Source: an uncultured Acidiferrobacteraceae bacterium (GTDB lineage: Bacteria; Pseudomonadota; Gammaproteobacteria; Acidiferrobacterales; SZUA-150). From it: a stretch of DNA of 64,000 bases. The position numbers and the translations under genes were made by a program. The notes under the pieces are model-generated. The model made no database searches, was not told the DNA's origin, and saw only the letters and a list, made by a program, of their open reading frames with translations. This document shows positions 1 to 64,000 of this stretch, piece by piece (the first letter of the stretch is position 1; each line of letters begins with the position of its first letter). The DNA lies in the NCBI GenBank assembly GCA_913009895.1, contig CAJVXY010000001.1, forward strand, positions 58,469 to 122,468. The letters are read 5' to 3'.

Positions 1-63
1 CGATAAAAGGGCTCGCCCGGAAGAACGTTTGATTTTAGCTCAACGTAGTTTTATCACCATAAA

Positions 64-1293
64 TTAACCTGCCGTACCGGCTGCTTTCTTGGGCTCGTCC
101 GAATTTTTAAAGGTCGCCGTACCGGTAATTTCTTCCGTTTCGTCTCTTTTCTCGATACTGAACGATATTTCTGATCCAGATTCTTTACCTGCACCTTTGC
201 CGCCAGGTTTTTTCTTGCCTTTGAGTTTAATCGAGAGTTTCAACTCGCCAATAGAGTCTGCATTTCTCAGGGCGTCTTCATAGTTTATTTGGCCGGCTTC
301 ATGAAGATCAAACAAGGCCTGGTCGAAAGTGCGCATGCCCATTTCTTTTGATTTGGCCATGGTCTCTTTTAGTTCATGGACTTCACCCTTGAGAATATGG
401 TCTGATATTTTCGGGGAGTTCAGCATGATTTCAATGGCAGCCGTCAGCCCACCGCCGATTTTAGGGACAAGTCTTTGGGATATTACGGATTTAAGATTGA
501 GCGATAAATCCATCAACAGTTGGCCCCGGCGTTCTTCCGGGAAAAAATTGATAATACGATCCAGCGCCTGGTTGGCGCTGTTGGCATGTAAAGTGGCCAT
601 GGCCAGGTGGCCCGTCTCGGCAAAGGCAATGGCGTATTCCATGGTTTCCCGGTCACGAATTTCACCAATCAAGATCACATCTGGCGCTTGCCTAAGGGTA
701 TTTTTCAGGGCCGCAAACCAGTTATTGGTATCCGTGCCTACTTCCCGTTGGGTGACGAGACAATTCTTGTTTTTATGTACATATTCGATTGGGTCCTCGA
801 TGGTAATAATATGACCGCGACTGTTTTCATTACGGTGGTCGATCATGGCTGCCAGGGAGGTGGATTTACCAGATCCTGTGCCGCCCACCAGGATTACCAG
901 CCCGCGTTTGGTCATGACCACATCTTTTAACACCGGTGGCAATTTCATTTTTTCGAAGGTAGGGATTTCCGAGGTAATGGTGCGCATCACCGTGCCAAAA
1001 TGTCCTTGCTGGACAAAGGCATTAACCCGAAACCGGCCAATACCATCGGGGTTAACCGCGAAATTGCATTCTTTTTCCTCGTAGAACTCTGCCTTTTGTT
1101 TTTCATTCATCAGGGACAGGGTCAGGGCACGGCATTGTGGTGGTGTCAGGCGTTGTTTTGTAACAGGGGTCATATCGCCATGAATTTTCATGGAAGGCGG
1201 GAAATCATTTGAGATGAACAGGTCTGATGCATCCTTGGTGAGCATCATTTTTAGCAGGTTCAGGATGTATTTTCTTGCCTGTTCTTCGTTCAT
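64..1293 (-). CDS. pilU: Type IV pilus retraction ATPase, PilU-type, with K/G/E-rich C-terminal tail
   Basis: 409-aa ORF. Walker A GGTGSGKSTS, Asp box IGEIRDRET and His box GHLAMATLHANSANQALDRIINFFP fit PilU rather than PilT. AGGAG-type RBS before ATG 1293. The last ~55 aa are low-complexity. Confidence 0.85.
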   Translation of the reverse strand: MNEEQARKYILNLLKMMLTKDASDLFISNDFPPSMKIHGDMTPVTKQRLTPPQCRALTLSLMNEKQKAEFYEEKECNFAVNPDGIGRFRVNAFVQQGHFGTVMRTITSEIPTFEKMKLPPVLKDVVMTKRGLVILVGGTGSGKSTSLAAMIDHRNENSRGHIITIEDPIEYVHKNKNCLVTQREVGTDTNNWFAALKNTLRQAPDVILIGEIRDRETMEYAIAFAETGHLAMATLHANSANQALDRIINFFPEERRGQLLMDLSLNLKSVISQRLVPKIGGGLTAAIEIMLNSPKISDHILKGEVHELKETMAKSKEMGMRTFDQALFDLHEAGQINYEDALRNADSIGELKLSIKLKGKKKPGGKGAGKESGSEISFSIEKRDETEEITGTATFKNSDEPKKAAGTAG

Positions 1294-1530
1294 ATTTATC
1301 GATCTCCTTTTTGGCTTATTCGGATTGGCCAGGGCAACTGAGTTATACCCATAAAATACTGCCGGTGATGGTCACCTGGGTACATTTTGGGCCCGTTTAT
1401 ATTTTTTAGAGCAATTAGAGAAATAGTTAAGCGAGATTTGTGCCAGAAATGGCGTGAAGACCCATATTTTTTAAAATATAGGCAAGTGCCTGTTTTAGTG
1501 GATTATTACGCAACCAGTGGCCTTCAGGTG

Positions 1531-1558
1531 TTAAAAAAGGACAGCCAAATGGCTGTCC
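1531..1558 (-). terminator. Rho-independent terminator of the His-rich protein gene
   Basis: Perfect 8-bp stem GGACAGCC-AAAT-GGCTGTCC (1539-1558), followed on the minus strand by a T6 run (1533-1538). It lies 30 nt downstream of the stop at 1588. Confidence 0.6.
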
Positions 1559-1587
1559 CCGGCTGGTTGTAGTGCCGCATTTTTTCC

Positions 1588-1896
1588 TTAATGTACCCTG
1601 ACAGAAAAGAAGGGAAGTGGTGGCAAGGGTGGAAAAGGTATGGCGACCGTCTGGCGGTAGGCGGCATGACCGTAATTTACGTGCCTATAAGGCTGGTAAT
1701 GTCGGCCATGATGTCGTTTGTAACCATGACCTCGATTCTGATGACCGTTGTCATGACGGCGTTCCTGGCGGTGCTCATTATGACCCCTGTTGTGATCTCG
1801 CCCTTCGTGACCGCCCCGACTGCCAGCATAAGCACTGGGGACTAGCAGAATTGCGGTTATGATTGCGATTGTTGCTGTACGAATGATTGTTTTCAT
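1588..1896 (-). CDS. Small secreted histidine/arginine-rich protein (function unknown)
   Basis: 102-aa ORF with RBS. Signal peptide MKTIIRTATIAIITAILLVPSAYA|G. The 78-residue mature part has 13 His in HxxRGH-like repeats (HEGRDHNRGHNEHRQERRHDNGHQNRGHGYKRHHGRH) and a Pro-rich C-terminus. Confidence 0.6.
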   Translation of the reverse strand: MKTIIRTATIAIITAILLVPSAYAGSRGGHEGRDHNRGHNEHRQERRHDNGHQNRGHGYKRHHGRHYQPYRHVNYGHAAYRQTVAIPFPPLPPLPFFSVRVH

Positions 1897-2051
1897 AATA
1901 GTGCTCCTGTGCCTGGTTAAGTTGTTTTCCGTATTGCTTGGTAAACATTTTAGACGGGGCTAGCTGAACCTAAGCTGAACAGGCGGAAAATCGTAACTAA
2001 TTGATTTTGTTTAATAAAAGAAGATCCTGAATACGGTTTTTTGTCATTTTA

Positions 2052-2065
2052 TTGACCAAGATCAA
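2052..2065 (+). promoter_or_regulatory. FNR/CRP-class operator candidate (TTGAC-N4-ATCAA)
   Basis: TTGACCAAGATCAA matches the FNR consensus TTGAT-N4-ATCAA with one mismatch. It is centred ~60 nt upstream of ATG 2119. Confidence 0.4.
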
Positions 2066-2118
2066 TGTTTCACCGTAATCGATATGTTACTAATTTATAG
2101 GACAATAAGGAGGTCAAT

Positions 2119-2313
2119 ATGGGTTTGTTAACAACATTAATAGTGTTAGCTCTGATTTCTACAGTGGTCGCGCTAGGCTGGGGCGTAATTTCCATGGCAC
2201 ATGGCGGTGAGTACGATCGAAAACACAGCGCTCAGCTGATGAGTGCCCGGGTCGGGCTGCAATTGCTGTCAGTGCTGTTATTGTTTATTGCGATGTTGAT
2301 TCAACTGAGCTGA
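2119..2313 (+). CDS. Twin-transmembrane-helix small protein (HIG1-like)
   Basis: 64-aa ORF with a strong RBS (AAGGAGG). Two hydrophobic helices are joined by a charged loop. MSARVGLQ resembles the HIG1/twin-TM motif. Confidence 0.6.
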   Translation: MGLLTTLIVLALISTVVALGWGVISMAHGGEYDRKHSAQLMSARVGLQLLSVLLLFIAMLIQLS

Positions 2314-2453
2314 ATCAACTAGTTTGGTCACAGCGGGTCAGTGAGACGCTGCGCTGCGTGGGCAGTGTGGCGGGTTTTTTGTGGCCGTTTTTACCGGAAA
2401 TGAATAGCTGAAATAGATAAACTCAGAAAAAATAATCTAATTTGTAAAGGGGT

Positions 2454-3218
2454 TCAGTCCAGGTGTTTTGCCTGCCATGCCAGGTAAAGCTGGTGCACGT
2501 GTTCGGTAAACACTTTTTTGTCACTAAATCCAGCAGGAAATATTGCATCGTATACATAATAGTTAGCCCGGTTATTTTTACTGGTCATAAAGTGCCACAT
2601 TTTCTGGATCAGGGTTTGCCCTTGTTTCCACTCAAATATTTCCTGGGCTTCATAGTGTAAAAAAACAGGCAAAATTGGTATGCCAGTCTGTAACGATAAA
2701 TCAAAGGCGCCATATTGAAATGTGGCATTTATACGACGACCAAAACACCCACCTTCCGGGAACAGGGCGACGTTTTTATTTTTTTTCAGTATTGATTTTA
2801 ATTCATCAGCGGCGGCATGACGTGACTCAGAATCATCCCTTTTTACAAACACCGTGCCAGCTGCAATATTAATACGTCCCACCAGAAACCATTCCATTAC
2901 ACCTTTTTTTGCCAGCGGGTAAATATCAAAGGTCGCTGGTATCCCTACATCTTCCAGGGCAGAAGGATGATTGGCGACTAAAATAAACTGGTCAGGAACT
3001 GGCCTGGTATTATTCTGGAATACACGCAGTTTGACACCGAGGGCGCGGACAAAAAAACTGCACCAGATTCGGAAAAGTTTGTGATAATAAAAATTGGTAA
3101 AAGGACGCGGGAGCCACGCCATGACGTAGAGTAGCAGCGTGAAAATCGATAGCTCAAGCCAGCAAAGTATTAGCCAGAACGAACGCGAAAGAAAATTTAT
3201 CATTCCTGAAAATATCAA
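2454..3218 (-). CDS. Lysophospholipid (1-acyl-sn-glycerol-3-phosphate-type) acyltransferase family protein
   Basis: 254-aa ORF with an N-terminal TM segment. Acyltransferase blocks NHPSALED (HX4D-type) and FPEGG. Start is either TTG 3218 or ATG 3203. Confidence 0.7.
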   Translation of the reverse strand: MIFSGMINFLSRSFWLILCWLELSIFTLLLYVMAWLPRPFTNFYYHKLFRIWCSFFVRALGVKLRVFQNNTRPVPDQFILVANHPSALEDVGIPATFDIYPLAKKGVMEWFLVGRINIAAGTVFVKRDDSESRHAAADELKSILKKNKNVALFPEGGCFGRRINATFQYGAFDLSLQTGIPILPVFLHYEAQEIFEWKQGQTLIQKMWHFMTSKNNRANYYVYDAIFPAGFSDKKVFTEHVHQLYLAWQAKHLD

Positions 3219-3279
3219 TAATTAACATAGCGGGTACTCTAGCATGTTAAATATTAATATGTATCAGGAAGCAGCCCGC

Positions 3280-3525
3280 TTATGTAGAAATGTGCCGGTA
3301 ATTTTGCGTGAGGGTTTCGACTACATCCAGTCTGTTTGAATAATACAACGCCAGTGTTTTACCATTATCTTTATTTGAAACCAGGTACTGGTAGGTCATT
3401 CCCGGGTTACCTTTGGTCTCAAAAAGTGAGTCAACATTTTTCAGGTCAGGGGCCAGGTGGGTATTGCAGATAATGTTGTAGTGACGAGATCCTGAATCCA
3501 GGGCATTGACGGTAACGATTAACAT
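3280..3525 (-). CDS. Hypothetical small protein
   Basis: 81-aa ORF with a GGAGA RBS 7 nt upstream of ATG 3525. No recognisable motif. Confidence 0.4.
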   Translation of the reverse strand: MLIVTVNALDSGSRHYNIICNTHLAPDLKNVDSLFETKGNPGMTYQYLVSNKDNGKTLALYYSNRLDVVETLTQNYRHIST

Positions 3526-4055
3526 TTCAATTATCTCCGTATAATTATACTAACTTTCTTACCATTCTATTTTAGTTCAAAAAATGAACCACAGGTCGGC
3601 TATTGGGGCATCCCATCTCCCAAAAGCGGCCGATTGTCTCACGATAAATGGGGGCTGGTTGTTGCTAATACGATTGATAAATAGCCTGGTTCGACCAGGT
3701 TCGAAGCCATGGGTATGGCTGATTTTTATATTAAATTTATATGATGCCGATATTCTATTTAAGTAACTGAATAGAAAAGGGTATTTACAAGCAACTGTTT
3801 TTCTGAGCACCGATTCCGCTGGTCAAAATGGGGAATTGAGACTAGTATTTATCATACATTGAAGCATGCCTTTCAGTTAATGCCTGGTGATCGAGATGTT
3901 GTGCAATCATCACAGGGAAAGGGGTGCTGGCAATAAGGATATTATGTCCTGGATGGTTGCATGTTTTAAAATCGGGCAGAGGTGACAAGCTATATTGGTA
4001 TTTAACCATTGAAAATGGTTGCCAGGATCGTCACCTCGTGTCATTTGGAGAATTT

Positions 4056-4784
4056 ATGCAACTTATGCAACATATGCGAAAAAAAGATAGTTTTGTCGGC
4101 TCGTCAGTAGATTGGCGTAAAGGTTTTGAAAATGCTTATCCTGAGCTGGCAAAAATCACAGACCGTGACTGGCTTGATATCATCGAATCAGCAGATTATA
4201 TGCAGGTACCGGCTGACACCGTGCTGCTTGAACAGGGTGAAGTTTGTAGTGGTTATGTAATGCTATTATCGGGCGGTGTTCGTGTTTTTCAGTATGCGCC
4301 CGATGGTAGAGAAATTACCCTGTATCGATTGTCGCCTGGTGACACCTGTGTCATGAGTCTGAATAGCATACTCCACAGTAAACAATTTTTTGCCATTGCC
4401 AAAACTGAAGCGGAAGTTAGTGCGCTTGTTTTAACGCCCGAACAATTCACCAGGGCTTTAAGTGCCTCGGAAAAATTTCGTCTGCACATCATGACTGGTA
4501 TGTCAGATCGTTATTGCGATATGTTAACCGTGGTTGAAGATACGGCCTTTAAAAGGCTGGATATTCGTTTGGCCTGTTGCCTTGGCCGTCTCTTTGAGAA
4601 GGCACAATCCGACTCCCTCAATATTACCCACCAGGAACTCGCGAGAGAGCTGGGCACCACCCGTGAGGTGGTTAGCCGGGCACTGAAGGAGATGGAACGG
4701 CAACAATGCGTTCGCTTGTCCAGAGGCAGTATTCATATCGCCTCGTCAGAAGGCCTGCGGTGGTATCAACAGGATAAAAAATAA
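4056..4784 (+). CDS. Crp/Fnr-family transcriptional regulator
   Basis: The ORF track starts at 3924, but ATG 4056 has a GGAG RBS 7 nt upstream and gives a normal-sized 242-aa protein. cNMP-binding-type barrel plus HTH ITHQELARELGTTREVVSRALKEMERQ (E--SR recognition motif as in FNR-class members). No N-terminal Cys cluster. Confidence 0.8.
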   Translation: MQLMQHMRKKDSFVGSSVDWRKGFENAYPELAKITDRDWLDIIESADYMQVPADTVLLEQGEVCSGYVMLLSGGVRVFQYAPDGREITLYRLSPGDTCVMSLNSILHSKQFFAIAKTEAEVSALVLTPEQFTRALSASEKFRLHIMTGMSDRYCDMLTVVEDTAFKRLDIRLACCLGRLFEKAQSDSLNITHQELARELGTTREVVSRALKEMERQQCVRLSRGSIHIASSEGLRWYQQDKK

Positions 4785-4906
4785 CTAAGGGTCGACCTTC
4801 TGCTTCATCCCAATGTTACCGGTCACCTGGACTCGCCTCGCAACTGTTAATACATGACAGGATGGGGCGTGTGATAACATAGTCTCCAAAACATTGGAAA
4901 ATAAAT

Positions 4907-5491
4907 ATGCTTGAGAGGAATCCATTAAAAATATTCGAAAACTGGTTTAACCAGGCAAAAGAATCGGATATCAACAAACCTAATGCCATGACTTTGGCAA
5001 CCATGGATAATCATGGCGAGGCCCACGCCAGGGTTGTTTTGTTGAGTAGTTTTGATAACAATGGTTTTGTCTTTCATACTAATTATAAGAGTGATAAAGG
5101 CGTCCAGTTGGCAGCTAATCCTTCAGCTTGTTTATTGTTTTGGTGGGACTGTCTTGGTTACCAGGTTCGTATTAATGGACAAATCAGTAAAACAACAACT
5201 GAAGAATCAGATGCCTATTTTAGTGGTCGCCCCCGTGGCAGCCAGATTGGCGCCTGGGCATCAGCGCAAAGCCAGGTTATAAAATCACGCCAGCTGCTTT
5301 ATGATCGTGAAGCAGAGTTTGAAATAAAATATTTCGGGAAAGCGGTGCCAAGACCTGCACATTGGGGGGGTTATCGATTGTCACCAACCAGTATAGAGTT
5401 TTGGGTAAACCAGGAAAATCGTTTACATGAAAGATCATTATATACTCGCCAGAAAAGCGGTTCGTGGGAGCAAAAGATTTTGGCCCCCTGA
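4907..5491 (+). CDS. pdxH: Pyridoxamine 5'-phosphate oxidase
   Basis: 194 aa. LATMDNHGEAHARVVLL, FHTNYKSDKG and IEFWVNQENRLHER...LAP are characteristic PdxH blocks. Confidence 0.9.
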   Translation: MLERNPLKIFENWFNQAKESDINKPNAMTLATMDNHGEAHARVVLLSSFDNNGFVFHTNYKSDKGVQLAANPSACLLFWWDCLGYQVRINGQISKTTTEESDAYFSGRPRGSQIGAWASAQSQVIKSRQLLYDREAEFEIKYFGKAVPRPAHWGGYRLSPTSIEFWVNQENRLHERSLYTRQKSGSWEQKILAP

Positions 5492-5571
5492 CCAAATTAT
5501 TTTTGGGAATAAATTTTTCTGGAGTAAATATTCTGGTTTTTTAATTATTATTTTTGGCCCAGGCCTGACAC

Positions 5572-6633
5572 CTAGGCATTGCCGGGTTGCGTATGGTGTT
5601 GGGAAAAAATCTGCTGATGTAATAATTTAAGTCTCTGTGATGGCAAGGGCCTGTCATTTTCAACCAGCCTGTTTTTATAATTCTGAAATACATGTTCTGC
5701 TTCTGGTAAATTACCAAGGGTACTCAGGCAGCGCATGGTTTTTGCATACAGATTTTCATTGAGATTATCGATATCCATAGCTGCCCGGTACAGACTCAAA
5801 GCCGCATCTGTATCTAAATTCCTTTCCAGGGTTGTTCCCAGTTTAAATACTGTATCCATGATGACTGTTTTTGAATCGTGGGCGAGGTTTCTTCTCCAGT
5901 AGAAATCATCTGTACCAACCAGGAAATTATTAATATAAGTTGATATGGCGTTCTCAATGTCGTGCTTGAGGTCATAAATATCATCTTTAGTATCCATATT
6001 ATGGTTTTGTAAATCTTTCAGTATGGTTTTGAAGGCCAGCGTATCTACCCAGCATCGACGCCTGTTGAGTAATATTTTATCGCCCCGAAATAATAAACTG
6101 TCCACACCAATTATTTTTCTAAGCTGGGTTACAGCAACATAAAAGCGATGATTTTTTTTATCTGAGCTTCTACCAGGCCACAGGTTTTCTTTCAGTTTCT
6201 CGATTGAAAGTTTACCGTCGCCATTTGCTATTAGTGAAACCAAAAGCCTGAAGTGGGAAAGATTAATTTTTTTTGTGAAATTAGTGCGTTTTCCATCAAT
6301 ATCCAGCAATAGGTGATTGAGTATCTCAATGCGAACAGGCCAATCAGGTATGTCCGGTTTAGTCTCCAGTTCAATTGAAATAAAATGATAATCAGCAAGT
6401 TTCTTGCTGTATTCTGGTTCGATATTATATTTCAGTGCCCTTGACAGCAGGAAAGCAAGATCTTCGCGGCTGATTTCATATAGATCAGACAGCTCAGACG
6501 AAGCAGCAGCAGATAACCCGGCTTGTAATAAATCTTTGCCCTGTTGATTACTATCAATCTGTAGCAGGTAAATTGCTCTTGTCAGTGTTGCGACAATCGA
6601 GATTTTGTCATGTATTATTTTGTCAGACATCAC
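5572..6633 (-). CDS. Transcriptional regulator with winged-helix and BTAD (SARP-like) domains
   Basis: 353 aa. OmpR/SARP-like wing region (KNHRFYVAVTQLRKIIG) followed by a BTAD-like helical region (AALSLYRAAMDIDNLNENLYAKTMRCLSTLGNLPEAEHVFQNYKNRL). Confidence 0.55.
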   Translation of the reverse strand: MMSDKIIHDKISIVATLTRAIYLLQIDSNQQGKDLLQAGLSAAASSELSDLYEISREDLAFLLSRALKYNIEPEYSKKLADYHFISIELETKPDIPDWPVRIEILNHLLLDIDGKRTNFTKKINLSHFRLLVSLIANGDGKLSIEKLKENLWPGRSSDKKNHRFYVAVTQLRKIIGVDSLLFRGDKILLNRRRCWVDTLAFKTILKDLQNHNMDTKDDIYDLKHDIENAISTYINNFLVGTDDFYWRRNLAHDSKTVIMDTVFKLGTTLERNLDTDAALSLYRAAMDIDNLNENLYAKTMRCLSTLGNLPEAEHVFQNYKNRLVENDRPLPSQRLKLLHQQIFSQHHTQPGNA

Positions 6634-6851
6634 ACGTTCCTTGTAATTAATAGCAATGGTTTAGCAGAGCTTAGAATTATGTGGCAAAAATTACCGTGAA
6701 CCAGTTCACAAAAAAGCCCAGTCAGCCCGGAAACCCGGAGATTTAGGCTAAATCAGGCAGCTAGCCGGATTTTTACTATTGTTGATAGACAGGTATAATG
6801 ATTTCTTTCTTACCAGATCAGGGGCCATGTAGGGCCGTCGGGAGTTATATT

Positions 6852-7313
6852 TTGAACAAGGCAAGCAGGTATTTGGCAATCAGTTTTGTATTACCAGGCA
6901 TTTTATTGGCCGCTCTTATGACCACCAGTACACCATCTTTCGCAGGTGAGGAAGTTACGGTCTACAAAAGCCCCACATGCGGTTGTTGCACAAAATGGAT
7001 TGAGCACATGAGAAAAAACGGGTTTAAGGTCAAGGCCTATGACGTCAAAGACGTAATGCCTATCAAGAGAAAGTCAGGCGTAAGGCCGGAACAGGCTTCT
7101 TGCCACACAGCGCTCGTTGGCGGTTATGTCGTTGAAGGTCATGTTCCCGCGAAAGATGTAAAACGTATGCTAAAGGAAAAACCGAAAATCAAGGGTTTGA
7201 CCGTGCCTGGTATGGTTGTGGGTAGTCCCGGTATGGAAGGACCAAGCAAGCATCCCTACAAAGTTTTGACTATTACCGAGTCAGGTCCTGGCAAAGTATA
7301 TGCAGAGTATTAA
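6852..7313 (+). CDS. DUF411 (CopG-like) periplasmic metal-binding protein
   Basis: YKSPTCGCCTKWIEHM, ASCHTALVGGYVVEGHVPA and GLTVPGMVVGSPGME are DUF411 hallmarks. TTG 6852 with a GGAG RBS gives a clean signal peptide (the ORF track starts at 6798). Confidence 0.7.
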   Translation: MNKASRYLAISFVLPGILLAALMTTSTPSFAGEEVTVYKSPTCGCCTKWIEHMRKNGFKVKAYDVKDVMPIKRKSGVRPEQASCHTALVGGYVVEGHVPAKDVKRMLKEKPKIKGLTVPGMVVGSPGMEGPSKHPYKVLTITESGPGKVYAEY

Positions 7314-7325
7314 GTTTATATAATT

Positions 7326-8819
7326 TCACTGAATATCAAATTGCTCAGACCAGTTTCCTTTGGGCAAAAACTCGGCTATCTCCTGGACTTTGCTGGCTTC
7401 ATCCAGTTTGCCCATAGACTTAAGAATCTCACTTTTTAGTAACAGCGAGTTCTTGCTATTGGGCGCCAGGGCTACCGCAGTATTGATTGCTTTCAGGGAA
7501 GATTCATTCCTGGCATTAATATAATAAACCATGGCCAGGTTGTGGTATGCCTTCTGGTAGCTCGGGTCATGTTTAATTGCGGCAAGAAAATGCCTGGTCG
7601 CCATCTTGAAAGCTTTTCGTTGCGCGAACAAAACACCAAGGTCATCATGGGCTTCGGAATTTGACGGATCCAGTTCAACTGCTTTTTTCAAATCAATCTC
7701 GGCAGCCTTGAGTTCTCCAGCCCAAATCCTTCTTACACCTCTTTTTGTATATGCAAGCGAAGATTCAGGATTACGTTTTATGTAAACAGTTAAATCGGCA
7801 ATAGCCTTGTTTATCTCTCCTGCACGACCATGGGCCATGCCCCGGCCAAAATACGCTTCGTCCAGTTCCGGATCAAACCTGATTGCATTTGTATAATCGT
7901 CAATAGATTTTTCTGTTTCTCGAATCAATAAGTAGGCATCACCTCTCTTTAGATATAGCCCGGGGTTTCTTGGTGATAAATATAGCGCCCGGGTGTATTT
8001 GGTTATTTGTTTTTCTATTTCTTCATAGTCATAGATTTTGTTCAGGTTTGACAGGGTATTTTTTTTGTTTGGGATTATTTCATTGAGCGGGTGGAGATAG
8101 TTGCTTGCCGAAACAGGTAAGCCATCAAAACATGCCCTGTAAGTTTCCCGCACGAAGGTGTCTTTTAGTTCGCCAGCGTGATTGGGGATTTCATAATCTT
8201 CCAGTGAAATATCGACTGTTTCGCCAAAAAAATTTCCCTTGCATTGCTCATATATCCTTCTTCCAGAAGCATCAAATTGCCTGTACGAGCTCAGGCCATC
8301 AATATTTTTATGAAAATTTATTAAGGTCTGGATAGGGGCATTCCGGTAACCAGGAAGATAGGCGGCCAGGTAATCACGCACCAACCTGCCCGATTCATCA
8401 TATATATAAACTTCAACAGAATTAATGTGGCCGGGATTGGTATTAACGGTGGTAGTGCGCTGTTGGCGTACGCGCGTTAGGATTTTTCCGTTTTTTCTCT
8501 TGAAATGACTTGTCTCTGTGTAACTTAAACCCTGCGCGAAAGAACCACCATAATCACCACTTGCATCAGAACTATATGTTTCGTATTTCTCATGTAAATG
8601 ATCGCGCACGGTTAAGAGGTCATCGGCAAATTTATTCCATGTTTTGACTTGTGTTGTGTTTTCTCTGACGCCGGGTTTATTCTTTTCGGCTATTAACGCA
8701 GGGCTAACCAGGGCCAGGCCCAGAAAAAAGACCAATGACAGGCGAATGACTGCAAGTTTATACATTCTGGTTATCATTTTAGAATGCCCTGAAGATGAGT
8801 TTCTATTAGTATAGGACAT
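7326..8819 (-). CDS. Secreted TPR-repeat protein
   Basis: 497-aa ORF. Hydrophobic signal-like segment (LSLVFFLGLALVSPALIA). The C-terminal ~200 aa carry several TPR units (AYFGRGMAHGRAGEINKAIADL, AYHNLAMVYYINARNESSLKAIN). The true start may be an internal Met (about 8777). Confidence 0.7.
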   Translation of the reverse strand: MSYTNRNSSSGHSKMITRMYKLAVIRLSLVFFLGLALVSPALIAEKNKPGVRENTTQVKTWNKFADDLLTVRDHLHEKYETYSSDASGDYGGSFAQGLSYTETSHFKRKNGKILTRVRQQRTTTVNTNPGHINSVEVYIYDESGRLVRDYLAAYLPGYRNAPIQTLINFHKNIDGLSSYRQFDASGRRIYEQCKGNFFGETVDISLEDYEIPNHAGELKDTFVRETYRACFDGLPVSASNYLHPLNEIIPNKKNTLSNLNKIYDYEEIEKQITKYTRALYLSPRNPGLYLKRGDAYLLIRETEKSIDDYTNAIRFDPELDEAYFGRGMAHGRAGEINKAIADLTVYIKRNPESSLAYTKRGVRRIWAGELKAAEIDLKKAVELDPSNSEAHDDLGVLFAQRKAFKMATRHFLAAIKHDPSYQKAYHNLAMVYYINARNESSLKAINTAVALAPNSKNSLLLKSEILKSMGKLDEASKVQEIAEFLPKGNWSEQFDIQ

Positions 8820-9003
8820 TTATGACGGCGGATTTATTCCCGGCAAAATAATGTATTTTTGACCAGATAGAGCAGCGGCGGGTATGGTAGTGATAGTCAG
8901 CCTATCATGTTGATTTTTTAATATTATAATTCAGTCAGGGTAAATTTAAGTCCTGGCAATTATCAAAATATCAGCAAAACGAAATTATTTAGAGACAATT
9001 ATA

Positions 9004-9744
9004 TTGAAAGATAATCAGCCTACAATTGACAGGTTATATACAAAAAAATTACCTAGCGTTGATGATTTTAAATTTGACGATACAGTTGCTGGTGTATTTC
9101 CGGATATGCTCAAGCGCTCTATCCCGGGTTATAGTGCACTCATCAATCTTATTGGTACCAGCTCACGGGTGATCGTAAAGCCCGGTACACATGTTTATGA
9201 CCTTGGTTGTTCCCTGGGCGCGGTAAGTGCTGCGGTAAGAAATAATTGTGTTGATATCAATTATCATGGCATAGCCGTAGATAACTCCGAAGCTATGATT
9301 AAGCGTTGCCAGTCATTGTTGGATCATGAGAATTCTGAACCAAAAATAGAAGTTGTATGTAATGATATTCGTAACGTAAAAATTAAAAACGCATCACTTG
9401 TGGTATTGAATTTCACCTTACAATTTATTCCAATCGAGGACCGGGCTGCACTGTTAAATAAAATAGCTAACGGTCTAAATCCCGGCGGTTTTTTTATACT
9501 CTCTGAGAAAATAATTTCAGAGAATACAGAAGAGCAGGAGAAAATCGATTTATTGTATGAAAACTTTAAACGCGTGAATGGCTATAGTGAGCTCGAAATC
9601 AGCCAAAAACGTGAGGCACTTGAAAATGTTCTTATACCCGAGACTTTCACGGCTCATAAAGAGAGACTCGAAGTTTGCGGACTCAAGAATGTCCAGAAAT
9701 GGTTCCAGGTGCTCAATTTTGTTTCCATCATTGCGCAGAAATGA
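9004..9744 (+). CDS. cmoA: Carboxy-S-adenosyl-L-methionine synthase
   Basis: 246 aa, TTG start. FKFDDTVAGVFPDMLKRSIPGY plus an SAM-MTase fold (VYDLGCSLG). Followed by cmoB with an ATGA overlap. Confidence 0.85.
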   Translation: MKDNQPTIDRLYTKKLPSVDDFKFDDTVAGVFPDMLKRSIPGYSALINLIGTSSRVIVKPGTHVYDLGCSLGAVSAAVRNNCVDINYHGIAVDNSEAMIKRCQSLLDHENSEPKIEVVCNDIRNVKIKNASLVVLNFTLQFIPIEDRAALLNKIANGLNPGGFFILSEKIISENTEEQEKIDLLYENFKRVNGYSELEISQKREALENVLIPETFTAHKERLEVCGLKNVQKWFQVLNFVSIIAQK

Positions 9745-10715
9745 ATAATTTTTCCGGATTCTATTCAGCAATTAAAAATACTGAATTGGAAAAGTTATTT
9801 TTACCAGTTAAAGAACTGGTTGAATATAAATATTCATCAGAAAATCATGGCGATTTTGAAAAATGGCTGGAGACACTAAAATTATTACCTGCTTTAACGC
9901 CATCAGAGATAGATCTTGACCTAGGAAGCATTCTCATTGGCAGGGAATCTGATGGTAATCCATCACAATTGCTTTTGCTGGCAGAATTGTTCATGGAATT
10001 TTGCCCATGGCGAAAAGGCCCTTTTAAGCTTTTTGGAATAAATATTGATACTGAATGGCGATCAGACTGGAAATGGGATCGGCTTAAAAATCATTTAGCC
10101 CCACTGGAAAACAGGATCGTTCTGGATGTGGGCTGTGGAAATGGGTATCACTGTTTGCGAATACTGGGTGCTGGCGCAAAACGCGTTGTTGGCATTGATC
10201 CGACCTTACTTTATGTAACCCAGTTTTTGGCCCTGAACCGGTATATTAAAACTGATTCTGTCCATGTGTTGCCCCTTGCCCTTGAAGACTTACCGGAAAA
10301 CAGGCCGTTTTTTGATACGGTGTTTTCAATGGGTGTGCTTTACCATCGACGCGATCCACTGGACCACTTAAGAAGCCTGTCGGGATATCTTCGCCAGGGC
10401 GGTGAACTGGTATTGGAAACACTGATTATTGAAGGTGAGGGGTTAACAGTACTGGCGCCAGATGGTCGTTATGCAAAAATGCGTAATGTTTTTCAGATAC
10501 CAACAATAAAAAAGCTTGAGAGCTGGCTTAAGTCTACCAATTTTGTAGATATAAAGATCGTGGATATCTCAATTACAACATCGCAAGAACAGCGCTGTAC
10601 TGAATGGATGAAATTTGAATCTCTTGAGAATTTTCTGGACCCCAATGATAATTCCAAAACCATTGAAGGTTGGCCTGCCCCCAGACGAGCGATCCTGGTT
10701 GCTAAAAAGGGATGA
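9741..10715 (+). CDS. cmoB: tRNA U34 carboxymethyltransferase
   Basis: ATG 9741 overlaps the cmoA stop. PWRKGPF, DTEWRSDWKWDR and VLDVGCGNGYH are CmoB blocks. The ORF-track start at 9675 is an upstream in-frame extension. Confidence 0.85.
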   Translation: MNNFSGFYSAIKNTELEKLFLPVKELVEYKYSSENHGDFEKWLETLKLLPALTPSEIDLDLGSILIGRESDGNPSQLLLLAELFMEFCPWRKGPFKLFGINIDTEWRSDWKWDRLKNHLAPLENRIVLDVGCGNGYHCLRILGAGAKRVVGIDPTLLYVTQFLALNRYIKTDSVHVLPLALEDLPENRPFFDTVFSMGVLYHRRDPLDHLRSLSGYLRQGGELVLETLIIEGEGLTVLAPDGRYAKMRNVFQIPTIKKLESWLKSTNFVDIKIVDISITTSQEQRCTEWMKFESLENFLDPNDNSKTIEGWPAPRRAILVAKKG

Positions 10716-10724
10716 GAATTTTAG

Positions 10725-11678
10725 TCAACAAAGAACAACGCAGTCCCTGCCGCTGTTTTTAGCCCGATAAAGCGCTGAATCGGCACTGGCGAGGAGTTCC
10801 TCAATTGACTGGTTAGGTTCCAGTGATGTAACGCCCACTGAAATGGTAACACCTGGTAAGGCATCGTTAGTACTGTCGAAAATACTTGTGCTACTGACAC
10901 CTTCCCTTAATCTTTCAGCAACGATCTTGGCAGATTTTAGATTAGTATTTGGCAACAAGATTACAAATTCTTCGCCACCAAACCTGGCCGCACCATCGTT
11001 AGGGCGTAAAAATTCCTGGATAGATTTTGCTACTGCCCGTAAGGCCATATCACCAGCAAGGTGACCATTCTCATCATTGTATTTTTTAAAATGATCGACA
11101 TCAATCATAACAACACTAAGGGGTTCGCTGTTGATACGACAGCGATCGATAATACCGTCCATCATTTCGTCCAGCCAACGACGGTTATGGAGATTGGTTA
11201 ATACGTCAATTTTAGAAAATTCTTCGTAGATTTTTTGTTGGTTCAGACTTTCAATGACCATGTGGTTGTTTTTTCTAACCCGGGAAGAAAGAATAAATAA
11301 TAAATTGCAGGCAATAGCATGAGAACGGTTAATCAGTGACCACAGAATTGTGCCTTCAATTATTAGTAATTTGCAGTCTGTATTAACAATCGCATATGCG
11401 GATACTTTCTCACGCTCAATAATAGACATTTCACCTATGCATTGACCTTTCTGCAAGTGAGCAAGTACTTTTTCATCGTCAGGTTCAAGCTGAATGCGAA
11501 CGCTGCCATCGAGTATCAGGAGCAGGTGCTCGTTCGGTTCACCAGGCGCTAGCAGGATTTCACCTGCCTTGGCGTATTTTAGTTCGGCATAATCCAGCAG
11601 CCATTCAAGGGTGTCCGGGCTTTCGCCACGAAATAACGCAAGGTTTGTCAGATCTTTTGGGGTTGTTGCTAACTGCAT
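10725..11678 (-). CDS. Diguanylate cyclase with N-terminal cyclic-nucleotide-binding domain
   Basis: 317 aa. cNMP-binding barrel (GQCIGEMSIIEREKVSAYAIV) followed by a GGDEF domain with an intact RFGGEEF active site and a DxDHFKxxND metal site. Confidence 0.8.
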   Translation of the reverse strand: MQLATTPKDLTNLALFRGESPDTLEWLLDYAELKYAKAGEILLAPGEPNEHLLLILDGSVRIQLEPDDEKVLAHLQKGQCIGEMSIIEREKVSAYAIVNTDCKLLIIEGTILWSLINRSHAIACNLLFILSSRVRKNNHMVIESLNQQKIYEEFSKIDVLTNLHNRRWLDEMMDGIIDRCRINSEPLSVVMIDVDHFKKYNDENGHLAGDMALRAVAKSIQEFLRPNDGAARFGGEEFVILLPNTNLKSAKIVAERLREGVSSTSIFDSTNDALPGVTISVGVTSLEPNQSIEELLASADSALYRAKNSGRDCVVLC

Positions 11679-11841
11679 CCGTATTCCTGAGGGTTGAACT
11701 TACGTGAACACAGATTGTGCCACAATCCGGTACATTTTTTAACTAAATGTTTCCGGCAAATGTCATTAATCAAAGTAATTACGTAATTACTACAGTTACT
11801 TATATGGTTTTCTAAAGTTATTAGAATTTACAGACCAGAAG

Positions 11842-12492
11842 TCATTTTGGTCTGCTGGCCCGTCCTTTTAGCCATTTTAACAGTGGCTCCCATTGTTCGA
11901 GATCGGTACTGACGGCAGAGGGCGCCATTTCAAAAATTCCCACACCCTTCTCCGCGGCGCGAATGTAGTTTTGACTGTCCCTGAGACAGGCGACCACAGG
12001 AATCCTCAGGCTGTTCAGGAAGGTTAATAAAGTTTGGTAGATCAATGTATTTTCTTTAACCCGGTTCGCGATAACAGCAATCCTGGACTGTTTGCTGGAT
12101 ATCCTGCCCATTAACATGAGTTGGTGAATAAATTTTGTGGCGGCCCTGATATCAACCGGCGATGGCAATACAGGTACCAGCAGGGTTTCGGTTCTGCGCA
12201 GGAGATTGCTCATTTCCTTGCCATGAATTCGAGCGGGTGCATCCATAACCAGCACGTCGGTATTGGCAGGCACAGTCGGGCTTTTATTGGCAGCATCCAG
12301 TCCGGTTATTTCGGGATATTCCCAATTTGGATCCCTGTTTCTGGCATCGAGCCAGGCAATGCTGGATAGCTGTGGATCAAAATCTGCCAGTACAATTTTT
12401 TTTTCCTCTACTGCATAATAACTGGCAAGGTTGGTTGCGATTGTGCTCTTTCCACAACCGCCCTTGGCATTGAGTATCATTATTTTTCGCAT
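11842..12492 (-). CDS. ParA/MinD-family P-loop ATPase (orphan)
   Basis: 216 aa. Deviant Walker A NAKGGCGKSTIATNLA. No parB-like partner is visible. Confidence 0.7.
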   Translation of the reverse strand: MRKIMILNAKGGCGKSTIATNLASYYAVEEKKIVLADFDPQLSSIAWLDARNRDPNWEYPEITGLDAANKSPTVPANTDVLVMDAPARIHGKEMSNLLRRTETLLVPVLPSPVDIRAATKFIHQLMLMGRISSKQSRIAVIANRVKENTLIYQTLLTFLNSLRIPVVACLRDSQNYIRAAEKGVGIFEMAPSAVSTDLEQWEPLLKWLKGRASRPK

Positions 12493-12691
12493 TGGCTTTA
12501 CCCGGACAAATAGTGAACGGCCCTTTATCCTGTAATTTTTATATTGATAACTTTATAATAGTACCTGGAGCGGCAATTATATAACCTTAGCTGCTCTTTT
12601 TGTATCAAAGCCCACTATCAATCACAATGATGGATCGGATTAATATTCAATTAATTGCTATTTATGGGTTTTCTGGCCGGATAAACAGGCT

Positions 12692-12811
12692 ATGACTAAA
12701 GATAATAAAAATTTAACGATCCTGCCTGGCTGTCAGGGACTGATGATGACAGCCAATTCCCTGCTGGTAACCACGTCTGCGCTGGTCGGTTTTGCCCTGG
12801 CAGAAAATTAA
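12692..12811 (+). pseudogene. Possible N-terminal stub of an MFS-type transporter gene
   Basis: 39-codon ORF MTKDNKNLTILPGCQGLMMTANSLLVTTSALVGFALAEN* looks like the first TM region of a transporter. It ends abruptly and is followed by an A/T-rich non-coding stretch. Confidence 0.3.
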
Positions 12812-12996
12812 AAAAGGAACGTTTTACTCGTTTATTCTTTTTTTACTTTTATTTTTTCTCATAAATCAAAAGCCTGGCCAACATAGTTCAGGATAATTCA
12901 AGGTGCTGAAGTGCCATACAAAACTTTTTTGTCAGCAGCAAGCTCCCTGGAATAGTCTATACTTAAAAATAAGACATGGACTAAAGGAACATTATT

Positions 12997-13320
12997 ATGT
13001 TGACCGAAATTCTGCATCGTGCGCAGGCTTTTGAACGTCGACACGGTCGTCATCCCAATACCCTGTTTCTTACACACGAGCAATATTCCCTTTTGCGTAA
13101 TGAGTACCCGGAAATTCTCGGTGAGTCACCGGAAATTGTTTTAGGACTGCGTATTGCCATGGCACCTGATAACGCTTTATTGCAACCAGAGATTGCCTGG
13201 TTGCCAGTGCGCGCACCTGGTTATTTAAGAAAACGAAAAAGTATCAGCAGACGGGTAGCAGCCGTCACGGATGAGAATCCTGATTTACTTGATGTTTTAA
13301 TCAAGAACCAGGTCCGGTAA
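12997..13320 (+). CDS. Hypothetical protein
   Basis: 107-aa ORF with an ATG start and no recognisable motif. Confidence 0.35.
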   Translation: MLTEILHRAQAFERRHGRHPNTLFLTHEQYSLLRNEYPEILGESPEIVLGLRIAMAPDNALLQPEIAWLPVRAPGYLRKRKSISRRVAAVTDENPDLLDVLIKNQVR

Positions 13321-13348
13321 TAAGACTACAGAGACTAAATATTTTTCT

Positions 13349-13939
13349 TTAGTTATTCCCTGGTGTTTCTGGCAGAATAGTTATCAGTTCCCCCAGCGCC
13401 AGTTTTATTTCCTGCAAGGTCAGGTGTGCGCCCATCATCGGATCATCCCATTGTTTGCAAGCTAGTTTGACTACATCAGGCTGAGTATCAGACTTCAGGT
13501 ATATTTCAGTGATATAGACCACTGCAGTGAGCCCACTCGTCCCTAAATAAAGAACAGGATAACTGGCAGTCATGTTAAGGCTTGCGAGTTTAGGGAACAG
13601 GGAAACAAAACCTTCGTCAAGGAAAACACGGGTAATAGTAAAAATATCTGGTTTGATGGTTTGTGTTGCGGCCAACCGGTTCCTGACTTCAATAACACAA
13701 TAAGGCCGGTAATTTTCAACCGGGTTAAGTTGTTGTGGTCTGGGTTCGCCATCCTGAATATGCAGGCTTGTCGATTCTCCAGGTATTATAATAGCCTTGT
13801 TGAGCTTGAGTTTTAGTCCCGGAGTGATAATTAAGGGGTAATTATTGTAACCAATTGCAACATTCCCGGTTTGTACCACGGCTGTTTGGCATGAGACTAA
13901 AGATAAATAAATAGTAGTTATGATAAGAAATCGAAGCAT
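13349..13939 (-). CDS. Putative lipoprotein
   Basis: 196 aa. Lipobox-like LSLVSC|Q after a hydrophobic N-terminus. Confidence 0.5.
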   Translation of the reverse strand: MLRFLIITTIYLSLVSCQTAVVQTGNVAIGYNNYPLIITPGLKLKLNKAIIIPGESTSLHIQDGEPRPQQLNPVENYRPYCVIEVRNRLAATQTIKPDIFTITRVFLDEGFVSLFPKLASLNMTASYPVLYLGTSGLTAVVYITEIYLKSDTQPDVVKLACKQWDDPMMGAHLTLQEIKLALGELITILPETPGNN

Positions 13940-14027
13940 GTCCTTACCCCTGGTAAGTTATTTATACCGTTGAAACGGTTCTGACTTTTCGAGTCGAAGC
14001 CACCTGGTTGCCCTGATTATACATACA

Positions 14028-14744
14028 TTACTTGTTTTTAAAATGGATAACATGTTTTAGGGGTGACAGATTAATTTCATCTATGACTGCGCTGCCTTTG
14101 CTGGCAAGAATTAACTTTATACAGTCAAGAATAGCTTCAATATTGATGCTGTTTTCATCTGCCTTTCCAGGTTCAAAATCAAGATTTTTATAAAAATCTG
14201 TTTTAACCATGCCCGGGTTAATAATAGTAATACCGATACCAGAGCTGGCGCACTCTGCTCGCAAGGCCTGGGAAAATCCACGTAATGCAAATTTAGAGGC
14301 ACAGTAAATACTGCCTTTTTTGCTGCCACGCAAACCTGCATCAGATCCTATAAAAATAATGGTTCCACGACCTGCCCGTTTCATTATTGGCAGGAAAAAT
14401 CGTGTTATGTAGGCGTGGCTGGTGAAATTTACATTCATGAGCGAGTTAATTTGCTGGTATGAATATTCTTCAAGGGAACCAAACAGGCCCATGCCCGCAT
14501 TGAGAATTAGCGCAGATGGTGAGAAACCATTATTTTTTATTTCCTTGAGTCTTGCTGGTAATTTGTCAAGATCGCCAAGGTCAATGTTGTATGGCGTAAA
14601 ACCGGGGAGTTTTGTCTGTTGCTCAAAAAAATTTCTGGCAATGCCGGTAACGCTATATCCTGATGCGCAAAGCTTATCAGTGATAGCGCGACCAATCCCC
14701 TTGCTGGCGCCTGTAACCAGTATTTGATTGTCAGTCTTTAACAT
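14028..14744 (-). CDS. SDR-family oxidoreductase
   Basis: 238 aa. TGASKGIGRA cofactor motif and YCASKFAL catalytic Y-x3-K. Last gene of a 4-gene operon. Confidence 0.8.
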   Translation of the reverse strand: MLKTDNQILVTGASKGIGRAITDKLCASGYSVTGIARNFFEQQTKLPGFTPYNIDLGDLDKLPARLKEIKNNGFSPSALILNAGMGLFGSLEEYSYQQINSLMNVNFTSHAYITRFFLPIMKRAGRGTIIFIGSDAGLRGSKKGSIYCASKFALRGFSQALRAECASSGIGITIINPGMVKTDFYKNLDFEPGKADENSINIEAILDCIKLILASKGSAVIDEINLSPLKHVIHFKNK

Positions 14745-14753
14745 TATATTTAA

Positions 14754-15740
14754 TTATGCACAGGGAAAATATATTTCATCTGAAATATAATTAAGTATGC
14801 CTGATTCGCAAAACTCCAGTAGTTGCGATTCAAGCTGCTTTTCGTAGCTTACCATGCCAGATCTTTTTTCCAATGGACCGGCAAATAATAATTCATCCGG
14901 GAAAATTTTCCTGATATTTTTAAAATATGTTTCGGGTAAACGAAAAGTGCCAAGACTAACCGAATGTAGTGATAACGCATCAATTTGACTAAAGACCTTC
15001 CTGAAAAAATCACTATAAACCTCCTTGTACTCATCTGTATAAATAACAGGATCAAAGCGAAGACCGATTTGCCAGCCAGCATGTTGTAATTTCACAATGG
15101 CATTAATGCGTTTTTCCAGGGTAGGGGCCCGGTGTTCCAGGGCTTTAGCAACTGACTCGGGCGACAAGCTGAAGGCTACGATACAATTAGCCAGGGGAGC
15201 CTGGGAAAGTAGGGTCGAGATTTGGGTGCTTTTGGTCCTGAGTTCAAATTTAGCGCTGGTATTTTTTTTAAAAAAAGGTGAGAAAAATTCCATAAAACCC
15301 GTTACTGGCTCCAGTGCCAGGCTATCGCAATCATAACCTGTGAAAAACCAGGTTTCTTCTCCTGACTTGCTGGTTATAGCTGTTATTTCATCCTGGAAAT
15401 CTTCGTAATTCACAAAAAGCACGTAATATGCCGAGCGGTACATGCCCTGTAAAAAACAGTAACGACAATCATAGAGGCAATTCAGCATATGTGAAAAGTA
15501 ATAATTTTTGTTGCCACCTATGCCGTAGGATACTGGCGCTTCTAATACAAAGTTTTTGAACTTCCTGGCAAGTATTAATGCCGGGTTTTGTTTTTGAATG
15601 CGAAAGTTCTGGGCCTTGCGGTTAAATATTTCCGAGTATTGTTGGCAATAAATAATTTTTGCATCTTTATAACGATTGCAGATTTTAAGGGTACGGGAAT
15701 GATCCCTGACCGATTCTTCAATGTAGATGGTATCGATCAA
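14754..15740 (-). CDS. SPL (spore-photoproduct-lyase)-family radical SAM protein
   Basis: 328 aa, TTG start. CLYDCRYCFLQG (CX3CX2C). N-terminus IYIEESVRDH and KRINAIVKLQHAGWQIGLRFDPVIY parallel B. subtilis SplB blocks. Confidence 0.75.
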   Translation of the reverse strand: MIDTIYIEESVRDHSRTLKICNRYKDAKIIYCQQYSEIFNRKAQNFRIQKQNPALILARKFKNFVLEAPVSYGIGGNKNYYFSHMLNCLYDCRYCFLQGMYRSAYYVLFVNYEDFQDEITAITSKSGEETWFFTGYDCDSLALEPVTGFMEFFSPFFKKNTSAKFELRTKSTQISTLLSQAPLANCIVAFSLSPESVAKALEHRAPTLEKRINAIVKLQHAGWQIGLRFDPVIYTDEYKEVYSDFFRKVFSQIDALSLHSVSLGTFRLPETYFKNIRKIFPDELLFAGPLEKRSGMVSYEKQLESQLLEFCESGILNYISDEIYFPCA

Positions 15741-15747
15741 CTTGGTA

Positions 15748-16587
15748 CTAAGAGAGCCTGACTGGCAGTTCTTTTATTCTATTTTCCAGCCAATCCAGGA
15801 CCTGGCCACTATTTTTCAATCCTGGAACTACGTTGGCAGAATTATTTTGGTTGGTGATAAGGGACAATCGTTCCAGTAATTTAACCAGTTGAATTCTCTG
15901 GTATTGAGTAAAATGATAATCCTTAGTCAGCTCAGTAATTGATATCGCTTTCAAATTAATGGTCGAGTGCTTATGTAGATTTGAGAGTGCTTCTATAATT
16001 ACTGAAATATCAGGCAGTTTTTTTTCGATTAATGTGCTGATTTTTTTGGCATTAATATTTTCAGTTGGCGAAGTTTTATTGTCGGAAATTATTTTATAAC
16101 ATTGCACCAATTCACTGGTCTGGTGGTTGATCGCGGCCTGGTAGAAATAAGCCGCCTCCATGTCATAGGCACAATTTTCCTGATAACGTTGCTCGGGGTT
16201 ATCTACGGTAATTAATGAAATTGAGTCAATTTTATTTTTACTTATCTTAATACCAGCTTTTAAATTCAGTCCAGTATTTAATTTCAACCTGGGCGGATAC
16301 CAGTTTAAACCATCAGGCCCCATAATTTTATGGATCATTCTGCCCTCGCCAACAGCTAGCTGGCCATGACCGGCAATGCCAATATTTAACCAGGCCGACG
16401 ACGGCTCTGTATGTTGTACTAACAGCTTAACAGCTACTGCGTTTAACTTTCCACCAACACCGGAGACCACAAGATTTATACTCGAGTTCTGATAAAGTTT
16501 GATTTTATCAACAGGCTTATGTTGTAACCCATAATGACTTATGAGTGGCCTGGCTTCACATTTCAGCGCACAAACAATATTTATCAT
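15748..16587 (-). CDS. PNP_UDP/MTAN-like nucleoside phosphorylase/nucleosidase family protein with C-terminal extension
   Basis: 279 aa. N-terminus IVCALKCEARPL, GIAG and YDMEAAYFYQ resemble the MTA/SAH-nucleosidase / HpnG-type fold. An extra helical tail of ~90 aa follows. Confidence 0.6.
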   Translation of the reverse strand: MINIVCALKCEARPLISHYGLQHKPVDKIKLYQNSSINLVVSGVGGKLNAVAVKLLVQHTEPSSAWLNIGIAGHGQLAVGEGRMIHKIMGPDGLNWYPPRLKLNTGLNLKAGIKISKNKIDSISLITVDNPEQRYQENCAYDMEAAYFYQAAINHQTSELVQCYKIISDNKTSPTENINAKKISTLIEKKLPDISVIIEALSNLHKHSTINLKAISITELTKDYHFTQYQRIQLVKLLERLSLITNQNNSANVVPGLKNSGQVLDWLENRIKELPVRLS

Positions 16588-17445
16588 TTACGATACCAGT
16601 TGTTCCTGATAATTTTCGTTTTTGCAGTAAGTTACCAGCAATGAAGAGTAATATTCAATATCATCGAATTTCCCTCTTTTGATAGCACCATTAAGATAAA
16701 TTGTAATCTTTTTTTCCAATTGTGCGACCACAAGACTTGTTTGTTCATTCGTTAGAAAATTACCGGCATGCAGGTTAACCAGGGCCTTAATTCTGAAGCG
16801 ATCCATGCCCCAGTATTTTCGGGACAGCTGATCTTCATGGCCACCATATTTTTTTATTAATGGTTGAGGTAAATATTTAACCGGGTAGCGGGCGCATATT
16901 TTCAGCCACATATCATAATCTTCGCAAGCAGGTAACTGCTCATCAAATAATCCCGCCTCGTAAAGTAACGATTTTTTAATCAATACAGATGAAGGCGATA
17001 TTGCGCACATGGGTAGGCAATGTTCGAAAATCCAGCCACCGTATTTCTCATGTTTGTCCATCTGGTTGACACGGTTTCCATTGCGAATCCAGATTTCGTT
17101 GCTATGGACAAGGTGTGTATCGGCCGGGTTATTTTCGATAACACTTAACTGTATTGCAAGCTTCCCTGGCAACCATTCGTCATCTGAATCCAGGAATGCA
17201 ATCCATTCATGGTTAGCATTTTGAATGCCCAGGTTTCTGGCAGCACTGACACCGCTGTTTTTCTGGTGAATGTAAACAACATCAGGAAATTCCTTTTTAA
17301 TCATTATGGCGGTGTCATCAGTCGAGCCATCATCGACCACAATTATTTCTGCAGGCCTGTTCGTTTGCATAGCAACAGATTCGAGCGCTCGCTTGAGCAG
17401 CGAGGCACGATTGTAGGCAGGTATCACGAGGCTGATATCAGTCAT
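16588..17445 (-). CDS. Family 2 glycosyltransferase (soluble GT-A)
   Basis: 285 aa. SLVIPAYNR, VVDDGSTDDT, DSDDEW (DxD) and CEDYDMW. Its stop directly abuts the next gene's ATG. Confidence 0.85.
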   Translation of the reverse strand: MTDISLVIPAYNRASLLKRALESVAMQTNRPAEIIVVDDGSTDDTAIMIKKEFPDVVYIHQKNSGVSAARNLGIQNANHEWIAFLDSDDEWLPGKLAIQLSVIENNPADTHLVHSNEIWIRNGNRVNQMDKHEKYGGWIFEHCLPMCAISPSSVLIKKSLLYEAGLFDEQLPACEDYDMWLKICARYPVKYLPQPLIKKYGGHEDQLSRKYWGMDRFRIKALVNLHAGNFLTNEQTSLVVAQLEKKITIYLNGAIKRGKFDDIEYYSSLLVTYCKNENYQEQLVS

Positions 17446-17533
17446 TCAAATATTTATAACCTGGTTGAATCTTATTGCGGAATACAATTTCTATTTTTGC
17501 TAGAATATATCCTTTGAGTTTAGCGGAAATATC

Positions 17534-17962
17534 ATGACTAAAGCGATACCCGTAAAAATTGAGCGTAATAAACAGCCAATTACGCCAGAAAACAAATGTA
17601 CTTTCTGTCACGGCGCAAAGTGCTGTACCTATGTCACGGAGCATATTGATACGCCCCGCTCTATGGAAGACTTCGATACGCTCTTGTGGCAAGTTTCTCA
17701 CCAAAATCTTCAGTTATACAAGGATGAGGGCGACTGGTTCCTGCTGATTAATGGCTCCTGCACGCATTTACAACCCGATGGGCGATGTGGCATTTACGAA
17801 GTGCGACCACAAATTTGCCGGGAGCATTCAAACGAGGATTGTGAATTTAACCAGTTAGCCGGTGAAGATGATTTTGATCTGCTTTTTAAAAACTACACAA
17901 GCCTGGATACTTATTGCAGGAAAAGATTCAAGACCTGGGATAAAAGATTCAAGCGCTGGTGA
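17534..17962 (+). CDS. YkgJ-family cysteine-cluster protein
   Basis: 142 aa. CTFCHGAKCC ... CTHLQPDGRCGIYEVRPQICREH is the typical UPF0153/YkgJ pattern. Confidence 0.6.
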   Translation: MTKAIPVKIERNKQPITPENKCTFCHGAKCCTYVTEHIDTPRSMEDFDTLLWQVSHQNLQLYKDEGDWFLLINGSCTHLQPDGRCGIYEVRPQICREHSNEDCEFNQLAGEDDFDLLFKNYTSLDTYCRKRFKTWDKRFKRW

Positions 17963-18080
17963 TAGCGAACCGGGTTGACTGCACCATTCAAAAATACCCG
18001 GTTGAATATTCCAAATTGAATATTATAGGCCGAATGAAATCATCAAACGCTTCGCCATGACCAGCGAAGCGGGTTCGGTG

Positions 18081-18332
18081 TTAAAGCTGCTCGCGTTCAC
18101 GACTACTATTGTTTCGTTTGTTATCGTTAAGTCTGAAAATTAACGAATTCCAGTCCTTGATTGCCACTTTGCGACGAGGGCCTTGCGGGTAATCAATGAC
18201 GGCATAACGAAGTTCACCGTCGGCATATGCCAAAACACGGACTTTGAATAGTGTGCCAGTTTTGTCTACATACCAGTTGCCGGGTGTAGGGGGGAGCAGA
18301 ATTTCCTGTTTCGATTTTCTAAGCCAATTCAT
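18081..18332 (-). CDS. Hypothetical small protein
   Basis: ORF 18081-18353. ATG 18332 (MNWLRKSKQ...) is the more plausible start. No motif recognised. Confidence 0.35.
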   Translation of the reverse strand: MNWLRKSKQEILLPPTPGNWYVDKTGTLFKVRVLAYADGELRYAVIDYPQGPRRKVAIKDWNSLIFRLNDNKRNNSSREREQL

Positions 18333-18536
18333 ATTGCCTGTTACCACTACCAAGTTATTAAAATGATATTGCTGAAACGATTATAACGGGACTACCGAGC
18401 CATAAAAACAATCTATTTTACTCGGGTATAATAATAGTTAACATTAACTTCTGCTCCTAACACCTTAAAAAATATTATTTTTTAATATAGGTAAAAACTA
18501 GGGTTATCCGACTATTCAAGCTTCAAATACCTATTT

Positions 18537-19196
18537 TTAAACGGGTTCTGGCATGATTTCGTGAAATCCTTTAATTGCATCAAATTTCCCGGATTTTTTT
18601 ATTTCAGCTTTTGAGTCCGGGCGCTGAATGCCAAGCAGGTAGGCAATGCCATATTCCTGTGCTGTCTTCAAAACCGGCAGGCTATCGTCTATTAACAAGG
18701 TTCGCGCCGGGTTAAAAGGGTTGCTCTGCTGGTATATTTGCCAAAATCCGGTGGTTTCCTTGGCCAGCCCAAAATCATGGGCACACGTGATTTTGTCTAT
18801 GTGGCCAGCCAAACGGGTTTTGTCCATTTTAAGTGCCAGGCTTTTTTGGTGGGCATTGGTGACCAGTATGGTTTTAATATGGCGACTTCGTAAGCGGTCA
18901 AGAAATTCGATCACATTGGGGTGCATGCATATTAAGTGATTTATCTCGGCTTTCAGGGCAGCGATATCCAGATCCAGTTCCCGTGACCAGTAATCAACAC
19001 AATACCAATCCAGCGAGCCTTCGGCTTTGCGATATTTTACCGACAATTGAGATTTGGCCATCTCAAGTGTGAGGCCGTTTTTTTCACCAAAACGTTTGGG
19101 CACATGCTCCTGCCAGAAATGATTGTCAAAGTGCAGGTCGAGCAGCGTGCCGTCCATATCCAGGAGTACAAGATCGATCAGGTTCCAGTTTATCAT
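18537..19196 (-). CDS. yrfG: HAD-family GMP/IMP nucleotidase (YrfG-like)
   Basis: 219 aa. LLDMDGTLLDLHFDNHFWQEHVP, LDWYCVDYWS, LVTNAH and LIDDS track E. coli YrfG closely. Confidence 0.75.
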   Translation of the reverse strand: MINWNLIDLVLLDMDGTLLDLHFDNHFWQEHVPKRFGEKNGLTLEMAKSQLSVKYRKAEGSLDWYCVDYWSRELDLDIAALKAEINHLICMHPNVIEFLDRLRSRHIKTILVTNAHQKSLALKMDKTRLAGHIDKITCAHDFGLAKETTGFWQIYQQSNPFNPARTLLIDDSLPVLKTAQEYGIAYLLGIQRPDSKAEIKKSGKFDAIKGFHEIMPEPV

Positions 19197-19384
19197 TGCT
19201 ATTTATACTCGGGATTATCCTGTAATTATATTTCTGTAAATTTTCACTGGCCAAGTATATCTCTTGCTGATTAACTATTCCCGCTTAACTGACCCCAGTT
19301 AATTTTTCAGGTGTGCTTCAATTCAGGACTGTATAAGCTTAGAATCTGTGCAGTTGATTTTATCCTGACCACAGAGAGAAGAAA

Positions 19385-20278
19385 ATGCATCGAATTATAT
19401 TAAAGTTATTTATATTAATAACCGTACTGGCGGTGAATCCTGTGCTGGCTGCACCGGTTATGGTTGAGCCAGAATGGCTCGACAAAAATTTGGGTAAAAA
19501 AGGTGTTGTCCTGTTAGACATGAGTAGTGAGGACACCCAGTATGAAAGATTCCATATTCCTGGCGCCTATTATTTTCCCTATCAAGTACTGGTAAAAATG
19601 GATAAGAAAAAAGGGTTTCCTGAGGCAGTGAGTGATCAGCGTATGGACAAAATTTTGAGTTATTTCGGAATTTCTGAAAATACGCAAGTTGTTATTTACG
19701 ATGATATGGGCGGGCTTAATGCCGGGCGTTTATTCTGGCAACTGGAGAGAATGGGCCATAAGCAGGTGTCGGTGCTAAATGGTGGCCTGGTTAAGTGGAT
19801 CCTCTCTGGCCGTAAAGTCACCAATGAAATTACGTCGCCGACCTCCGTTAAACATTTGCTAAAAGATACAACGGCCAGGCGGGAGAACCACGCAGATATT
19901 GAAGATGTCAGGGCTGCCAGTAAAGATTCATCGACAGTCATTCTGGATGTAAGGAGTGATGGTGAGTATTTGGGCGATAGTAAAAAGAAAAAGGGCGGCC
20001 ATGTTCCGGGTGCCAGGTGGTGGCCCTGGCAACAAGGGGTGGATTTTGAGAATGGTTTTGCCAGGGCAGACAAGAAAAGAATTGAGAAGTTATTACAAAA
20101 AGCGGGGATATCTAATAAACAAAAACCAGTGATTGTTTATTGTCGTTCGGGCCACCGCGCCAGCCAGACATATCTAACCCTGCGTAGTCTTGGGTACGAG
20201 AATGTAAAACTTTACGCAAATTCCATGAACGAATATGGTCGTTCAGGGTCAAAGCTGATACAAGGTAAAAAACCCTGA
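19385..20278 (+). CDS. Periplasmic tandem-rhodanese sulfurtransferase
   Basis: 297 aa. Signal peptide, two rhodanese domains and active-site loop CRSGHRAS. Confidence 0.8.
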   Translation: MHRIILKLFILITVLAVNPVLAAPVMVEPEWLDKNLGKKGVVLLDMSSEDTQYERFHIPGAYYFPYQVLVKMDKKKGFPEAVSDQRMDKILSYFGISENTQVVIYDDMGGLNAGRLFWQLERMGHKQVSVLNGGLVKWILSGRKVTNEITSPTSVKHLLKDTTARRENHADIEDVRAASKDSSTVILDVRSDGEYLGDSKKKKGGHVPGARWWPWQQGVDFENGFARADKKRIEKLLQKAGISNKQKPVIVYCRSGHRASQTYLTLRSLGYENVKLYANSMNEYGRSGSKLIQGKKP

Positions 20279-20286
20279 GGTCGCCT

Positions 20287-20724
20287 ATGACTAGCATACT
20301 GGAAACACAGTCTTCGACAAGTTTATTGCTGGATTCGGGTCTGCACAATATTAGTTTTGACAAGAAAATACTAAAGCTATCATTGAGTTCGCGCGCTGCC
20401 CGTGCCATGGCTGATCAGGGCCAGGATGGACCTGGACAGGAAGGACATATCGATGTTGAGCTTGAATTATACTTCAGTTGTTTAATCAGGAAACGGGTCA
20501 ATATCAGGCAGCAGCCACGGGCTGATGCAATTTTTAAAACTGCCGTTAATGATTTTTTAAGTATTAGTTTCCGGCCAGTTATGACCAAAGTTTGCCTGGT
20601 AAGTGATGCGGTAGGTGAGCCAGATATTGAGCCATTACCTATTGTAAAACCGGAACGTTTTACCCCTAACTGGTTGTCCCTTGATTATAAAAATGGTCAA
20701 TGGCAGGGAGAGTTTGGTTACTGA
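20287..20724 (+). CDS. Hypothetical protein co-transcribed with the sulfurtransferase
   Basis: 145-aa ORF starting 8 nt after the rhodanese stop. No family recognised. Confidence 0.4.
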   Translation: MTSILETQSSTSLLLDSGLHNISFDKKILKLSLSSRAARAMADQGQDGPGQEGHIDVELELYFSCLIRKRVNIRQQPRADAIFKTAVNDFLSISFRPVMTKVCLVSDAVGEPDIEPLPIVKPERFTPNWLSLDYKNGQWQGEFGY

Positions 20725-20781
20725 AGTAACATCGGTTGCTGAATTAGTAAATAAACTGCCTGGCGAAGCCCAGGTTCCGGC

Positions 20782-21123
20782 TCAGGAAAGTAACCAGGCC
20801 CGGGCCGCAGTGACATCATGAAAAATTTCAACCTCTGCATCTGTAAATGCACTGTTAATCCAGGCAAGCCATGATTGCCATTGGTCAGTAGTCACGGCAG
20901 CAATCCTGGCAAAATCGTGGGCATGACCTCGTATGAAGCGTATATCCTCCCAGACTACATCTACCGTAAAGCCAGACATCTGGGTCAGATCTATTAACAG
21001 ATTGATGCGCTTGTTTTTAATGCCATCAAGGATTGCTGATTCAAATTCAGTGTAATCTGCCAGCGTAAGCTCGCCCATAATTTCAACAGCCAATACATTG
21101 TTTTGCGCCGATATTGTCAGCAT
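20782..21123 (-). CDS. STAS/SpoIIAA-like domain protein
   Basis: ATG 21123 (MLTISAQNNVLAVEIMGELTLADY...) has a GGAGA RBS. The 57-codon upstream extension in the ORF track is unlikely to be real. Confidence 0.55.
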   Translation of the reverse strand: MLTISAQNNVLAVEIMGELTLADYTEFESAILDGIKNKRINLLIDLTQMSGFTVDVVWEDIRFIRGHAHDFARIAAVTTDQWQSWLAWINSAFTDAEVEIFHDVTAARAWLLS

Positions 21124-21294
21124 TATTGTCTCCTTATTCTTAATTCTCGAATTTTCATTTCCAAAATTTTGTTCAAAGAAGATATTTGTTTGTATATTTT
21201 CCCTGTTTACCGGGTTTAGTGACAAGACAAAATAATCTGTATCGTTAATAAATGTATAATAACAGGTATCGGGAATAATGAACCAAAATTTCAA

Positions 21295-22107
21295 ATGATC
21301 AAACTCGAACAGAAATTACTAAAACAGGTTACTGCTATTGCCCGTGAGGCGGGCAAGGCAATAATTGAGATCTATCATCAGGACTTTGAAGTTAAGAAAA
21401 AAGCGGATAATTCTCCTCTAACCCTGGCCGACCAGGCAGCCAATGACATAATCATTTCATCCTTGCATAAATTAACCCCGGGTATACCGATGTTATCCGA
21501 GGAATCGGATATGATTGATTATGCGCAACGTCAACACTGGCATGAATTTTGGTTAATTGATCCGCTGGACGGCACTAGAGAATTTGTTAAAAGAAATGGC
21601 GAGTTCACGGTCAACATTGCCTTGATTTCCAATTCCAAACCAGTGCTTGGCGTTGTTTATGCCCCGGTACCGGATATCATGTATTCGGCCATGAAGGGCG
21701 CAGGTGCTTATAAAGAAGAACCTGGTTCGGTATCAGGAATAAAAACTCTGAAATATGAGGGTGAGTCGGTGATAATTGCAGCCAGTCGGTCACATAGTGG
21801 CGATACCCTGGCACAGGGTATAGAAAGAATTAAAAGAGCAGAAGGCGAGGTGAAGATCCTGTGTATGGGCAGTTCGTTAAAATTATGTCTTGTAGCTGAG
21901 GGAAAAGCAGATATTTACCCGCGACTAGGCCCGACCAACGAGTGGGACACCGGCGCAGCACATGCAGTTGTTAATTGCGCAGGCGGAAAGGTTGTCGACC
22001 TGCAAGGTAATGAACTAGTTTATAACAAGGCCTCATTACTGAACCCAGAATTTATAGTACAAGGCGATATCAATTATTCATGGATTAAATATTTTCATGG
22101 GCAGTGA
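21295..22107 (+). CDS. cysQ: 3'(2'),5'-bisphosphate nucleotidase
   Basis: 270 aa. MLSEES, WLIDPLDGTREF and WDTGAAHAV inositol-monophosphatase/CysQ motifs. Confidence 0.85.
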   Translation: MIKLEQKLLKQVTAIAREAGKAIIEIYHQDFEVKKKADNSPLTLADQAANDIIISSLHKLTPGIPMLSEESDMIDYAQRQHWHEFWLIDPLDGTREFVKRNGEFTVNIALISNSKPVLGVVYAPVPDIMYSAMKGAGAYKEEPGSVSGIKTLKYEGESVIIAASRSHSGDTLAQGIERIKRAEGEVKILCMGSSLKLCLVAEGKADIYPRLGPTNEWDTGAAHAVVNCAGGKVVDLQGNELVYNKASLLNPEFIVQGDINYSWIKYFHGQ

Positions 22108-23548
22108 ACCTTTAAATACAAATAATCTTTATCTTGCGATTGATCAGGGTGGCCACTCAAGTCGTGCTATTGTTTTTAATACATTTGGAGAACAAATTGT
22201 CTTTGCCCGTCAATTGGTTGATGAGCAGAAAACAGGTTTGGATCGGGTAGAGCAGGATCCCGAGTTATTGCTTGGCTCAATTATTGAATCGGTTAAATCT
22301 GTGATTGAACAACTCGGAGAACGCTCCCGGCATATCGTTGCCGCTGGATTGGCAACCCAAAGATCAAGTATGGTTTGTTGGCATAAACAAACAGGTCAGG
22401 CGTTATATCCTGTTATTAGCTGGCAGGATAGACGGGCTGCAAAATTCCTGGAGAAACTTCAGGATCAGACGGAAATGATTCACAAAAAAACCGGCCTGTT
22501 TGTATCGCCACATTTTGGTGCCAGTAAAATGCGCTGGTGCCTGGATGAAGTACCAGCAGTTGCCGATGCTAATAAACAGGGTCAGCTTATCATGGGGCCG
22601 CTTGCCAGTTTCCTGATCTTTCGTTTGTTGGATGAAAAACCAGTACTGGCTGATCCAGCCAATGCCTCACGGACACAGCTTTGGAACCTGGCAGACAAAA
22701 ACTGGGATCCGGAGCTACTTGATATATTCGGGATACCAGAATCCTGTTTGCCAGATTGTGTGCCCACTCGCTATGCGTTTGGAACCTTAACTGTTAATGA
22801 CTTGCAAATACCGATGAGAATAGTTAATGGTGATCAGTCCGCCGCACTATTTTCCTATGGACCGTTACAGGCAGATAACGCTTACATAACAATTGGAACC
22901 GGCGCATTTATATCTCGTAGTTCAGGGCATTACGCGCCCTATGGTCGCCGTTTATTGGCCGGCATTGTAATGCAGGAACAGGATAAGAGTACTTATGTTC
23001 TGGAAGGCACGGTTAACGGTGCTGGCTCGGCACTTGACTGGATTAAATCAGAACTGAAACTGGAAGATTTTACGGATAAGCTACCTGGCTGGCTGGCTGC
23101 CTCAAACGACCCACCAATTTTTTTAAATGGCATTTCAGGGCTGGGCGCGCCTTACTGGATTGCTGACTTTGATAGTCGATTTATTGGCGAAGGGACAGAT
23201 CAGGAAAAAGTGGTGGCGGTGATTGAGAGTATTATTTTCCTGCTCGAGACAAATTTACGAGAGATGTTAAGCCTGGCTTCACCGCCATTACAAATTCAGA
23301 TATCCGGCGGTTATGCAAAACTTGATGGCCTGTGCCAGCGATTATCAGACCTGAGTGGGTTACCCGTCTATAGACCTGTAGAACAAGAAGCGACCGCACG
23401 TGGCACCGCATTTTTGTTAGTGCATGAAAAACACCACTGGCCAGAGGGAGAAATTGGCGTCTGGTTCAAGCCCAAAAAAAATGAAGCAATTAAAAAACGT
23501 TATGAAAAATGGGAATCTTGTTTACTGGCCGCAATAAGAAAACAATAA
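22097..23548 (+). CDS. FGGY-family carbohydrate (glycerol-type) kinase
   Basis: 483 aa. N-terminus LAIDQGGHSSRAIVF, ISWQDRR, GDQSAALF and ATARGTAFL blocks. Overlaps cysQ by 11 nt. Confidence 0.75.
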   Translation: MGSEPLNTNNLYLAIDQGGHSSRAIVFNTFGEQIVFARQLVDEQKTGLDRVEQDPELLLGSIIESVKSVIEQLGERSRHIVAAGLATQRSSMVCWHKQTGQALYPVISWQDRRAAKFLEKLQDQTEMIHKKTGLFVSPHFGASKMRWCLDEVPAVADANKQGQLIMGPLASFLIFRLLDEKPVLADPANASRTQLWNLADKNWDPELLDIFGIPESCLPDCVPTRYAFGTLTVNDLQIPMRIVNGDQSAALFSYGPLQADNAYITIGTGAFISRSSGHYAPYGRRLLAGIVMQEQDKSTYVLEGTVNGAGSALDWIKSELKLEDFTDKLPGWLAASNDPPIFLNGISGLGAPYWIADFDSRFIGEGTDQEKVVAVIESIIFLLETNLREMLSLASPPLQIQISGGYAKLDGLCQRLSDLSGLPVYRPVEQEATARGTAFLLVHEKHHWPEGEIGVWFKPKKNEAIKKRYEKWESCLLAAIRKQ

Positions 23549-23573
23549 AATAACAGCATGACAAGGCCTCGTA

Positions 23574-24758
23574 TTAATTATTTTTATCTGTCACCTGTGT
23601 GAGCAATAAGTCATCAGTTTCCTTACTATATTTATTTTTTGGTGCGGGTAGTAAATGTTTAATTTTTTTTATCATTTTTTCTGCGGTCGCACGATAACCG
23701 GTTAATTTACCGCCATAGATACTGAATAAATTGGGATGATTTTTATCCTGGTGAAACACAGTTTCACGCGGCCTGCTAAATGCACTGGATTTGCTGCGCG
23801 GTAAAACTCGCAAGCCGGCAAATCTTGCCACCTCTTCTGTCTGCCAGTTCGGGAAATAATGCCGGGTGATGCGCAGTAAATATTCTATTTCTTTTTCAGT
23901 TGGCCGCACATCTGCGGGGTTACCGGTGAAAAGTGATTCTGTTGTACCAATCAGTGTTTGGCCTTGCCATGGCATCATAAATATTGCACGTTTGTCTTCG
24001 GGCGCCTCTGTATAAAATACGCCCTTTGGTGCCGGTTGTTTGATAATTACGTGGGCACCTTGCACAAGATCCATTTCCCTTTTAACAGCGGCGGGCCTGA
24101 TTTTATCAAGCACGAGATTAACCCAGGGCCCAGCCGTGTTTATTAGTACGGTGGCCTGACAAATTATTTTTTCGTGATCCTGGGTGTAATGTATTTCGTA
24201 ACCCGATGGTGCTTTATCTGCGCCGTTAAATTCAGCCGGACAGGCAATATCAGCACCAAAATCGATGGCAGAGCTCATGACGGCCTCGGTGAGATTTTTA
24301 TCGTTAGTTTGCGCATCCCAGTATTGGAAGACATGTTTCAATCCCTTTATTTCCAGGCCGCTGAGTGATGGCCATTGTTTTTTTGGAACGAAATGGAAGC
24401 GAGTGTAGGCTGCAAATTTACCAAGCAAGGTATACAAAAGAAGACCAATTGCGATATAAAAAGCAGGACGGGATGTTTTTTTGTAAATCGGCAAATAGAA
24501 CTTAACTGGTTTGACCATGCCGGGCGCAATTTTTAACAAAATTGCACGTTCGCGTAATGATTCTTTGACCAGTTTTATTTGACCGGATTCCAGGTAGCGC
24601 AGACCGCCATGGATAAGTTTACTGGATTTACTTGATGTGCCGGCAGCGAGTTCAGTTTGCTCCAGTAGCAGGACGCTATAACCCTTGACGGCAGCAGCTT
24701 GTGCAATTCCAACGCCATGGATACCACCGCCAATGATGACGATGTCGTATTGTTTCAC
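23574..24758 (-). CDS. FAD-dependent glycerol-3-phosphate dehydrogenase (short GlpD-like)
   Basis: 394 aa. DIVIIGGGIHGVGIA dinucleotide fold and SSKSSKLIHGGLRYLE. Confidence 0.75.
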   Translation of the reverse strand: MKQYDIVIIGGGIHGVGIAQAAAVKGYSVLLLEQTELAAGTSSKSSKLIHGGLRYLESGQIKLVKESLRERAILLKIAPGMVKPVKFYLPIYKKTSRPAFYIAIGLLLYTLLGKFAAYTRFHFVPKKQWPSLSGLEIKGLKHVFQYWDAQTNDKNLTEAVMSSAIDFGADIACPAEFNGADKAPSGYEIHYTQDHEKIICQATVLINTAGPWVNLVLDKIRPAAVKREMDLVQGAHVIIKQPAPKGVFYTEAPEDKRAIFMMPWQGQTLIGTTESLFTGNPADVRPTEKEIEYLLRITRHYFPNWQTEEVARFAGLRVLPRSKSSAFSRPRETVFHQDKNHPNLFSIYGGKLTGYRATAEKMIKKIKHLLPAPKNKYSKETDDLLLTQVTDKNN

Positions 24759-25501
24759 ACCCTGTTTTGAGATTGTTTCATTTCCATGAGCATATCATCA
24801 ATGGTATTTGTTTCAATAAAATCTACACCACGTTTGATTAATTTATCTGCTGTGGTCACGTCATCTGCTGAAAAAATTACAAGTTTTTTGTCTGGCAAAC
24901 TCAATTTACCCCACCTGGGCAAACTATCTATGCCACAAAAAAGAAAATCAGGTTTTAGTTCCGTTAACTTGGCATTATTTCTGGCACTCCATTTATTAGT
25001 AACCCCACCAATGGCAGGGAAGCCATAATTTCTAACGGCCAGCAAAACAGGAATAGAATAAGAGATTATAATACACTGGTTGGTTACCGGGCGCAGCGAT
25101 CTTAAAATAGCAGCAACAACCGGTGTTATGCCAAAATGATGAATGCTAATTCTTTTAATTTCTATGAAGGCTTTAACGTCGGGGTGTTGCTCCAGTAGTT
25201 TTACAAAATCATCCAGTGTCGGGATAGGTGTTTGGGCAAATTTATAGCCAAATTGATCAAAATCCATGGCCTGAACATTCTCGAGTTCGGCGAGCGTACG
25301 CATGTGGATCGCACCTTCGGTATTACACAGGCGTTTAAAATCCCGATCGTGAAACAATACCGGTATCTGGTCACTGGTTAACTGGATGTCTGTTTCCAGG
25401 TATTTGGCACCAGCAGCAATCGCGGCTTTGTAACCGATCAGGGTATTTTCAGGATATTTATTTGGCAGGCCACGATGGGCAATCAGGCATGGTTTCGACA
25501 T
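24755..25501 (-). CDS. ugpQ: Glycerophosphodiester phosphodiesterase
   Basis: 248 aa. IAHRGLPNKYPENT, ETDIQLTSDQIPVLFHD. Overlaps the glpD-like start by 4 nt. Confidence 0.8.
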   Translation of the reverse strand: MSKPCLIAHRGLPNKYPENTLIGYKAAIAAGAKYLETDIQLTSDQIPVLFHDRDFKRLCNTEGAIHMRTLAELENVQAMDFDQFGYKFAQTPIPTLDDFVKLLEQHPDVKAFIEIKRISIHHFGITPVVAAILRSLRPVTNQCIIISYSIPVLLAVRNYGFPAIGGVTNKWSARNNAKLTELKPDFLFCGIDSLPRWGKLSLPDKKLVIFSADDVTTADKLIKRGVDFIETNTIDDMLMEMKQSQNRV

Positions 25502-25691
25502 GTTTACAGCGTAGCATTTCCATTCTGAAATGCGATGATTTTTGTAATTAATCCTAATCAGGCATAACCTGGTCGTCAGCCGGCTTTTTCAGCATTTCCA
25601 CCAGGTTCGATTAGCGCATTTAACATCGTTATCAGGCAAGAAAGCGGGATTTTCAGGCCTCCCGGTATAATTTGGCACGGTTATATATAAT

Positions 25692-26432
25692 TTAAATCCA
25701 CAAGAGTTCGATCAATAAAACAGTTTCGAGTAACTCGATCTGGGCGCCAATGGTATCACCGGTAATTCCACCCAGAATCGACCTCATCCATACCCTGAAT
25801 AAAAATAATCCAATCGCGCCGGTAATTAACATGATCAGCCCCTGCGTGCCCAACAGGAATACAATTGCGATAACAATTGTTCCCAGGGAAGTAACCAAAA
25901 CCGGTAGCGATATTTTTTTAGCCAGGTTCGCACCGAGTCCGTTGGCACGCGCATAAGACGTAGTTGTTATTAGAACAACTGCATAAGTCCTGCTAATCAC
26001 CGGAATAAATAATAGTGGTAGCCACATCTGGTGTGCGAGTATATAGGTAAGGCTTGCCCACTTGAGCAACAAGACACATACAACGGCCACGATTGCCATA
26101 ACACCACTTCGTGAGTCTTTCATAATAGAAAGTGTTTTTTCACGATCCCGAAAACCGCCGACCAGGCCATCGGCAAGATCTGCCAGGCCATCAAGATGCA
26201 GGGCACCCGTTACCATTGCCCAAAGCACTACAATTAATGCCGCTGCAACATTTAATGAATCTTCAGCAACTATCATTGCAGGCACCAATAAAGTAGCGCC
26301 GACAAAAAATCCTATCCAGGGATACCAGTAAAGGGATGCCCGGGAATCTTTTTCATTGTAGTGCGATGTATCGGGAACAGGGAATACTGTTAAAAATTGC
26401 AATGCCAGCAAAAAACTTTTTACAATATGCAT
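25692..26432 (-). CDS. cobS: Adenosylcobinamide-GDP ribazoletransferase (cobalamin synthase)
   Basis: 246 aa, polytopic membrane protein. LQFLTVFPV and HLDGLADLADGL motifs. Last gene of the B12 operon. Confidence 0.85.
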   Translation of the reverse strand: MHIVKSFLLALQFLTVFPVPDTSHYNEKDSRASLYWYPWIGFFVGATLLVPAMIVAEDSLNVAAALIVVLWAMVTGALHLDGLADLADGLVGGFRDREKTLSIMKDSRSGVMAIVAVVCVLLLKWASLTYILAHQMWLPLLFIPVISRTYAVVLITTTSYARANGLGANLAKKISLPVLVTSLGTIVIAIVFLLGTQGLIMLITGAIGLFLFRVWMRSILGGITGDTIGAQIELLETVLLIELLWI

Positions 26433-27025
26433 TAGCTGACCTGTACTGCTTTGTTGGTACTGATGTAGTTTCCGGGGTGAAGCTGAACCAGCTGACCATG
26501 CGTTACCTGGATGTTCAAGAGTTCCGTTTTATTTCTCTCTCCGGTCTCGCTTAACAATATTCTCATGGGTCCACCATGCGTAATAACCAGCACGTTTTTA
26601 TTTTGTGCGGTTTTATGTATTGACTGCCAGCACTGCATTACCCGTTGCCTTAATTGGGACAGCTTCTCACCTTGTGGTGGTGTATTGTTTTCAGGATCAC
26701 TCCAAAAGGCGGTCAGTAATTCTTTATTTTCAACAAATAATTCCTGTGCTGTTTTTCCTTCCCATAATCCAAAATGTAATTCTTTTAATCGATCATCTAC
26801 TTTTAATGTTGCACCTGTACGATCAGCATAATCTTTGGCAAATGCAAAACAGCGCTGCAAAGGTGAGGAGAAAATACAATGCCACTTGGTTTTATTATGT
26901 TGTGGATCTGCTAAAGATGTTTCCATTTGTGCCCAGCCTTTGTTTGTCAGGGCATCATCCAGGCTGCCACGGTAACAATGGCCCATGGTGGTTTCGCCAT
27001 GCCTGAGAAGCGCGATGTGGCGCAT
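26432..27025 (-). CDS. cobC: Alpha-ribazole phosphatase (histidine phosphatase family)
   Basis: Start taken at ATG 27025 (MRHIALLRHGETT, RHG catalytic motif). The ORF-track extension to 27139 would overlap cobT. Confidence 0.75.
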   Translation of the reverse strand: MRHIALLRHGETTMGHCYRGSLDDALTNKGWAQMETSLADPQHNKTKWHCIFSSPLQRCFAFAKDYADRTGATLKVDDRLKELHFGLWEGKTAQELFVENKELLTAFWSDPENNTPPQGEKLSQLRQRVMQCWQSIHKTAQNKNVLVITHGGPMRILLSETGERNKTELLNIQVTHGQLVQLHPGNYISTNKAVQVS

Positions 27026-27032
27026 GGGGGTG

Positions 27033-28091
27033 CTAACTTTTTTCCGACACACTGGCTTGTTCAAAGGTAGCCATTTGACTATGCAGATCACAGGCCATGC
27101 GTAAAATTGGTACTGCCATTGCAGCACCACTACCTTCACCCAGGCGCATGCCCAAACTCAGTACCGGCCGTGCATCCAGTGCTGCAAGAATTTTTTGGTG
27201 GCCGGGTTCAGCTGACTGGTGAGAATAAATTAACCATTGACTAACATCGGCATTTAAACGCACTGCACATAAGGCCGCCACACTGCATATAAAACCATCT
27301 ACCAGTGCGGCTAGTCCGCGCTGGGCACAGCTTATATATGCCCCCGTCAGCGCAGCAATCTCGAGGCCACCAACACCCTGTAATACCTGAAGCGGGTTTT
27401 GTTTATTGTTGTGGTGCAACTTTATTGCCGCATCAACCAGTGATGTTTTATAAGATACGCCCTTATCATCCAGGCCCGTGCCCGGGCCGACAATTTCTTT
27501 TGCCGGTAAATCAAGCAAGAGGCAGGCCACGGCAGATGCAGAAGTTGTATTGCCTATGCCCATTTCACCACCAATAAACAATTGGGCACCTTTTTCAACG
27601 GCGCGCTCAACCGCTTGTTTACCAATAGCCATTGCTTTGGCCAAATGTTCTTCATCCATGGCCGGACCATGCTGAAAATTACTGGTACCCGCAGCCACCC
27701 TCATTTTAAGAACCCCGGGCAACTCATCATGATCTGTTACTGTACCCACATTAATTACTTCCAGGGACGCATCCAGGGATCGCGCCAGTACATTAATTGC
27801 AGCACCACCAGCGGAAAAATTTTTTACCATTTCCAGGGTCACTGCCTGGGGAAATGCAGAAACCCCCGCTTCAGCGACACCGTGGTCTGATGCGAAGACG
27901 GTAATGTTTACCTGTTCCAGTGTCGGGCAGGTCTGTGCCTGCAGACTTGCCAGCTGTATGGCCAATTGTTCCAGTTGACCCAGGGCACCCGGTGGTTTGG
28001 TGAGGCAGGCTTGCCTGTTGGTTGCCGCCTTGAGAGCGGCACTATCAACAGACGCGACTGGATCTGTAATCCAGTTAAGATCGGAGTTCAT
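27033..28091 (-). CDS. cobT: Nicotinate-nucleotide--dimethylbenzimidazole phosphoribosyltransferase
   Basis: 352 aa. KPPGALGQLE, VFASDHGV and GEMGIGNTT blocks. Confidence 0.9.
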   Translation of the reverse strand: MNSDLNWITDPVASVDSAALKAATNRQACLTKPPGALGQLEQLAIQLASLQAQTCPTLEQVNITVFASDHGVAEAGVSAFPQAVTLEMVKNFSAGGAAINVLARSLDASLEVINVGTVTDHDELPGVLKMRVAAGTSNFQHGPAMDEEHLAKAMAIGKQAVERAVEKGAQLFIGGEMGIGNTTSASAVACLLLDLPAKEIVGPGTGLDDKGVSYKTSLVDAAIKLHHNNKQNPLQVLQGVGGLEIAALTGAYISCAQRGLAALVDGFICSVAALCAVRLNADVSQWLIYSHQSAEPGHQKILAALDARPVLSLGMRLGEGSGAAMAVPILRMACDLHSQMATFEQASVSEKS

Positions 28092-28104
28092 GATAAATTA
28101 TCCT

Positions 28105-28632
28105 TTACGATTCTTTAATTATTAACGGCAACCCCGCAATTGTCAGGGTCACGCGCTGACAAGACTTTGCCAGTGATTGATGTAATTGTCCGGCTTCATC
28201 GCAATAGCGACGGGCCAGGGCATTATCAGGAATAATGCCGCTCCCGGTTTCGTTGCCCACAAAAATAATGTGTCCCGGTAAATTTTCCAGGCATTCAAGC
28301 AGCGCCTGCACTTGTTCTTCTAATAAATTTTGATCCTGATGCATCAAGAGGTTGCTTAACCAAAGGGTCAAACATTCTACTAAAACAACCTGACCAGGCT
28401 TGCTGTGGTTTTTGAGCGTGTCCGCCAGGGCCAGGGGCTCTTCCACCAACAACCACTCGGGCGGGCGGTTGGCCTGGTGTTGCCGGATTCTTTTTTTCAT
28501 TTCTTCATCGCTTTTTTCTACATTGGCGGTCGCTGTTGCCAGGTAGGTCACGGCACCCCCCAGTTTTATGGCACGTTCCTGGGCCAAACGACTTTTCCCG
28601 GAACGTACTCCCCCCAGGATAAGCTCAAACAT
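28105..28632 (-). CDS. cobU: Adenosylcobinamide kinase / adenosylcobinamide-phosphate guanylyltransferase
   Basis: [15 protein letters not shown]-loop. ATG 28632 overlaps the cobQ stop (ATGTTTGA). Confidence 0.85.
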
Positions 28633-30130
28633 GGGCTGGCTCATTTTCAGGCAATCCATATTGCTGGTTTAGCGTTGTATCAATGAAATCTATATCAAGG
28701 TGTTTTTCCAGTTCATCGGCGAGTCTATTCAATTGATTTTCTCGAAGCTGCTCATAATCGATTGCATTTTGGTTTTTTAGACCAGCCCAGGCCAGGAGGG
28801 CGTCACAGGCAGGTTTAGTATTAAAAATACCATGTAAGTAAGTACCCGCTACCAGGCCATCACTGGATAGAGCGCCATCATTGTGATCTTCGAAATTAAT
28901 CAGCGGACGATTCAGGCTGCTACCTTCGGAAACACCGGCGTGGATTTCATAGCCTGTTACTTCAATATTATTTAGCGTTAAATGACCTTTTACATTTTTC
29001 AGAATTTTATGGGCCTGTAAGCGGGTGGTCATTTCCAGCAGGCCCAATCCAATACTGGACCCAGCATTACCTTCTAAACCTTCATTATCTATAATTTCCT
29101 GACCCAACATTTGATAACCGCCACATAAACCCAGTACTTTCCCCTGGTAACGTAAATGTTTTTGGATGGCCTTGTCCCACCCCTTGCTCCGGAGCCAATC
29201 CAGGTCGGCGCGGACACTTTTTGATCCGGGTAATATAATTAGATCAGCCGGGGGAAAATCATCATCGGGGCCAATAAACTGAAAATTCACTCCCGGATGT
29301 AAACGTAGTGGATCAAAGTCCGTGTGGTTACTGATACGGGGCAAAGCGGGTACGATAATATTAAACCCATGTTTTGATTTTTGGCTTCGTTCACGCGGTA
29401 GCGCATCTTCGGCTTCAATATGTAGATTATGAATATAAGGCAATACGCCCAGTACTGGTTTGCCTGTGGTTTTCTCCAACCATTTCAGGCCCGGTTCCAG
29501 TAATGAGATATCACCCCTGAATTTATTAATCACAAAACCAATCACACGATCTTGTTCTGATTGGCTGAGTAATTGCAGTGTCCCCACGATATGTGCAAAC
29601 ACGCCACCGCGATCAATATCGGCGACCAGTATAACCGGGCAATCCACTTTTTCTGCAAAGCCCATATTGGCAATGTCGCCATCACGGAGATTTATTTCAG
29701 CAGGTGACCCGGCACCCTCCACCAGCATCACATCATATTCGTTAGCCAGCCTGGTATAGGACTCCATCACCTTGTCCTGCACGATAGATTTATACTGGTG
29801 ATAGTTAGCCGCATTCATATTGCCGATGGCCTTGCCCTGGACAATAACCTGGGCACCGGTATCGGAATTGGGTTTGATCAATACCGGGTTCATATCACTA
29901 GTGGGTGTGATACCACATGCCTGTGCCTGGACTGCCTGGGCCCGACCTATTTCGCCACCATCTTCGGTGACGGCACTGTTCAGTGCCATATTTTGTGGTT
30001 TGAACGGGACGACGTTTTTTTTACGACGAGCATAAAGGCGACATAATCCAGCTACTAATGTTGATTTCCCGGCATCAGAGGTGGTGCCCTGTATCATCAA
30101 GGTCTCGCAAATCGATAAGGGGGGTTTCAT
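28625..30130 (-). CDS. cobQ: Cobyric acid synthase
   Basis: 501 aa. [24 protein letters not shown] and a glutamine-amidotransferase domain with [10 protein letters not shown]. Confidence 0.9.
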
Positions 30131-30147
30131 AAGTTAGTGAGTTATGT

Positions 30148-30756
30148 TCATAACTCAATACCCGGTTGCGCCTTAATACCGGCGCGGTAAGCATGTTTGA
30201 TGTCTTTCATTTCGGTCACTGTATCGGCAATATCAATCAGCTCATCCGGTGCGCCGCGGCCAGTAATCACAACATGCTGGTTGACCGGACGTGACTTCAA
30301 TGCAGCGATAACCTCGGCAACTTCCATATAGCGAGATTGTAAAACGATATTCAGTTCATCCAGAATGACCAGGTGCAAACCAGGATCCGTAAGCATGGAC
30401 ACTGCCTTTTGCCAGGCTTTTTTACAGGTGGCGATATCGCGTTCACGGTCCTGGGTGTCCCAGGTGAATCCCTCGCCCATGGCATAAAACTGTACGTTGT
30501 CTTGTTTCTGAAAAAACAACTCTTCACCGGTTTTCTGGGGCCCCTTGATAAACTGGATCACACCAGCATGAAAACCATGACCAAGCGTGCGCGCCAGCAT
30601 GCCGAAGGCAGAACTGCTTTTACCCTTGCCATTACCGGTATGGACCAGGATGATGCCCCGCTCTACATCATTTTTCTCGATAGTTTGATCGATGATTTTT
30701 TTCTTGCGAATCATGCGTGATTTGTGTCGCGCATTCAGTGCCGTTTCATCGCCCAT
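30148..30756 (-). CDS. cobO: Cob(I)yrinic acid a,c-diamide adenosyltransferase
   Basis: Start at ATG 30756, one nt after the upstream gene's stop. HTGNGKGKSSSAFG P-loop, LDELN. Confidence 0.85.
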   Translation of the reverse strand: MGDETALNARHKSRMIRKKKIIDQTIEKNDVERGIILVHTGNGKGKSSSAFGMLARTLGHGFHAGVIQFIKGPQKTGEELFFQKQDNVQFYAMGEGFTWDTQDRERDIATCKKAWQKAVSMLTDPGLHLVILDELNIVLQSRYMEVAEVIAALKSRPVNQHVVITGRGAPDELIDIADTVTEMKDIKHAYRAGIKAQPGIEL

Positions 30757-30757
30757 G

Positions 30758-31354
30758 TTAAAATCCAGTCTTTGATTTGTCCTGGGTATCACTGACACCA
30801 CGGGTAACCATCAAGCCAATATGTATCAAACTGGCTACAGTCATATATGCAAACGTCGAGAACATATAAGGTGGATAATATTTTACAACACCTTCAATAT
30901 ATTGATTGAAACTCATGTCAGGAAACCTGCCCGATACCAGGTAAAAACTGCCATTGGATAAAAGAAAGGCGGCACTGGTTGCAGTAAACAAAATTGCCAG
31001 CAACGGTAACAGGGTTTGATAACCGGGTTGATATTTTTTCCTGAACCATATACCGCCATACCACATGAAGGCATAAGTCGGTATCAGGAACCAGTAGGCA
31101 GGGCTGATGCAAAAATCACTTACATTGCCAAAATTGATGGCCGCGTAGTCTATTAACCCTGCCAGTAATAACAAACCAATAAACACACGGGTACGTGTTA
31201 TGTAAAAGCCGGCCAGGAAAAAGATTGCCAGTGACGCATCGGGTAAATGCAAGGCCGAGCCAAAATGATAATAACGTGTAGCCAGCATCAGTATTGCCAG
31301 AATCACAGTTACTATTACTAGAGTAGATTTATTTTTTATAAAATTATTTTCCAT
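30758..31354 (-). CDS. Small polytopic membrane protein, candidate BtuM-like cobalamin transporter
   Basis: ~198 aa with about 6 hydrophobic helices and a single Cys (SDFCISPAYW, about residue 82). Located between btuB and cobO under the B12 riboswitch. ATG 31354 has better AGGAG spacing than 31360. Confidence 0.45.
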   Translation of the reverse strand: MENNFIKNKSTLVIVTVILAILMLATRYYHFGSALHLPDASLAIFFLAGFYITRTRVFIGLLLLAGLIDYAAINFGNVSDFCISPAYWFLIPTYAFMWYGGIWFRKKYQPGYQTLLPLLAILFTATSAAFLLSNGSFYLVSGRFPDMSFNQYIEGVVKYYPPYMFSTFAYMTVASLIHIGLMVTRGVSDTQDKSKTGF

Positions 31355-31414
31355 GGTCATCTCCTGGTTACATGCGACTAAATGTTACTGGCTAGAACAA
31401 TACTGGTACTATAA

Positions 31415-33241
31415 TTATAGTTTCGGGCTATATTTAACATTAAAAAATACGACCCGGCCCGGTTGATTATAATATTCCGCCGTTTCATATTTTACTGCCA
31501 TTAAGTTATCAATTTTTAACTCAAGACGCCATTCTTCTTCTGGTGCATATTCAGTCCGTATGCCCACGAGTGTGTAACCATCCAGCACTTTAGTGTTGGC
31601 CAAATCATCATAACGTTTTCCGTCATAGAATACGGTAAGACCGTTGGTTATGCCGGCAACCCGGTATTGAACATCAAGTTTTGCTGATTGCTGTGACCGG
31701 CGCGGCAGTATATTACCATCATCTACCCCGCCAGATTTGTTTTCGGGTTTCAGACTGGTAAGACCAACTTTAAGCAACCAGTCCCACAACCTGATATCCA
31801 TATCCAGTTCTGCGCCGATTATTTCAGCCTTGTTGATATTGCCGACATTAAAGAAAGAATCGAATGCAATTAAATTATCAATGCGGGTCTGGTAGGCATG
31901 GAGACTCCAGTTCAGGTGCGGTACTTTACCACCAAGGGCAAGTTCTGCTGTTGCTGACTCTTCAGGGTCAAGATTCGCATTGCCAAAGCCGGGAAAGTAA
32001 AGATCATTAAAACTGGGCGCAGCAAATGCAGTGCCATAGGAAGCAGACGTCCAGAGCGCCTCCATGATATCGATACGTAAGCCACCACTGCCAGTGTTAT
32101 ATTTTCCGAATTGTTCATTGTCGTCATGTCGCACTGAAAGATTATAATTAATCCTCCAGACATTGCCCTGGTACTGGGCAAATCCACCGACATTATCCCG
32201 TTTGGACTCATCATAAACAGTCGTGCTCTTTACCTGGTCACTTTGGTAATCCAGGCCAACTGTCAGTTCATCCGTGCTGGCAATAAGAATATCGTTTTGA
32301 AACGATACGGTATTGCGGGCGGTCTCAAATTTACTGCTGAAATTTTTGCCCAGGAAGTTTTTTGAAATATCAATACTCCTGCCCGCAAGTAGCTTGGCAT
32401 CCCAGCGCGATAATAAATTTGCTTTTACGCTACCACCGTAAACTTTTTGGTCAAATTCAGAATTATTTTGAAAACTACCATCAAATTCACTCTTGCCCAC
32501 TGCCTGCAACCCATGAATATCAAATTCTATACCGGTTGAAAATCGATGACCGACACGGGCAGACAATGAACGATTCTTATAACCGTCCTTGTCAGGTTCA
32601 TAAGTGAAACAACCACCAACAAAAGGTTCCCCCCGGCAAGAATTAAAACCTTGGGTGTCAAAACCGGCTGCCGATACGTTATACCAGCCGTTGTCACCGC
32701 CACCCGAGACACCCAGTGATCCACGGGTGGTATTATAATTACCCGCGCCTAAAGAAAAAAACGGTCGTACATCACCGCCACCTTTTTTAGTGAATATCTG
32801 GATTACACCACCAATCGCTTCTGAACCATAAAGACTGGAACGTGGTCCCCGTACCACCTCAACCCTTTCGACCTGGTCAATGGGTATATCCTGGAATGCA
32901 GTTGTGCCTAAAGTTGCAGAGCCTACCTTAACGCCATTAATTAAAACCAGGACATGACGGGATTCTGTGCCACGTAAAAAGAACGAGGTGGCCTTACCGG
33001 GACCGCCGTTATTGCTGATACTAAGACCGGGAATTCCCTGGAGCAGCTCGGGTATACTTTGTGCCTGGCTGTTTTCAATGTCATCACTATCGATTACGGT
33101 GACTGATGCCAGGGTTTCGTCAACGGTAGTCGCCGTACGTGTTGCGGTAACCACGAGCGGCAGTTCTATCGAAGATTCAGCTATTGCTTGTAATGGAACA
33201 GAAAACAGAATTAAAAAAAGTATTCGCTTAATCACACTCAT
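31415..33241 (-). CDS. btuB: TonB-dependent vitamin B12 outer-membrane receptor
   Basis: 608 aa. Signal peptide, TonB box-like PLVVTATR, plug domain, C-terminal beta-barrel ending in an aromatic motif. Directly downstream of a cobalamin riboswitch. Confidence 0.85.
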   Translation of the reverse strand: MSVIKRILFLILFSVPLQAIAESSIELPLVVTATRTATTVDETLASVTVIDSDDIENSQAQSIPELLQGIPGLSISNNGGPGKATSFFLRGTESRHVLVLINGVKVGSATLGTTAFQDIPIDQVERVEVVRGPRSSLYGSEAIGGVIQIFTKKGGGDVRPFFSLGAGNYNTTRGSLGVSGGGDNGWYNVSAAGFDTQGFNSCRGEPFVGGCFTYEPDKDGYKNRSLSARVGHRFSTGIEFDIHGLQAVGKSEFDGSFQNNSEFDQKVYGGSVKANLLSRWDAKLLAGRSIDISKNFLGKNFSSKFETARNTVSFQNDILIASTDELTVGLDYQSDQVKSTTVYDESKRDNVGGFAQYQGNVWRINYNLSVRHDDNEQFGKYNTGSGGLRIDIMEALWTSASYGTAFAAPSFNDLYFPGFGNANLDPEESATAELALGGKVPHLNWSLHAYQTRIDNLIAFDSFFNVGNINKAEIIGAELDMDIRLWDWLLKVGLTSLKPENKSGGVDDGNILPRRSQQSAKLDVQYRVAGITNGLTVFYDGKRYDDLANTKVLDGYTLVGIRTEYAPEEEWRLELKIDNLMAVKYETAEYYNQPGRVVFFNVKYSPKL

Positions 33242-33364
33242 CTCCCCACGCGCACCCGCGCAGTATTTTTATTGAATAATATAGATAAGCGAAAAGGATT
33301 AAATCAGCGATTCAGGGAATGGTAGCGCTCCACTGCACCGCAGCATTGCCCTCCGCAATATCCA

Positions 33365-33590
33365 CTGATAACCACAGGCCGGTCTCCGGACTCGTGAGTG
33401 ATTGACATCTTGCAGCGCCTTCCCATGACGGTCGTTTTATCGACGCTTGCCATAGTGGCGTTGTGCTGCTTTTAACTCACTTACCGTTGCGGGGGCAGTG
33501 CCGGGTTTGGTCTTCGACGAAGAACGCACCGGCTTCCCGTTTCACTCCGCGGGCGATTGCCCTTGGAAGCACCTGAAGCTGGCGCGACAT
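33365..33590 (-). promoter_or_regulatory. Cobalamin (B12) riboswitch
   Basis: The minus strand reads ...AAACGGGAAGCCGGTGCG...GCACTGCCCCCGCAACGGTAAG...GCCACTATGG...CATGGGAAGGCG...GAGTCCGGAGACCGGCCTG (B12 box at 33375-33394). This covers all the conserved blocks of the Cobalamin RNA family. Confidence 0.85.
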
Positions 33591-33864
33591 TACAGGAGTC
33601 AATATACCATCGTCAAACAGAAAACTTTTTCTCTTTGCTTACAAGGAATTGCACTAAAGGCGGTACAGGATTCGGGGATGCTGAGCACACACAACCATAG
33701 TGACAAATTTTATGCCTTGCCATGCTAAATGGTCGGTAAAAGTCTATAAAAAAATACGAATATAAATTATATATAACAGTAAGTTAGCCTAGGGCAGTTC
33801 ACCCGGGCACAGCTTTTGCATAACAAAGATAAGTAAATATAAAAATTTTAGACTGGGGTGTGCC

Positions 33865-34713
33865 GTGAAGATAAAAATCAAATTATTCCTATATATATCT
33901 TTTGTCGTATTTATAGGGACTGCAAATTACTTTCATTTTTCCCAAAGTGAGGCCAATACCGCCGGCGAACAATCTTTTCCTGGCCGGAGTGTTTACAGCC
34001 ATGTGTCCTATATCGGCGTTGATGAGCTTTTCAGGGACCGTGATAACGTAGTAATTGTTGATGTCCGGTCAAAGCTGGAACATCAAACGCTACGCATTAA
34101 AGGTGCCCTGCATATCCCGGTTGCAAGCGCCGGGTTTGTCAGCAAACTCAGGGAGTTGAGACAAAAAACATCAAAATCTATAGCCTTTTATTGTAATGGC
34201 CAGACCTGTTTCAAATCCTATGAGGCCGCGGACAAGGCCATGGCCGAAAATATAAACAATGTTTACGCTTACGATGCCGGGGTATTTGTCTGGGCCAGGG
34301 CCCATCCCGAACAGGCGGTGCTTTTGGGCCAGAGCCCGGTTAACCCGCGCGACCTGATTAGCAAAAAAGAACTTCGAAAACGCTTACTGGAGCCAGGCCA
34401 ATTTAAGAAACGAATGGGTTCCTCGATTATTGTCGTCGATGTGCGAAATCATACACACCATGACAGTAATGGCCTTGTGTCTTCAGATGAACAATTGGCC
34501 ATTCTAAATGGTAATGGTGTGCTGGATGCCTCTATAAAAGAGGCAAAAACAAAACGGGTGCCATTACTGGTTTATGATGCAACAGGCAAACAGGTGCGCT
34601 GGATTCAATACTATATAGAGAAAAAGGGACTGAAAAATTATTACTTCCTGAAGGGCGGTGCCAATAGCTATTCCGCAACCCAAATTGCCAGAATTGACAG
34701 CAAGACGATTTAA
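33865..34713 (+). CDS. Secreted rhodanese-domain protein (two domains, one with a Cys loop)
   Basis: 282 aa, GTG start, hydrophobic N-terminus. The first domain carries FYCNGQTCFKS. The second has no catalytic Cys. Confidence 0.6.
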   Translation: MKIKIKLFLYISFVVFIGTANYFHFSQSEANTAGEQSFPGRSVYSHVSYIGVDELFRDRDNVVIVDVRSKLEHQTLRIKGALHIPVASAGFVSKLRELRQKTSKSIAFYCNGQTCFKSYEAADKAMAENINNVYAYDAGVFVWARAHPEQAVLLGQSPVNPRDLISKKELRKRLLEPGQFKKRMGSSIIVVDVRNHTHHDSNGLVSSDEQLAILNGNGVLDASIKEAKTKRVPLLVYDATGKQVRWIQYYIEKKGLKNYYFLKGGANSYSATQIARIDSKTI

Positions 34714-34890
34714 TTAAAAAGTAATTTTGTTTAAGAAGGCAGGAAGAGGGCGGTCGTCCCGGAAATGAAATAATTTTTTTTGTTGTCTTTTAGTTGCGAT
34801 ATCAAGAAGCGGATAAAATGGTGGCCGGGAGCGACTAGAATCGTCCACCGCACAAGGTCGGCACGAAACAGGAGAAAACTGGGGAGAAAA

Positions 34891-34966
34891 TGGTGGCCAG
34901 GGACAGAATCGAACTGCCGACACGGGGATTTTCAGTCCCCTGCTCTACCGACTGAGCTACCTGGCC
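34891..34966 (-). tRNA. tRNA-Phe (GAA)
   Basis: The minus strand reads GGCCAGGTAGCTCAGTCGGTAGAGCAGGGGACTGAAAATCCCCGTGTCGGCAGTTCGATTCTGTCCCTGGCCACCA. Full cloverleaf, anticodon loop CTGAAAA, encoded CCA. Confidence 0.95.
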
Positions 34967-35116
34967 ATTATTCTAGTAACGAGTCGCTAGTGTCTGGTGG
35001 CTGGAAAAACAGTGTTTTCAGGAATGACTGTTCTCCCTTGCCTCGTTCCTCGCTCCTCGTAGCTTCATGCGAGCGGCGTATTAGACGCGATTTGGGGCGG
35101 GGTCGTCAAGGGCCGG

Positions 35117-35392
35117 TTATTTATCGGGATTGGGGCTAAATTCTTCAGGCAAGGCGCCACCGTCGCCAAAAAAGAAGTTTTCCATCTCTTTGACCAGTAT
35201 TGCCCGGGATTTAGGATCTACCGGGCTAAGCCGGTTTTCATTGATCAGGATGGTTTGGTGTTTGAGCCATAATTGCCAGGCTTCCTGGGACACGTGGTCC
35301 CATATTTTCTGGCCCAGTTCACCGGGGTAAACCGGCCGTTCCAGGCCTTCGGCCTCTTTGCCCAGTTTTACGCATTGCACCATTCGTGTCAT
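35117..35392 (-). CDS. yggX: Fe(2+)-trafficking / oxidative-damage protection protein
   Basis: 91 aa. MTRMVQCVKLGKEAEGLERPVYPGELGQKIWDHVSQEAWQLW matches YggX. Overlaps the mutY stop by 4 nt. Confidence 0.85.
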   Translation of the reverse strand: MTRMVQCVKLGKEAEGLERPVYPGELGQKIWDHVSQEAWQLWLKHQTILINENRLSPVDPKSRAILVKEMENFFFGDGGALPEEFSPNPDK

Positions 35393-36456
35393 TGATTCTC
35401 CCCTAATTTTTCAAGTAGTTTTTTAACCGGGGCGGCGAGCCCACGTTGATCCGGTTTGTTGGGGTTATACCAGACTGCTCCCGGGTTCTCCATGATCCCG
35501 GGCCGCAAACGCAGTAACCGTGCGGGTACTGGTGTGATGGTCAGGTGAAAATGGGTAAAACTGTGTTTTACGACTGGCCAGGCCGGCCTGGTATTGATTT
35601 CAATATCGAGTGTTCTTTTGGCCCAGCGAGTAATGTTGTCTGTTTTATTATTTGTCTGGTCAAGCTCCGGAAAACACCACAAGCTGCCCCAGATACCTGT
35701 TGGTGGTCGTTGCAATAACAGCACTTCATTCTGATGGTTCTGGATCATGGCCATGACCACATTTTTTTGTGGTAGTGATAGTCGTGGTTTTGATCCGGGG
35801 TAGTTTTTTTGGGCACCGTTTTGTCGGGCGTAACATTTTTTTGCAACGGGGCAGGCTTCGCAACCTGGTTGGCTGCGTGTACAGACAGTGGCACCCAGGT
35901 CCATGATTGCCTGGTTGTATTGCGCCACTCGTTTCCGGGGTGTGTGTTTCGTGGCATTTAACCAAAGAATATTTTCGACTTTTTTATTACCCGGCCAACC
36001 CGCTATCCCGTGAAAGCGGGCCAAAACTCGTTTGACATTACCGTCCAGTATTACCTGGTGCTGACCGTGGGCCAGGGACAGGATCGCGCCAGCAGTTGAA
36101 CGGCCAATGCCCGGGAGCTTCAGGACTTGATCAAAAGCTTCCGGGAATTGTTCGTTGTAATTTTGACAAATGATTTTTGCGGTTTTGTGCAGGTTCCGTG
36201 CCCGGGCGTAATAACCCAGCCCGGTCCAGAAATGTAACACCTGGTCGAGTTCGGCAGTTGCCAGGGTTTTGATGTCTGGAAAGACCTGAATAAATTTTTC
36301 AAAATAGGGAATGACTGTTTTAACCTGGGTCTGCTGTAACATAATCTCGGACAGCCAGATTCGATAGGGATCTCTATTTTGTTGCCACGGCAGGTTTTTC
36401 CGCCCGTGACTGTCGTACCAGGTTAAAATTCGATTGCTGAATGAAAATCTTGGCAA
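35389..36456 (-). CDS. mutY: A/G-specific adenine DNA glycosylase
   Basis: 355 aa. RKNLPWQ, YRIWLSEIMLQQTQV, HhH-GPD (LPGIGRSTAGAI), 4Fe-4S Cys cluster (CTRSQPGCEACPVAKKC) and a NUDIX-like C-terminal domain. Confidence 0.9.
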   Translation of the reverse strand: MPRFSFSNRILTWYDSHGRKNLPWQQNRDPYRIWLSEIMLQQTQVKTVIPYFEKFIQVFPDIKTLATAELDQVLHFWTGLGYYARARNLHKTAKIICQNYNEQFPEAFDQVLKLPGIGRSTAGAILSLAHGQHQVILDGNVKRVLARFHGIAGWPGNKKVENILWLNATKHTPRKRVAQYNQAIMDLGATVCTRSQPGCEACPVAKKCYARQNGAQKNYPGSKPRLSLPQKNVVMAMIQNHQNEVLLLQRPPTGIWGSLWCFPELDQTNNKTDNITRWAKRTLDIEINTRPAWPVVKHSFTHFHLTITPVPARLLRLRPGIMENPGAVWYNPNKPDQRGLAAPVKKLLEKLGENQ

Positions 36457-36533
36457 AATTTATTTGTACTTCAGTTTAAACATCGTTACATGAAATACTA
36501 ATTTAGTAATCAGTAATTTATCAAACGCAATTA

Positions 36534-38501
36534 TTATTTAAATAATCTCTCAAGACCTTTGCGTAGTTCTTTTTCCAGCGCCTTTTCCGCTTCTTTGCGC
36601 AGGCGTTTTTCGCCCTCCTTGCGTAATATTTTTTGGTACTCTACTTTTATTTGAGGATCATCAAGCGGGCCTTTGATCTTGATCGGCGCCTTGATTGGGT
36701 CAACACCCTGTTTTTCCTGGTAAATTGCTTTCAGGCGATAGTAGATCCAGTTTTTTGGTAAGTCGATCTGGCCTTTGCCGGTCATTTGTAGCCTGGGACC
36801 GATAAGCCAAAGATCCTGGTTGCTGATGACACCGTTATTGATTTTGCCACTGGCAGTGAGTTTGTCATAAACGGTTTCGTTACCTGTTTTCTTGCGGGCA
36901 TGTTTTTTTTGTTTTCCCTGTACCTGTTCCAGTAGTTCACGGGCTTCTCGCAACTGACGGATAAAATCAACACCGAGAAGTTTTCCGGATTTAAGTTTTG
37001 TAGCGAACGAACCGTTCAGGTTTTTTTTAAGTGCGCTTACCTTGCTGCCCGATGTGGCAAGTTTGAATTCAATATTGCCTTTACCCCTGAAATTTTTATA
37101 AATCTCCAAATCTTTTAGCAGGTCACCCAGCTGGATATTTTTAATTTTTTGCTCAATGACATAACGTGGCTTGTGCTTGCGCGCATCAATTATAATTTGT
37201 CCCCTGGTCCTGCCTTCATAAAGCCTGGCCTTAAATGGTGCCAGTTTAATCAAACCCGACTGGGCACTGAAATTTGTATCTATTGACTTAAAGCCGACAC
37301 CACCACCGCGAAAATTTTTCAGTTTTAGTTTTCCTTCGGCCTGTAATGAGCGCAGCATTGTTGTTGGCAGTGATATTTCCTTATCTACTTTTTTCCTGAC
37401 TCTGGTATCAGCGGATTCAGGGGGCGCGGTTGGTATTATTTTTTCTGCGGCAGGCAAATAAAGATCTGTATTGAGGTTGCGGACCAGTAAATCGAATTTG
37501 TATCCGGTTTTATTTTTCAAATCAATCGACATGTCACCTGTTAACTTAACTTTATCCAGCGCCAAATCAATACTTTTAAGTTTTAGTAAATCGGGTGAAT
37601 AGGAAAAATTCATATTTCCTTTCAGGCTTTGTAAAACTTTTTTATTTTCTGGATGATAACTAACGCCAATAGTGCGTAACAACGTCTGCGGCACGGCTTT
37701 TTCCAGGCGAATCACCCCGTTGGCATTAATATCGCCAAATATGTTTCGTGCTGTTAATTGTGTTGTTATTACTACTTCGCCCAATTCAATTTTTGCAGCA
37801 GGCAATTCAGCGATTTGTTGTTGCCAGTCAACCATGAATTGACTGTTAACCGCGATCGGTAGTGGCCGGTTTTTTGCAATCGTTAAATCAGTTACCAGGG
37901 AAAATTCAGCTTGTTCTCCGGAAGCAAGCCGGTCAAGGGTCAGGCCAAGATGTTTGGCAGAAAAACTGGCGCCAGACTGTTTATCTTGCCATAGAATATT
38001 ACTGTCTTTAAAAGTAAGACTGCCCAGCCGAACCGCTGCCATGGCACTACTTTTTTGTGTTGGCTGCTTTTCGCTGACGGCTTTGCGCTCGGTCGGTTGT
38101 TGCGAGACAAAAGTCCAGTTATCACGACCTTGTTTATTGCGAACCAGGTTCAGGGTCAACCCGTCGATCAGGATTTGATCAATGTCGACCCTGCCCCAGA
38201 GCAGTGGCAGGGCAGCAACCCGAATATCTGCCGAACGTAATCGGGCAAAATCAACCGGTTTAAAACCTGGTGGTCCATCCAGCTGCATTTCCTTGAACTG
38301 GACACCCAGCCAGGGAAATAATGAAAGCGAAACGTCGCCGGTGATTTTTAAATCACGACCCGTTTGTTTTTTTACAAGCTCAACTACTTGCTGGCGGTAA
38401 ATGTTTGGGTCAATAAAAACTGTCGCCATTACCATCAAAATAATAATGGCTGCCAGGACCAGGCCAAGACTGACAAGAAAATATTTTACGACCTTCGACA
38501 A
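36534..38501 (-). CDS. asmA: AsmA-family outer-membrane biogenesis protein
   Basis: 655 aa, TTG start, N-terminal anchor helix. A long beta-rich body with an AsmA-like N-terminal block (RDLKITGDVSLSLFPWLGV) and a K/E-rich tail. Confidence 0.75.
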   Translation of the reverse strand: MSKVVKYFLVSLGLVLAAIIILMVMATVFIDPNIYRQQVVELVKKQTGRDLKITGDVSLSLFPWLGVQFKEMQLDGPPGFKPVDFARLRSADIRVAALPLLWGRVDIDQILIDGLTLNLVRNKQGRDNWTFVSQQPTERKAVSEKQPTQKSSAMAAVRLGSLTFKDSNILWQDKQSGASFSAKHLGLTLDRLASGEQAEFSLVTDLTIAKNRPLPIAVNSQFMVDWQQQIAELPAAKIELGEVVITTQLTARNIFGDINANGVIRLEKAVPQTLLRTIGVSYHPENKKVLQSLKGNMNFSYSPDLLKLKSIDLALDKVKLTGDMSIDLKNKTGYKFDLLVRNLNTDLYLPAAEKIIPTAPPESADTRVRKKVDKEISLPTTMLRSLQAEGKLKLKNFRGGGVGFKSIDTNFSAQSGLIKLAPFKARLYEGRTRGQIIIDARKHKPRYVIEQKIKNIQLGDLLKDLEIYKNFRGKGNIEFKLATSGSKVSALKKNLNGSFATKLKSGKLLGVDFIRQLREARELLEQVQGKQKKHARKKTGNETVYDKLTASGKINNGVISNQDLWLIGPRLQMTGKGQIDLPKNWIYYRLKAIYQEKQGVDPIKAPIKIKGPLDDPQIKVEYQKILRKEGEKRLRKEAEKALEKELRKGLERLFK

Positions 38502-38522
38502 AACAGTGACCTCAAGTTTTAT

Positions 38523-38597
38523 TGGAGCGGGTGATGGGAGTCGAACCCACGTCTCTAGCTTGGGAAGCTAGGGTAATAGCCGTTATACGACACCCGC
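38523..38597 (-). tRNA. tRNA-Gly (CCC)
   Basis: The minus strand reads GCGGGTGTCGTATAACGGCTATTACCCTAGCTTCCCAAGCTAGAGACGTGGGTTCGACTCCCATCACCCGCTCCA. Anticodon loop TTCCCAA. Confidence 0.95.
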
Positions 38598-39093
38598 ATC
38601 ATACTGGCGATTATTTTCACGCAGTGTACCAGTTTCGCGGCCTGTTGTTAGCACCCACCGGATAATGGCCGGGAATGGAAAAGTATAATCAACTCACTGT
38701 ATTTATTGATATTTGTAGTCATATACAGCTTGCAAGGCTTGCCCGCTATTTTAAGACAAAATACACCTGCACCAGGTCTACTGCTACTGGCACAAGATTT
38801 GCCAAGGAATAAGTGAAAATATTTAATTGCCATAACATACTGGGCCGATTCTTGTTGGCCGTTTTTTATAACCTGGAAATTAAATTTACCAAGTCCCTGG
38901 CACACTTGCAGGAATTCATGCTGCTGCCAGAACCCAAAATCAGGGAGAAAACGCTCAACTTCTTGCAAGAAATCATGAATGATAACGGCCTGGCCAGCCT
39001 GTGCAAATTGAAACTCTGTTTGCCACTAAAAAATCCAGCGTGGTTTAATGGCTGGCCACCATCTATAATTATATAGAGTTCCTTAATTACTCT

Positions 39094-40131
39094 TTGTCAC
39101 TAATACTAAGGAATACATCAAGCGTGGATATTCCCGGTTTGTATAGTTTTATTGATACATTAACAAGGCAACATGATCAGTTGCGCATGGTTCGCTGTTT
39201 TCTGGATTTGTTAACCAAGGAATTTAGCGCCCAGGACGCTTCCTATTATGAAGTACACAGCCATAACCTAAAAAATAAAGAAAAGCAAAATAATGACCAG
39301 CAAGAAGTACCCAGGCTCTATAACCCCCTGGTAAATAAAAACACAATAGTGGAATTTGATGAACAGCTGCGTAATGTTTATAAGTCCCGGGAAATGTTTA
39401 TTGGCGACACCTCGGAGACAGATGGCAGGCGTTGTATATACCCGGTTGTCGTTGGCCTGCAGGTATTTGGGTTAATTGATTTCAAAATACCAGCTCATGA
39501 AAACAAGGTAATGGAGCAACTTGGATTCCTGATCAGGTTGTTCGGGAACTTGTTTATACTAATATATAAAAAAGAACGGGACGGCCTGACGGGTCTGCTT
39601 AACCGTCTTGATTTTGAAAACAGGGTACACAGAATTATTAACCATAATTTCGGCAACGAAAGGCGTGTTGGCGCACCGGATGATCTTTGTATTGCCATTG
39701 CTGATATCGATTATTTCAAAAAAGTTAATGATGAGTTTGGACACTTGTTTGGTGACGAAGTACTTGTGCATTTGTCCCAGTTAATGAACCGTAGTTTTAG
39801 AGATCAGGACCTGATTTGCCGCTACGGCGGTGAAGAATTTGCAATTGCAATTCATGGTGTCGGTATAAACTCGGCAACCCGGATACTGGAACGGTTTATC
39901 AAAGCGGTGCAAGCCTACCAGGTGCCACAGGTGGGTTCTGTCACCATGAGTGTCGGTGTCGTCCAGGTTACAAAAAAAGAATTACTGACAAATATTATAG
40001 ATAAGGCCGATAAGGCATTGTATTTTGCCAAAGAAAATGGACGAAACCAGGTCCAGGCTTATGAAACACTGGTGGCCGAGCATAAGCTACAGGAAGTGGA
40101 CGCCCGGGCAGGGGATATAGAACTATTCTAG
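39094..40131 (+). CDS. GGDEF-domain diguanylate cyclase with uncharacterised N-terminal sensor region
   Basis: 345 aa. C-terminal GGDEF domain with intact RYGGEEF. The N-terminal ~160 aa are unassigned (GAF-like?). The TTG start at 39094 is uncertain. Confidence 0.75.
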   Translation: MSLILRNTSSVDIPGLYSFIDTLTRQHDQLRMVRCFLDLLTKEFSAQDASYYEVHSHNLKNKEKQNNDQQEVPRLYNPLVNKNTIVEFDEQLRNVYKSREMFIGDTSETDGRRCIYPVVVGLQVFGLIDFKIPAHENKVMEQLGFLIRLFGNLFILIYKKERDGLTGLLNRLDFENRVHRIINHNFGNERRVGAPDDLCIAIADIDYFKKVNDEFGHLFGDEVLVHLSQLMNRSFRDQDLICRYGGEEFAIAIHGVGINSATRILERFIKAVQAYQVPQVGSVTMSVGVVQVTKKELLTNIIDKADKALYFAKENGRNQVQAYETLVAEHKLQEVDARAGDIELF

Positions 40132-40288
40132 TTATTGTAGTAATTGCAGACTTTTCTGATATACCGCTTCTTTTTTGCAAATAATATCTCCAGGCCAGCT
40201 ATTGCTGATGCCGTTACTATCTATGGCCACCGGCCCAAAAGACGCGGTACAATGGACACGTTTTTACTAATTACCCCCTGATTCTCTA

Positions 40289-40489
40289 ATGAATATTTAT
40301 CTAAACGGCAAGGTTATTCATGTCGCAGACTCAACGACACTGACAGAACTGTTGCTCGAAATGGATTATTCAGGCAAGCGTATTGCTGTTGAGATTAACC
40401 AGGAAATAATTCCGCGTAGTGAACATAATACGCATCGATTAAAAAGTGATGACCGGGTCGAGGTCGTCCATGCAATAGGTGGTGGCTAA
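40289..40489 (+). CDS. thiS: Thiamine-biosynthesis sulfur carrier protein
   Basis: 66 aa ending in GG. Overlaps the thiG start (TAATG). Confidence 0.8.
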
Positions 40490-41319
40490 TGAGTACAGTA
40501 GCAGCAGAAACAAAAAAAACCGAACAGGCGAACCAGGTTCAGGATAAGTTAATTATTGCCGGCAAGTCCTATGGTTCACGATTACTGGTTGGTACCGGAA
40601 AGTATAAAGATATGGCGCAAACACAAAAAGCGATTGAGGCCAGCGGTGCCGAAATTGTAACTGTGGCAATCCGTCGTACCAATATTGGCCAGAACCCTGA
40701 TGAGCCAAATTTACTGGATGTCATTTCCCCTGAAGACTATACCCTGCTTCCCAACACTGCAGGTTGCTACACGGCAGATGATGCCGTGCGTACCTGTCGT
40801 TTGGCCCGCGAATTACTTGATGGCCATGACCTGGTAAAGCTGGAAGTGCTGGGTGATGAAAAAACATTATTTCCTGATGTCATCCAGACTTTGCAGGCTG
40901 CAGAAACCTTGATCAAAGACGGGTTCAAGGTCATGGTATATACCAACGACGACCCACTGGTAGCCAAACAGCTTGAGGAAATGGGTTGTGTGGCGGTGAT
41001 GCCACTGGCAGCGCCAATCGGTTCCGGTCTCGGGATCAGAAACCCTCATAACATCAGGTTCATACTTGAAGATGCAAACGTGCCCATTCTTGTGGATGCC
41101 GGCGTCGGCACTGCATCAGACGCCGCTATCGCCATGGAACTTGGCTGTGACGGCATTTTAATGAACACAGCCATTGCCGCCGCCAGGGATCCGGTGTTAA
41201 TGGCATCGGCTATGAAAAAAGGGGTTGCAGCAGGCCGCGAGGCATTCCTGGCAGGACGTATGCAAGCCCGGCGTTATGCATCTGCTTCTTCGCCGATTGA
41301 GGGCACATTCACCAGCTAG
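40489..41319 (+). CDS. thiG: Thiazole synthase
   Basis: 276 aa. [29 protein letters not shown] and NTAIA blocks. Confidence 0.9.
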
Positions 41320-41339
41320 CAACTAGTTGCTAGTCCCTG

Positions 41340-42062
41340 GTGAAACCATTTTATTTAACAAGTGATCCTGAAATGACCTATGGTGTGAAAACGCTCAGGC
41401 CAATCCGAAGTTTTGTTCGGCGCGAGAGTCGACTCACCAATGCCCAGAAGCGGGCCCTGGATAACCTGGCGGTACGCTATTTTATTCCGGAGAATAATCA
41501 GAAACTGGATTTTGATTCCTTGTTCGGCCGCCAGGGAAACACCGTGCTTGAAATCGGTTTTGGTGATGGTAAATCGCTTGTTGCCATGGCCCAGGCGCAA
41601 CCAGAAACAAATTTTCTGGGTATCGAGGTTCACCGGCCTGGTATTGGTAGTTTATTACAGGCCCTTGAAGTTGCCGGTTTGAAAAATGTTCGCGTTAGTA
41701 ACCGGGATGCGGTTGAGGTGATTAAAAACCAGATCGCCAATAATAGCCTGGATGCGGTACACCTGTTTTTCCCGGATCCATGGCCTAAAAAACGGCACCA
41801 TAAAAGACGAATTATCAACCAGGCTTTCCTGTCAGAAATTGCCAGGGTGCTCAGGCCAGCAGGTTTACTGCATTTGGCGACTGATTGGCAGGATTATGCA
41901 ACGCATATGATGCAGGAACTGGACAGGCATAAATTGTTCCAAAACACAGCCGTTGAAAATAAATATTCAGAAAAACCTGCTTATCGACCCGAGACAAAAT
42001 TTGAACGCCGCGGCCTGAAACTTGGTCATAAGGTTCGGGATATTGTTTTCAAGCGTGTATAA
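41340..42062 (+). CDS. trmB: tRNA (guanine46-N7)-methyltransferase
   Basis: IRSFVRRESRLT, LEIGFGDG and FFPDPWPKKRHHKRR motifs. Start is either GTG 41340 or ATG 41373. Confidence 0.85.
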   Translation: MKPFYLTSDPEMTYGVKTLRPIRSFVRRESRLTNAQKRALDNLAVRYFIPENNQKLDFDSLFGRQGNTVLEIGFGDGKSLVAMAQAQPETNFLGIEVHRPGIGSLLQALEVAGLKNVRVSNRDAVEVIKNQIANNSLDAVHLFFPDPWPKKRHHKRRIINQAFLSEIARVLRPAGLLHLATDWQDYATHMMQELDRHKLFQNTAVENKYSEKPAYRPETKFERRGLKLGHKVRDIVFKRV

Positions 42063-42447
42063 GCTTTCTGTCCAGACCTACCAGTTGACTATTATTGTCG
42101 AGCAACCGGTGAAGATTCAGATAGGTAAGCTGGGATTTTATAAATTTCAGAAAGGCTATTATATCTACACAGGCAGTGCCAGGCGTAACATGATTCCTCG
42201 TGTGACCAGGCATTTAAACTCATTGAAAAAGAAACTTCATTGGCATATCGATTATTTTCTGGCCCATAAATTTGTCAGGATTGTGAATGTACAATTTAAC
42301 GCAAAGTCAGAATGTAATCTTAACCAGGCATGTTCAGGAGAAATTCCGGTGCCAGGATTTGGCTCGTCAGATTGCAATAATTCCTGTAGCAGCCACCTGA
42401 AATTTTTTCCGTGTAATGTAATAAAAAATACTGCAGGTTTATTTTGA
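42055..42447 (+). CDS. DUF123 / GIY-YIG-superfamily (Uri-like) protein
   Basis: YQLTIIVEQPVKIQIGKLGFYKFQKGYYIYTGSA ... HWHIDYF is the DUF123 pattern. The start is uncertain (GTG 42055 overlapping the trmB stop, or TTG 42022). Confidence 0.5.
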   Translation: MYKLSVQTYQLTIIVEQPVKIQIGKLGFYKFQKGYYIYTGSARRNMIPRVTRHLNSLKKKLHWHIDYFLAHKFVRIVNVQFNAKSECNLNQACSGEIPVPGFGSSDCNNSCSSHLKFFPCNVIKNTAGLF

Positions 42448-43244
42448 CTGATTCAGTTTTTCTTCGGGCAAGTGAAGTTCTCCTGCAAAATAGTGTGCAT
42501 GAAAAACTCGGGCAAACCAGGAAATTGCAGCAAGACTGGCTTGCCGGAAAGCTTGATTTGAGTCGTGACCGTAGCCTTGAGCTTAATGCACCCGGGATAC
42601 CCACTAACCTGGAATTCGTAACACCAGCAAAGTTACCTCGCCGAACCCTGCATTCAGCATTGGGACAAATTGCATTTATCCATGCCCTGACCCATATTGA
42701 ATTTACCGCCATAAACCTGGCCCTGGATATTATTGCCAGGTTCCAGGATATGCCACGACAGTTTTACCAGGACTGGATTCAAGTTGCAGTAGAAGAAACC
42801 GGTCATTTTGAATTATTAAACACAAGACTATTAAGCCTGGGATCTGAATACGGAAATTTACCAGTACATAATGGTCTCTGGACCATGGCAACAAAAACAG
42901 CCCATGATGTATTACATCGGCTGGCGCTGGTACCGCGAATGCTGGAAGCACGGGGACTGGACGTGACGCCAGACATGATTAATCGCCTGCTTGAAATTAA
43001 TGACCAGGAGACAGCTGGCATACTGGAAAAAATTCTCCAGGATGAGATTGGCCATGTGAAAATTGGCAGCCAGTGGTTTTCTTATGTTTGCAAAAAGCGT
43101 GGGCTTGATCCACATAGCACTTTTTTTGATTTACTCAAAGTAAATGCGGGTAGCCAGATCAGGAAGCCAATCAATCATGAGGCAAGGAAACAAGCAGGAT
43201 TTAGTGAGCAAGAGTTAAACAGTCTTGATCAAATGACAGGTTAG
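42444..43244 (+). CDS. DUF455 ferritin-like di-iron family protein
   Basis: 266 aa, TTG start overlapping the upstream stop (TTGA). HIEFTAINLALD, EETGHF, LEARGLDVTP and DEIGHVKIG carboxylate/His motifs. Confidence 0.6.
   Translation: MTDSVFLRASEVLLQNSVHEKLGQTRKLQQDWLAGKLDLSRDRSLELNAPGIPTNLEFVTPAKLPRRTLHSALGQIAFIHALTHIEFTAINLALDIIARFQDMPRQFYQDWIQVAVEETGHFELLNTRLLSLGSEYGNLPVHNGLWTMATKTAHDVLHRLALVPRMLEARGLDVTPDMINRLLEINDQETAGILEKILQDEIGHVKIGSQWFSYVCKKRGLDPHSTFFDLLKVNAGSQIRKPINHEARKQAGFSEQELNSLDQMTG
43206..43244. repeat. Direct-repeat copy 1 (3' end of the DUF455 gene, EQELNSLDQMTG*)
   Basis: CTTGATCAAATGAC (43224-43237) recurs exactly at 45671-45684. The flanks are similar, and both copies run in the same reading frame into a stop codon. 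Confidence 0.45.
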
Positions 43245-43504
43245 TATGGTTGAATTATTGAATATACGAAAAGGGCGGAGGGAATAAAAAACAAGCAGTT
43301 TACTTATTATCCCGCGTCATATTAATATTAAAATACGAAAACAAGTATAAGCAATTTATATGGCGATGCAGGGAGTTGCAATGCCTAAGCGCACAAGGAT
43401 GTATGTATGCGGTTTGCTTTAACCTCTCATGAAAGCGGTGTAACCGGACAGTTACACAATGATGTGCTGTCATTTTCTGTGGCTGCTAAGCCACTGAAAA
43501 TGAA

Positions 43505-43577
43505 GAATAAGATAAAATCGCATTTTATCTTATTCGCGCTCTGATTAATTCATGAATGAATTAATCAGAGTTTTCTC
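43505..43577. terminator. Two adjacent perfect hairpins (bidirectional terminator candidate)
   Basis: GAATAAGATAAAAT-CGC-ATTTTATCTTATTC (43505-43535, 14-bp arms). CTCTGATTAATTCAT-GA-ATGAATTAATCAGAG (43539-43570, 15-bp arms) followed by TTTTCTC. Located 30 nt downstream of the stop of the minus-strand cytidylyltransferase gene. Confidence 0.5.
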
Positions 43578-43601
43578 AAGACACCTGTTTTGAGTATATT
43601 T

Positions 43602-44066
43602 TTATAATGACTGATTACTAAATTCATGCGATTGCATGAAGTTGGGATAGGGTTTTTGAAGTTGGGATATGGTTTTTTCTTTTATTTTTGTGGAGGAAGT
43701 CCGGGAATGATAGCCAACTTGAATAATATTCTTACCTTTTGCTCTTAAAAAAGACTCCACCTCAAGATTATGAGACGCCTTTCCCCAATCTTCACCAATA
43801 ACGAAAATGTCCACATCCAGTTCTTTGCAAGCAGCTGTGTATTCCAGTTCATAATAGGGCCGTACAATATCAACACAGCGTAAGGCTTTTAGCATTTCCA
43901 TCCTTTGCACAAGAGGAACAACGGGGACGTTTCTCTTGTAACTCGCTACTACGTCGTCTGCAGCAACGCCCACTGCAACGGTATCGCCCAACGTTTTGCA
44001 ATGCTGGAGTAACGCCAAGTGTCCAACATGTAATAAATCCCAGGTTCCTACGGTATAAACAAGCAT
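43602..44066 (-). CDS. Small cytidylyltransferase (TagD / phospho-alcohol cytidylyltransferase family)
   Basis: Start at ATG 44066 (MLVYTVGTWDLLHVGHLALL = HxGH nucleotidyltransferase motif). ~154 aa. The ORF-track N-terminal extension is unlikely to be real. Confidence 0.75.
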   Translation of the reverse strand: MLVYTVGTWDLLHVGHLALLQHCKTLGDTVAVGVAADDVVASYKRNVPVVPLVQRMEMLKALRCVDIVRPYYELEYTAACKELDVDIFVIGEDWGKASHNLEVESFLRAKGKNIIQVGYHSRTSSTKIKEKTISQLQKPYPNFMQSHEFSNQSL

Positions 44067-44179
44067 TTTTAATTCTGCGCCTCTAAATTCAACGGAATAT
44101 GCTACTGTAACACACTTTCTTTCTGGCCGGACGGTTCTCACGACTCTAAAGCCAACTTTACTTGTGTAAAAGGCAAACA

Positions 44180-44836
44180 ATGACAACCGAAAGTCCTGAA
44201 TCTCAAGAGTTACAACCCAACTCTATTCTCTCCTACGCCAAAGACCTGCCTAATATTTGCTCACTATCAGGGTTAGCTTGTACGGTTCTTGCTATTTACT
44301 TCAGTATTACCGGGCTTTATGCAGCTGCAATGATCGGCATGATCTGGGCGGTTGCATTTGACTGGGCAGATGGACTCATCGCTCGCAGAATGAAAGGGCG
44401 TTCTGGTAACGACCGCATTTTTGGAGGCCAACTTGATGTTTTGATAGACATCGTTAGCTACGGCGTGACCCCTGCCATCCTGCTTTTGAGTTACGGAAAT
44501 TTCGAGATTATCTATCTACCGGCCGCATTTCTGATGCTTACAGCCAGTGCATTACGGTTAAGTTATTTTACGACCTTCGGTCTTGCCGGCGGCACTAAAT
44601 ATACGGGTCTGGCGCTTGATAACAACAATATCATAATTGTATTCATATTTTTATTTGAAGGTCTTGTAAGCCACGGGACTTTTTCTATTATTCTTTATGC
44701 CAGCGGACTAGGGCTCGCTGCCTTGAATGTGTCACAGATTAAAACACCTAAATTTTCCGGTAATCCGATCAATGTTTTCATTCTCGCCGTCTATACTCTT
44801 GGAATGACAGCGATCTATGGCTGGCAGCTTCTTTAA
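44180..44836 (+). CDS. CDP-alcohol phosphatidyltransferase family membrane protein
   Basis: Start at ATG 44180. Signature DWADGLIARR...GGQLDVLID (D-x2-DG-x2-AR...G-x3-D-x3-D with a longer spacer). Multiple TM helices. Confidence 0.75.
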   Translation: MTTESPESQELQPNSILSYAKDLPNICSLSGLACTVLAIYFSITGLYAAAMIGMIWAVAFDWADGLIARRMKGRSGNDRIFGGQLDVLIDIVSYGVTPAILLLSYGNFEIIYLPAAFLMLTASALRLSYFTTFGLAGGTKYTGLALDNNNIIIVFIFLFEGLVSHGTFSIILYASGLGLAALNVSQIKTPKFSGNPINVFILAVYTLGMTAIYGWQLL

Positions 44837-44905
44837 AAATAAGTGTGCTGACATTTTTGCGTGCTTGATAAATCGCTATGTCAAAATGTAATCATGCTTT
44901 TTGGT

Positions 44906-44930
44906 GGTATCACCTGGGGATACCATTTTG
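44906..44930 (+). terminator. Candidate terminator after the CDP-alcohol phosphatidyltransferase gene
   Basis: GGTATC-ACCTGGG-GATACC hairpin followed by ATTTTG. Confidence 0.35.
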
Positions 44931-44939
44931 CGATACCAT

Positions 44940-45605
44940 TTAGTGAAACCATTGAATAATTTCATCTATTTCCTGACGTGTTTTGTTTTTCTGTTCATCA
45001 ACCCTGTAACCAAAGGCCACCATACATGTCACACCAAACTCATTGTTATTTATGCCAAATTCATCAGTCATAAGCTTTTCCATTTCTTTGGCTCGATAGC
45101 CTTCAACAGGACAACTATCTATACCTATCATGGCAGCAGATGTCATCATATTAGCCAGTGCAATATAAGTCTGTTTACTTGACCAATCAAACATTGCACG
45201 TTCACTTTCCAAGAGGTTAAAATCGGATTCCTGAAATATTTTATAAAAACCTCCCCGTTTTTTTATAACATCATCCGACAGGTGATGCACATCTTGCATC
45301 ATATGTTTAATATACTGGCTACTGTAATGCATTGTTTTTTGTTTACGAGCCAGGATAACAATAAAGTGACTGGCTGTTGGTAATGTACCTTGTGCGCCCC
45401 ACACAACTAATTTGAGTTTTTCTCGCAAGTCTGCATTTTGCACAATTAAAAATTTCCAGGGTTCAAACCCAAACGAACTTGGACTTAAACGAGCCGTTTC
45501 CAGGATAAAAGAAAAGTCTTCACTGCTTATCTTTTTACCAGCATCAAATACTTTACAAGCATGCCTGTAATTAAAAGCTTCAATAATTTTATTTTTATCG
45601 ATCAT
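44940..45605 (-). CDS. NAD(P)H nitroreductase family protein
   Basis: 221 aa. RHACKVFD, LSPSSFGFEPWKFLIV and IDSCPVEGY motifs of the oxygen-insensitive nitroreductase fold. Confidence 0.8.
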   Translation of the reverse strand: MIDKNKIIEAFNYRHACKVFDAGKKISSEDFSFILETARLSPSSFGFEPWKFLIVQNADLREKLKLVVWGAQGTLPTASHFIVILARKQKTMHYSSQYIKHMMQDVHHLSDDVIKKRGGFYKIFQESDFNLLESERAMFDWSSKQTYIALANMMTSAAMIGIDSCPVEGYRAKEMEKLMTDEFGINNNEFGVTCMVAFGYRVDEQKNKTRQEIDEIIQWFH

Positions 45606-45655
45606 TTGTAATCCTTTTTAGTGGCGTTACAATACCGCAAATGAATATGTACAGA

Positions 45656-45691
45656 GAAGAGACGAACAACCTTGATCAAATGACGAATTAA
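45656..45691. repeat. Direct-repeat copy 2 (orphan gene-end fragment, EETNNLDQMTN*)
   Basis: An intergenic stretch that translates in frame to a near-copy of the DUF455 C-terminus and ends in TAA. It contains the exact 14-mer CTTGATCAAATGAC. Confidence 0.45.
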
Positions 45692-45723
45692 AATACTTTT
45701 GATTTATATTTTAAAAATATAAA

Positions 45724-46662
45724 TCACGGTGTAAAACAATCCAGATCGTTGGCAAAATGAACCGATCCGGAAAATTTTCTTTTTATTGCTGCAGCGGTTT
45801 CCTTTTCTTTACCAAGTGTCGCAAATCTGCGATGACCAAGCACCAGATGCCTGACCTGGGCTTTGTAGGCTACTGAGCCAATGGCAGAAGGTGATAAAAA
45901 ACTCTCTTTTATGGATTCCGGGCCGCTTTCCGGAATGGCATGGTGGGCCACAAGTATGTCAGCATCATTCGTAAAATATTTCAGGTTTTTGGTATTGGGC
46001 CGGGCATCGCCGATAAAAACAATTTTTTTTGTTCCGACCTGTATAAGCCAGCCAAGTTTTTCACCCTTTTTATCAGACGCATTAAAAGTATAAATTTTAA
46101 ATATCGCATTACTGAAAACCGGTGGGTTGGGTTTTTTCTCGTCTCCTATTACTGTTTTTTTAGATTTAACTGACGTGTTATGGGGTTTGAGTTTGAATGT
46201 CTGTGTGCCTAATGGACTAAGCAACGAACCAAGATCACGAAAGGCGCCACGTTTTTGATCAAAAAGACTGCGCACAAATGATACGGTTGAGGGCGTGGTT
46301 TTACTGGCAACCGGGCCATATATTGGCAAGGCCCGTGTTCTGTCCCCATTAACCGCCGATGACATGAGCGCTGCCAGATCAGCTGTATGGGCAGAGTCGA
46401 CCTGGGTCAGCAGTAGTGTCTCCAGGTCAGCAAACCGGGCGCCGGTTGCACGGAAACGCATGGCAGTGCCGCCGCCAATATCTACCAGGATCCGGGCATG
46501 ACCCTGGTACCAGATAATGTAACCGGGTGCGGCACGACCCGGGCTCAAATTCGATCCGCCTGAACCGAGTACCTGTAATTGCAGGCCTTTATCCGGGCAC
46601 TGGTCCCCGTATGCCGCAGGTATGGTGAGTACGAATATTAGTAAGATGATATTTATTTTCAT
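45724..46662 (-). CDS. Secreted metallo-beta-lactamase-fold protein with degenerate metal motif
   Basis: 312 aa with a signal peptide. LQVLGSGGS...ILVDIGGG is the MBL/RNase Z-like N-terminus. The HxHxDH position reads TQVDSAHT. Confidence 0.55.
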   Translation of the reverse strand: MKINIILLIFVLTIPAAYGDQCPDKGLQLQVLGSGGSNLSPGRAAPGYIIWYQGHARILVDIGGGTAMRFRATGARFADLETLLLTQVDSAHTADLAALMSSAVNGDRTRALPIYGPVASKTTPSTVSFVRSLFDQKRGAFRDLGSLLSPLGTQTFKLKPHNTSVKSKKTVIGDEKKPNPPVFSNAIFKIYTFNASDKKGEKLGWLIQVGTKKIVFIGDARPNTKNLKYFTNDADILVAHHAIPESGPESIKESFLSPSAIGSVAYKAQVRHLVLGHRRFATLGKEKETAAAIKRKFSGSVHFANDLDCFTP

Positions 46663-46878
46663 TCCACGAATTGTAGTCTGTCAGTTGAAAATAAAGAAGC
46701 CGTTCTCGCACATCTCGGCAATTGTTCCCTACATTGCTCTAACTTCCGCCATCCTTGGCGGTCGCTGTGCTCCACGGCACCTGACCATCCTTGTACAATG
46801 CAGGTATGTGTGAATTTGTAGTTGTAATTAAATGAGAATTCTGGGTGAGATTATCAGGACTAAAGTCTCTCAGGACGG

Positions 46879-47067
46879 TCAATCATCATCGCGACGAATT
46901 TCTACACTTAATAAATCACCTTCATGATCGACACGGGTAAAAAAAATTATGGGTCGGCAGCAGACGTAACAGTCTTCAAAGTACTCCTGGCTTCCTGAGG
47001 AAACATCAAGCGAGCTTTCGAAAAATTCTCCGCAATAAGGACAGCGGACTGACTGTGTAAGTATCAT
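46879..47067 (-). CDS. CPXCG-motif cysteine-rich small protein
   Basis: 62 aa. CPYCGEFF ... CYVCCRP zinc-ribbon-like pairs. Confidence 0.6.
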   Translation of the reverse strand: MILTQSVRCPYCGEFFESSLDVSSGSQEYFEDCYVCCRPIIFFTRVDHEGDLLSVEIRRDDD

Positions 47068-47125
47068 AATCCAAGTCTAGCCAGCCTTTGTTCAGTGTAA
47101 AGCTGATGTTTTATTTAATTTTTTA

Positions 47126-47431
47126 TTATTTTATTGATATTTTTTCGTCATTTTGCAGGATAAAATTTTTCTCGATCAGGTCGGGGTCATCGAAGTGACG
47201 CCTGCCAATAAAGGCCGTGGCGTGAGTGCCCCATTGGCGCATGGCCCCGGGTGAGCTGATACCCAGTGGCCAGAAGAAATATCTTTCCCGGCGCTGGCTG
47301 CCTGGAACAAGCCCCTTGTCATTAAACATACTCCTGTTGCCAAGCTTGGAGTGGGGCAGCGTACGCAAGGTTTTATAGGGCGCGAACTCGTACAGTTTGT
47401 CATACAATTTGGCATGGTTTTTGGTAGTCAC
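47126..47431 (-). CDS. Hypothetical protein (GTG start overlapping the upstream stop)
   Basis: 101-aa ORF. GTGA overlap with the 47428-48486 ORF. No motif recognised. Confidence 0.35.
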   Translation of the reverse strand: MTTKNHAKLYDKLYEFAPYKTLRTLPHSKLGNRSMFNDKGLVPGSQRRERYFFWPLGISSPGAMRQWGTHATAFIGRRHFDDPDLIEKNFILQNDEKISIK

Positions 47432-48486
47432 GGGGGCATCACTTTAGTCTCCAGGCCTATAATATAATGGCTGGTATGCGTTATATGGACGTGATTTCGT
47501 TCACCATTTTTCAGGTCGGGACTGAACTGGGGGACAAAAGCTATTTCTGCCAGACGGTCAGGTGGTGTCTTGGTTTGTAACCGGGAGCCGGGATAAAACA
47601 TATGGTAACACCCGCAATTGTGCATGGTGTCCTGCATCAGGATTTGACCATTGTCGTCCAATGTTACACGCCAGTTAATGCCATCAAGATAGCCGCCCAA
47701 TAAATCAAGTGTTGAAGTCAGGGGCCGCTCTGGAAACCAGATGACATAATTTAATTGCAGCAGGATCTTTTCCTTGTAGCGGGTATAGGAGACCCTGGTG
47801 TAAACAGTTGCCCCGTCCGTTTCTACCAGCGGCAGGGAGCCATCTGGCGACCAGGACATGGTGCCGATGTCATCTGCAGCCCCTTTTCTGTGGATTAACC
47901 AGACAGGCGCGTAATGTTGTAAAAGCCGTTGCTGATCCCGTGGCGATAACATGGGCAGGGACAGGGGGTTGTCGCTGGCCTCGGCTAATATTTTACCCGG
48001 CTCATCACTGCTCAAAAATGTACCGGGTTGCGGTTGGTAAATAGTTGTTGCAGAAGATATCCGTTCTGGGGATCCTGTTTTTTTGTGGGCATTTAATGAT
48101 TTCTTCTGATGCGATTTAATTCCCCAGGCGGCAGGTAACACCACCAGCGGGTAAATACCCAGGATCCTTTTCCAGCTTTGGTAATTATCCTTAACCACGG
48201 CTTGTGCTTGTATTTTTAAATTCGGCAGGCCAGTCTTTTTTTCATTTGCCAGCAGGGTTTGAATACATGTGTTTGTCAGGCGCCTGGCATCACTAATATT
48301 TTTTGACTGTTTATTTACCTGGTCCTGAAAGGCAGGCAAGCCAAGATTGGCCAGCTCGACATCAAATCCTTGCCGGGCCAGGGCCGCGGACTGTTCAAGC
48401 CAGAAATGATATTTAGTCGTGCTGTTTGTGCCTGTCGTGTCCATTATACCGGGCAAGAGACTGGCTAAAAATCTATCGACCCGCAA
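47428..48486 (-). CDS. Hypothetical protein, probably the body of a disrupted lipoprotein gene
   Basis: 352-aa ORF with only a TTG start. The frame stays open upstream to 48597 without an ATG. A lipoprotein signal peptide is encoded just upstream in another frame. Confidence 0.5.
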   Translation of the reverse strand: MRVDRFLASLLPGIMDTTGTNSTTKYHFWLEQSAALARQGFDVELANLGLPAFQDQVNKQSKNISDARRLTNTCIQTLLANEKKTGLPNLKIQAQAVVKDNYQSWKRILGIYPLVVLPAAWGIKSHQKKSLNAHKKTGSPERISSATTIYQPQPGTFLSSDEPGKILAEASDNPLSLPMLSPRDQQRLLQHYAPVWLIHRKGAADDIGTMSWSPDGSLPLVETDGATVYTRVSYTRYKEKILLQLNYVIWFPERPLTSTLDLLGGYLDGINWRVTLDDNGQILMQDTMHNCGCYHMFYPGSRLQTKTPPDRLAEIAFVPQFSPDLKNGERNHVHITHTSHYIIGLETKVMPP

Positions 48487-48578
48487 GTGGGGAAAATCCG
48501 GCAGAATTGTGTACTGGGCATTCCGCAGGCCTGCCTCCCCTGTGACGTGATTTAGCTTGTCCAGGTATTGTCGACATT

Positions 48579-48692
48579 CTAGACTGCTGCAGCCGGGTTA
48601 AGCGGCGCTTGATTTGACTGCAGGCCCTGACAGCTGCTTATGAGCAATACCAGGAACCCTGACAGTAAAAACCGAAGTCCATGATTTTTCAT
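48579..48692 (-). pseudogene. Detached lipoprotein signal-peptide ORF (frameshifted 5' end of the downstream gene?)
   Basis: MKNHGLRFLLSGFLVLLISSCQGLQSNQAPLNPAAAV*. Lipobox LISSC. Its last codons overlap the open upstream extension of the 47428-48486 frame (48579-48597). Confidence 0.4.
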
Positions 48693-48790
48693 GTGCCGTA
48701 AATCAACCTTTTCCTAAAAAACCCAGGACACTCGCTTATATTAGTTGCTCTGCCACCCGGGCCAGTATGCCAGACATGTAGACAAAGTGA

Positions 48791-48805
48791 GAACATAATG
48801 AGAAC
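48791..48805 (+). promoter_or_regulatory. Direct repeat GAAC-N7-GAAC immediately upstream of lexA (candidate SOS operator)
   Basis: GAGAACATAAT GAGAACATATG: the 9-mer GAGAACATA occurs twice with an 11-nt period and ends 10 nt before the lexA ATG. Confidence 0.35.
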
Positions 48806-48814
48806 ATATGGTTT

Positions 48815-49441
48815 ATGCCATTAAACCAGCTTACAGACCGACAGCGCCAGACTTACGAGTTTATCAAATCCTACATCCAGGAGGTTGGATATGGGCCGAA
48901 ACTGGTTGAAATAGCCACAGCGCTCGGTATTCGTTCTCGTGGCACTGTCCATCGTTATTTGACCGCCCTGGTTAACGAGGGCCTGGTAGAGGTGCTGGCT
49001 AATAAATCACGGGGTATTCAATTGAGTCGTCACTCAGAAAACTCGCGATTGCCTGGAGCCTTGCCCCCTATTTTGCCAATGGCAGGCATCATTGCTGCTG
49101 GCAAGCCGATTGAAGCCATTCCTGACATAGACCATATTGATTTGAGCGAGTTTTTTGTTAGTGACAACAGGTTTGTTTTGCGGGTACAGGGTGATTCCAT
49201 GGTCGAGGCCGGTATTCTTGATGGCGACATGGTTGTTGTTGAGCAGTGCCAGATAGCCAGAGATGGTCTTATTGTCGTGGCCTTGATAGACCACCAGGAA
49301 GCCACGTTAAAACGTATTAAAAACAATCAGGATGGCAGTATCTCCCTGATCCCGGAGAATACAAAAATGAAACCAATGCGTTATCCTGCCGGGCGTGTCA
49401 GCATCCAGGGCCGTGTTGTTGGCCAGTTCCGGGCTTACTAG
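48815..49441 (+). CDS. lexA: LexA repressor
   Basis: 208 aa. N-terminal wHTH (TDRQRQTYEFIKSYIQEVGYGPKLVEIATALGIRSRGTVHRYL). Cleavage and catalytic region (AAGKPIEA, VQGDSMVEAGILDGD, ATLKRI). Confidence 0.9.
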   Translation: MPLNQLTDRQRQTYEFIKSYIQEVGYGPKLVEIATALGIRSRGTVHRYLTALVNEGLVEVLANKSRGIQLSRHSENSRLPGALPPILPMAGIIAAGKPIEAIPDIDHIDLSEFFVSDNRFVLRVQGDSMVEAGILDGDMVVVEQCQIARDGLIVVALIDHQEATLKRIKNNQDGSISLIPENTKMKPMRYPAGRVSIQGRVVGQFRAY

Positions 49442-49476
49442 GCCGGATTTACTATTCCGGGCTTACTGTTTTAGTT

Positions 49477-50400
49477 TTGGCGGATATTTTGTTACAGCAG
49501 GAATGCATCTGGCCCAGGGCAATATTGTGCATTGTTCCTGCGAGTAATGTTGAGCTAATGTCCAGGCTCAGGATTGTTAGTTTGTTTCGGCAGGAACTGG
49601 CACCGGACATTTTTACTGAAATCACAAATCCAGGAATCCCAGGTTCCGGAAAAGAATTTTATTTCGATATTACCCATGTCCAGATCAGGACCGGTTCACC
49701 GGAAATGATTAGCCGGCGTTTTCAAAAAAAGCTTGGCAGCCGTGTGCGATTGGGCCTCGCCATCAATATACCATTGGCACAATACGCGGCCAGTTTAAGT
49801 GTATCCGCTAACCCACATGTTATTGCTCCATGGAGAATAAATGCTGAGATGGGCCCGGTGCAATTAAGTAAATTACAATTTATTCAGGCTCAATTCCTGC
49901 AAAGGTTGAAGTTACGTGGAATAACCAGGGCCCATCAGTTTATGGAATTAAACAGACTGGAAATAACCAAAATGTTTGGCCAGCAGGGGCTTGTGTTACT
50001 GGATGTATTTCGTGGCCAGGATCGTTTCGCAAACATATTTATTGGAAATTGCTGTTCACGGCAGATAATCCAGCAACAGGTACTGCCGCCGAACACACAA
50101 GGCAGGCGTTTGATTTTAAGATACTTGAAGCAAGTATCAGCCAGGCTGGCTAATGTAGCGCGTTTGCAAAAGAAAATTAGCAATAAAATTCAGTTAAAGG
50201 TTTATCTCAGGAAACAGAAAAAGATAAAAATCTTAATCGGAGTCGATAACCCGTGGGACAGCAAACTATTATTTAAAGAACTAGTTTGCCAGTTACCTGA
50301 AAAATTATTTGCGAATACTATTTTGGCGATAGAGTTGAATTTTCTGGAGCCGGTAAATATATCCGGGCAGGAAGAATTGTTACTTGATCTTGCCAGTTAA
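49477..50400 (+). CDS. Shortened Y-family DNA polymerase homologue (DinB/ImuB-like), probably catalytically inactive
   Basis: 307-aa ORF, TTG start, 36 nt after lexA. By eye it is collinear with E. coli DinB from the palm (GKEFYFDITH vs SLDEAYLDVT) through the thumb/HhH region (LRGITRAHQFMELNRLEITKMFGQQGLVLLDVFRGQD). It continues to the little-finger end (ILAIELNFLEPVNISGQEELLLD). The N-terminal DMDxFYA block reads LCIVPASN, and ~55 aa of the fingers are missing. Confidence 0.6.
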   Translation: MADILLQQECIWPRAILCIVPASNVELMSRLRIVSLFRQELAPDIFTEITNPGIPGSGKEFYFDITHVQIRTGSPEMISRRFQKKLGSRVRLGLAINIPLAQYAASLSVSANPHVIAPWRINAEMGPVQLSKLQFIQAQFLQRLKLRGITRAHQFMELNRLEITKMFGQQGLVLLDVFRGQDRFANIFIGNCCSRQIIQQQVLPPNTQGRRLILRYLKQVSARLANVARLQKKISNKIQLKVYLRKQKKIKILIGVDNPWDSKLLFKELVCQLPEKLFANTILAIELNFLEPVNISGQEELLLDLAS

Positions 50401-50485
50401 AAAAACCGCTACGACTATTTTAATACGATCATACCTACGCGTAAGCCATTAAGTTTTATATTGGTAAGTTAAAGTTTTGCAGGTA

Positions 50486-51289
50486 TTAAATTGGCAGGAA
50501 AATCAAAAAAAGAAATATCCCTAACACCAGGCGATATATTACGAAGGGAAGCATACTGATTTTTTCCAGCAATTTAAGGAAAAAATGTATAGTAAAATAG
50601 GCACTGGCAAATGAAACAATTGTACCAATCGTGATAGCAGACCAGTCAACAGGGGCAGCTTGCCGTAACAAATCCGTGGTCTTGAGGCCACCGGCAGCAA
50701 GTATGATTGGTATTGACAGGAGAAAGGATGTGCGAGCGGCTGCAGATCGGGTCAGGCCCAGTGCCAAGGCAGCAGTGATAGTAATACCGGAACGCGAGGT
50801 GCCCGGTATCAGGGCCAGGACCTGGGCACAGCCTATTATCAGAAAACCGCCAATACCCAGCTGATGCTCGTTTTTTTCAAGTTTTCTGGAACGGTCGTAC
50901 CACCAAAGTAACAGGCCAAAAAGAATTGTGGTGGTGGCTATTACTAATGGTGAGCGCAAGTATAATTCGACATAGTCCTTTAATAAAATGCCAGCAAGGC
51001 CTGCTGGTATAGTCCCAACGATGATTCCCCAGGCCAGGCGACTGTCACCGGTATGTGACCTTGTTGCAATAGATTTAACCCAGTCAGCGAAAAGGGGGCG
51101 AATTTCCCCGCGCATATAGATCACCACTGCCAGTAATGTTCCCAGGTGAACGGCTACATCAAATGCCAGCCCCTGATCCTGCCAACCAAGTAATTTTGGT
51201 ACTAAAATTAAATGTGCCGAGCTGGATATCGGCAGGAATTCAGTTAAACCCTGAACTATTGCCAGTACCAGTATTTGAATAAGATCCAT
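50486..51289 (-). CDS. uppP: Undecaprenyl-diphosphate phosphatase
   Basis: 267 aa. GLTEFLPISSSAHL and PGTSRSGITI motifs. Confidence 0.9.
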   Translation of the reverse strand: MDLIQILVLAIVQGLTEFLPISSSAHLILVPKLLGWQDQGLAFDVAVHLGTLLAVVIYMRGEIRPLFADWVKSIATRSHTGDSRLAWGIIVGTIPAGLAGILLKDYVELYLRSPLVIATTTILFGLLLWWYDRSRKLEKNEHQLGIGGFLIIGCAQVLALIPGTSRSGITITAALALGLTRSAAARTSFLLSIPIILAAGGLKTTDLLRQAAPVDWSAITIGTIVSFASAYFTIHFFLKLLEKISMLPFVIYRLVLGIFLFLIFLPI

Positions 51290-51424
51290 GTATTGTGTTT
51301 ATAGAATTTTTATTTTTTACTATTTGTTCAAGTTTACAGCGGCCATAATACAGGAAGTAAGCCTGAATTCCTGCATGTGTTATGGTAACCACACGAATAT
51401 ATCTGAGACTGTGACATTATAAAA

Positions 51425-52246
51425 ATGAATCTTGAGATTGCATCCAGGTCAATTAAGGTAATTTTATTCGGTTCAGCCTGTTTGACAATATCGCTTGGTC
51501 CAGGCGTATCTTTAGCCCAATCTGAAGTCGAGCATAAGACCCGGACTGAGGTTACCAAGCCAACACCGTTTAACGCCAGTTACGAAGTTTACAATGGCGA
51601 CAGTAAAATAGGTGAGGTCCTTTTTTCATTTAAACATGTGGACAATAATAATTATACATCAGAAGGAATTGCATCCACGTCAGGAGTAATAGGGTTGGTG
51701 CCCAATGTTAATGCAAGTGTAAAAAGCAGCTGGAAGTATATTAATGGGCATATTCAGCCAGTTTGGTACAAGTATAAAACCAGTATTGTCATGGTAAACA
51801 AGAAAATGTTTAGTGTTTTTGACTGGTCCGATCATGTTGCAACAGTTACACATAATGGTACCGTTAGAAAAGTCCCGCTACAGGATGGAGACCTAGACCA
51901 ATCTCTGGTGCCGCTGGCCGTAATGCAGGATATGAAAAGACAAAAACTAAGAAATGAGTACCGATATGTGGACAGGCGGCGAATAAAAAAATATAAATTT
52001 AAAATTATTGGTCAAGACCAGGTAGATACTAAACTTGGGAGATTTGACGCAGTGCTTGTGGAGACGATCGAAAAAAGTAAAAAGCGGAAAAAGGTAAAAC
52101 GACAAACCAGGTTCTGGAGTGTGCCGAAACTGGACTATTTACCAGTTCGCATTACTCATAAGTCCGGGGACGATAGAGAAGTAGTGATGTCACTAACCAA
52201 ATTAAGCGGAGAGCTGGGTGACAGATTAAGAAATTATAAAAAATAA
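51425..52246 (+). CDS. Secreted DUF3108-like protein
   Basis: 273 aa with a signal-like N-terminus. FNASYEVYNGDSKIGEVLFSF-type opening and a beta-rich body, as in DUF3108. Assignment is from memory only. Confidence 0.45.
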   Translation: MNLEIASRSIKVILFGSACLTISLGPGVSLAQSEVEHKTRTEVTKPTPFNASYEVYNGDSKIGEVLFSFKHVDNNNYTSEGIASTSGVIGLVPNVNASVKSSWKYINGHIQPVWYKYKTSIVMVNKKMFSVFDWSDHVATVTHNGTVRKVPLQDGDLDQSLVPLAVMQDMKRQKLRNEYRYVDRRRIKKYKFKIIGQDQVDTKLGRFDAVLVETIEKSKKRKKVKRQTRFWSVPKLDYLPVRITHKSGDDREVVMSLTKLSGELGDRLRNYKK

Positions 52247-52274
52247 CCAGGTACAATCATGAGGTCGTCTTATA

Positions 52275-53156
52275 TTAACGGCTGTATACGCGGGCTTCAC
52301 CTTCAGGCCGGCACCGAAATCGTTTGTAACACCATAAATATTGATCCGGTAAAGCTCGAACGCATTCTTCAACACCGGCATTCATTGCTGAGCAAGATGT
52401 ATTCGTATCCTTATGGTTTATTTCACCGGATCCTTTTATAAAATGTAAATTATATCCACGCCCAAACGATAATCGTTCTGCATAGCCGAAAATTACTACG
52501 GCCCCGGTTTTGGCTGCTAATCTTGATAAAAGCGTCATAGTGTTGGCCTGGGTTGCAAAAAAAGGGGCAAATACGCCACCACCCGGGCCAGGATCCTGAT
52601 CGGGCAAAATTCCTATCAACTCCCCCCTTGCCAGGGCGGCATAAAGTGATTTAACCCCACCTCGGCCCGTGGGCACCAGTGTTGCGCCTACTCTTTCACG
52701 GGCCCTGCGCATGAGACTGTCCATACCAGACAATGGCGATGGTCGATACATGATGGTCATGGGATATTGCGGCGAAGCATATACGCCTATAATTTCCCAT
52801 GAGCCCAAATGTGGTGCGGCAAGAATGCAACCTTTTCCTGACGACATGGCATGATCAAGAATTTCTTTCCCAACAACTTTTTTTATTTTTGCCAAGACGC
52901 GTTTCTTGGACCAATACCAGAGTACACCAGTTTCAATAGCGCCTTTGCCCGTTTCCAGCAAGTTGTTTCTTAAAAGTCTGGATCGTTGGGTATTGGAGAG
53001 ATCGGGGAAGCAAATGGCCAGGTTTGTTTTTATGGTGCTGCGCCTTTTGTTGGGTACCAGGATAAATCCCCAGGCCAGTATCACGCCGATCAAATGGACA
53101 ACGGGCAATGGCAACAGTGAAAATACCCAAATAAATATTTTCAGTAATTGCGACAA
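52275..53156 (-). CDS. LpxL/HtrB-family lipid A (Kdo2-lipid IVA) late acyltransferase
   Basis: 293 aa, TTG start, N-terminal anchor helix. AAPHLGSWEI catalytic block and ILPDQD block. Confidence 0.75.
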   Translation of the reverse strand: MSQLLKIFIWVFSLLPLPVVHLIGVILAWGFILVPNKRRSTIKTNLAICFPDLSNTQRSRLLRNNLLETGKGAIETGVLWYWSKKRVLAKIKKVVGKEILDHAMSSGKGCILAAPHLGSWEIIGVYASPQYPMTIMYRPSPLSGMDSLMRRARERVGATLVPTGRGGVKSLYAALARGELIGILPDQDPGPGGGVFAPFFATQANTMTLLSRLAAKTGAVVIFGYAERLSFGRGYNLHFIKGSGEINHKDTNTSCSAMNAGVEECVRALPDQYLWCYKRFRCRPEGEARVYSR

Positions 53157-53214
53157 AAGATTTCCAGGCAGGTATTTGGTGATCGTTTAATAAAAGATAT
53201 TTTCTCTGGATAAT

Positions 53215-54699
53215 TTAATCCAGGTGGGTTTCGTATGGCTGGACCAACAAGCCACCGCGACCGGAAAGAAAACTCCGGGCTTTGGCTGACAGAAATCCCA
53301 GGCCAAAGCGTAAAAGCCGTAGAAAATGATTAGGATATCTTAGTGTTAATTTCAGGTAATAAAGACCAATTTCTGGTCGCTTGTAAAAAGTAGTAAGAAT
53401 TTCCTGGTAGTGGCGGTCCAGTTCTTCAACAGAAATACCGTCCGGGGCCCAGACGAAATTCATGCCGTTCATTTTTTCCCAGTGATCATCGCGAATATTG
53501 GTACCATAGATATCACGATAAATTGGTGAGCCTGGATAGGGTGTGAATTTAGTCAGGTTCATAATTGTCATTGGGATACGTTTAATAAAATCCTTGGTTT
53601 GCTCAATTGTGTCATTATCTTCACCGGGGAAGCCCAGCATAAACAGGCCTTTGGTGCGGATGCCGGCATTAGAAGTCCAGTTAATGGCCTGTTCTGATTT
53701 TTCGACCTCGGCCGCCTTGTCCATTTTTTTCAACAAATCATTTGACCCCGTTTCAAGCCCAAACGAAATTTCCCAACAACCCGCTTTTTTCATTAAATCC
53801 AGTACGCCCGGTTTAACAGTGTCGACCCGGGCAGTACAGGTCCAGGTCATTTTTAGTCCGTCCTCAAGTATCATATTACAGAGTTCGGCAACCCTGACTT
53901 TACTCGCCAGAAATAGATCATCAACAAACATGATGTGGCGTACGCCATATGTGTCATGGAGATGCTTCATCATTTCAAAAACTTTAACCGGAGAATAATG
54001 CCGAACCCGGGAACCAAAGGTAGAGGTATCGCAAAATTTACAATGAAAAGGGCAGCCACGGGATGCAGCAATGGTTGCCACAGGCCCGCGAGGAAAGTCA
54101 TAGATAGCCGGTTTGTATGCTCGAGGAAAATTTTTCAGTAGATCCCATGCTGGAAAGGGCAACTCGTCAAGATTCCTGTTGATTGCCTTGCCAGCAGTCT
54201 GTTGGACTAGTGATTTATCACGGTACAAAATTCCTGGTACCTCACTGATATTTCTGCCAGTTTCTATTGTGCTGAGTAAGTCGACCAGGGTTTTTTCACC
54301 TTCACCATTTACAGCGAAATCAAATTCCGGGAAACGTACCAGTGTTTCCGGGCCCATTGACGATATATGTGGTCCCCCGACAATAATTATTACGCCAGGT
54401 AATTTCTTTTTAATTTCACGGGCAATAGATGCTGCTCCCCAAACACCAACAGTGAACAAGGTGATGCCGACATAAACCGGGTTCTCCCGGATAACCTTAT
54501 TGGCCACGTCCTGGATCGACATATTAAATATGTCGCTTTCAATGATGCTGGGCTGGTAACCATGTTCCCGAACTTCAGCAGCCAGGTGGAGCAAACCAAG
54601 AGACGGCGATTTGTTCGTGATATGTTTTACAAATTCATAACCGGGCGCAATGCGCTCGTACGGTGGGTTAATAAATATAATTTTTTTATTTGTTGACAT
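53215..54699 (-). CDS. B12-binding-domain radical SAM protein
   Basis: Start at ATG 54699 (MSTNKKIIFINPPYER). N-terminal Rossmann-like B12-binding region (VGITLFT..., IIIVGGPH). ASRGCPFHCKFCD CX3CX2C cluster. Confidence 0.8.
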   Translation of the reverse strand: MSTNKKIIFINPPYERIAPGYEFVKHITNKSPSLGLLHLAAEVREHGYQPSIIESDIFNMSIQDVANKVIRENPVYVGITLFTVGVWGAASIAREIKKKLPGVIIIVGGPHISSMGPETLVRFPEFDFAVNGEGEKTLVDLLSTIETGRNISEVPGILYRDKSLVQQTAGKAINRNLDELPFPAWDLLKNFPRAYKPAIYDFPRGPVATIAASRGCPFHCKFCDTSTFGSRVRHYSPVKVFEMMKHLHDTYGVRHIMFVDDLFLASKVRVAELCNMILEDGLKMTWTCTARVDTVKPGVLDLMKKAGCWEISFGLETGSNDLLKKMDKAAEVEKSEQAINWTSNAGIRTKGLFMLGFPGEDNDTIEQTKDFIKRIPMTIMNLTKFTPYPGSPIYRDIYGTNIRDDHWEKMNGMNFVWAPDGISVEELDRHYQEILTTFYKRPEIGLYYLKLTLRYPNHFLRLLRFGLGFLSAKARSFLSGRGGLLVQPYETHLD

Positions 54700-55107
54700 C
54701 TGGTGGCAGTGCCTGGAAGAAATATAAGATATTGTTATCAATACAAAATATGAATGTTGTTAGATCGAAAGTCAATAAAGCCCCATGTTTAGGAAGGTAA
54801 GATAAGTCACAGGAAATTTATCTGACAAGCCGTTGTATTAAGAGAATGATTTTGTCCTTGCCTAAAATGACATCTTTATAATCAATATGTTAAGGTGGAT
54901 TACGAAATAACCTGGGACACCAGTGCCAGCCAAACGATCTATTGCATATAATGGCTGACACCCTCCAGGGCCTTGTATTTCCCGACATAATAGCAATTAT
55001 TTTTTTATTGCTGGGACCGGAGGCCCATAGATCAATGAGATTACGTGCCTTTTTTGGGCCTGGTAAATATCCGACATTTCACACCAGGAGGTACTATTGT
55101 TGCTGTT

Positions 55108-55764
55108 ATGAGTAGACTATCAACTATATTTGCAATATTACCCGGGCTAATGATGTATTCGCCTGGCCAGGCAAATGATTCAATCAATATAGCGATCGGC
55201 AAATTTTCAGGATCATCTCTCGATGGCTGGAAAGAAAAGTCATTTAGTGGTTCTACGAATTATCGATTTGTAACAACTGACGGTAAAGTTGTTTTGCTTG
55301 CTGAGAGTAATGGGGCTGCCTCAGGCCTTTTTTATGAAAAAGAAATTGATTTACTTAAAACACCAGTAATCAACTGGAGCTGGAAAGTGGACAAGGTATT
55401 AAAAGACGCCAAAGAAACTACCAAAAAAGGCGATGATTATCCGGCTCGAGTTTACGTTATTTTCTCCGGCGGTATATTTTTCTGGAGAACCAGGGCAATT
55501 AACTATGTTTGGTCAAACAATCAAAAAATCGGGACTACCTGGCCAAATGCATATACAGGCAATGCGCAAATGATTGCGGTTCGAACTGGAGGAGATCAGG
55601 CTGGTCAGTGGATGAAAGAGAAACGAAATATTCGGGAAGACTACAAACAGCTGTTTGGTGAAGATATTGATTCGGCTGATGCCATAGCAATCATGACAGA
55701 TACTGACAATACTGGTGGTCATGCAGTGGCGTACTACGGCGATATTTATTTAACTTCGCATTGA
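55108..55764 (+). CDS. DUF3047-domain secreted protein
   Basis: Start at ATG 55108 (signal peptide MSRLSTIFAILPGLMMYSPGQA). DDYPARVYVIF, AINYVWSN and IAIMTDTDNTG blocks. Confidence 0.6.
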   Translation: MSRLSTIFAILPGLMMYSPGQANDSINIAIGKFSGSSLDGWKEKSFSGSTNYRFVTTDGKVVLLAESNGAASGLFYEKEIDLLKTPVINWSWKVDKVLKDAKETTKKGDDYPARVYVIFSGGIFFWRTRAINYVWSNNQKIGTTWPNAYTGNAQMIAVRTGGDQAGQWMKEKRNIREDYKQLFGEDIDSADAIAIMTDTDNTGGHAVAYYGDIYLTSH

Positions 55765-55865
55765 TTACTACAGGATTAGATTGTTCTACTGTTGAAGTAG
55801 TTGATTATTTCCAGAGCAATATTAATTACAAGTTTAAGATTAGGTGATATTGGGAGCGATAAAGA

Positions 55866-56798
55866 ATGAAATTACAAATAAAGCTAACAAAAAATATATT
55901 ATTTATAATACCAGTAATAATACTGTCTTCTTTTGCTGATGCCCATGCGCGGGGGATGGAGGTAATGAAGGATCCGGTAGAGCTTTATTATGCAACCTCT
56001 GGGAAAATTACCGGCGCACAAGCTAAAAGAGTGGTTTTAGATGCGCTCGGGAGAACTAAAAAACCAGTATGGAAAAAAAGAAGTAGCAAAAAAGGAGTCA
56101 TACGGGTTGAAGCTGAACAAGGCAGGTTGTATGCAGCTGTTGATATTTATATGGACAGGGAAGGTATTAAAATTGTTTACGTTGACAGCGAGAGGATGCG
56201 GTTTCGGGAACGACAGAACAAAAAGTATATTCGAGATATGTACAATAGGTGGGTTAAGTCACTCAGCAAGGAAATAAAAAATTCGGCGCTGTCCAGGTAT
56301 AAATTAAAACTTGTCAGTGCCAGTAGTCGTTATATTTTAAAGGGCATTGCTGCCGGTAAAGAATTGGTTGTTATTGCTGTTCGTGCAGTACCCGATATTA
56401 ACCGCAGGCGAAATACACCCGTATGGTCTGCACAAATCACAAAATCTTTAACGGCTGCGCTGTCTAAAAAGTATGGTGAAAAACACGTTTATTCTGGTCT
56501 TGAATGGAGCAAGGAGACCCAAAATCTTGTGAAAAATGGATACAAGGTGAGTCAGAACAAGCTGGCATGTAATGTAAACGAATCTAAAGGCGTCATTACT
56601 GTGGGAGTTGATACTGACAGTGCCGGTACTGACGGTGGTTCAGCCTCGGAGGATATGACGATTACTTACTTCAACTGTGATGACGAGAAATTAATAGTAA
56701 AAACTGTAGAAGGTTATTATGCAAGGAAAGATACATTCAATTTGGAAACCGCGACTCGAATACAGGTTGGTTACGTCCTGAACGAAGCAGGATTTTAA
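55866..56798 (+). CDS. Hypothetical secreted protein
   Basis: 310 aa. N-terminal signal peptide (ILFIIPVIILSSFADAHA). No family recognised. Confidence 0.45.
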   Translation: MKLQIKLTKNILFIIPVIILSSFADAHARGMEVMKDPVELYYATSGKITGAQAKRVVLDALGRTKKPVWKKRSSKKGVIRVEAEQGRLYAAVDIYMDREGIKIVYVDSERMRFRERQNKKYIRDMYNRWVKSLSKEIKNSALSRYKLKLVSASSRYILKGIAAGKELVVIAVRAVPDINRRRNTPVWSAQITKSLTAALSKKYGEKHVYSGLEWSKETQNLVKNGYKVSQNKLACNVNESKGVITVGVDTDSAGTDGGSASEDMTITYFNCDDEKLIVKTVEGYYARKDTFNLETATRIQVGYVLNEAGF

Positions 56799-56828
56799 CT
56801 ATAGTAAGCAGGGGCGAGGATTCGAGTT

Positions 56829-59123
56829 TTATTTGACGGTTATTAACCTGGCGGGTTTTTTGCCAGCCACAGTTTTCTGATTTGATAAAGTCTTTTTTGG
56901 GTTCTTGTCATCAGTTGTATTTGATCGCCAGATTGAAATCTCGCTGGATAACCCGGCTGCAGCAATAATCCTGGTATCAGGAGACAGTGCAATCGAGAAA
57001 ATCTCGCCACGATGGCCAGGTAAGTCCGGCATGCGCCTGTTTTCTGCAATATTCCACATGTAGATACTTGCGCTAGTGCCAGCAGCCAGCAACCATTTTC
57101 CATCAGGCGTTATCGCAATATTCTGTATATCTGCCGGTATTTGTTCCGGTACCTGGTCTTTAACAGTTGCGCCAGTACTTAATAATTTTAAAAATTTGTT
57201 ATTCCCGGCCGTGGCTAACCAGCGGCCATCACCTGAATAGATAATTGAAGTGACCTTGCCTTTATGGACAGGAAAACTTGCCAGTAATTTTCCAGTTTTT
57301 GTTTCCCAATATCTTATTCCCCCGTTCTCATCTGAAGATGCAAGTCTTTTCCCATTTGGCGAGAAAGCGAGACTACTAACGACTATTTTATCCAAAGATA
57401 TTTTCTTTATAATTTTTTGTTTATGTATATTCCAGAGAATCAATTTTTTGTCTTTACCGGATGTGGCAATCACATCACTGGCAGGTGAAAATGAAATATT
57501 TGTGACCAGGTCATTATGACCGACAAGCATTGCGGTTGTTTGTAAGTTCATTGCATCGATCAGTACCACATTTTCATTATCAGCGATTGCAATCAGACTA
57601 CCATCATTGGATACTGCTATTTGTGGCGCATCCTTGCGCGAATACGAAAATGATTTCATTCGTTTCCCACTCTCCAGGCTCCATACTCTTACTCTGCCAC
57701 CATCACTGCTTGCCAGGAGCAAATTGTTTTTACCCGCGAATTTTAAATAACGAATATTTCCATATCGGTTTTTAATTTTACTGACCAGTTTTACATCCGG
57801 ATTAAAAACAGGAACAATTTTTACAGGTATATTTCCTGGTAGTACCTCTTCTTTTTTAGCAGACGTATTTTTCTTCGGCGGTTCTATCCCTAATATATTA
57901 TACTGGGCAGTTTCTATCGCCGTAGCAAACTTGTTTTTTATTTCCTCAACTTCCTTATCCCCGTCAGAACCGGTAATAATTTTCTTAATATCAAATACTG
58001 AAGATAAGATATAATCTTTGTCGATCGCACCTGTTGTCGTTAAATAGAATCCAACGATCGTAAGTACCAGTAAACCGAATATGGCGATTTCAAATAAGCT
58101 CCTGCTGGTTTTCTTGGTTTCTTCCCGGACATTAATGACACCAATAAACCCCGATCTAAATTTATTAAAATTATTCTCGTCACTGGTTTCTTTGAATCGC
58201 CCACGACCCATGATGCCTTGTTGTAATGTAAGTGCACTCTGCGGCCGATCCTCCTGGTTAACTTCAAGGGCCCAGTCTATGCTCTCCCTGATATAACCGG
58301 CATAACGTGGTCGCTCGAAACTGATTGCGGTTTTTAGGGGGTCATTTTTGCCTGCGGCTTTTGCCTCATGCCTGTCTATTGAATTCCTGGGATGTTTTCC
58401 CGTAATACAGCGATAGAATGTGGCACCAATTGAATAAATATCAGACCACGGTCCTTTTTCTCCCATATCCGGGTAATTTTCTATAGCTGAATAGGCGGGT
58501 GTTAGTGCAATCGCTTTTTTGTCATCACTTTCTTTCGCCACCTGTCCTGCCGATCCAAAATCTATGAGCATGGGCTGGCCATCGGATCTCAGGTAAATGT
58601 TGTCGGGTTTGATATCCAGGTGAAGGATGCCGGCCTTATGTACTGCCTGCAAACCACTCAGGATTGGTAAAAAAACATTGAGCAGATCTTTTTCATTTAA
58701 AAACCCACCACGTTTTTTAAGAAATTCTGCCAGGCTCTGGCCTTTTTCATACTCCATGACCATATAGGCAGAGCCGTTACCTTCTATAAAACGCAGTACC
58801 CGTACAATATTCTGATGTTTAAATTTTGCCAGTACCCGGGCTTCTTTTAAAAATTCTTTCAATCCCCACGAATAATTCTGGGCAACGGTGGCATTTCCCC
58901 GACCACGCGGGATAATAGTGTACTTATCGCTCCTGAACGCCATGTTCTGGGGGAAGTATTCCTTGATTGCGACCAGTGCGCCCAGTTTGGTATCTCTTGC
59001 AAGATAAGTAATGCCAAAGCCACCGACACCCAGCACAGATTTTATTCTGTATTCGCTCAGGCGGTAGTTAACCGGTAATGAACCGTCAGGGTTGGGGGTA
59101 ATTTTTTTTCTGGCAGTTTCCAT
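56829..59123 (-). CDS. Membrane-spanning Ser/Thr protein kinase with C-terminal WD40 beta-propeller
   Basis: Start at ATG 59123 (METARKK...). Kinase motifs GVGGFGITY, VAIKEY, HLDIKPDN (non-RD) and DFGSA. One TM helix (IAIFGLLVLTIVGFYLTTTG). Then ~7 WD40-like repeats (GHNDLVTNISFSP...LILWNI, GHRGEIFSIALSP...ISIWR). Confidence 0.85.
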   Translation of the reverse strand: METARKKITPNPDGSLPVNYRLSEYRIKSVLGVGGFGITYLARDTKLGALVAIKEYFPQNMAFRSDKYTIIPRGRGNATVAQNYSWGLKEFLKEARVLAKFKHQNIVRVLRFIEGNGSAYMVMEYEKGQSLAEFLKKRGGFLNEKDLLNVFLPILSGLQAVHKAGILHLDIKPDNIYLRSDGQPMLIDFGSAGQVAKESDDKKAIALTPAYSAIENYPDMGEKGPWSDIYSIGATFYRCITGKHPRNSIDRHEAKAAGKNDPLKTAISFERPRYAGYIRESIDWALEVNQEDRPQSALTLQQGIMGRGRFKETSDENNFNKFRSGFIGVINVREETKKTSRSLFEIAIFGLLVLTIVGFYLTTTGAIDKDYILSSVFDIKKIITGSDGDKEVEEIKNKFATAIETAQYNILGIEPPKKNTSAKKEEVLPGNIPVKIVPVFNPDVKLVSKIKNRYGNIRYLKFAGKNNLLLASSDGGRVRVWSLESGKRMKSFSYSRKDAPQIAVSNDGSLIAIADNENVVLIDAMNLQTTAMLVGHNDLVTNISFSPASDVIATSGKDKKLILWNIHKQKIIKKISLDKIVVSSLAFSPNGKRLASSDENGGIRYWETKTGKLLASFPVHKGKVTSIIYSGDGRWLATAGNNKFLKLLSTGATVKDQVPEQIPADIQNIAITPDGKWLLAAGTSASIYMWNIAENRRMPDLPGHRGEIFSIALSPDTRIIAAAGLSSEISIWRSNTTDDKNPKKTLSNQKTVAGKKPARLITVK

Positions 59124-59545
59124 GCTTGTGAATATCAGAAATAATTGAAATTGGGTGTTATTGAGTGTTTCCGCACATACTAAAAAATAGCTCCTGGAAG
59201 CTGTTCCTGCAACACCTGACTGCCAATACGTGCACAAAGGTTCTCTACCAATCTTTGGTTATCAGGCCTAAGTTTCAATGGAAAGGTGTTTTTAACCATT
59301 TGGAGATAAAAATGACTTAAACACAATTGATATAATTGAGGAAATATTATGATATTTTTGGTTTTTTAGTAGAAATTGACTGGTTTTTTAGTAATTTTAA
59401 TGTATGAGGCCAGAAACTGGGTAATTTTAGCAGTTCTTTCGGTTTTCTGTTTTTTGGCCCAGCGGTAAAAAAAGCGGTTATTAGTAAGCTTTGGCTTATT
59501 ATAATCTTTCTAATTTGTTCTTTTATGAGTTGAGCCGGGTTTGGC

Positions 59546-60829
59546 ATGGAGACAGGATTACCAAATAAAATTGGCAAGTACCGGGTAAAAAAATTACTTG
59601 GTGAGGGAACAACTGCCAGAGTTTTCCTGGCCAGTGATCCATTCCAGGATCGCCTGGTTGCGATTAAAGTGGCATCAAGCGCAGTGATGAACGATCCCCA
59701 GTTTGGTAGTCAATACCGAAAATTTTTCATTAATGAGGCTAGCCTGGCTGGCAAGCTTGAGCACCCACACATCATAAAAATTTATGACGCGGCTATTGAT
59801 AACGATATTCACTATATTGTCATGGAGTATGTCAACGGCGGAACGCTGGAGTCTTGCTGCGATGTGAAAAATCTGTTACCGATTGATCGTGCAGTTGAGA
59901 TCATTTTTAAATGTTGCCGTGCGCTGGATTACGCCAGTAAGTTAGGCATTATCCATCGGGACATCAAACCTGCCAACATTATGTTTGATGAGGGCGGCAT
60001 TAAAATTGCTGATTTTGGTGCCGCGCTTTCAACCGGCGCCGACCAGACACAGATATTGGGTGTGGTTGGGTCGCTTTTGTATATGTCACCAGAACAATTA
60101 AATGATGCAGAGCTCACCCATCAAACAGATATATACTCGATGGGAGTCGTCCTGTATCAGCTTTTAACAGGCCAGCTGCCATTTAAAGCAAAAAACCAGG
60201 GGCTGTTGATTAATAAAATTTTAAAAGACACACCTGAAAGTATACGAAATTTACGCACTGAAGTACCCGGAGCACTTGAAGGCATAGTCAGGCGTGCCAT
60301 GGAGCGGAATCGCAACAAGAGATATCGTAGCTGGAATGATTTTGCGACAGACTTATCTGATATATTTATTTCCCTGGAAGCGCCCGACGAAGATATTTCG
60401 GATACAAAAAAATATAATGCATTGAAGAGTCTTGGCTTCTTCGATGATTTCACAGAAACTGAAATTTGGGAAACATTAAGAATCAGCCGTTGGGGAAAAT
60501 TCAAATCTGGCGAAGAAATTCTCAGGGAAGGGAAATTGGGTAGTTCTTTTTTTGTCATTGCCACTGGAACCATGAAGGTTATGAAAGAAGGTAAATTGCT
60601 GGGAGTGCTAAATGCAGGCGATTGTTTTGGAGAAATGGCCTATATCAGTGGTGCAGCCATGCCCAGGACAGCGACAGTACTGTCGACATCAAAAGTAGTT
60701 GTGATAAAAATTAAATCCGAGTCCCTGAGCCAGGCCTCTGATAATTTACAGCTACAGTTCAATCGTATGTTTATGAAAATAATGGCAAGCAGGCTGGCCA
60801 AAGCCGATGCCATGTTGTCGAGAATTTAG
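59546..60829 (+). CDS. Ser/Thr protein kinase fused to a C-terminal cyclic-nucleotide-binding domain
   Basis: 427 aa. GEGTTARV, VAIKV, HRDIKPAN, DFGAA and SPEQ kinase motifs. cNMP-binding barrel with FGEMAYISGAAMPRTATV. Confidence 0.85.
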   Translation: METGLPNKIGKYRVKKLLGEGTTARVFLASDPFQDRLVAIKVASSAVMNDPQFGSQYRKFFINEASLAGKLEHPHIIKIYDAAIDNDIHYIVMEYVNGGTLESCCDVKNLLPIDRAVEIIFKCCRALDYASKLGIIHRDIKPANIMFDEGGIKIADFGAALSTGADQTQILGVVGSLLYMSPEQLNDAELTHQTDIYSMGVVLYQLLTGQLPFKAKNQGLLINKILKDTPESIRNLRTEVPGALEGIVRRAMERNRNKRYRSWNDFATDLSDIFISLEAPDEDISDTKKYNALKSLGFFDDFTETEIWETLRISRWGKFKSGEEILREGKLGSSFFVIATGTMKVMKEGKLLGVLNAGDCFGEMAYISGAAMPRTATVLSTSKVVVIKIKSESLSQASDNLQLQFNRMFMKIMASRLAKADAMLSRI

Positions 60830-60851
60830 CTTTATACAATAGATAAATATC

Positions 60852-61370
60852 TCATATAAATTCTCCAATATTAATACCAATTGACAGTCTTGGTAGATTG
60901 CTTTTATTTGTACCGACACTATGGACCAGGTCAGGCGGAAAAAATACCATTAATGATGCTTCCGGTTTTATAATTTCCTGACTATTTCCCTCGCCAAGAA
61001 AAAGCGCGCCTGATTGGTCGGGTACGGAAACATAATAAACGCACGACAGCAGTTCATTATCCTCATCATGGTTATGTGGCAATGTTCGTTGACCGGTTAA
61101 CATGTAATTGAACCAGTATCCTGGCTGTAAATTATTACTGCTTAAACCAAGAATTTCTGAAGCGAGCCTGGTAACAATATCAAGTACCGGGGTCAGTCCA
61201 GGTATTTTAGTCTGATTGATATAGATATTTTCATACCGACCTTCAAAGTGATGGCTTAGTTTATTATCGACATCATCCTTGTGTTTCTGAAATCCGGATA
61301 AAATTCCAGTATTGTATTTTTTCAACTCATCCCTGGCGTATTTACTAATCATATTTTTTGGCATATTCAA
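60852..61370 (-). CDS. TIGR02466-like putative 2OG-Fe(II) oxygenase family protein
   Basis: 172 aa. LPHNHDEDNELLSCVYYVSVP and FFPPDLVHSV (His/Asp...His facial-triad-like). The 5' end overlaps the greB stop, and the start could be an internal Met. Confidence 0.55.
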   Translation of the reverse strand: MNMPKNMISKYARDELKKYNTGILSGFQKHKDDVDNKLSHHFEGRYENIYINQTKIPGLTPVLDIVTRLASEILGLSSNNLQPGYWFNYMLTGQRTLPHNHDEDNELLSCVYYVSVPDQSGALFLGEGNSQEIIKPEASLMVFFPPDLVHSVGTNKSNLPRLSIGINIGEFI

Positions 61371-61854
61371 TTTCGTGTATTAATAAATTTATCTGGCCAT
61401 CTGGTGTCAAAACAGATACCTCGTCATCCACGGATTTTCCCATAATTGCCCGGGCCACGGGAGAATCGACACTAATATATTCAGCTTTGTCATCAAATTC
61501 ATCGGGGCCCACGATACGGTATTTATTTTCAACGCCATGTTTATTTTTTACTGTGACCCAGGCACCAAAATATATTTTACTTACGTCGTCCGGGGGCTGG
61601 TCTACGATCACCATTTCTTCCAGTCGTTTTTTTAAATAACGAACACGACGATCAATTTCAGCCAGGCGTTTTTTGCCATAAATATAGTCAGCGTTTTCAG
61701 AGCGGTCACCCTGGGCCGCTGCTTCAGAAACGGACTGGGTAATTTTTGGGCGTTCTTCACGCCACAGGAAACGCAGCTCCTCGGTAAGGCGTTCATGACC
61801 TTGTTTTGTTATGACAGCAGTTTTTTTTGGTGCCGGGGGCCGATATCTACCCAT
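61345..61854 (-). CDS. greB: Transcription elongation factor GreB
   Basis: 169 aa. LRFLWREERPKITQSVSEAAAQGDRSENADYIYGKKRLAEIDRRVRYL is near-identical in pattern to E. coli GreB. Confidence 0.9.
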   Translation of the reverse strand: MGRYRPPAPKKTAVITKQGHERLTEELRFLWREERPKITQSVSEAAAQGDRSENADYIYGKKRLAEIDRRVRYLKKRLEEMVIVDQPPDDVSKIYFGAWVTVKNKHGVENKYRIVGPDEFDDKAEYISVDSPVARAIMGKSVDDEVSVLTPDGQINLLIHEIEYAKKYD

Positions 61855-62060
61855 AATTATTTTAAATAAGAGTTGCTATATCCAGTTCCTGGTTAAAACA
61901 CTGGGTTCCAGAAAAATGGTGGCAAAAAACGGTTTAAGGCAGGTGTTATTCATTAATTCCCCTGCCATATTCGTGACTAATACGGCAAGACTTGCCGTTT
62001 CTGGAAATATGCTCTAAAACGTCTAAACAATTACACTATCACACTTAACCGGAAAATTTT

Positions 62061-64000
62061 ATGACATCGGTAGCCGCTAAAAAGAAGTCTTTGGGTGAAA
62101 AGTCCTCCAGCAGTAAACAACCTGTCAAGAAAGTGCATCCCGCATTTGAATTGTTACAAACACGCCAGATAAACTCGTTGAATATTTGTGTCGAGGAATA
62201 TCGCCATAAAGTTACTGGCGCCAGTCATTTTCATCTTGCATCAGACAATGTCGAAAATGTTTTCCTGGTTGCATTTCGTACTGTACCAATGGATTCTACT
62301 GGTGTTGCCCATATCCTTGAACACACCGCGCTCTGTGGCAGTGAGAAATTCCCCGTACGCGATCCTTTTTTCATGATGATACGGCGATCCCTCAACACAT
62401 TTATGAACGCATTTACCTCCAGCGACTGGACTGCTTATCCTTTTGCCAGCCAGAATCGAAAGGATTTTTATAATCTACTGGATGTGTACCTGGACGCGAC
62501 ATTTTTCTCGCGCTTGCATGAGCTGGATTTTTCCCAGGAAGGGCACAGGGTCGAATTCGAAAAAACAGGTGATGTTGATACAAACCTGGTTTTTAAAGGG
62601 GTCGTTTTTAATGAAATGAAAGGGGCCATGAGCGCCACCACAAGCAAGTTATGGCAAGTTTTTACGGAACATTTATTTCCCTCAACAACCTATCACTATA
62701 ATAGTGGTGGTGAGCCCAGTGATATTCCTGATCTTGGTTACCAACAGTTAAAGGATTTTTACAAGACTCATTACCACCCTTCCAATGCAATTTTTATGAC
62801 CTACGGCGACATACCTGCATTTGAGTTGCAAACACGATTTCAGGAAAACGCCCTGTCCCGTTTTCAGAAACTTGATATCGATATAAAAGTTAACGATGAA
62901 AAAAGATTTACCAGGGCGCTATCGGTTACGAAATCTTACGCTCTCGATGAGGCAGATGCCGATGGTAACAAGACCCATATTGTCGTTGGCTGGTTGTTGG
63001 GCAAATGCACAGACCCGCTGGAGTTAATGCGAGCACATTTGTTGTCTTCGGTATTGCTTGATAATGGTGCTTCTCCCCTTCGTTATGCATTGGAAACCAG
63101 CGACCTTGGAAGTGCCCCTTCGCCATTGTGCGGGCTCGAAGATTCTAACCGTGAAATGGCTTTGATGTGCGGTTTGGAAGGCAGTACCGCGGAAAATACC
63201 AAAGCGGTCGAAGAGCTGGTGCTGAATGTTTTACAAGACGTCGTAGAAAAAGGCATTAGCCATGAGAAACTGGCGTCCGTTCTGCATCAACTGGAATTAC
63301 AACAACGGGAAGTCAGCGGTGATGGTTATCCTTATGGTTTGCAATTAATTCTTGAGGCACTGCCAGCTGCGATCCATGAAGGTGATCCTGTTAATTTGCT
63401 GGATCTTGATAATGTGCTGGCAACATTACAAGAGGATATAACTGATCCCGAATTTATAAAAAATCTTGTCCGGGAGTGGCTGCTTGAAAATCCCCATCGT
63501 TTATGTCTCACCCTGGTGCCCGATACCGATTTGAACAACAAGGAAAATGCGGCCGAAGCGAAAAAACTGGCAGAAATGAAGGCAGCCATGAACGATAACG
63601 ACAAACAAAACGTTATTGATTTGGCGGCCGCGCTGGCCAAACGCCAGGAGCAAGAAGATGATCCGGAAATATTGCCCAAGGTAAGCCTGGATGATGTGCC
63701 AAACGATTTGCTTATTCCTGTCGGTGATAAAAAAACGATTGGTGATTTCCCCGTCACCTGTTATGCCCAGGGAACAAATGGCCTGGTATATGAGCAAATT
63801 ATAATTGATCTGCCGCAGCTGGATGATGATTTGGTGCAATTGTTACCTATTTATACCAATTGCCTGGCGGAGCTGGGAATTGGTGAGAAAGATTATCTGT
63901 ATACGCAGGATTGGCAGGATGCAGTGAGTGGCGGTATTTCGGCATCAACATCCATGCGCGGTGCAATCGATGACGAGCAAGAGATCAGTGCCTATTTTAC
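62061..64000 (+). CDS. M16-family (PreP/insulinase-like) zinc metallopeptidase, 3'-truncated by the window edge
   Basis: ATG 62061. The frame stays open to the window end and is not in the ORF track. Inverted zinc motif HILEHTALCGSEKFPVRDPFF. Large-PreP-like continuation. Confidence 0.8.
   Translation, partial: MTSVAAKKKSLGEKSSSSKQPVKKVHPAFELLQTRQINSLNICVEEYRHKVTGASHFHLASDNVENVFLVAFRTVPMDSTGVAHILEHTALCGSEKFPVRDPFFMMIRRSLNTFMNAFTSSDWTAYPFASQNRKDFYNLLDVYLDATFFSRLHELDFSQEGHRVEFEKTGDVDTNLVFKGVVFNEMKGAMSATTSKLWQVFTEHLFPSTTYHYNSGGEPSDIPDLGYQQLKDFYKTHYHPSNAIFMTYGDIPAFELQTRFQENALSRFQKLDIDIKVNDEKRFTRALSVTKSYALDEADADGNKTHIVVGWLLGKCTDPLELMRAHLLSSVLLDNGASPLRYALETSDLGSAPSPLCGLEDSNREMALMCGLEGSTAENTKAVEELVLNVLQDVVEKGISHEKLASVLHQLELQQREVSGDGYPYGLQLILEALPAAIHEGDPVNLLDLDNVLATLQEDITDPEFIKNLVREWLLENPHRLCLTLVPDTDLNNKENAAEAKKLAEMKAAMNDNDKQNVIDLAAALAKRQEQEDDPEILPKVSLDDVPNDLLIPVGDKKTIGDFPVTCYAQGTNGLVYEQIIIDLPQLDDDLVQLLPIYTNCLAELGIGEKDYLYTQDWQDAVSGGISASTSMRGAIDDEQEISAYF

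Follow-up and report, generated by a model that had tools for sequence, protein, structure and literature searches.

In the window, by which we mean the whole 64,000-nucleotide stretch of an uncultured Acidiferrobacteraceae bacterium analysed here, four packed genes form a real and widely conserved operon. Its conserved core, which extends to Gram-positive Clostridia and to Fusobacterium, is a trio encoding an MTAN-like nucleosidase (NUC), a radical SAM enzyme with the fold of spore photoproduct lyase (SPL; the enzyme is termed rSAM below) and a short-chain dehydrogenase/reductase (SDR). The fourth gene, encoding a family-2 glycosyltransferase (GT2), is accessory, being tightly linked in the lineages of the window and absent or replaced elsewhere. 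Judging from the alignments, the rSAM keeps the residues for SAM and cluster binding and has lost those that would hold and repair a thymine dimer. No characterised pathway matching the module was found in database and literature searches, in agreement with the original prediction of a unit of uncharacterised function.

Organization and spread of the module

All four minus-strand ORFs were recovered where they had been predicted (Table 1), with spacers of 9 nt (SDR/rSAM), 7 nt (rSAM/NUC) and 0 nt (NUC/GT2) that likewise match, and their proposed domain identities were upheld by Pfam matches to adh_short, SPL and Glycos_transf_2 and, for the MTAN fold, by structural modelling. For the rSAM, the TTG start finds support in homologues of many phyla, which begin at the same MIxTIYIE N-terminus. 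A sequence scan revealed no transmembrane-like segments in any of the four proteins, which are not basic (median pI ~6.9).

Table 1. Positions in the window of the operon genes, the two parts of NUC and the neighbouring gene
Feature	Position	Strand	Evidence
GT2, soluble family-2 glycosyltransferase, 285 aa; heads the operon, accessory	16588-17445	-	PF00535
NUC, MTAN-like nucleosidase, 279 aa	15748-16587	-	AlphaFold model and Foldseek
NUC catalytic domain, residues 1 to ~175; predicted MTAN/futalosine-hydrolase-fold purine nucleosidase	16063-16587	-	AF2, Foldseek, alignment
NUC C-terminal helical tail, residues ~176-279 and stop; putative rSAM connector or docking module	15748-16062	-	AF2, fusion alignments
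rSAM, SPL-fold radical SAM enzyme, 328 aa, TTG start, C88-x3-C92-x2-C95	14754-15740	-	PF20903, AF2, Foldseek
SDR, classical short-chain dehydrogenase/reductase, 238 aa; closes the operon, belongs to the core with rSAM	14028-14744	-	PF00106
CxxCxxCC protein (PF03692), neighbour	17534-17962	divergent from operon	Pfam

This gene order is seen again in other phyla, and the arrangement is therefore far beyond chance. In a metagenome survey centred on NUC (80 loci; denominators are the loci that could be assessed), the rSAM gene lay directly downstream of NUC in 47/52 loci, GT2 upstream of it in 54/63 and the SDR after the rSAM in 31/47, and the complete set was present in 25/43. The four genes thus travel together as originally proposed, with the refinement that the conserved core is the trio rather than the full set. 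In genomes, 76 of 80 loci scanned (L007-L086) had an SDR orthologue directly after the rSAM, the two genes often overlapping, and Methylothermaceae B42 has the identical four-gene order, again overlapping. The trio was found in Proteobacteria, Chlamydiota, Gemmatimonadota, Acidobacteriota, Marinisomatota, Fusobacteriota and Clostridia; the SDR likewise follows the rSAM in Lachnospiraceae and Clostridium oryzae, and also in Fusobacterium, where it has the same length as that of the window and 34% identity to it. Some 60-70 Methylococcales loci carry the rSAM-SDR pair with neither NUC nor GT2 within 8 kb, three loci (L087, L122, L159) carry a GT2-NUC pair without an adjacent rSAM, and in two lineages genes for Cys-phosphatases lie inside the module. 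All-vs-all clustering of neighbours returned GT2, NUC, rSAM and SDR as the only recurring families, with no fifth family generally beside the module. The divergent gene, which had been described as YkgJ-type, is indeed a CxxCxxCC protein, but it was not kept next to the module in the compared loci and is unrelated to it.

The GT2 matches PF00535 (5e-34) and contains a DxD-type motif (FLDSDDEW). It reaches the cutoff of no equivalog model; the best near-full-length match is TIGR04283 (63 bits vs 182), the GT2 of the arsenosugar pathway, which gives the most complete subfamily alignment. Its nearest solved relative is a domain of the chondroitin synthase K4CP (98 bits), and orthologues upstream of NUC in the metagenome loci show 47-59% identity. 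Glycosyl transfer is recurrently attached to the module, through GT2 in most environmental loci and, in one locus (L177), through a GT4 without homology to it, encoded immediately upstream of a NUC-rSAM fusion. The SDR matches PF00106 (1e-40) and carries the TGxxxGIG, NAG and YxxxK motifs; none of the SDR equivalog models was matched above its cutoff.

NUC and rSAM, a nucleosidase and its SPL-fold partner

A Pfam search with the 279-aa NUC gave no match, and among NCBIfam models only those for futalosine hydrolase (the best curated match, but weak, with scores of 21-35 bits where the cutoff is 125 and 21 bits for the protein of the window) and MTAN were hit. Its AlphaFold model (pLDDT 89.7) nevertheless retrieved MTANs, the futalosine hydrolase of H. 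pylori and Chlamydia CT263 as best Foldseek matches (probability 1.0, 14-21% identity). Residues E11, D142-M143-E144 and S168-D169 are invariant across 47 homologues and align with MTAN E12, M173/E174 and S196/D197; the catalytic residues are retained by 38-40 of 41 diverse family members, fusions included, and L8 and M143 contribute a conserved hydrophobic 5' pocket. By this alignment NUC keeps all residues needed to split adenine from ribose in a 5'-substituted adenosine whose 2',3'-hydroxyls are free, which, together with the modelled fold, supports the earlier assignment as a genuine MTAN-type adenine-releasing enzyme. Fusobacterium and Clostridia generally possess a housekeeping MTAN too; where it is present, a second, dedicated MTAN suggests a specific substrate.

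NUC and rSAM are obligate partners, being adjacent or overlapping in ~90% of loci and joined into one protein in many lineages. Such fusions account for 42 of 150 diverse representatives (50% identity) and occur throughout the F. nucleatum group as a 623-aa protein, with NUC N-terminal and rSAM C-terminal. The extra C-terminal domain of NUC, originally put at ~90 aa, comprises ~100 residues (~176-279), all helical (helices predicted at 180-273, pLDDT 73-95), with a motif conserved family-wide (WHFTxxQxHQLxxLLxRW...LPVRL). In natural fusions the NUC profile alignment reaches positions 230-263 of ~272, which places the tail between the nucleosidase and radical SAM domains; rather than a mere extra domain, it appears to be a connector that would dock NUC onto rSAM. 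The linker of the Fusobacterium fusion is of similar length, with undetectable sequence similarity.

The rSAM belongs to the Pfam family SPL (PF20903; 74 bits, 1e-20, cutoff 27), contains the motif CLYDCRYCFLQG quoted in the original prediction and shares the CX3CX2C cluster motif with SplB (EC 4.1.99.14; G. thermodenitrificans, 4FHC-4FHG). Its AF2 model (pLDDT 88.9, pTM 0.89) matches SPL (4fhc/4fhe) over the whole chain, including a C-terminal beta-hairpin (TM 0.83 over ~345 columns, 16-17% identity), whereas the runner-up fold, PFL-AE, scores a TM of 0.49 and MqnE 0.46-0.48, a generic radical SAM level. Lys174, Ser195 and Arg273, which bind SAM in SplB, have conserved equivalents in K170, S191 and R267. 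Searches with HMMs and Foldseek thus confirm family and fold, but the equivalog level is not reached (96.8 bits for TIGR04070, cutoff 400; 61.8 bits for TIGR03886, cutoff 437). The columns of SPL Cys140, Arg193, Glu268 and Tyr98 hold Tyr136, Ala189, Gly264 and Phe96. Of 148 relatives, 143 have Tyr or Phe at the Cys140 column and none has Cys. Throughout the family, Ala/Ser and Gly take the places of Arg193 and Glu268, which bind the lesion in SPL, and Phe replaces Tyr98 in the clade of the window. The invariant pocket residues of the family are instead acidic or aromatic (D137, D139, D230, Y136, Y242, W/F223). A classical spore photoproduct lyase is excluded by the missing SPL-defining residues and by an equivalog score of 97 bits where 400 are required, which bears out the earlier doubt about a role in spore-photoproduct repair. 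The host, moreover, is a diderm and non-spore-former, and the rSAM comes with an SDR and with a nucleosidase to which it is obligately coupled or fused, whereas SPL has neither.

A candidate pathway and its known parallels

As the best explanation we tentatively propose, by analogy, that the operon serves no DNA repair but a self-contained pathway for a small molecule that centres on a 5'-deoxyadenosyl unit from SAM, with adenosyl transfer, adenine release, carbonyl reduction and then glycosylation. The proposal draws on the co-conservation of the four genes, the NUC-rSAM fusions, the MTAN fold and catalytic residues of NUC and the recurrent glycosyltransferases. The rSAM would cleave SAM and add the resulting 5'-deoxyadenosyl radical to a polar acceptor resembling a sugar or nucleotide, at an unsaturated centre or a heteroatom; NUC, docked via its helical tail, would strip adenine to leave a 5-substituted 5-deoxyribose; the SDR, of NADPH type, would turn the exposed sugar carbonyl into a polyol; and GT2 would glycosylate the product. 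Such a logic would parallel HpnH/HpnG/(reductase)/HpnI, MqnE/MqnB and ArsS-type arsenosugar routes, although the radical SAM scaffold, that of SPL, is unrelated to theirs. The MTAN/futalosine-hydrolase family supplies both known adenosyl-adduct hydrolases, MqnB and HpnG.

The hopanoid route (HpnH, adenosylhopane synthase, with HpnG and HpnI) also combines a radical SAM enzyme, a dedicated MTAN-superfamily hydrolase and a GT2, from families that are partly common to both, and a still-unidentified reductase is expected there between ribosylhopane and bacteriohopanetetrol. However, the rSAM is of an unrelated clade, NUC does not match the HpnG model, the module proteins are all soluble, and the module occurs in Fusobacterium, Lachnospiraceae and Chlamydiota, which are not known hopanoid makers; the seven largest window ORFs (483-802 aa) include no squalene-hopene cyclase. 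In the futalosine route, radical SAM adenosylation by MqnE (aminofutalosine synthase) is followed by a dedicated MTAN-like hydrolase, MqnB, which in some species is replaced by the housekeeping MTAN, a parallel to the NUC-less Methylococcales. NUC and rSAM resemble these enzymes at the low levels given above, the futalosine route lacks the SDR and GT2 of the module, and no other mqn genes were seen among the ORFs examined. With matches at the level of HpnG, HpnH or MqnE absent, both resemblances are echoes only, as they had been called at the outset. The ArsS route shares adenosyl transfer (to arsenic), obligatory adenine loss and a GT2-family partner, the one whose model, although below its cutoff, aligns most fully with our GT2; ArsS is of another radical SAM family, and neither arsM nor ars genes were seen next to the module. 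AprD4/AprD3 (apramycin C3' deoxygenation) and DesII-type lyases pair a radical SAM enzyme with a nicotinamide-dependent reductase acting on the post-elimination sugar ketone, but AprD4 has no homology to the rSAM (its model misses it), and these systems have no dedicated nucleosidase and are confined to antibiotic clusters, whereas the module is pan-bacterial.

Several observations run against the proposed pathway. SPL, the sole characterised member of the fold family that we could verify, is a hydrogen-abstracting lyase, and the adenosylating MqnE, HpnH and ArsS sit in other clades. The NUC-less Methylococcales imply that another nucleosidase substitutes or that the pathway can do without NUC. 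The SDR has its tightest link to the rSAM, a link that a ketone-making radical enzyme with a reducing SDR would fit equally well or better, and the Cys-phosphatase genes are left without a role.

Competing explanations and the likely substrate

The pairing of rSAM and SDR leads to a possible, though doubtful, alternative drawn from analogy, in which the rSAM would abstract hydrogen at a sugar or nucleoside carbinol, beta-scission of OH, NHR or SR would yield a ketone for the SDR, NUC would clear inhibitory 5'-dAdo, and GT2 would make or consume the glycoside. The net outcome would be a deoxygenation of the AprD4/AprD3 type or the cleavage of a C-X bond. SPL, DesII and AprD4 all eliminate a neighbouring group by beta-scission, and the rSAM has the SPL fold over its full length. 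The rSAM-SDR pair is the tightest and most universal, surviving without NUC in Methylococcales; the acidic and aromatic rSAM pocket would suit sugar hydroxyls, as the 5' pocket of NUC would suit a small 5'-deoxy group. 5'-dAdo inhibits radical SAM enzymes and MTAN relieves this inhibition. Yet we know of no other radical SAM family, though all make 5'-dAdo, in which an MTAN is fused or obligately coupled purely for by-product clearance, and such a role sits poorly with the extent of NUC-rSAM coupling and fusion, with the general MTAN already expected in Fusobacterium and Clostridia, and with the GT2-NUC pairs lacking an adjacent rSAM, which tie NUC to the glycosyl step too. An unlikely further reading is the O2-independent salvage or disposal of a nucleoside left over from SAM (MTA, 5'-dAdo or SAH), where NUC would act first to give adenine and a 5-substituted ribose, the rSAM would release the C5 substituent (e.g. 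methanethiol or homocysteine) by beta-scission and the SDR would reduce the keto-sugar. The trio would then need ubiquitous substrates only, which fits aerobes and strict anaerobes in at least 7 phyla, the unrelated flanks without transporter or regulator, the exact retention of MTAN catalytic and 5'-pocket residues by NUC and the domain order of the fusions, as consecutive steps; in Methylococcales a housekeeping MTAN could feed the rSAM. Against it, glycosyltransferases beside NUC in 86% of environmental loci and the Cys-phosphatases would have no role, LuxS/Pfs or AhcY routes make it redundant in several hosts, and for the C-S lyase chemistry we could verify no precedent.

Improbable, in our view, is the second of the two readings originally offered, an SPL-like enzyme that would repair or modify some base lesion of DNA or RNA other than the spore photoproduct, while NUC removes 5'-dAdo or trims an adenosyl-base adduct. 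The full SPL fold would speak for it, with its hairpin (290-299) and a tyrosine (Y299, kept in 124/148 relatives) near the base-flipping hairpin Tyr305 of SPL, as would a high degree of sequence conservation across phyla (52-62%) and a UDG-superfamily gene two genes downstream in Fusobacterium. However, the lesion contacts and the H-donor Cys are gone family-wide, the near-neutral proteins have no extra nucleic-acid-binding domain, the obligate partners are of sugar or nucleoside type (SDR, GT2/GT4, phosphatases) rather than repair proteins, and neighbour clustering found the UDG gene in no other lineage. Least probable is queuosine or 7-deazapurine recycling, with a nucleosidase and a queuine-lyase-like rSAM in the manner of QueK/QueL and the SDR reducing a cyclopentenone fragment. 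MTAN-type catalysis protonates the purine N7, which is missing in a 7-deazapurine, and GT2 would be left without a role. QueK and QueL are a known pair of nucleosidase and radical SAM lyase in salvage (PMC11130926, PMC11570991), and a HOMD table lists F. nucleatum genomes without queDECF and QueK and with QueL = 1 (PMC11130926); the genomes so scored carry the NUC-rSAM fusion. QueL is, however, listed solely under the generic radical SAM domain IPR006638 and no SPL family, and neither queK, qrtT nor a preQ1 riboswitch was found around the module, be it in the window or in Fusobacterium, Lachnospiraceae and C. oryzae.

Of the two original readings, adenosylation followed by de-adenylation and a nucleic-acid enzyme with 5'-dAdo clearance, neither was proved. 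As to the substrate, the evidence leans towards a small polar molecule and away from DNA or RNA, because the pocket is acidic and aromatic, Arg193 and Glu268 are lost, and the proteins are neither basic nor provided with membrane segments. The conserved core has shed its DNA-repair residues and most likely acts, along an uncharacterised route, on a small sugar or nucleoside derived from SAM.

Composition and conservation of the gene set

The four packed minus-strand ORFs of the original prediction were recovered exactly as described, with spacers of 9, 7 and 0 nt in the ORF listing of the window. The assignment of three of their products to a glycosyltransferase (GT2), a radical SAM enzyme of the spore photoproduct lyase (SPL, SplB) family (rSAM) and an SDR was upheld by profile searches (E-values in the table), the remaining product being the MTAN-like nucleosidase (NUC). 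The TTG start of rSAM is supported by homologues across many phyla, which share the same first residues (MIxTIYIE). None of the four proteins contains a membrane-like segment. No Rfam match to a riboswitch or other cis-RNA was found in the vicinity of the operon or of the Fusobacterium fusion described below, and a scan for promoters and terminators gave counts at the level of shuffled sequence and was uninformative.

Features of the window, with positions, strand and profile evidence
Feature	Position	Strand	Remarks
cmoA	9004-9744	+	tRNA cmo5U34 synthesis, over curated cutoff
cmoB	9675-10715	+	tRNA cmo5U34 synthesis, over curated cutoff
196-aa protein downstream of SDR	13349-13939	-	no family match
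SDR	14028-14744	-	238 aa; adh_short PF00106, 1e-40, 139.8 bits
rSAM	14754-15740	-	328 aa, TTG start; Pfam SPL PF20903, 1e-20
NUC	15748-16587	-	279 aa; no Pfam match, weak TIGR03664
GT2	16588-17445	-	285 aa; Glycos_transf_2 PF00535, 5e-34
CxxCxxCC (YkgJ-type) gene	17534-17962	+	PF03692, divergent from operon
GMP/IMP nucleotidase, YrfG-type	18537-19196	-	228 bits vs 189
Tandem rhodanese	19385-20278	+	housekeeping neighbour
CysQ 3'(2'),5'-bisphosphate nucleotidase	21295-22107	+	311 bits vs 229
Undecaprenyl-diphosphatase UppP	50486-51289	-	near B12-class radical SAM
LpxL-family lipid A late acyltransferase	52275-53156	-	adjoins B12-class radical SAM
B12-binding-class radical SAM	53215-54741	-	508 aa, no curated family reached
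Eukaryote-like Ser/Thr protein kinase + WD40 beta-propeller	56829-59237	-	802 aa
Eukaryote-like Ser/Thr protein kinase + cyclic-nucleotide-binding domain	59546-60829	+	427 aa

Two independent surveys show that the gene set is conserved, and they redefine the unit. An rSAM-centred scan of 185,579 species genomes yielded 80 loci at 52-62% identity, in 76 of which an SDR gene lies directly 3' of rSAM. Methylococcales make up the majority of these loci and have neither NUC nor GT2 within 8 kb, as is also the case for Methylomicrobium; the rSAM-SDR pair is likewise present in the genetically tractable Methylotuvimicrobium strains. In the ten loci from outside the Methylococcales (Ectothiorhodospiraceae, unclassified Gammaproteobacteria, Thermoanaerobaculia, Neomarinimicrobiota, Chlamydiae, Gemmatimonadaceae, Marinovum and Rhodospirillaceae) NUC lies directly upstream of rSAM, preceded by GT2 in six. 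The second survey, a NUC-centred scan of metagenome contigs counted over loci with sufficient flanking sequence, placed rSAM directly downstream of NUC in 47/52, GT2 upstream of NUC in 54/63 and SDR after rSAM in 31/47 cases, and found all four genes, whose co-conservation is thereby borne out, in 25/43. Methylothermaceae B42 has the same order with overlapping genes (GT2-NUC-SPL-SDR), while variant contigs carry GT2-NUC alone, NUC-SPL at a distance of 5 kb from GT2, or an SDR gene in divergent orientation. NUC-bearing taxa include Thiohalobacterales, Acidiferrobacterales and unclassified Gammaproteobacteria, names that come from three of ten sampled NCBI-sourced clusters. The SDR partnership is near-universal, glycosyltransferase partners are recurrent, and all-against-all clustering of neighbouring ORFs returned only the GT2, NUC, rSAM and SDR families. 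As the genes flanking this module across loci are unrelated housekeeping genes, it can be regarded as self-contained.

The divergent YkgJ-type Cys-cluster gene was also confirmed; its conserved membership in the module was not supported, nor was that of the 196-aa gene, since both flank it solely in the near-identical marine contigs L005 and L006 and are absent from all other loci. The YrfG-type, rhodanese and CysQ genes are nucleotide- or sulfur-related neighbours whose association with the module is not kept in other genomes. Equally unrelated to it are cmoA and cmoB, whose listed ORFs overlap by 70 nt; because the CmoB profile begins at residue 24-29, the true cmoB start is probably further downstream. 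The B12-binding-class radical SAM enzyme, which is unrelated to rSAM, scored 211 bits vs 750 for ApyD and 180 vs 481 for BchE, and its assignment as HpnJ was rejected (166 bits vs 577); it may be an uncharacterised enzyme of lipid or envelope modification. The two Ser/Thr kinase genes stand side by side.

NUC-rSAM fusions and the variable upstream slot

A tblastn search of PLSDB matched a 2.1-Mb Fusobacterium vincentii record (NZ_CP084075.1, L171) filed as plasmid pSB055A, which has one annotated feature and chromosomal housekeeping genes and is evidently a mislabelled chromosome. As this was the sole plasmid match and NUC had none, a plasmid- or phage-borne island was rejected; an anti-phage defence role was likewise rejected, as none of the four proteins matched the PADLOC defence models. 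In F. vincentii a single 623-aa ORF (L171 6098-7969) encodes both enzymes: its N-terminal part is a NUC domain (hhalign probability 99.3% for residues 1-164; BLASTP 29%), and its C-terminal part is an rSAM domain of the SPL fold with 35% identity to the rSAM of the window. It is followed by an SDR of 238 aa sharing 34% identity with that of the window. Genes for a YjbR protein, an MBL-fold hydrolase, a UDG-superfamily protein and 5-formyltetrahydrofolate cyclo-ligase lie around the fusion. The fusion is kept across the whole F. nucleatum group, where it is always annotated as 'spore photoproduct lyase (family protein)'.

We searched 1.84 billion cluster representatives exhaustively with HMMER and obtained 393 at E <= 1e-30; 42 of the best 150 are NUC-rSAM fusions (460-756 aa, 29-43% identity). 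The alignment of the NUC profile extends in many of these to positions 230-263 of ~272, and for this reason we regard the ~100 helical C-terminal residues of NUC (~176-279) as a connector of the two enzymes. The extra C-terminal part of ~90 aa originally predicted is therefore present, and it corresponds to the NUC-rSAM connector of the fusions; tail and Fusobacterium linker gave no alignment at the sequence level. Stand-alone genes occur in Clostridium oryzae (PNP_UDP-SPL-SDR) and in a very abundant gut Eubacterium/Lachnospiraceae cluster, where the genes for SPL, SDR and a NUC-like protein of 281 aa overlap one another. NUC and rSAM are obligately coupled, and physically linked in the fusions, and the core of the module is the trio of NUC, rSAM and SDR. 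GT2 can therefore be considered an accessory, with tight linkage in the group of lineages to which the window belongs.

Judged by their motifs, GT2 (PF00535, 118 bits vs 23.3; DxD motif FLDSDDEW) and SDR (VTGASKGIG, NAG and YCASK, comprising the Ser-Tyr-Lys catalytic set and the TGxxxGxG cofactor motif) are canonical superfamily members without a characterised subfamily; for GT2, with HpnI, TIGR04283, WcaA, TuaG and others considered as subfamilies, all 29 NCBIfam matches lay far under their cutoffs. The position upstream of NUC varies between lineages. In a single instance (L177) a GT4 sucrose-phosphate-synthase-like gene (4414-5889; TIGR02472, 308 bits vs 576), not homologous to GT2, occupies the same slot directly upstream of the fusion (6001-7800). 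Seven marine metagenome loci (L128, L135, L137, L156, L162, L165, L169) carry a conserved DSP-type Cys-phosphatase gene between GT2 and NUC (DSP-PTPase-like, 151-154 aa; PF22741, 36.5 bits), and gut Lachnospiraceae have a gene of the LMW-PTP family (PF01451, 118 bits) directly upstream of NUC (L172-L174, 4704-5168). The occurrence of two non-homologous phosphatases in one slot suggests a phosphorylated intermediate in some lineages.

Residue-level comparison of NUC and rSAM

NUC reached the cutoff of no curated MTAN, MqnB or HpnG model: its best profile match was TIGR03664 (futalosine hydrolase; 21.3 bits vs a cutoff of 124.7), with no match to Pfam PF01048 and none to the HpnG model at E <= 0.01. 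Its proposed PNP_UDP/MTAN-like identity was nevertheless secured by fold and catalytic residues. The AlphaFold model (pLDDT 89.7) matched >50 MTAN, MqnB and CT263 chains with a Foldseek probability of 1.0, among them MTANs, the H. pylori futalosine hydrolase and Chlamydia CT263. All of 47 homologues share E11, D142-M143-E144 and S168-D169, and the catalytic residues are retained in 35-40 of 41 diverse members. E11, M143/E144 and S168/D169 align to MTAN Glu12, Met173/Glu174 and Ser196/Asp197 (E. coli numbering), which are responsible for activating the water, binding the 2'- and 3'-hydroxyls of the ribose and protonating N7 of adenine. With these catalytic residues intact in the alignment, NUC should hydrolyse free 5'-substituted or 5'-deoxy adenosine. 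Fusobacterium and Clostridia presumably also possess a housekeeping MTAN.

In line with the predicted SplB affiliation, rSAM exceeded the Pfam gathering threshold of the SPL family (PF20903, 74.3 bits vs 27), which indicates membership at the superfamily level, and it missed both the equivalog cutoff of TIGR04070 (96.8 bits vs 400) and the cutoff of TIGR03886 (61.8 bits vs 437.55). Its AF2 model (pLDDT 88.9, pTM 0.89) aligned to SPL (4fhc/4fhe) with a TM of 0.83 over ~345 columns, i.e., the whole length, at 16-17% identity, and it contains a C-terminal beta-hairpin as in SPL (strands 290-293 and 296-299). The next folds were PFL-AE (TM 0.49) and MqnE (TM 0.46-0.48, the same level as other generic radical SAM folds).

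The SPL residues, with roles taken from the SPL structure paper (PMC3467042), were compared in a profile alignment to 4FHC/4K9R and in a census of 148 diverse relatives. The CX3CX2C motif (C88/C92/C95) is kept in 145-147 of these, together with K170, S191 and R267, the counterparts of the SAM-binding Lys174, Ser195 and Arg273 of G. thermodenitrificans (Gt). At the column of the H-donor Cys140 (Gt; Cys141 in Bs) rSAM has Tyr136, and the relatives have Tyr (135), Phe (8) and in no case Cys; two residues further on, a Cys is found solely in the clade of the window, with Thr/Ser elsewhere, and the column of the Clostridial alternative (Cys77/Ser76) lies outside the confident alignment. The thymine-bonding Arg193 and Glu268 correspond to Ala189 (Ala in 115, Ser in 25 of 148) and Gly264 (Gly in 142/148), and the radical-relay Tyr98/Tyr99 column holds Phe96 in the window and its clade (34/148) and Tyr in 109/148. 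As far as alignments and ligand-free AlphaFold models define it, the SPL substrate site has been lost in this family, and rSAM has the SPL fold, yet is not an SPL. Because the lesion residues are replaced, the invariant residues are acidic or aromatic (D137, D139, D230, Y136, Y242) and the family median pI is ~6.9, it is probably not a DNA-binding enzyme either.

Classical spore-photoproduct repair, already doubted in the original prediction, is thus rejected on the residue columns compared, including those of Cys140, Arg193 and Glu268. The view of the host as Gram-negative-like and not endospore-forming also held, as the window encodes AsmA, a TonB-dependent receptor, an LpxL-family lipid A acyltransferase and a T2SS ATPase; the nearest named relative is an Acidiferrobacterales MAG.

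Candidate pathways and their implications

We tentatively propose a pan-bacterial pathway, so far unrecognised, in which a radical SAM enzyme with the SPL fold would have been turned from the chemistry of DNA repair to that of small molecules and complexed or fused with an MTAN-type nucleosidase. It would be found in Fusobacterium nucleatum, in gut Lachnospiraceae of high abundance, in methanotrophs and in numerous marine bacteria. Either the ribose of SAM would serve as a building block or a SAM by-product would be recycled by new radical C-X lyase chemistry, and the product would be a reduced, often glycosylated five-carbon sugar derivative. The sequence of reactions that we favour, although it is still doubtful, starts with rSAM, which would transfer the 5'-deoxyadenosyl group onto an acceptor of polar nature; NUC would then release adenine, SDR would reduce the ribosyl carbonyl and GT2 would glycosylate the product. 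The same logic, with two of the same partner families, operates in MqnE/MqnB, HpnH/HpnG/HpnI and ArsS with its GT2-like protein. The echo of the hopanoid and futalosine routes heard in the original prediction thus stands as far as logic is concerned, and so does its placement of the radical SAM enzyme in another clade, as rSAM has no NCBIfam match to the adenosylating HpnH, MqnE or ArsS; the reported lack of shc holds for the seven largest ORFs of the window, none of which is an SHC. Membership in either route was rejected, with no matches at the level of HpnG, HpnH, MqnE or MqnB. In the futalosine route the dedicated hydrolase can be replaced by a housekeeping MTAN, which would also explain the Methylococcales that lack NUC.

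The main rival takes its cue from the rSAM fold: the enzyme would be an H-abstracting lyase or dehydratase and the SDR would reduce the resulting ketone, as in the logic of AprD4/AprD3, with NUC merely removing 5'-dAdo. This fits the very tight pairing of rSAM and SDR, and we hold it to be only slightly less likely than the favoured sequence; it hardly accounts for the GT2-NUC pairs without an adjacent rSAM or for the fusion to an MTAN, which to our knowledge is found in no other radical SAM family. Salvage of MTA, 5'-dAdo or SAH through a new radical C-X lyase would leave GT2 without a role and seems distinctly improbable, and against a nucleic-acid lesion or modification enzyme, the second reading of the original prediction, both the residue census and the partner enzymes speak, so that we give it very little weight. 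Least credible of all is queuosine recycling by the module, given that the queK/qrtT/preQ1-riboswitch context is absent near it and that 7-deazapurines are poor MTAN substrates. QueL (C. difficile CD1684, Q186P0) is filed under the generic IPR006638, and a HOMD supplementary table lists F. nucleatum with QueL = 1 and QueK = 0, no queDECF and no known Q-precursor transporter (PMC11130926). If it was the L171-type fusion that gave this QueL match, the rSAM family would be related to queuine lyase.

We found no study of this gene cluster in the literature, and no characterised pathway matched it in the literature, PADLOC, Rfam or plasmid collections. The components come from known superfamilies, and there are precedents for their probable logic; the scaffold with the SPL fold, the complex or fusion of NUC and rSAM with its connector domain, and the pan-bacterial distribution appear to be undescribed, and the chemistry, too, has a substantial chance of being new. 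Should adenosyl transfer prove true, it would add one more independent case in which 'SAM as ribose donor' chemistry arose, here on a new scaffold, and offer a candidate for the type of reductase that the hopanoid route still lacks, while a radical lyase acting on SAM by-products would amount to a new oxygen-independent salvage route. The natural NUC-rSAM fusions provide an experimental handle, as a single polypeptide from a cultivable organism. Members of the SPL family are usually annotated everywhere as 'DNA photolyase' or 'spore photoproduct lyase'. Our comparison shows a large cross-phylum branch of this family without the repair residues and wired to sugar and nucleoside enzymes, which includes proteins of the F. 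nucleatum group, of abundant Clostridia of the gut and of most methanotrophic Gammaproteobacteria, and for this reason thousands of database annotations are probably wrong.
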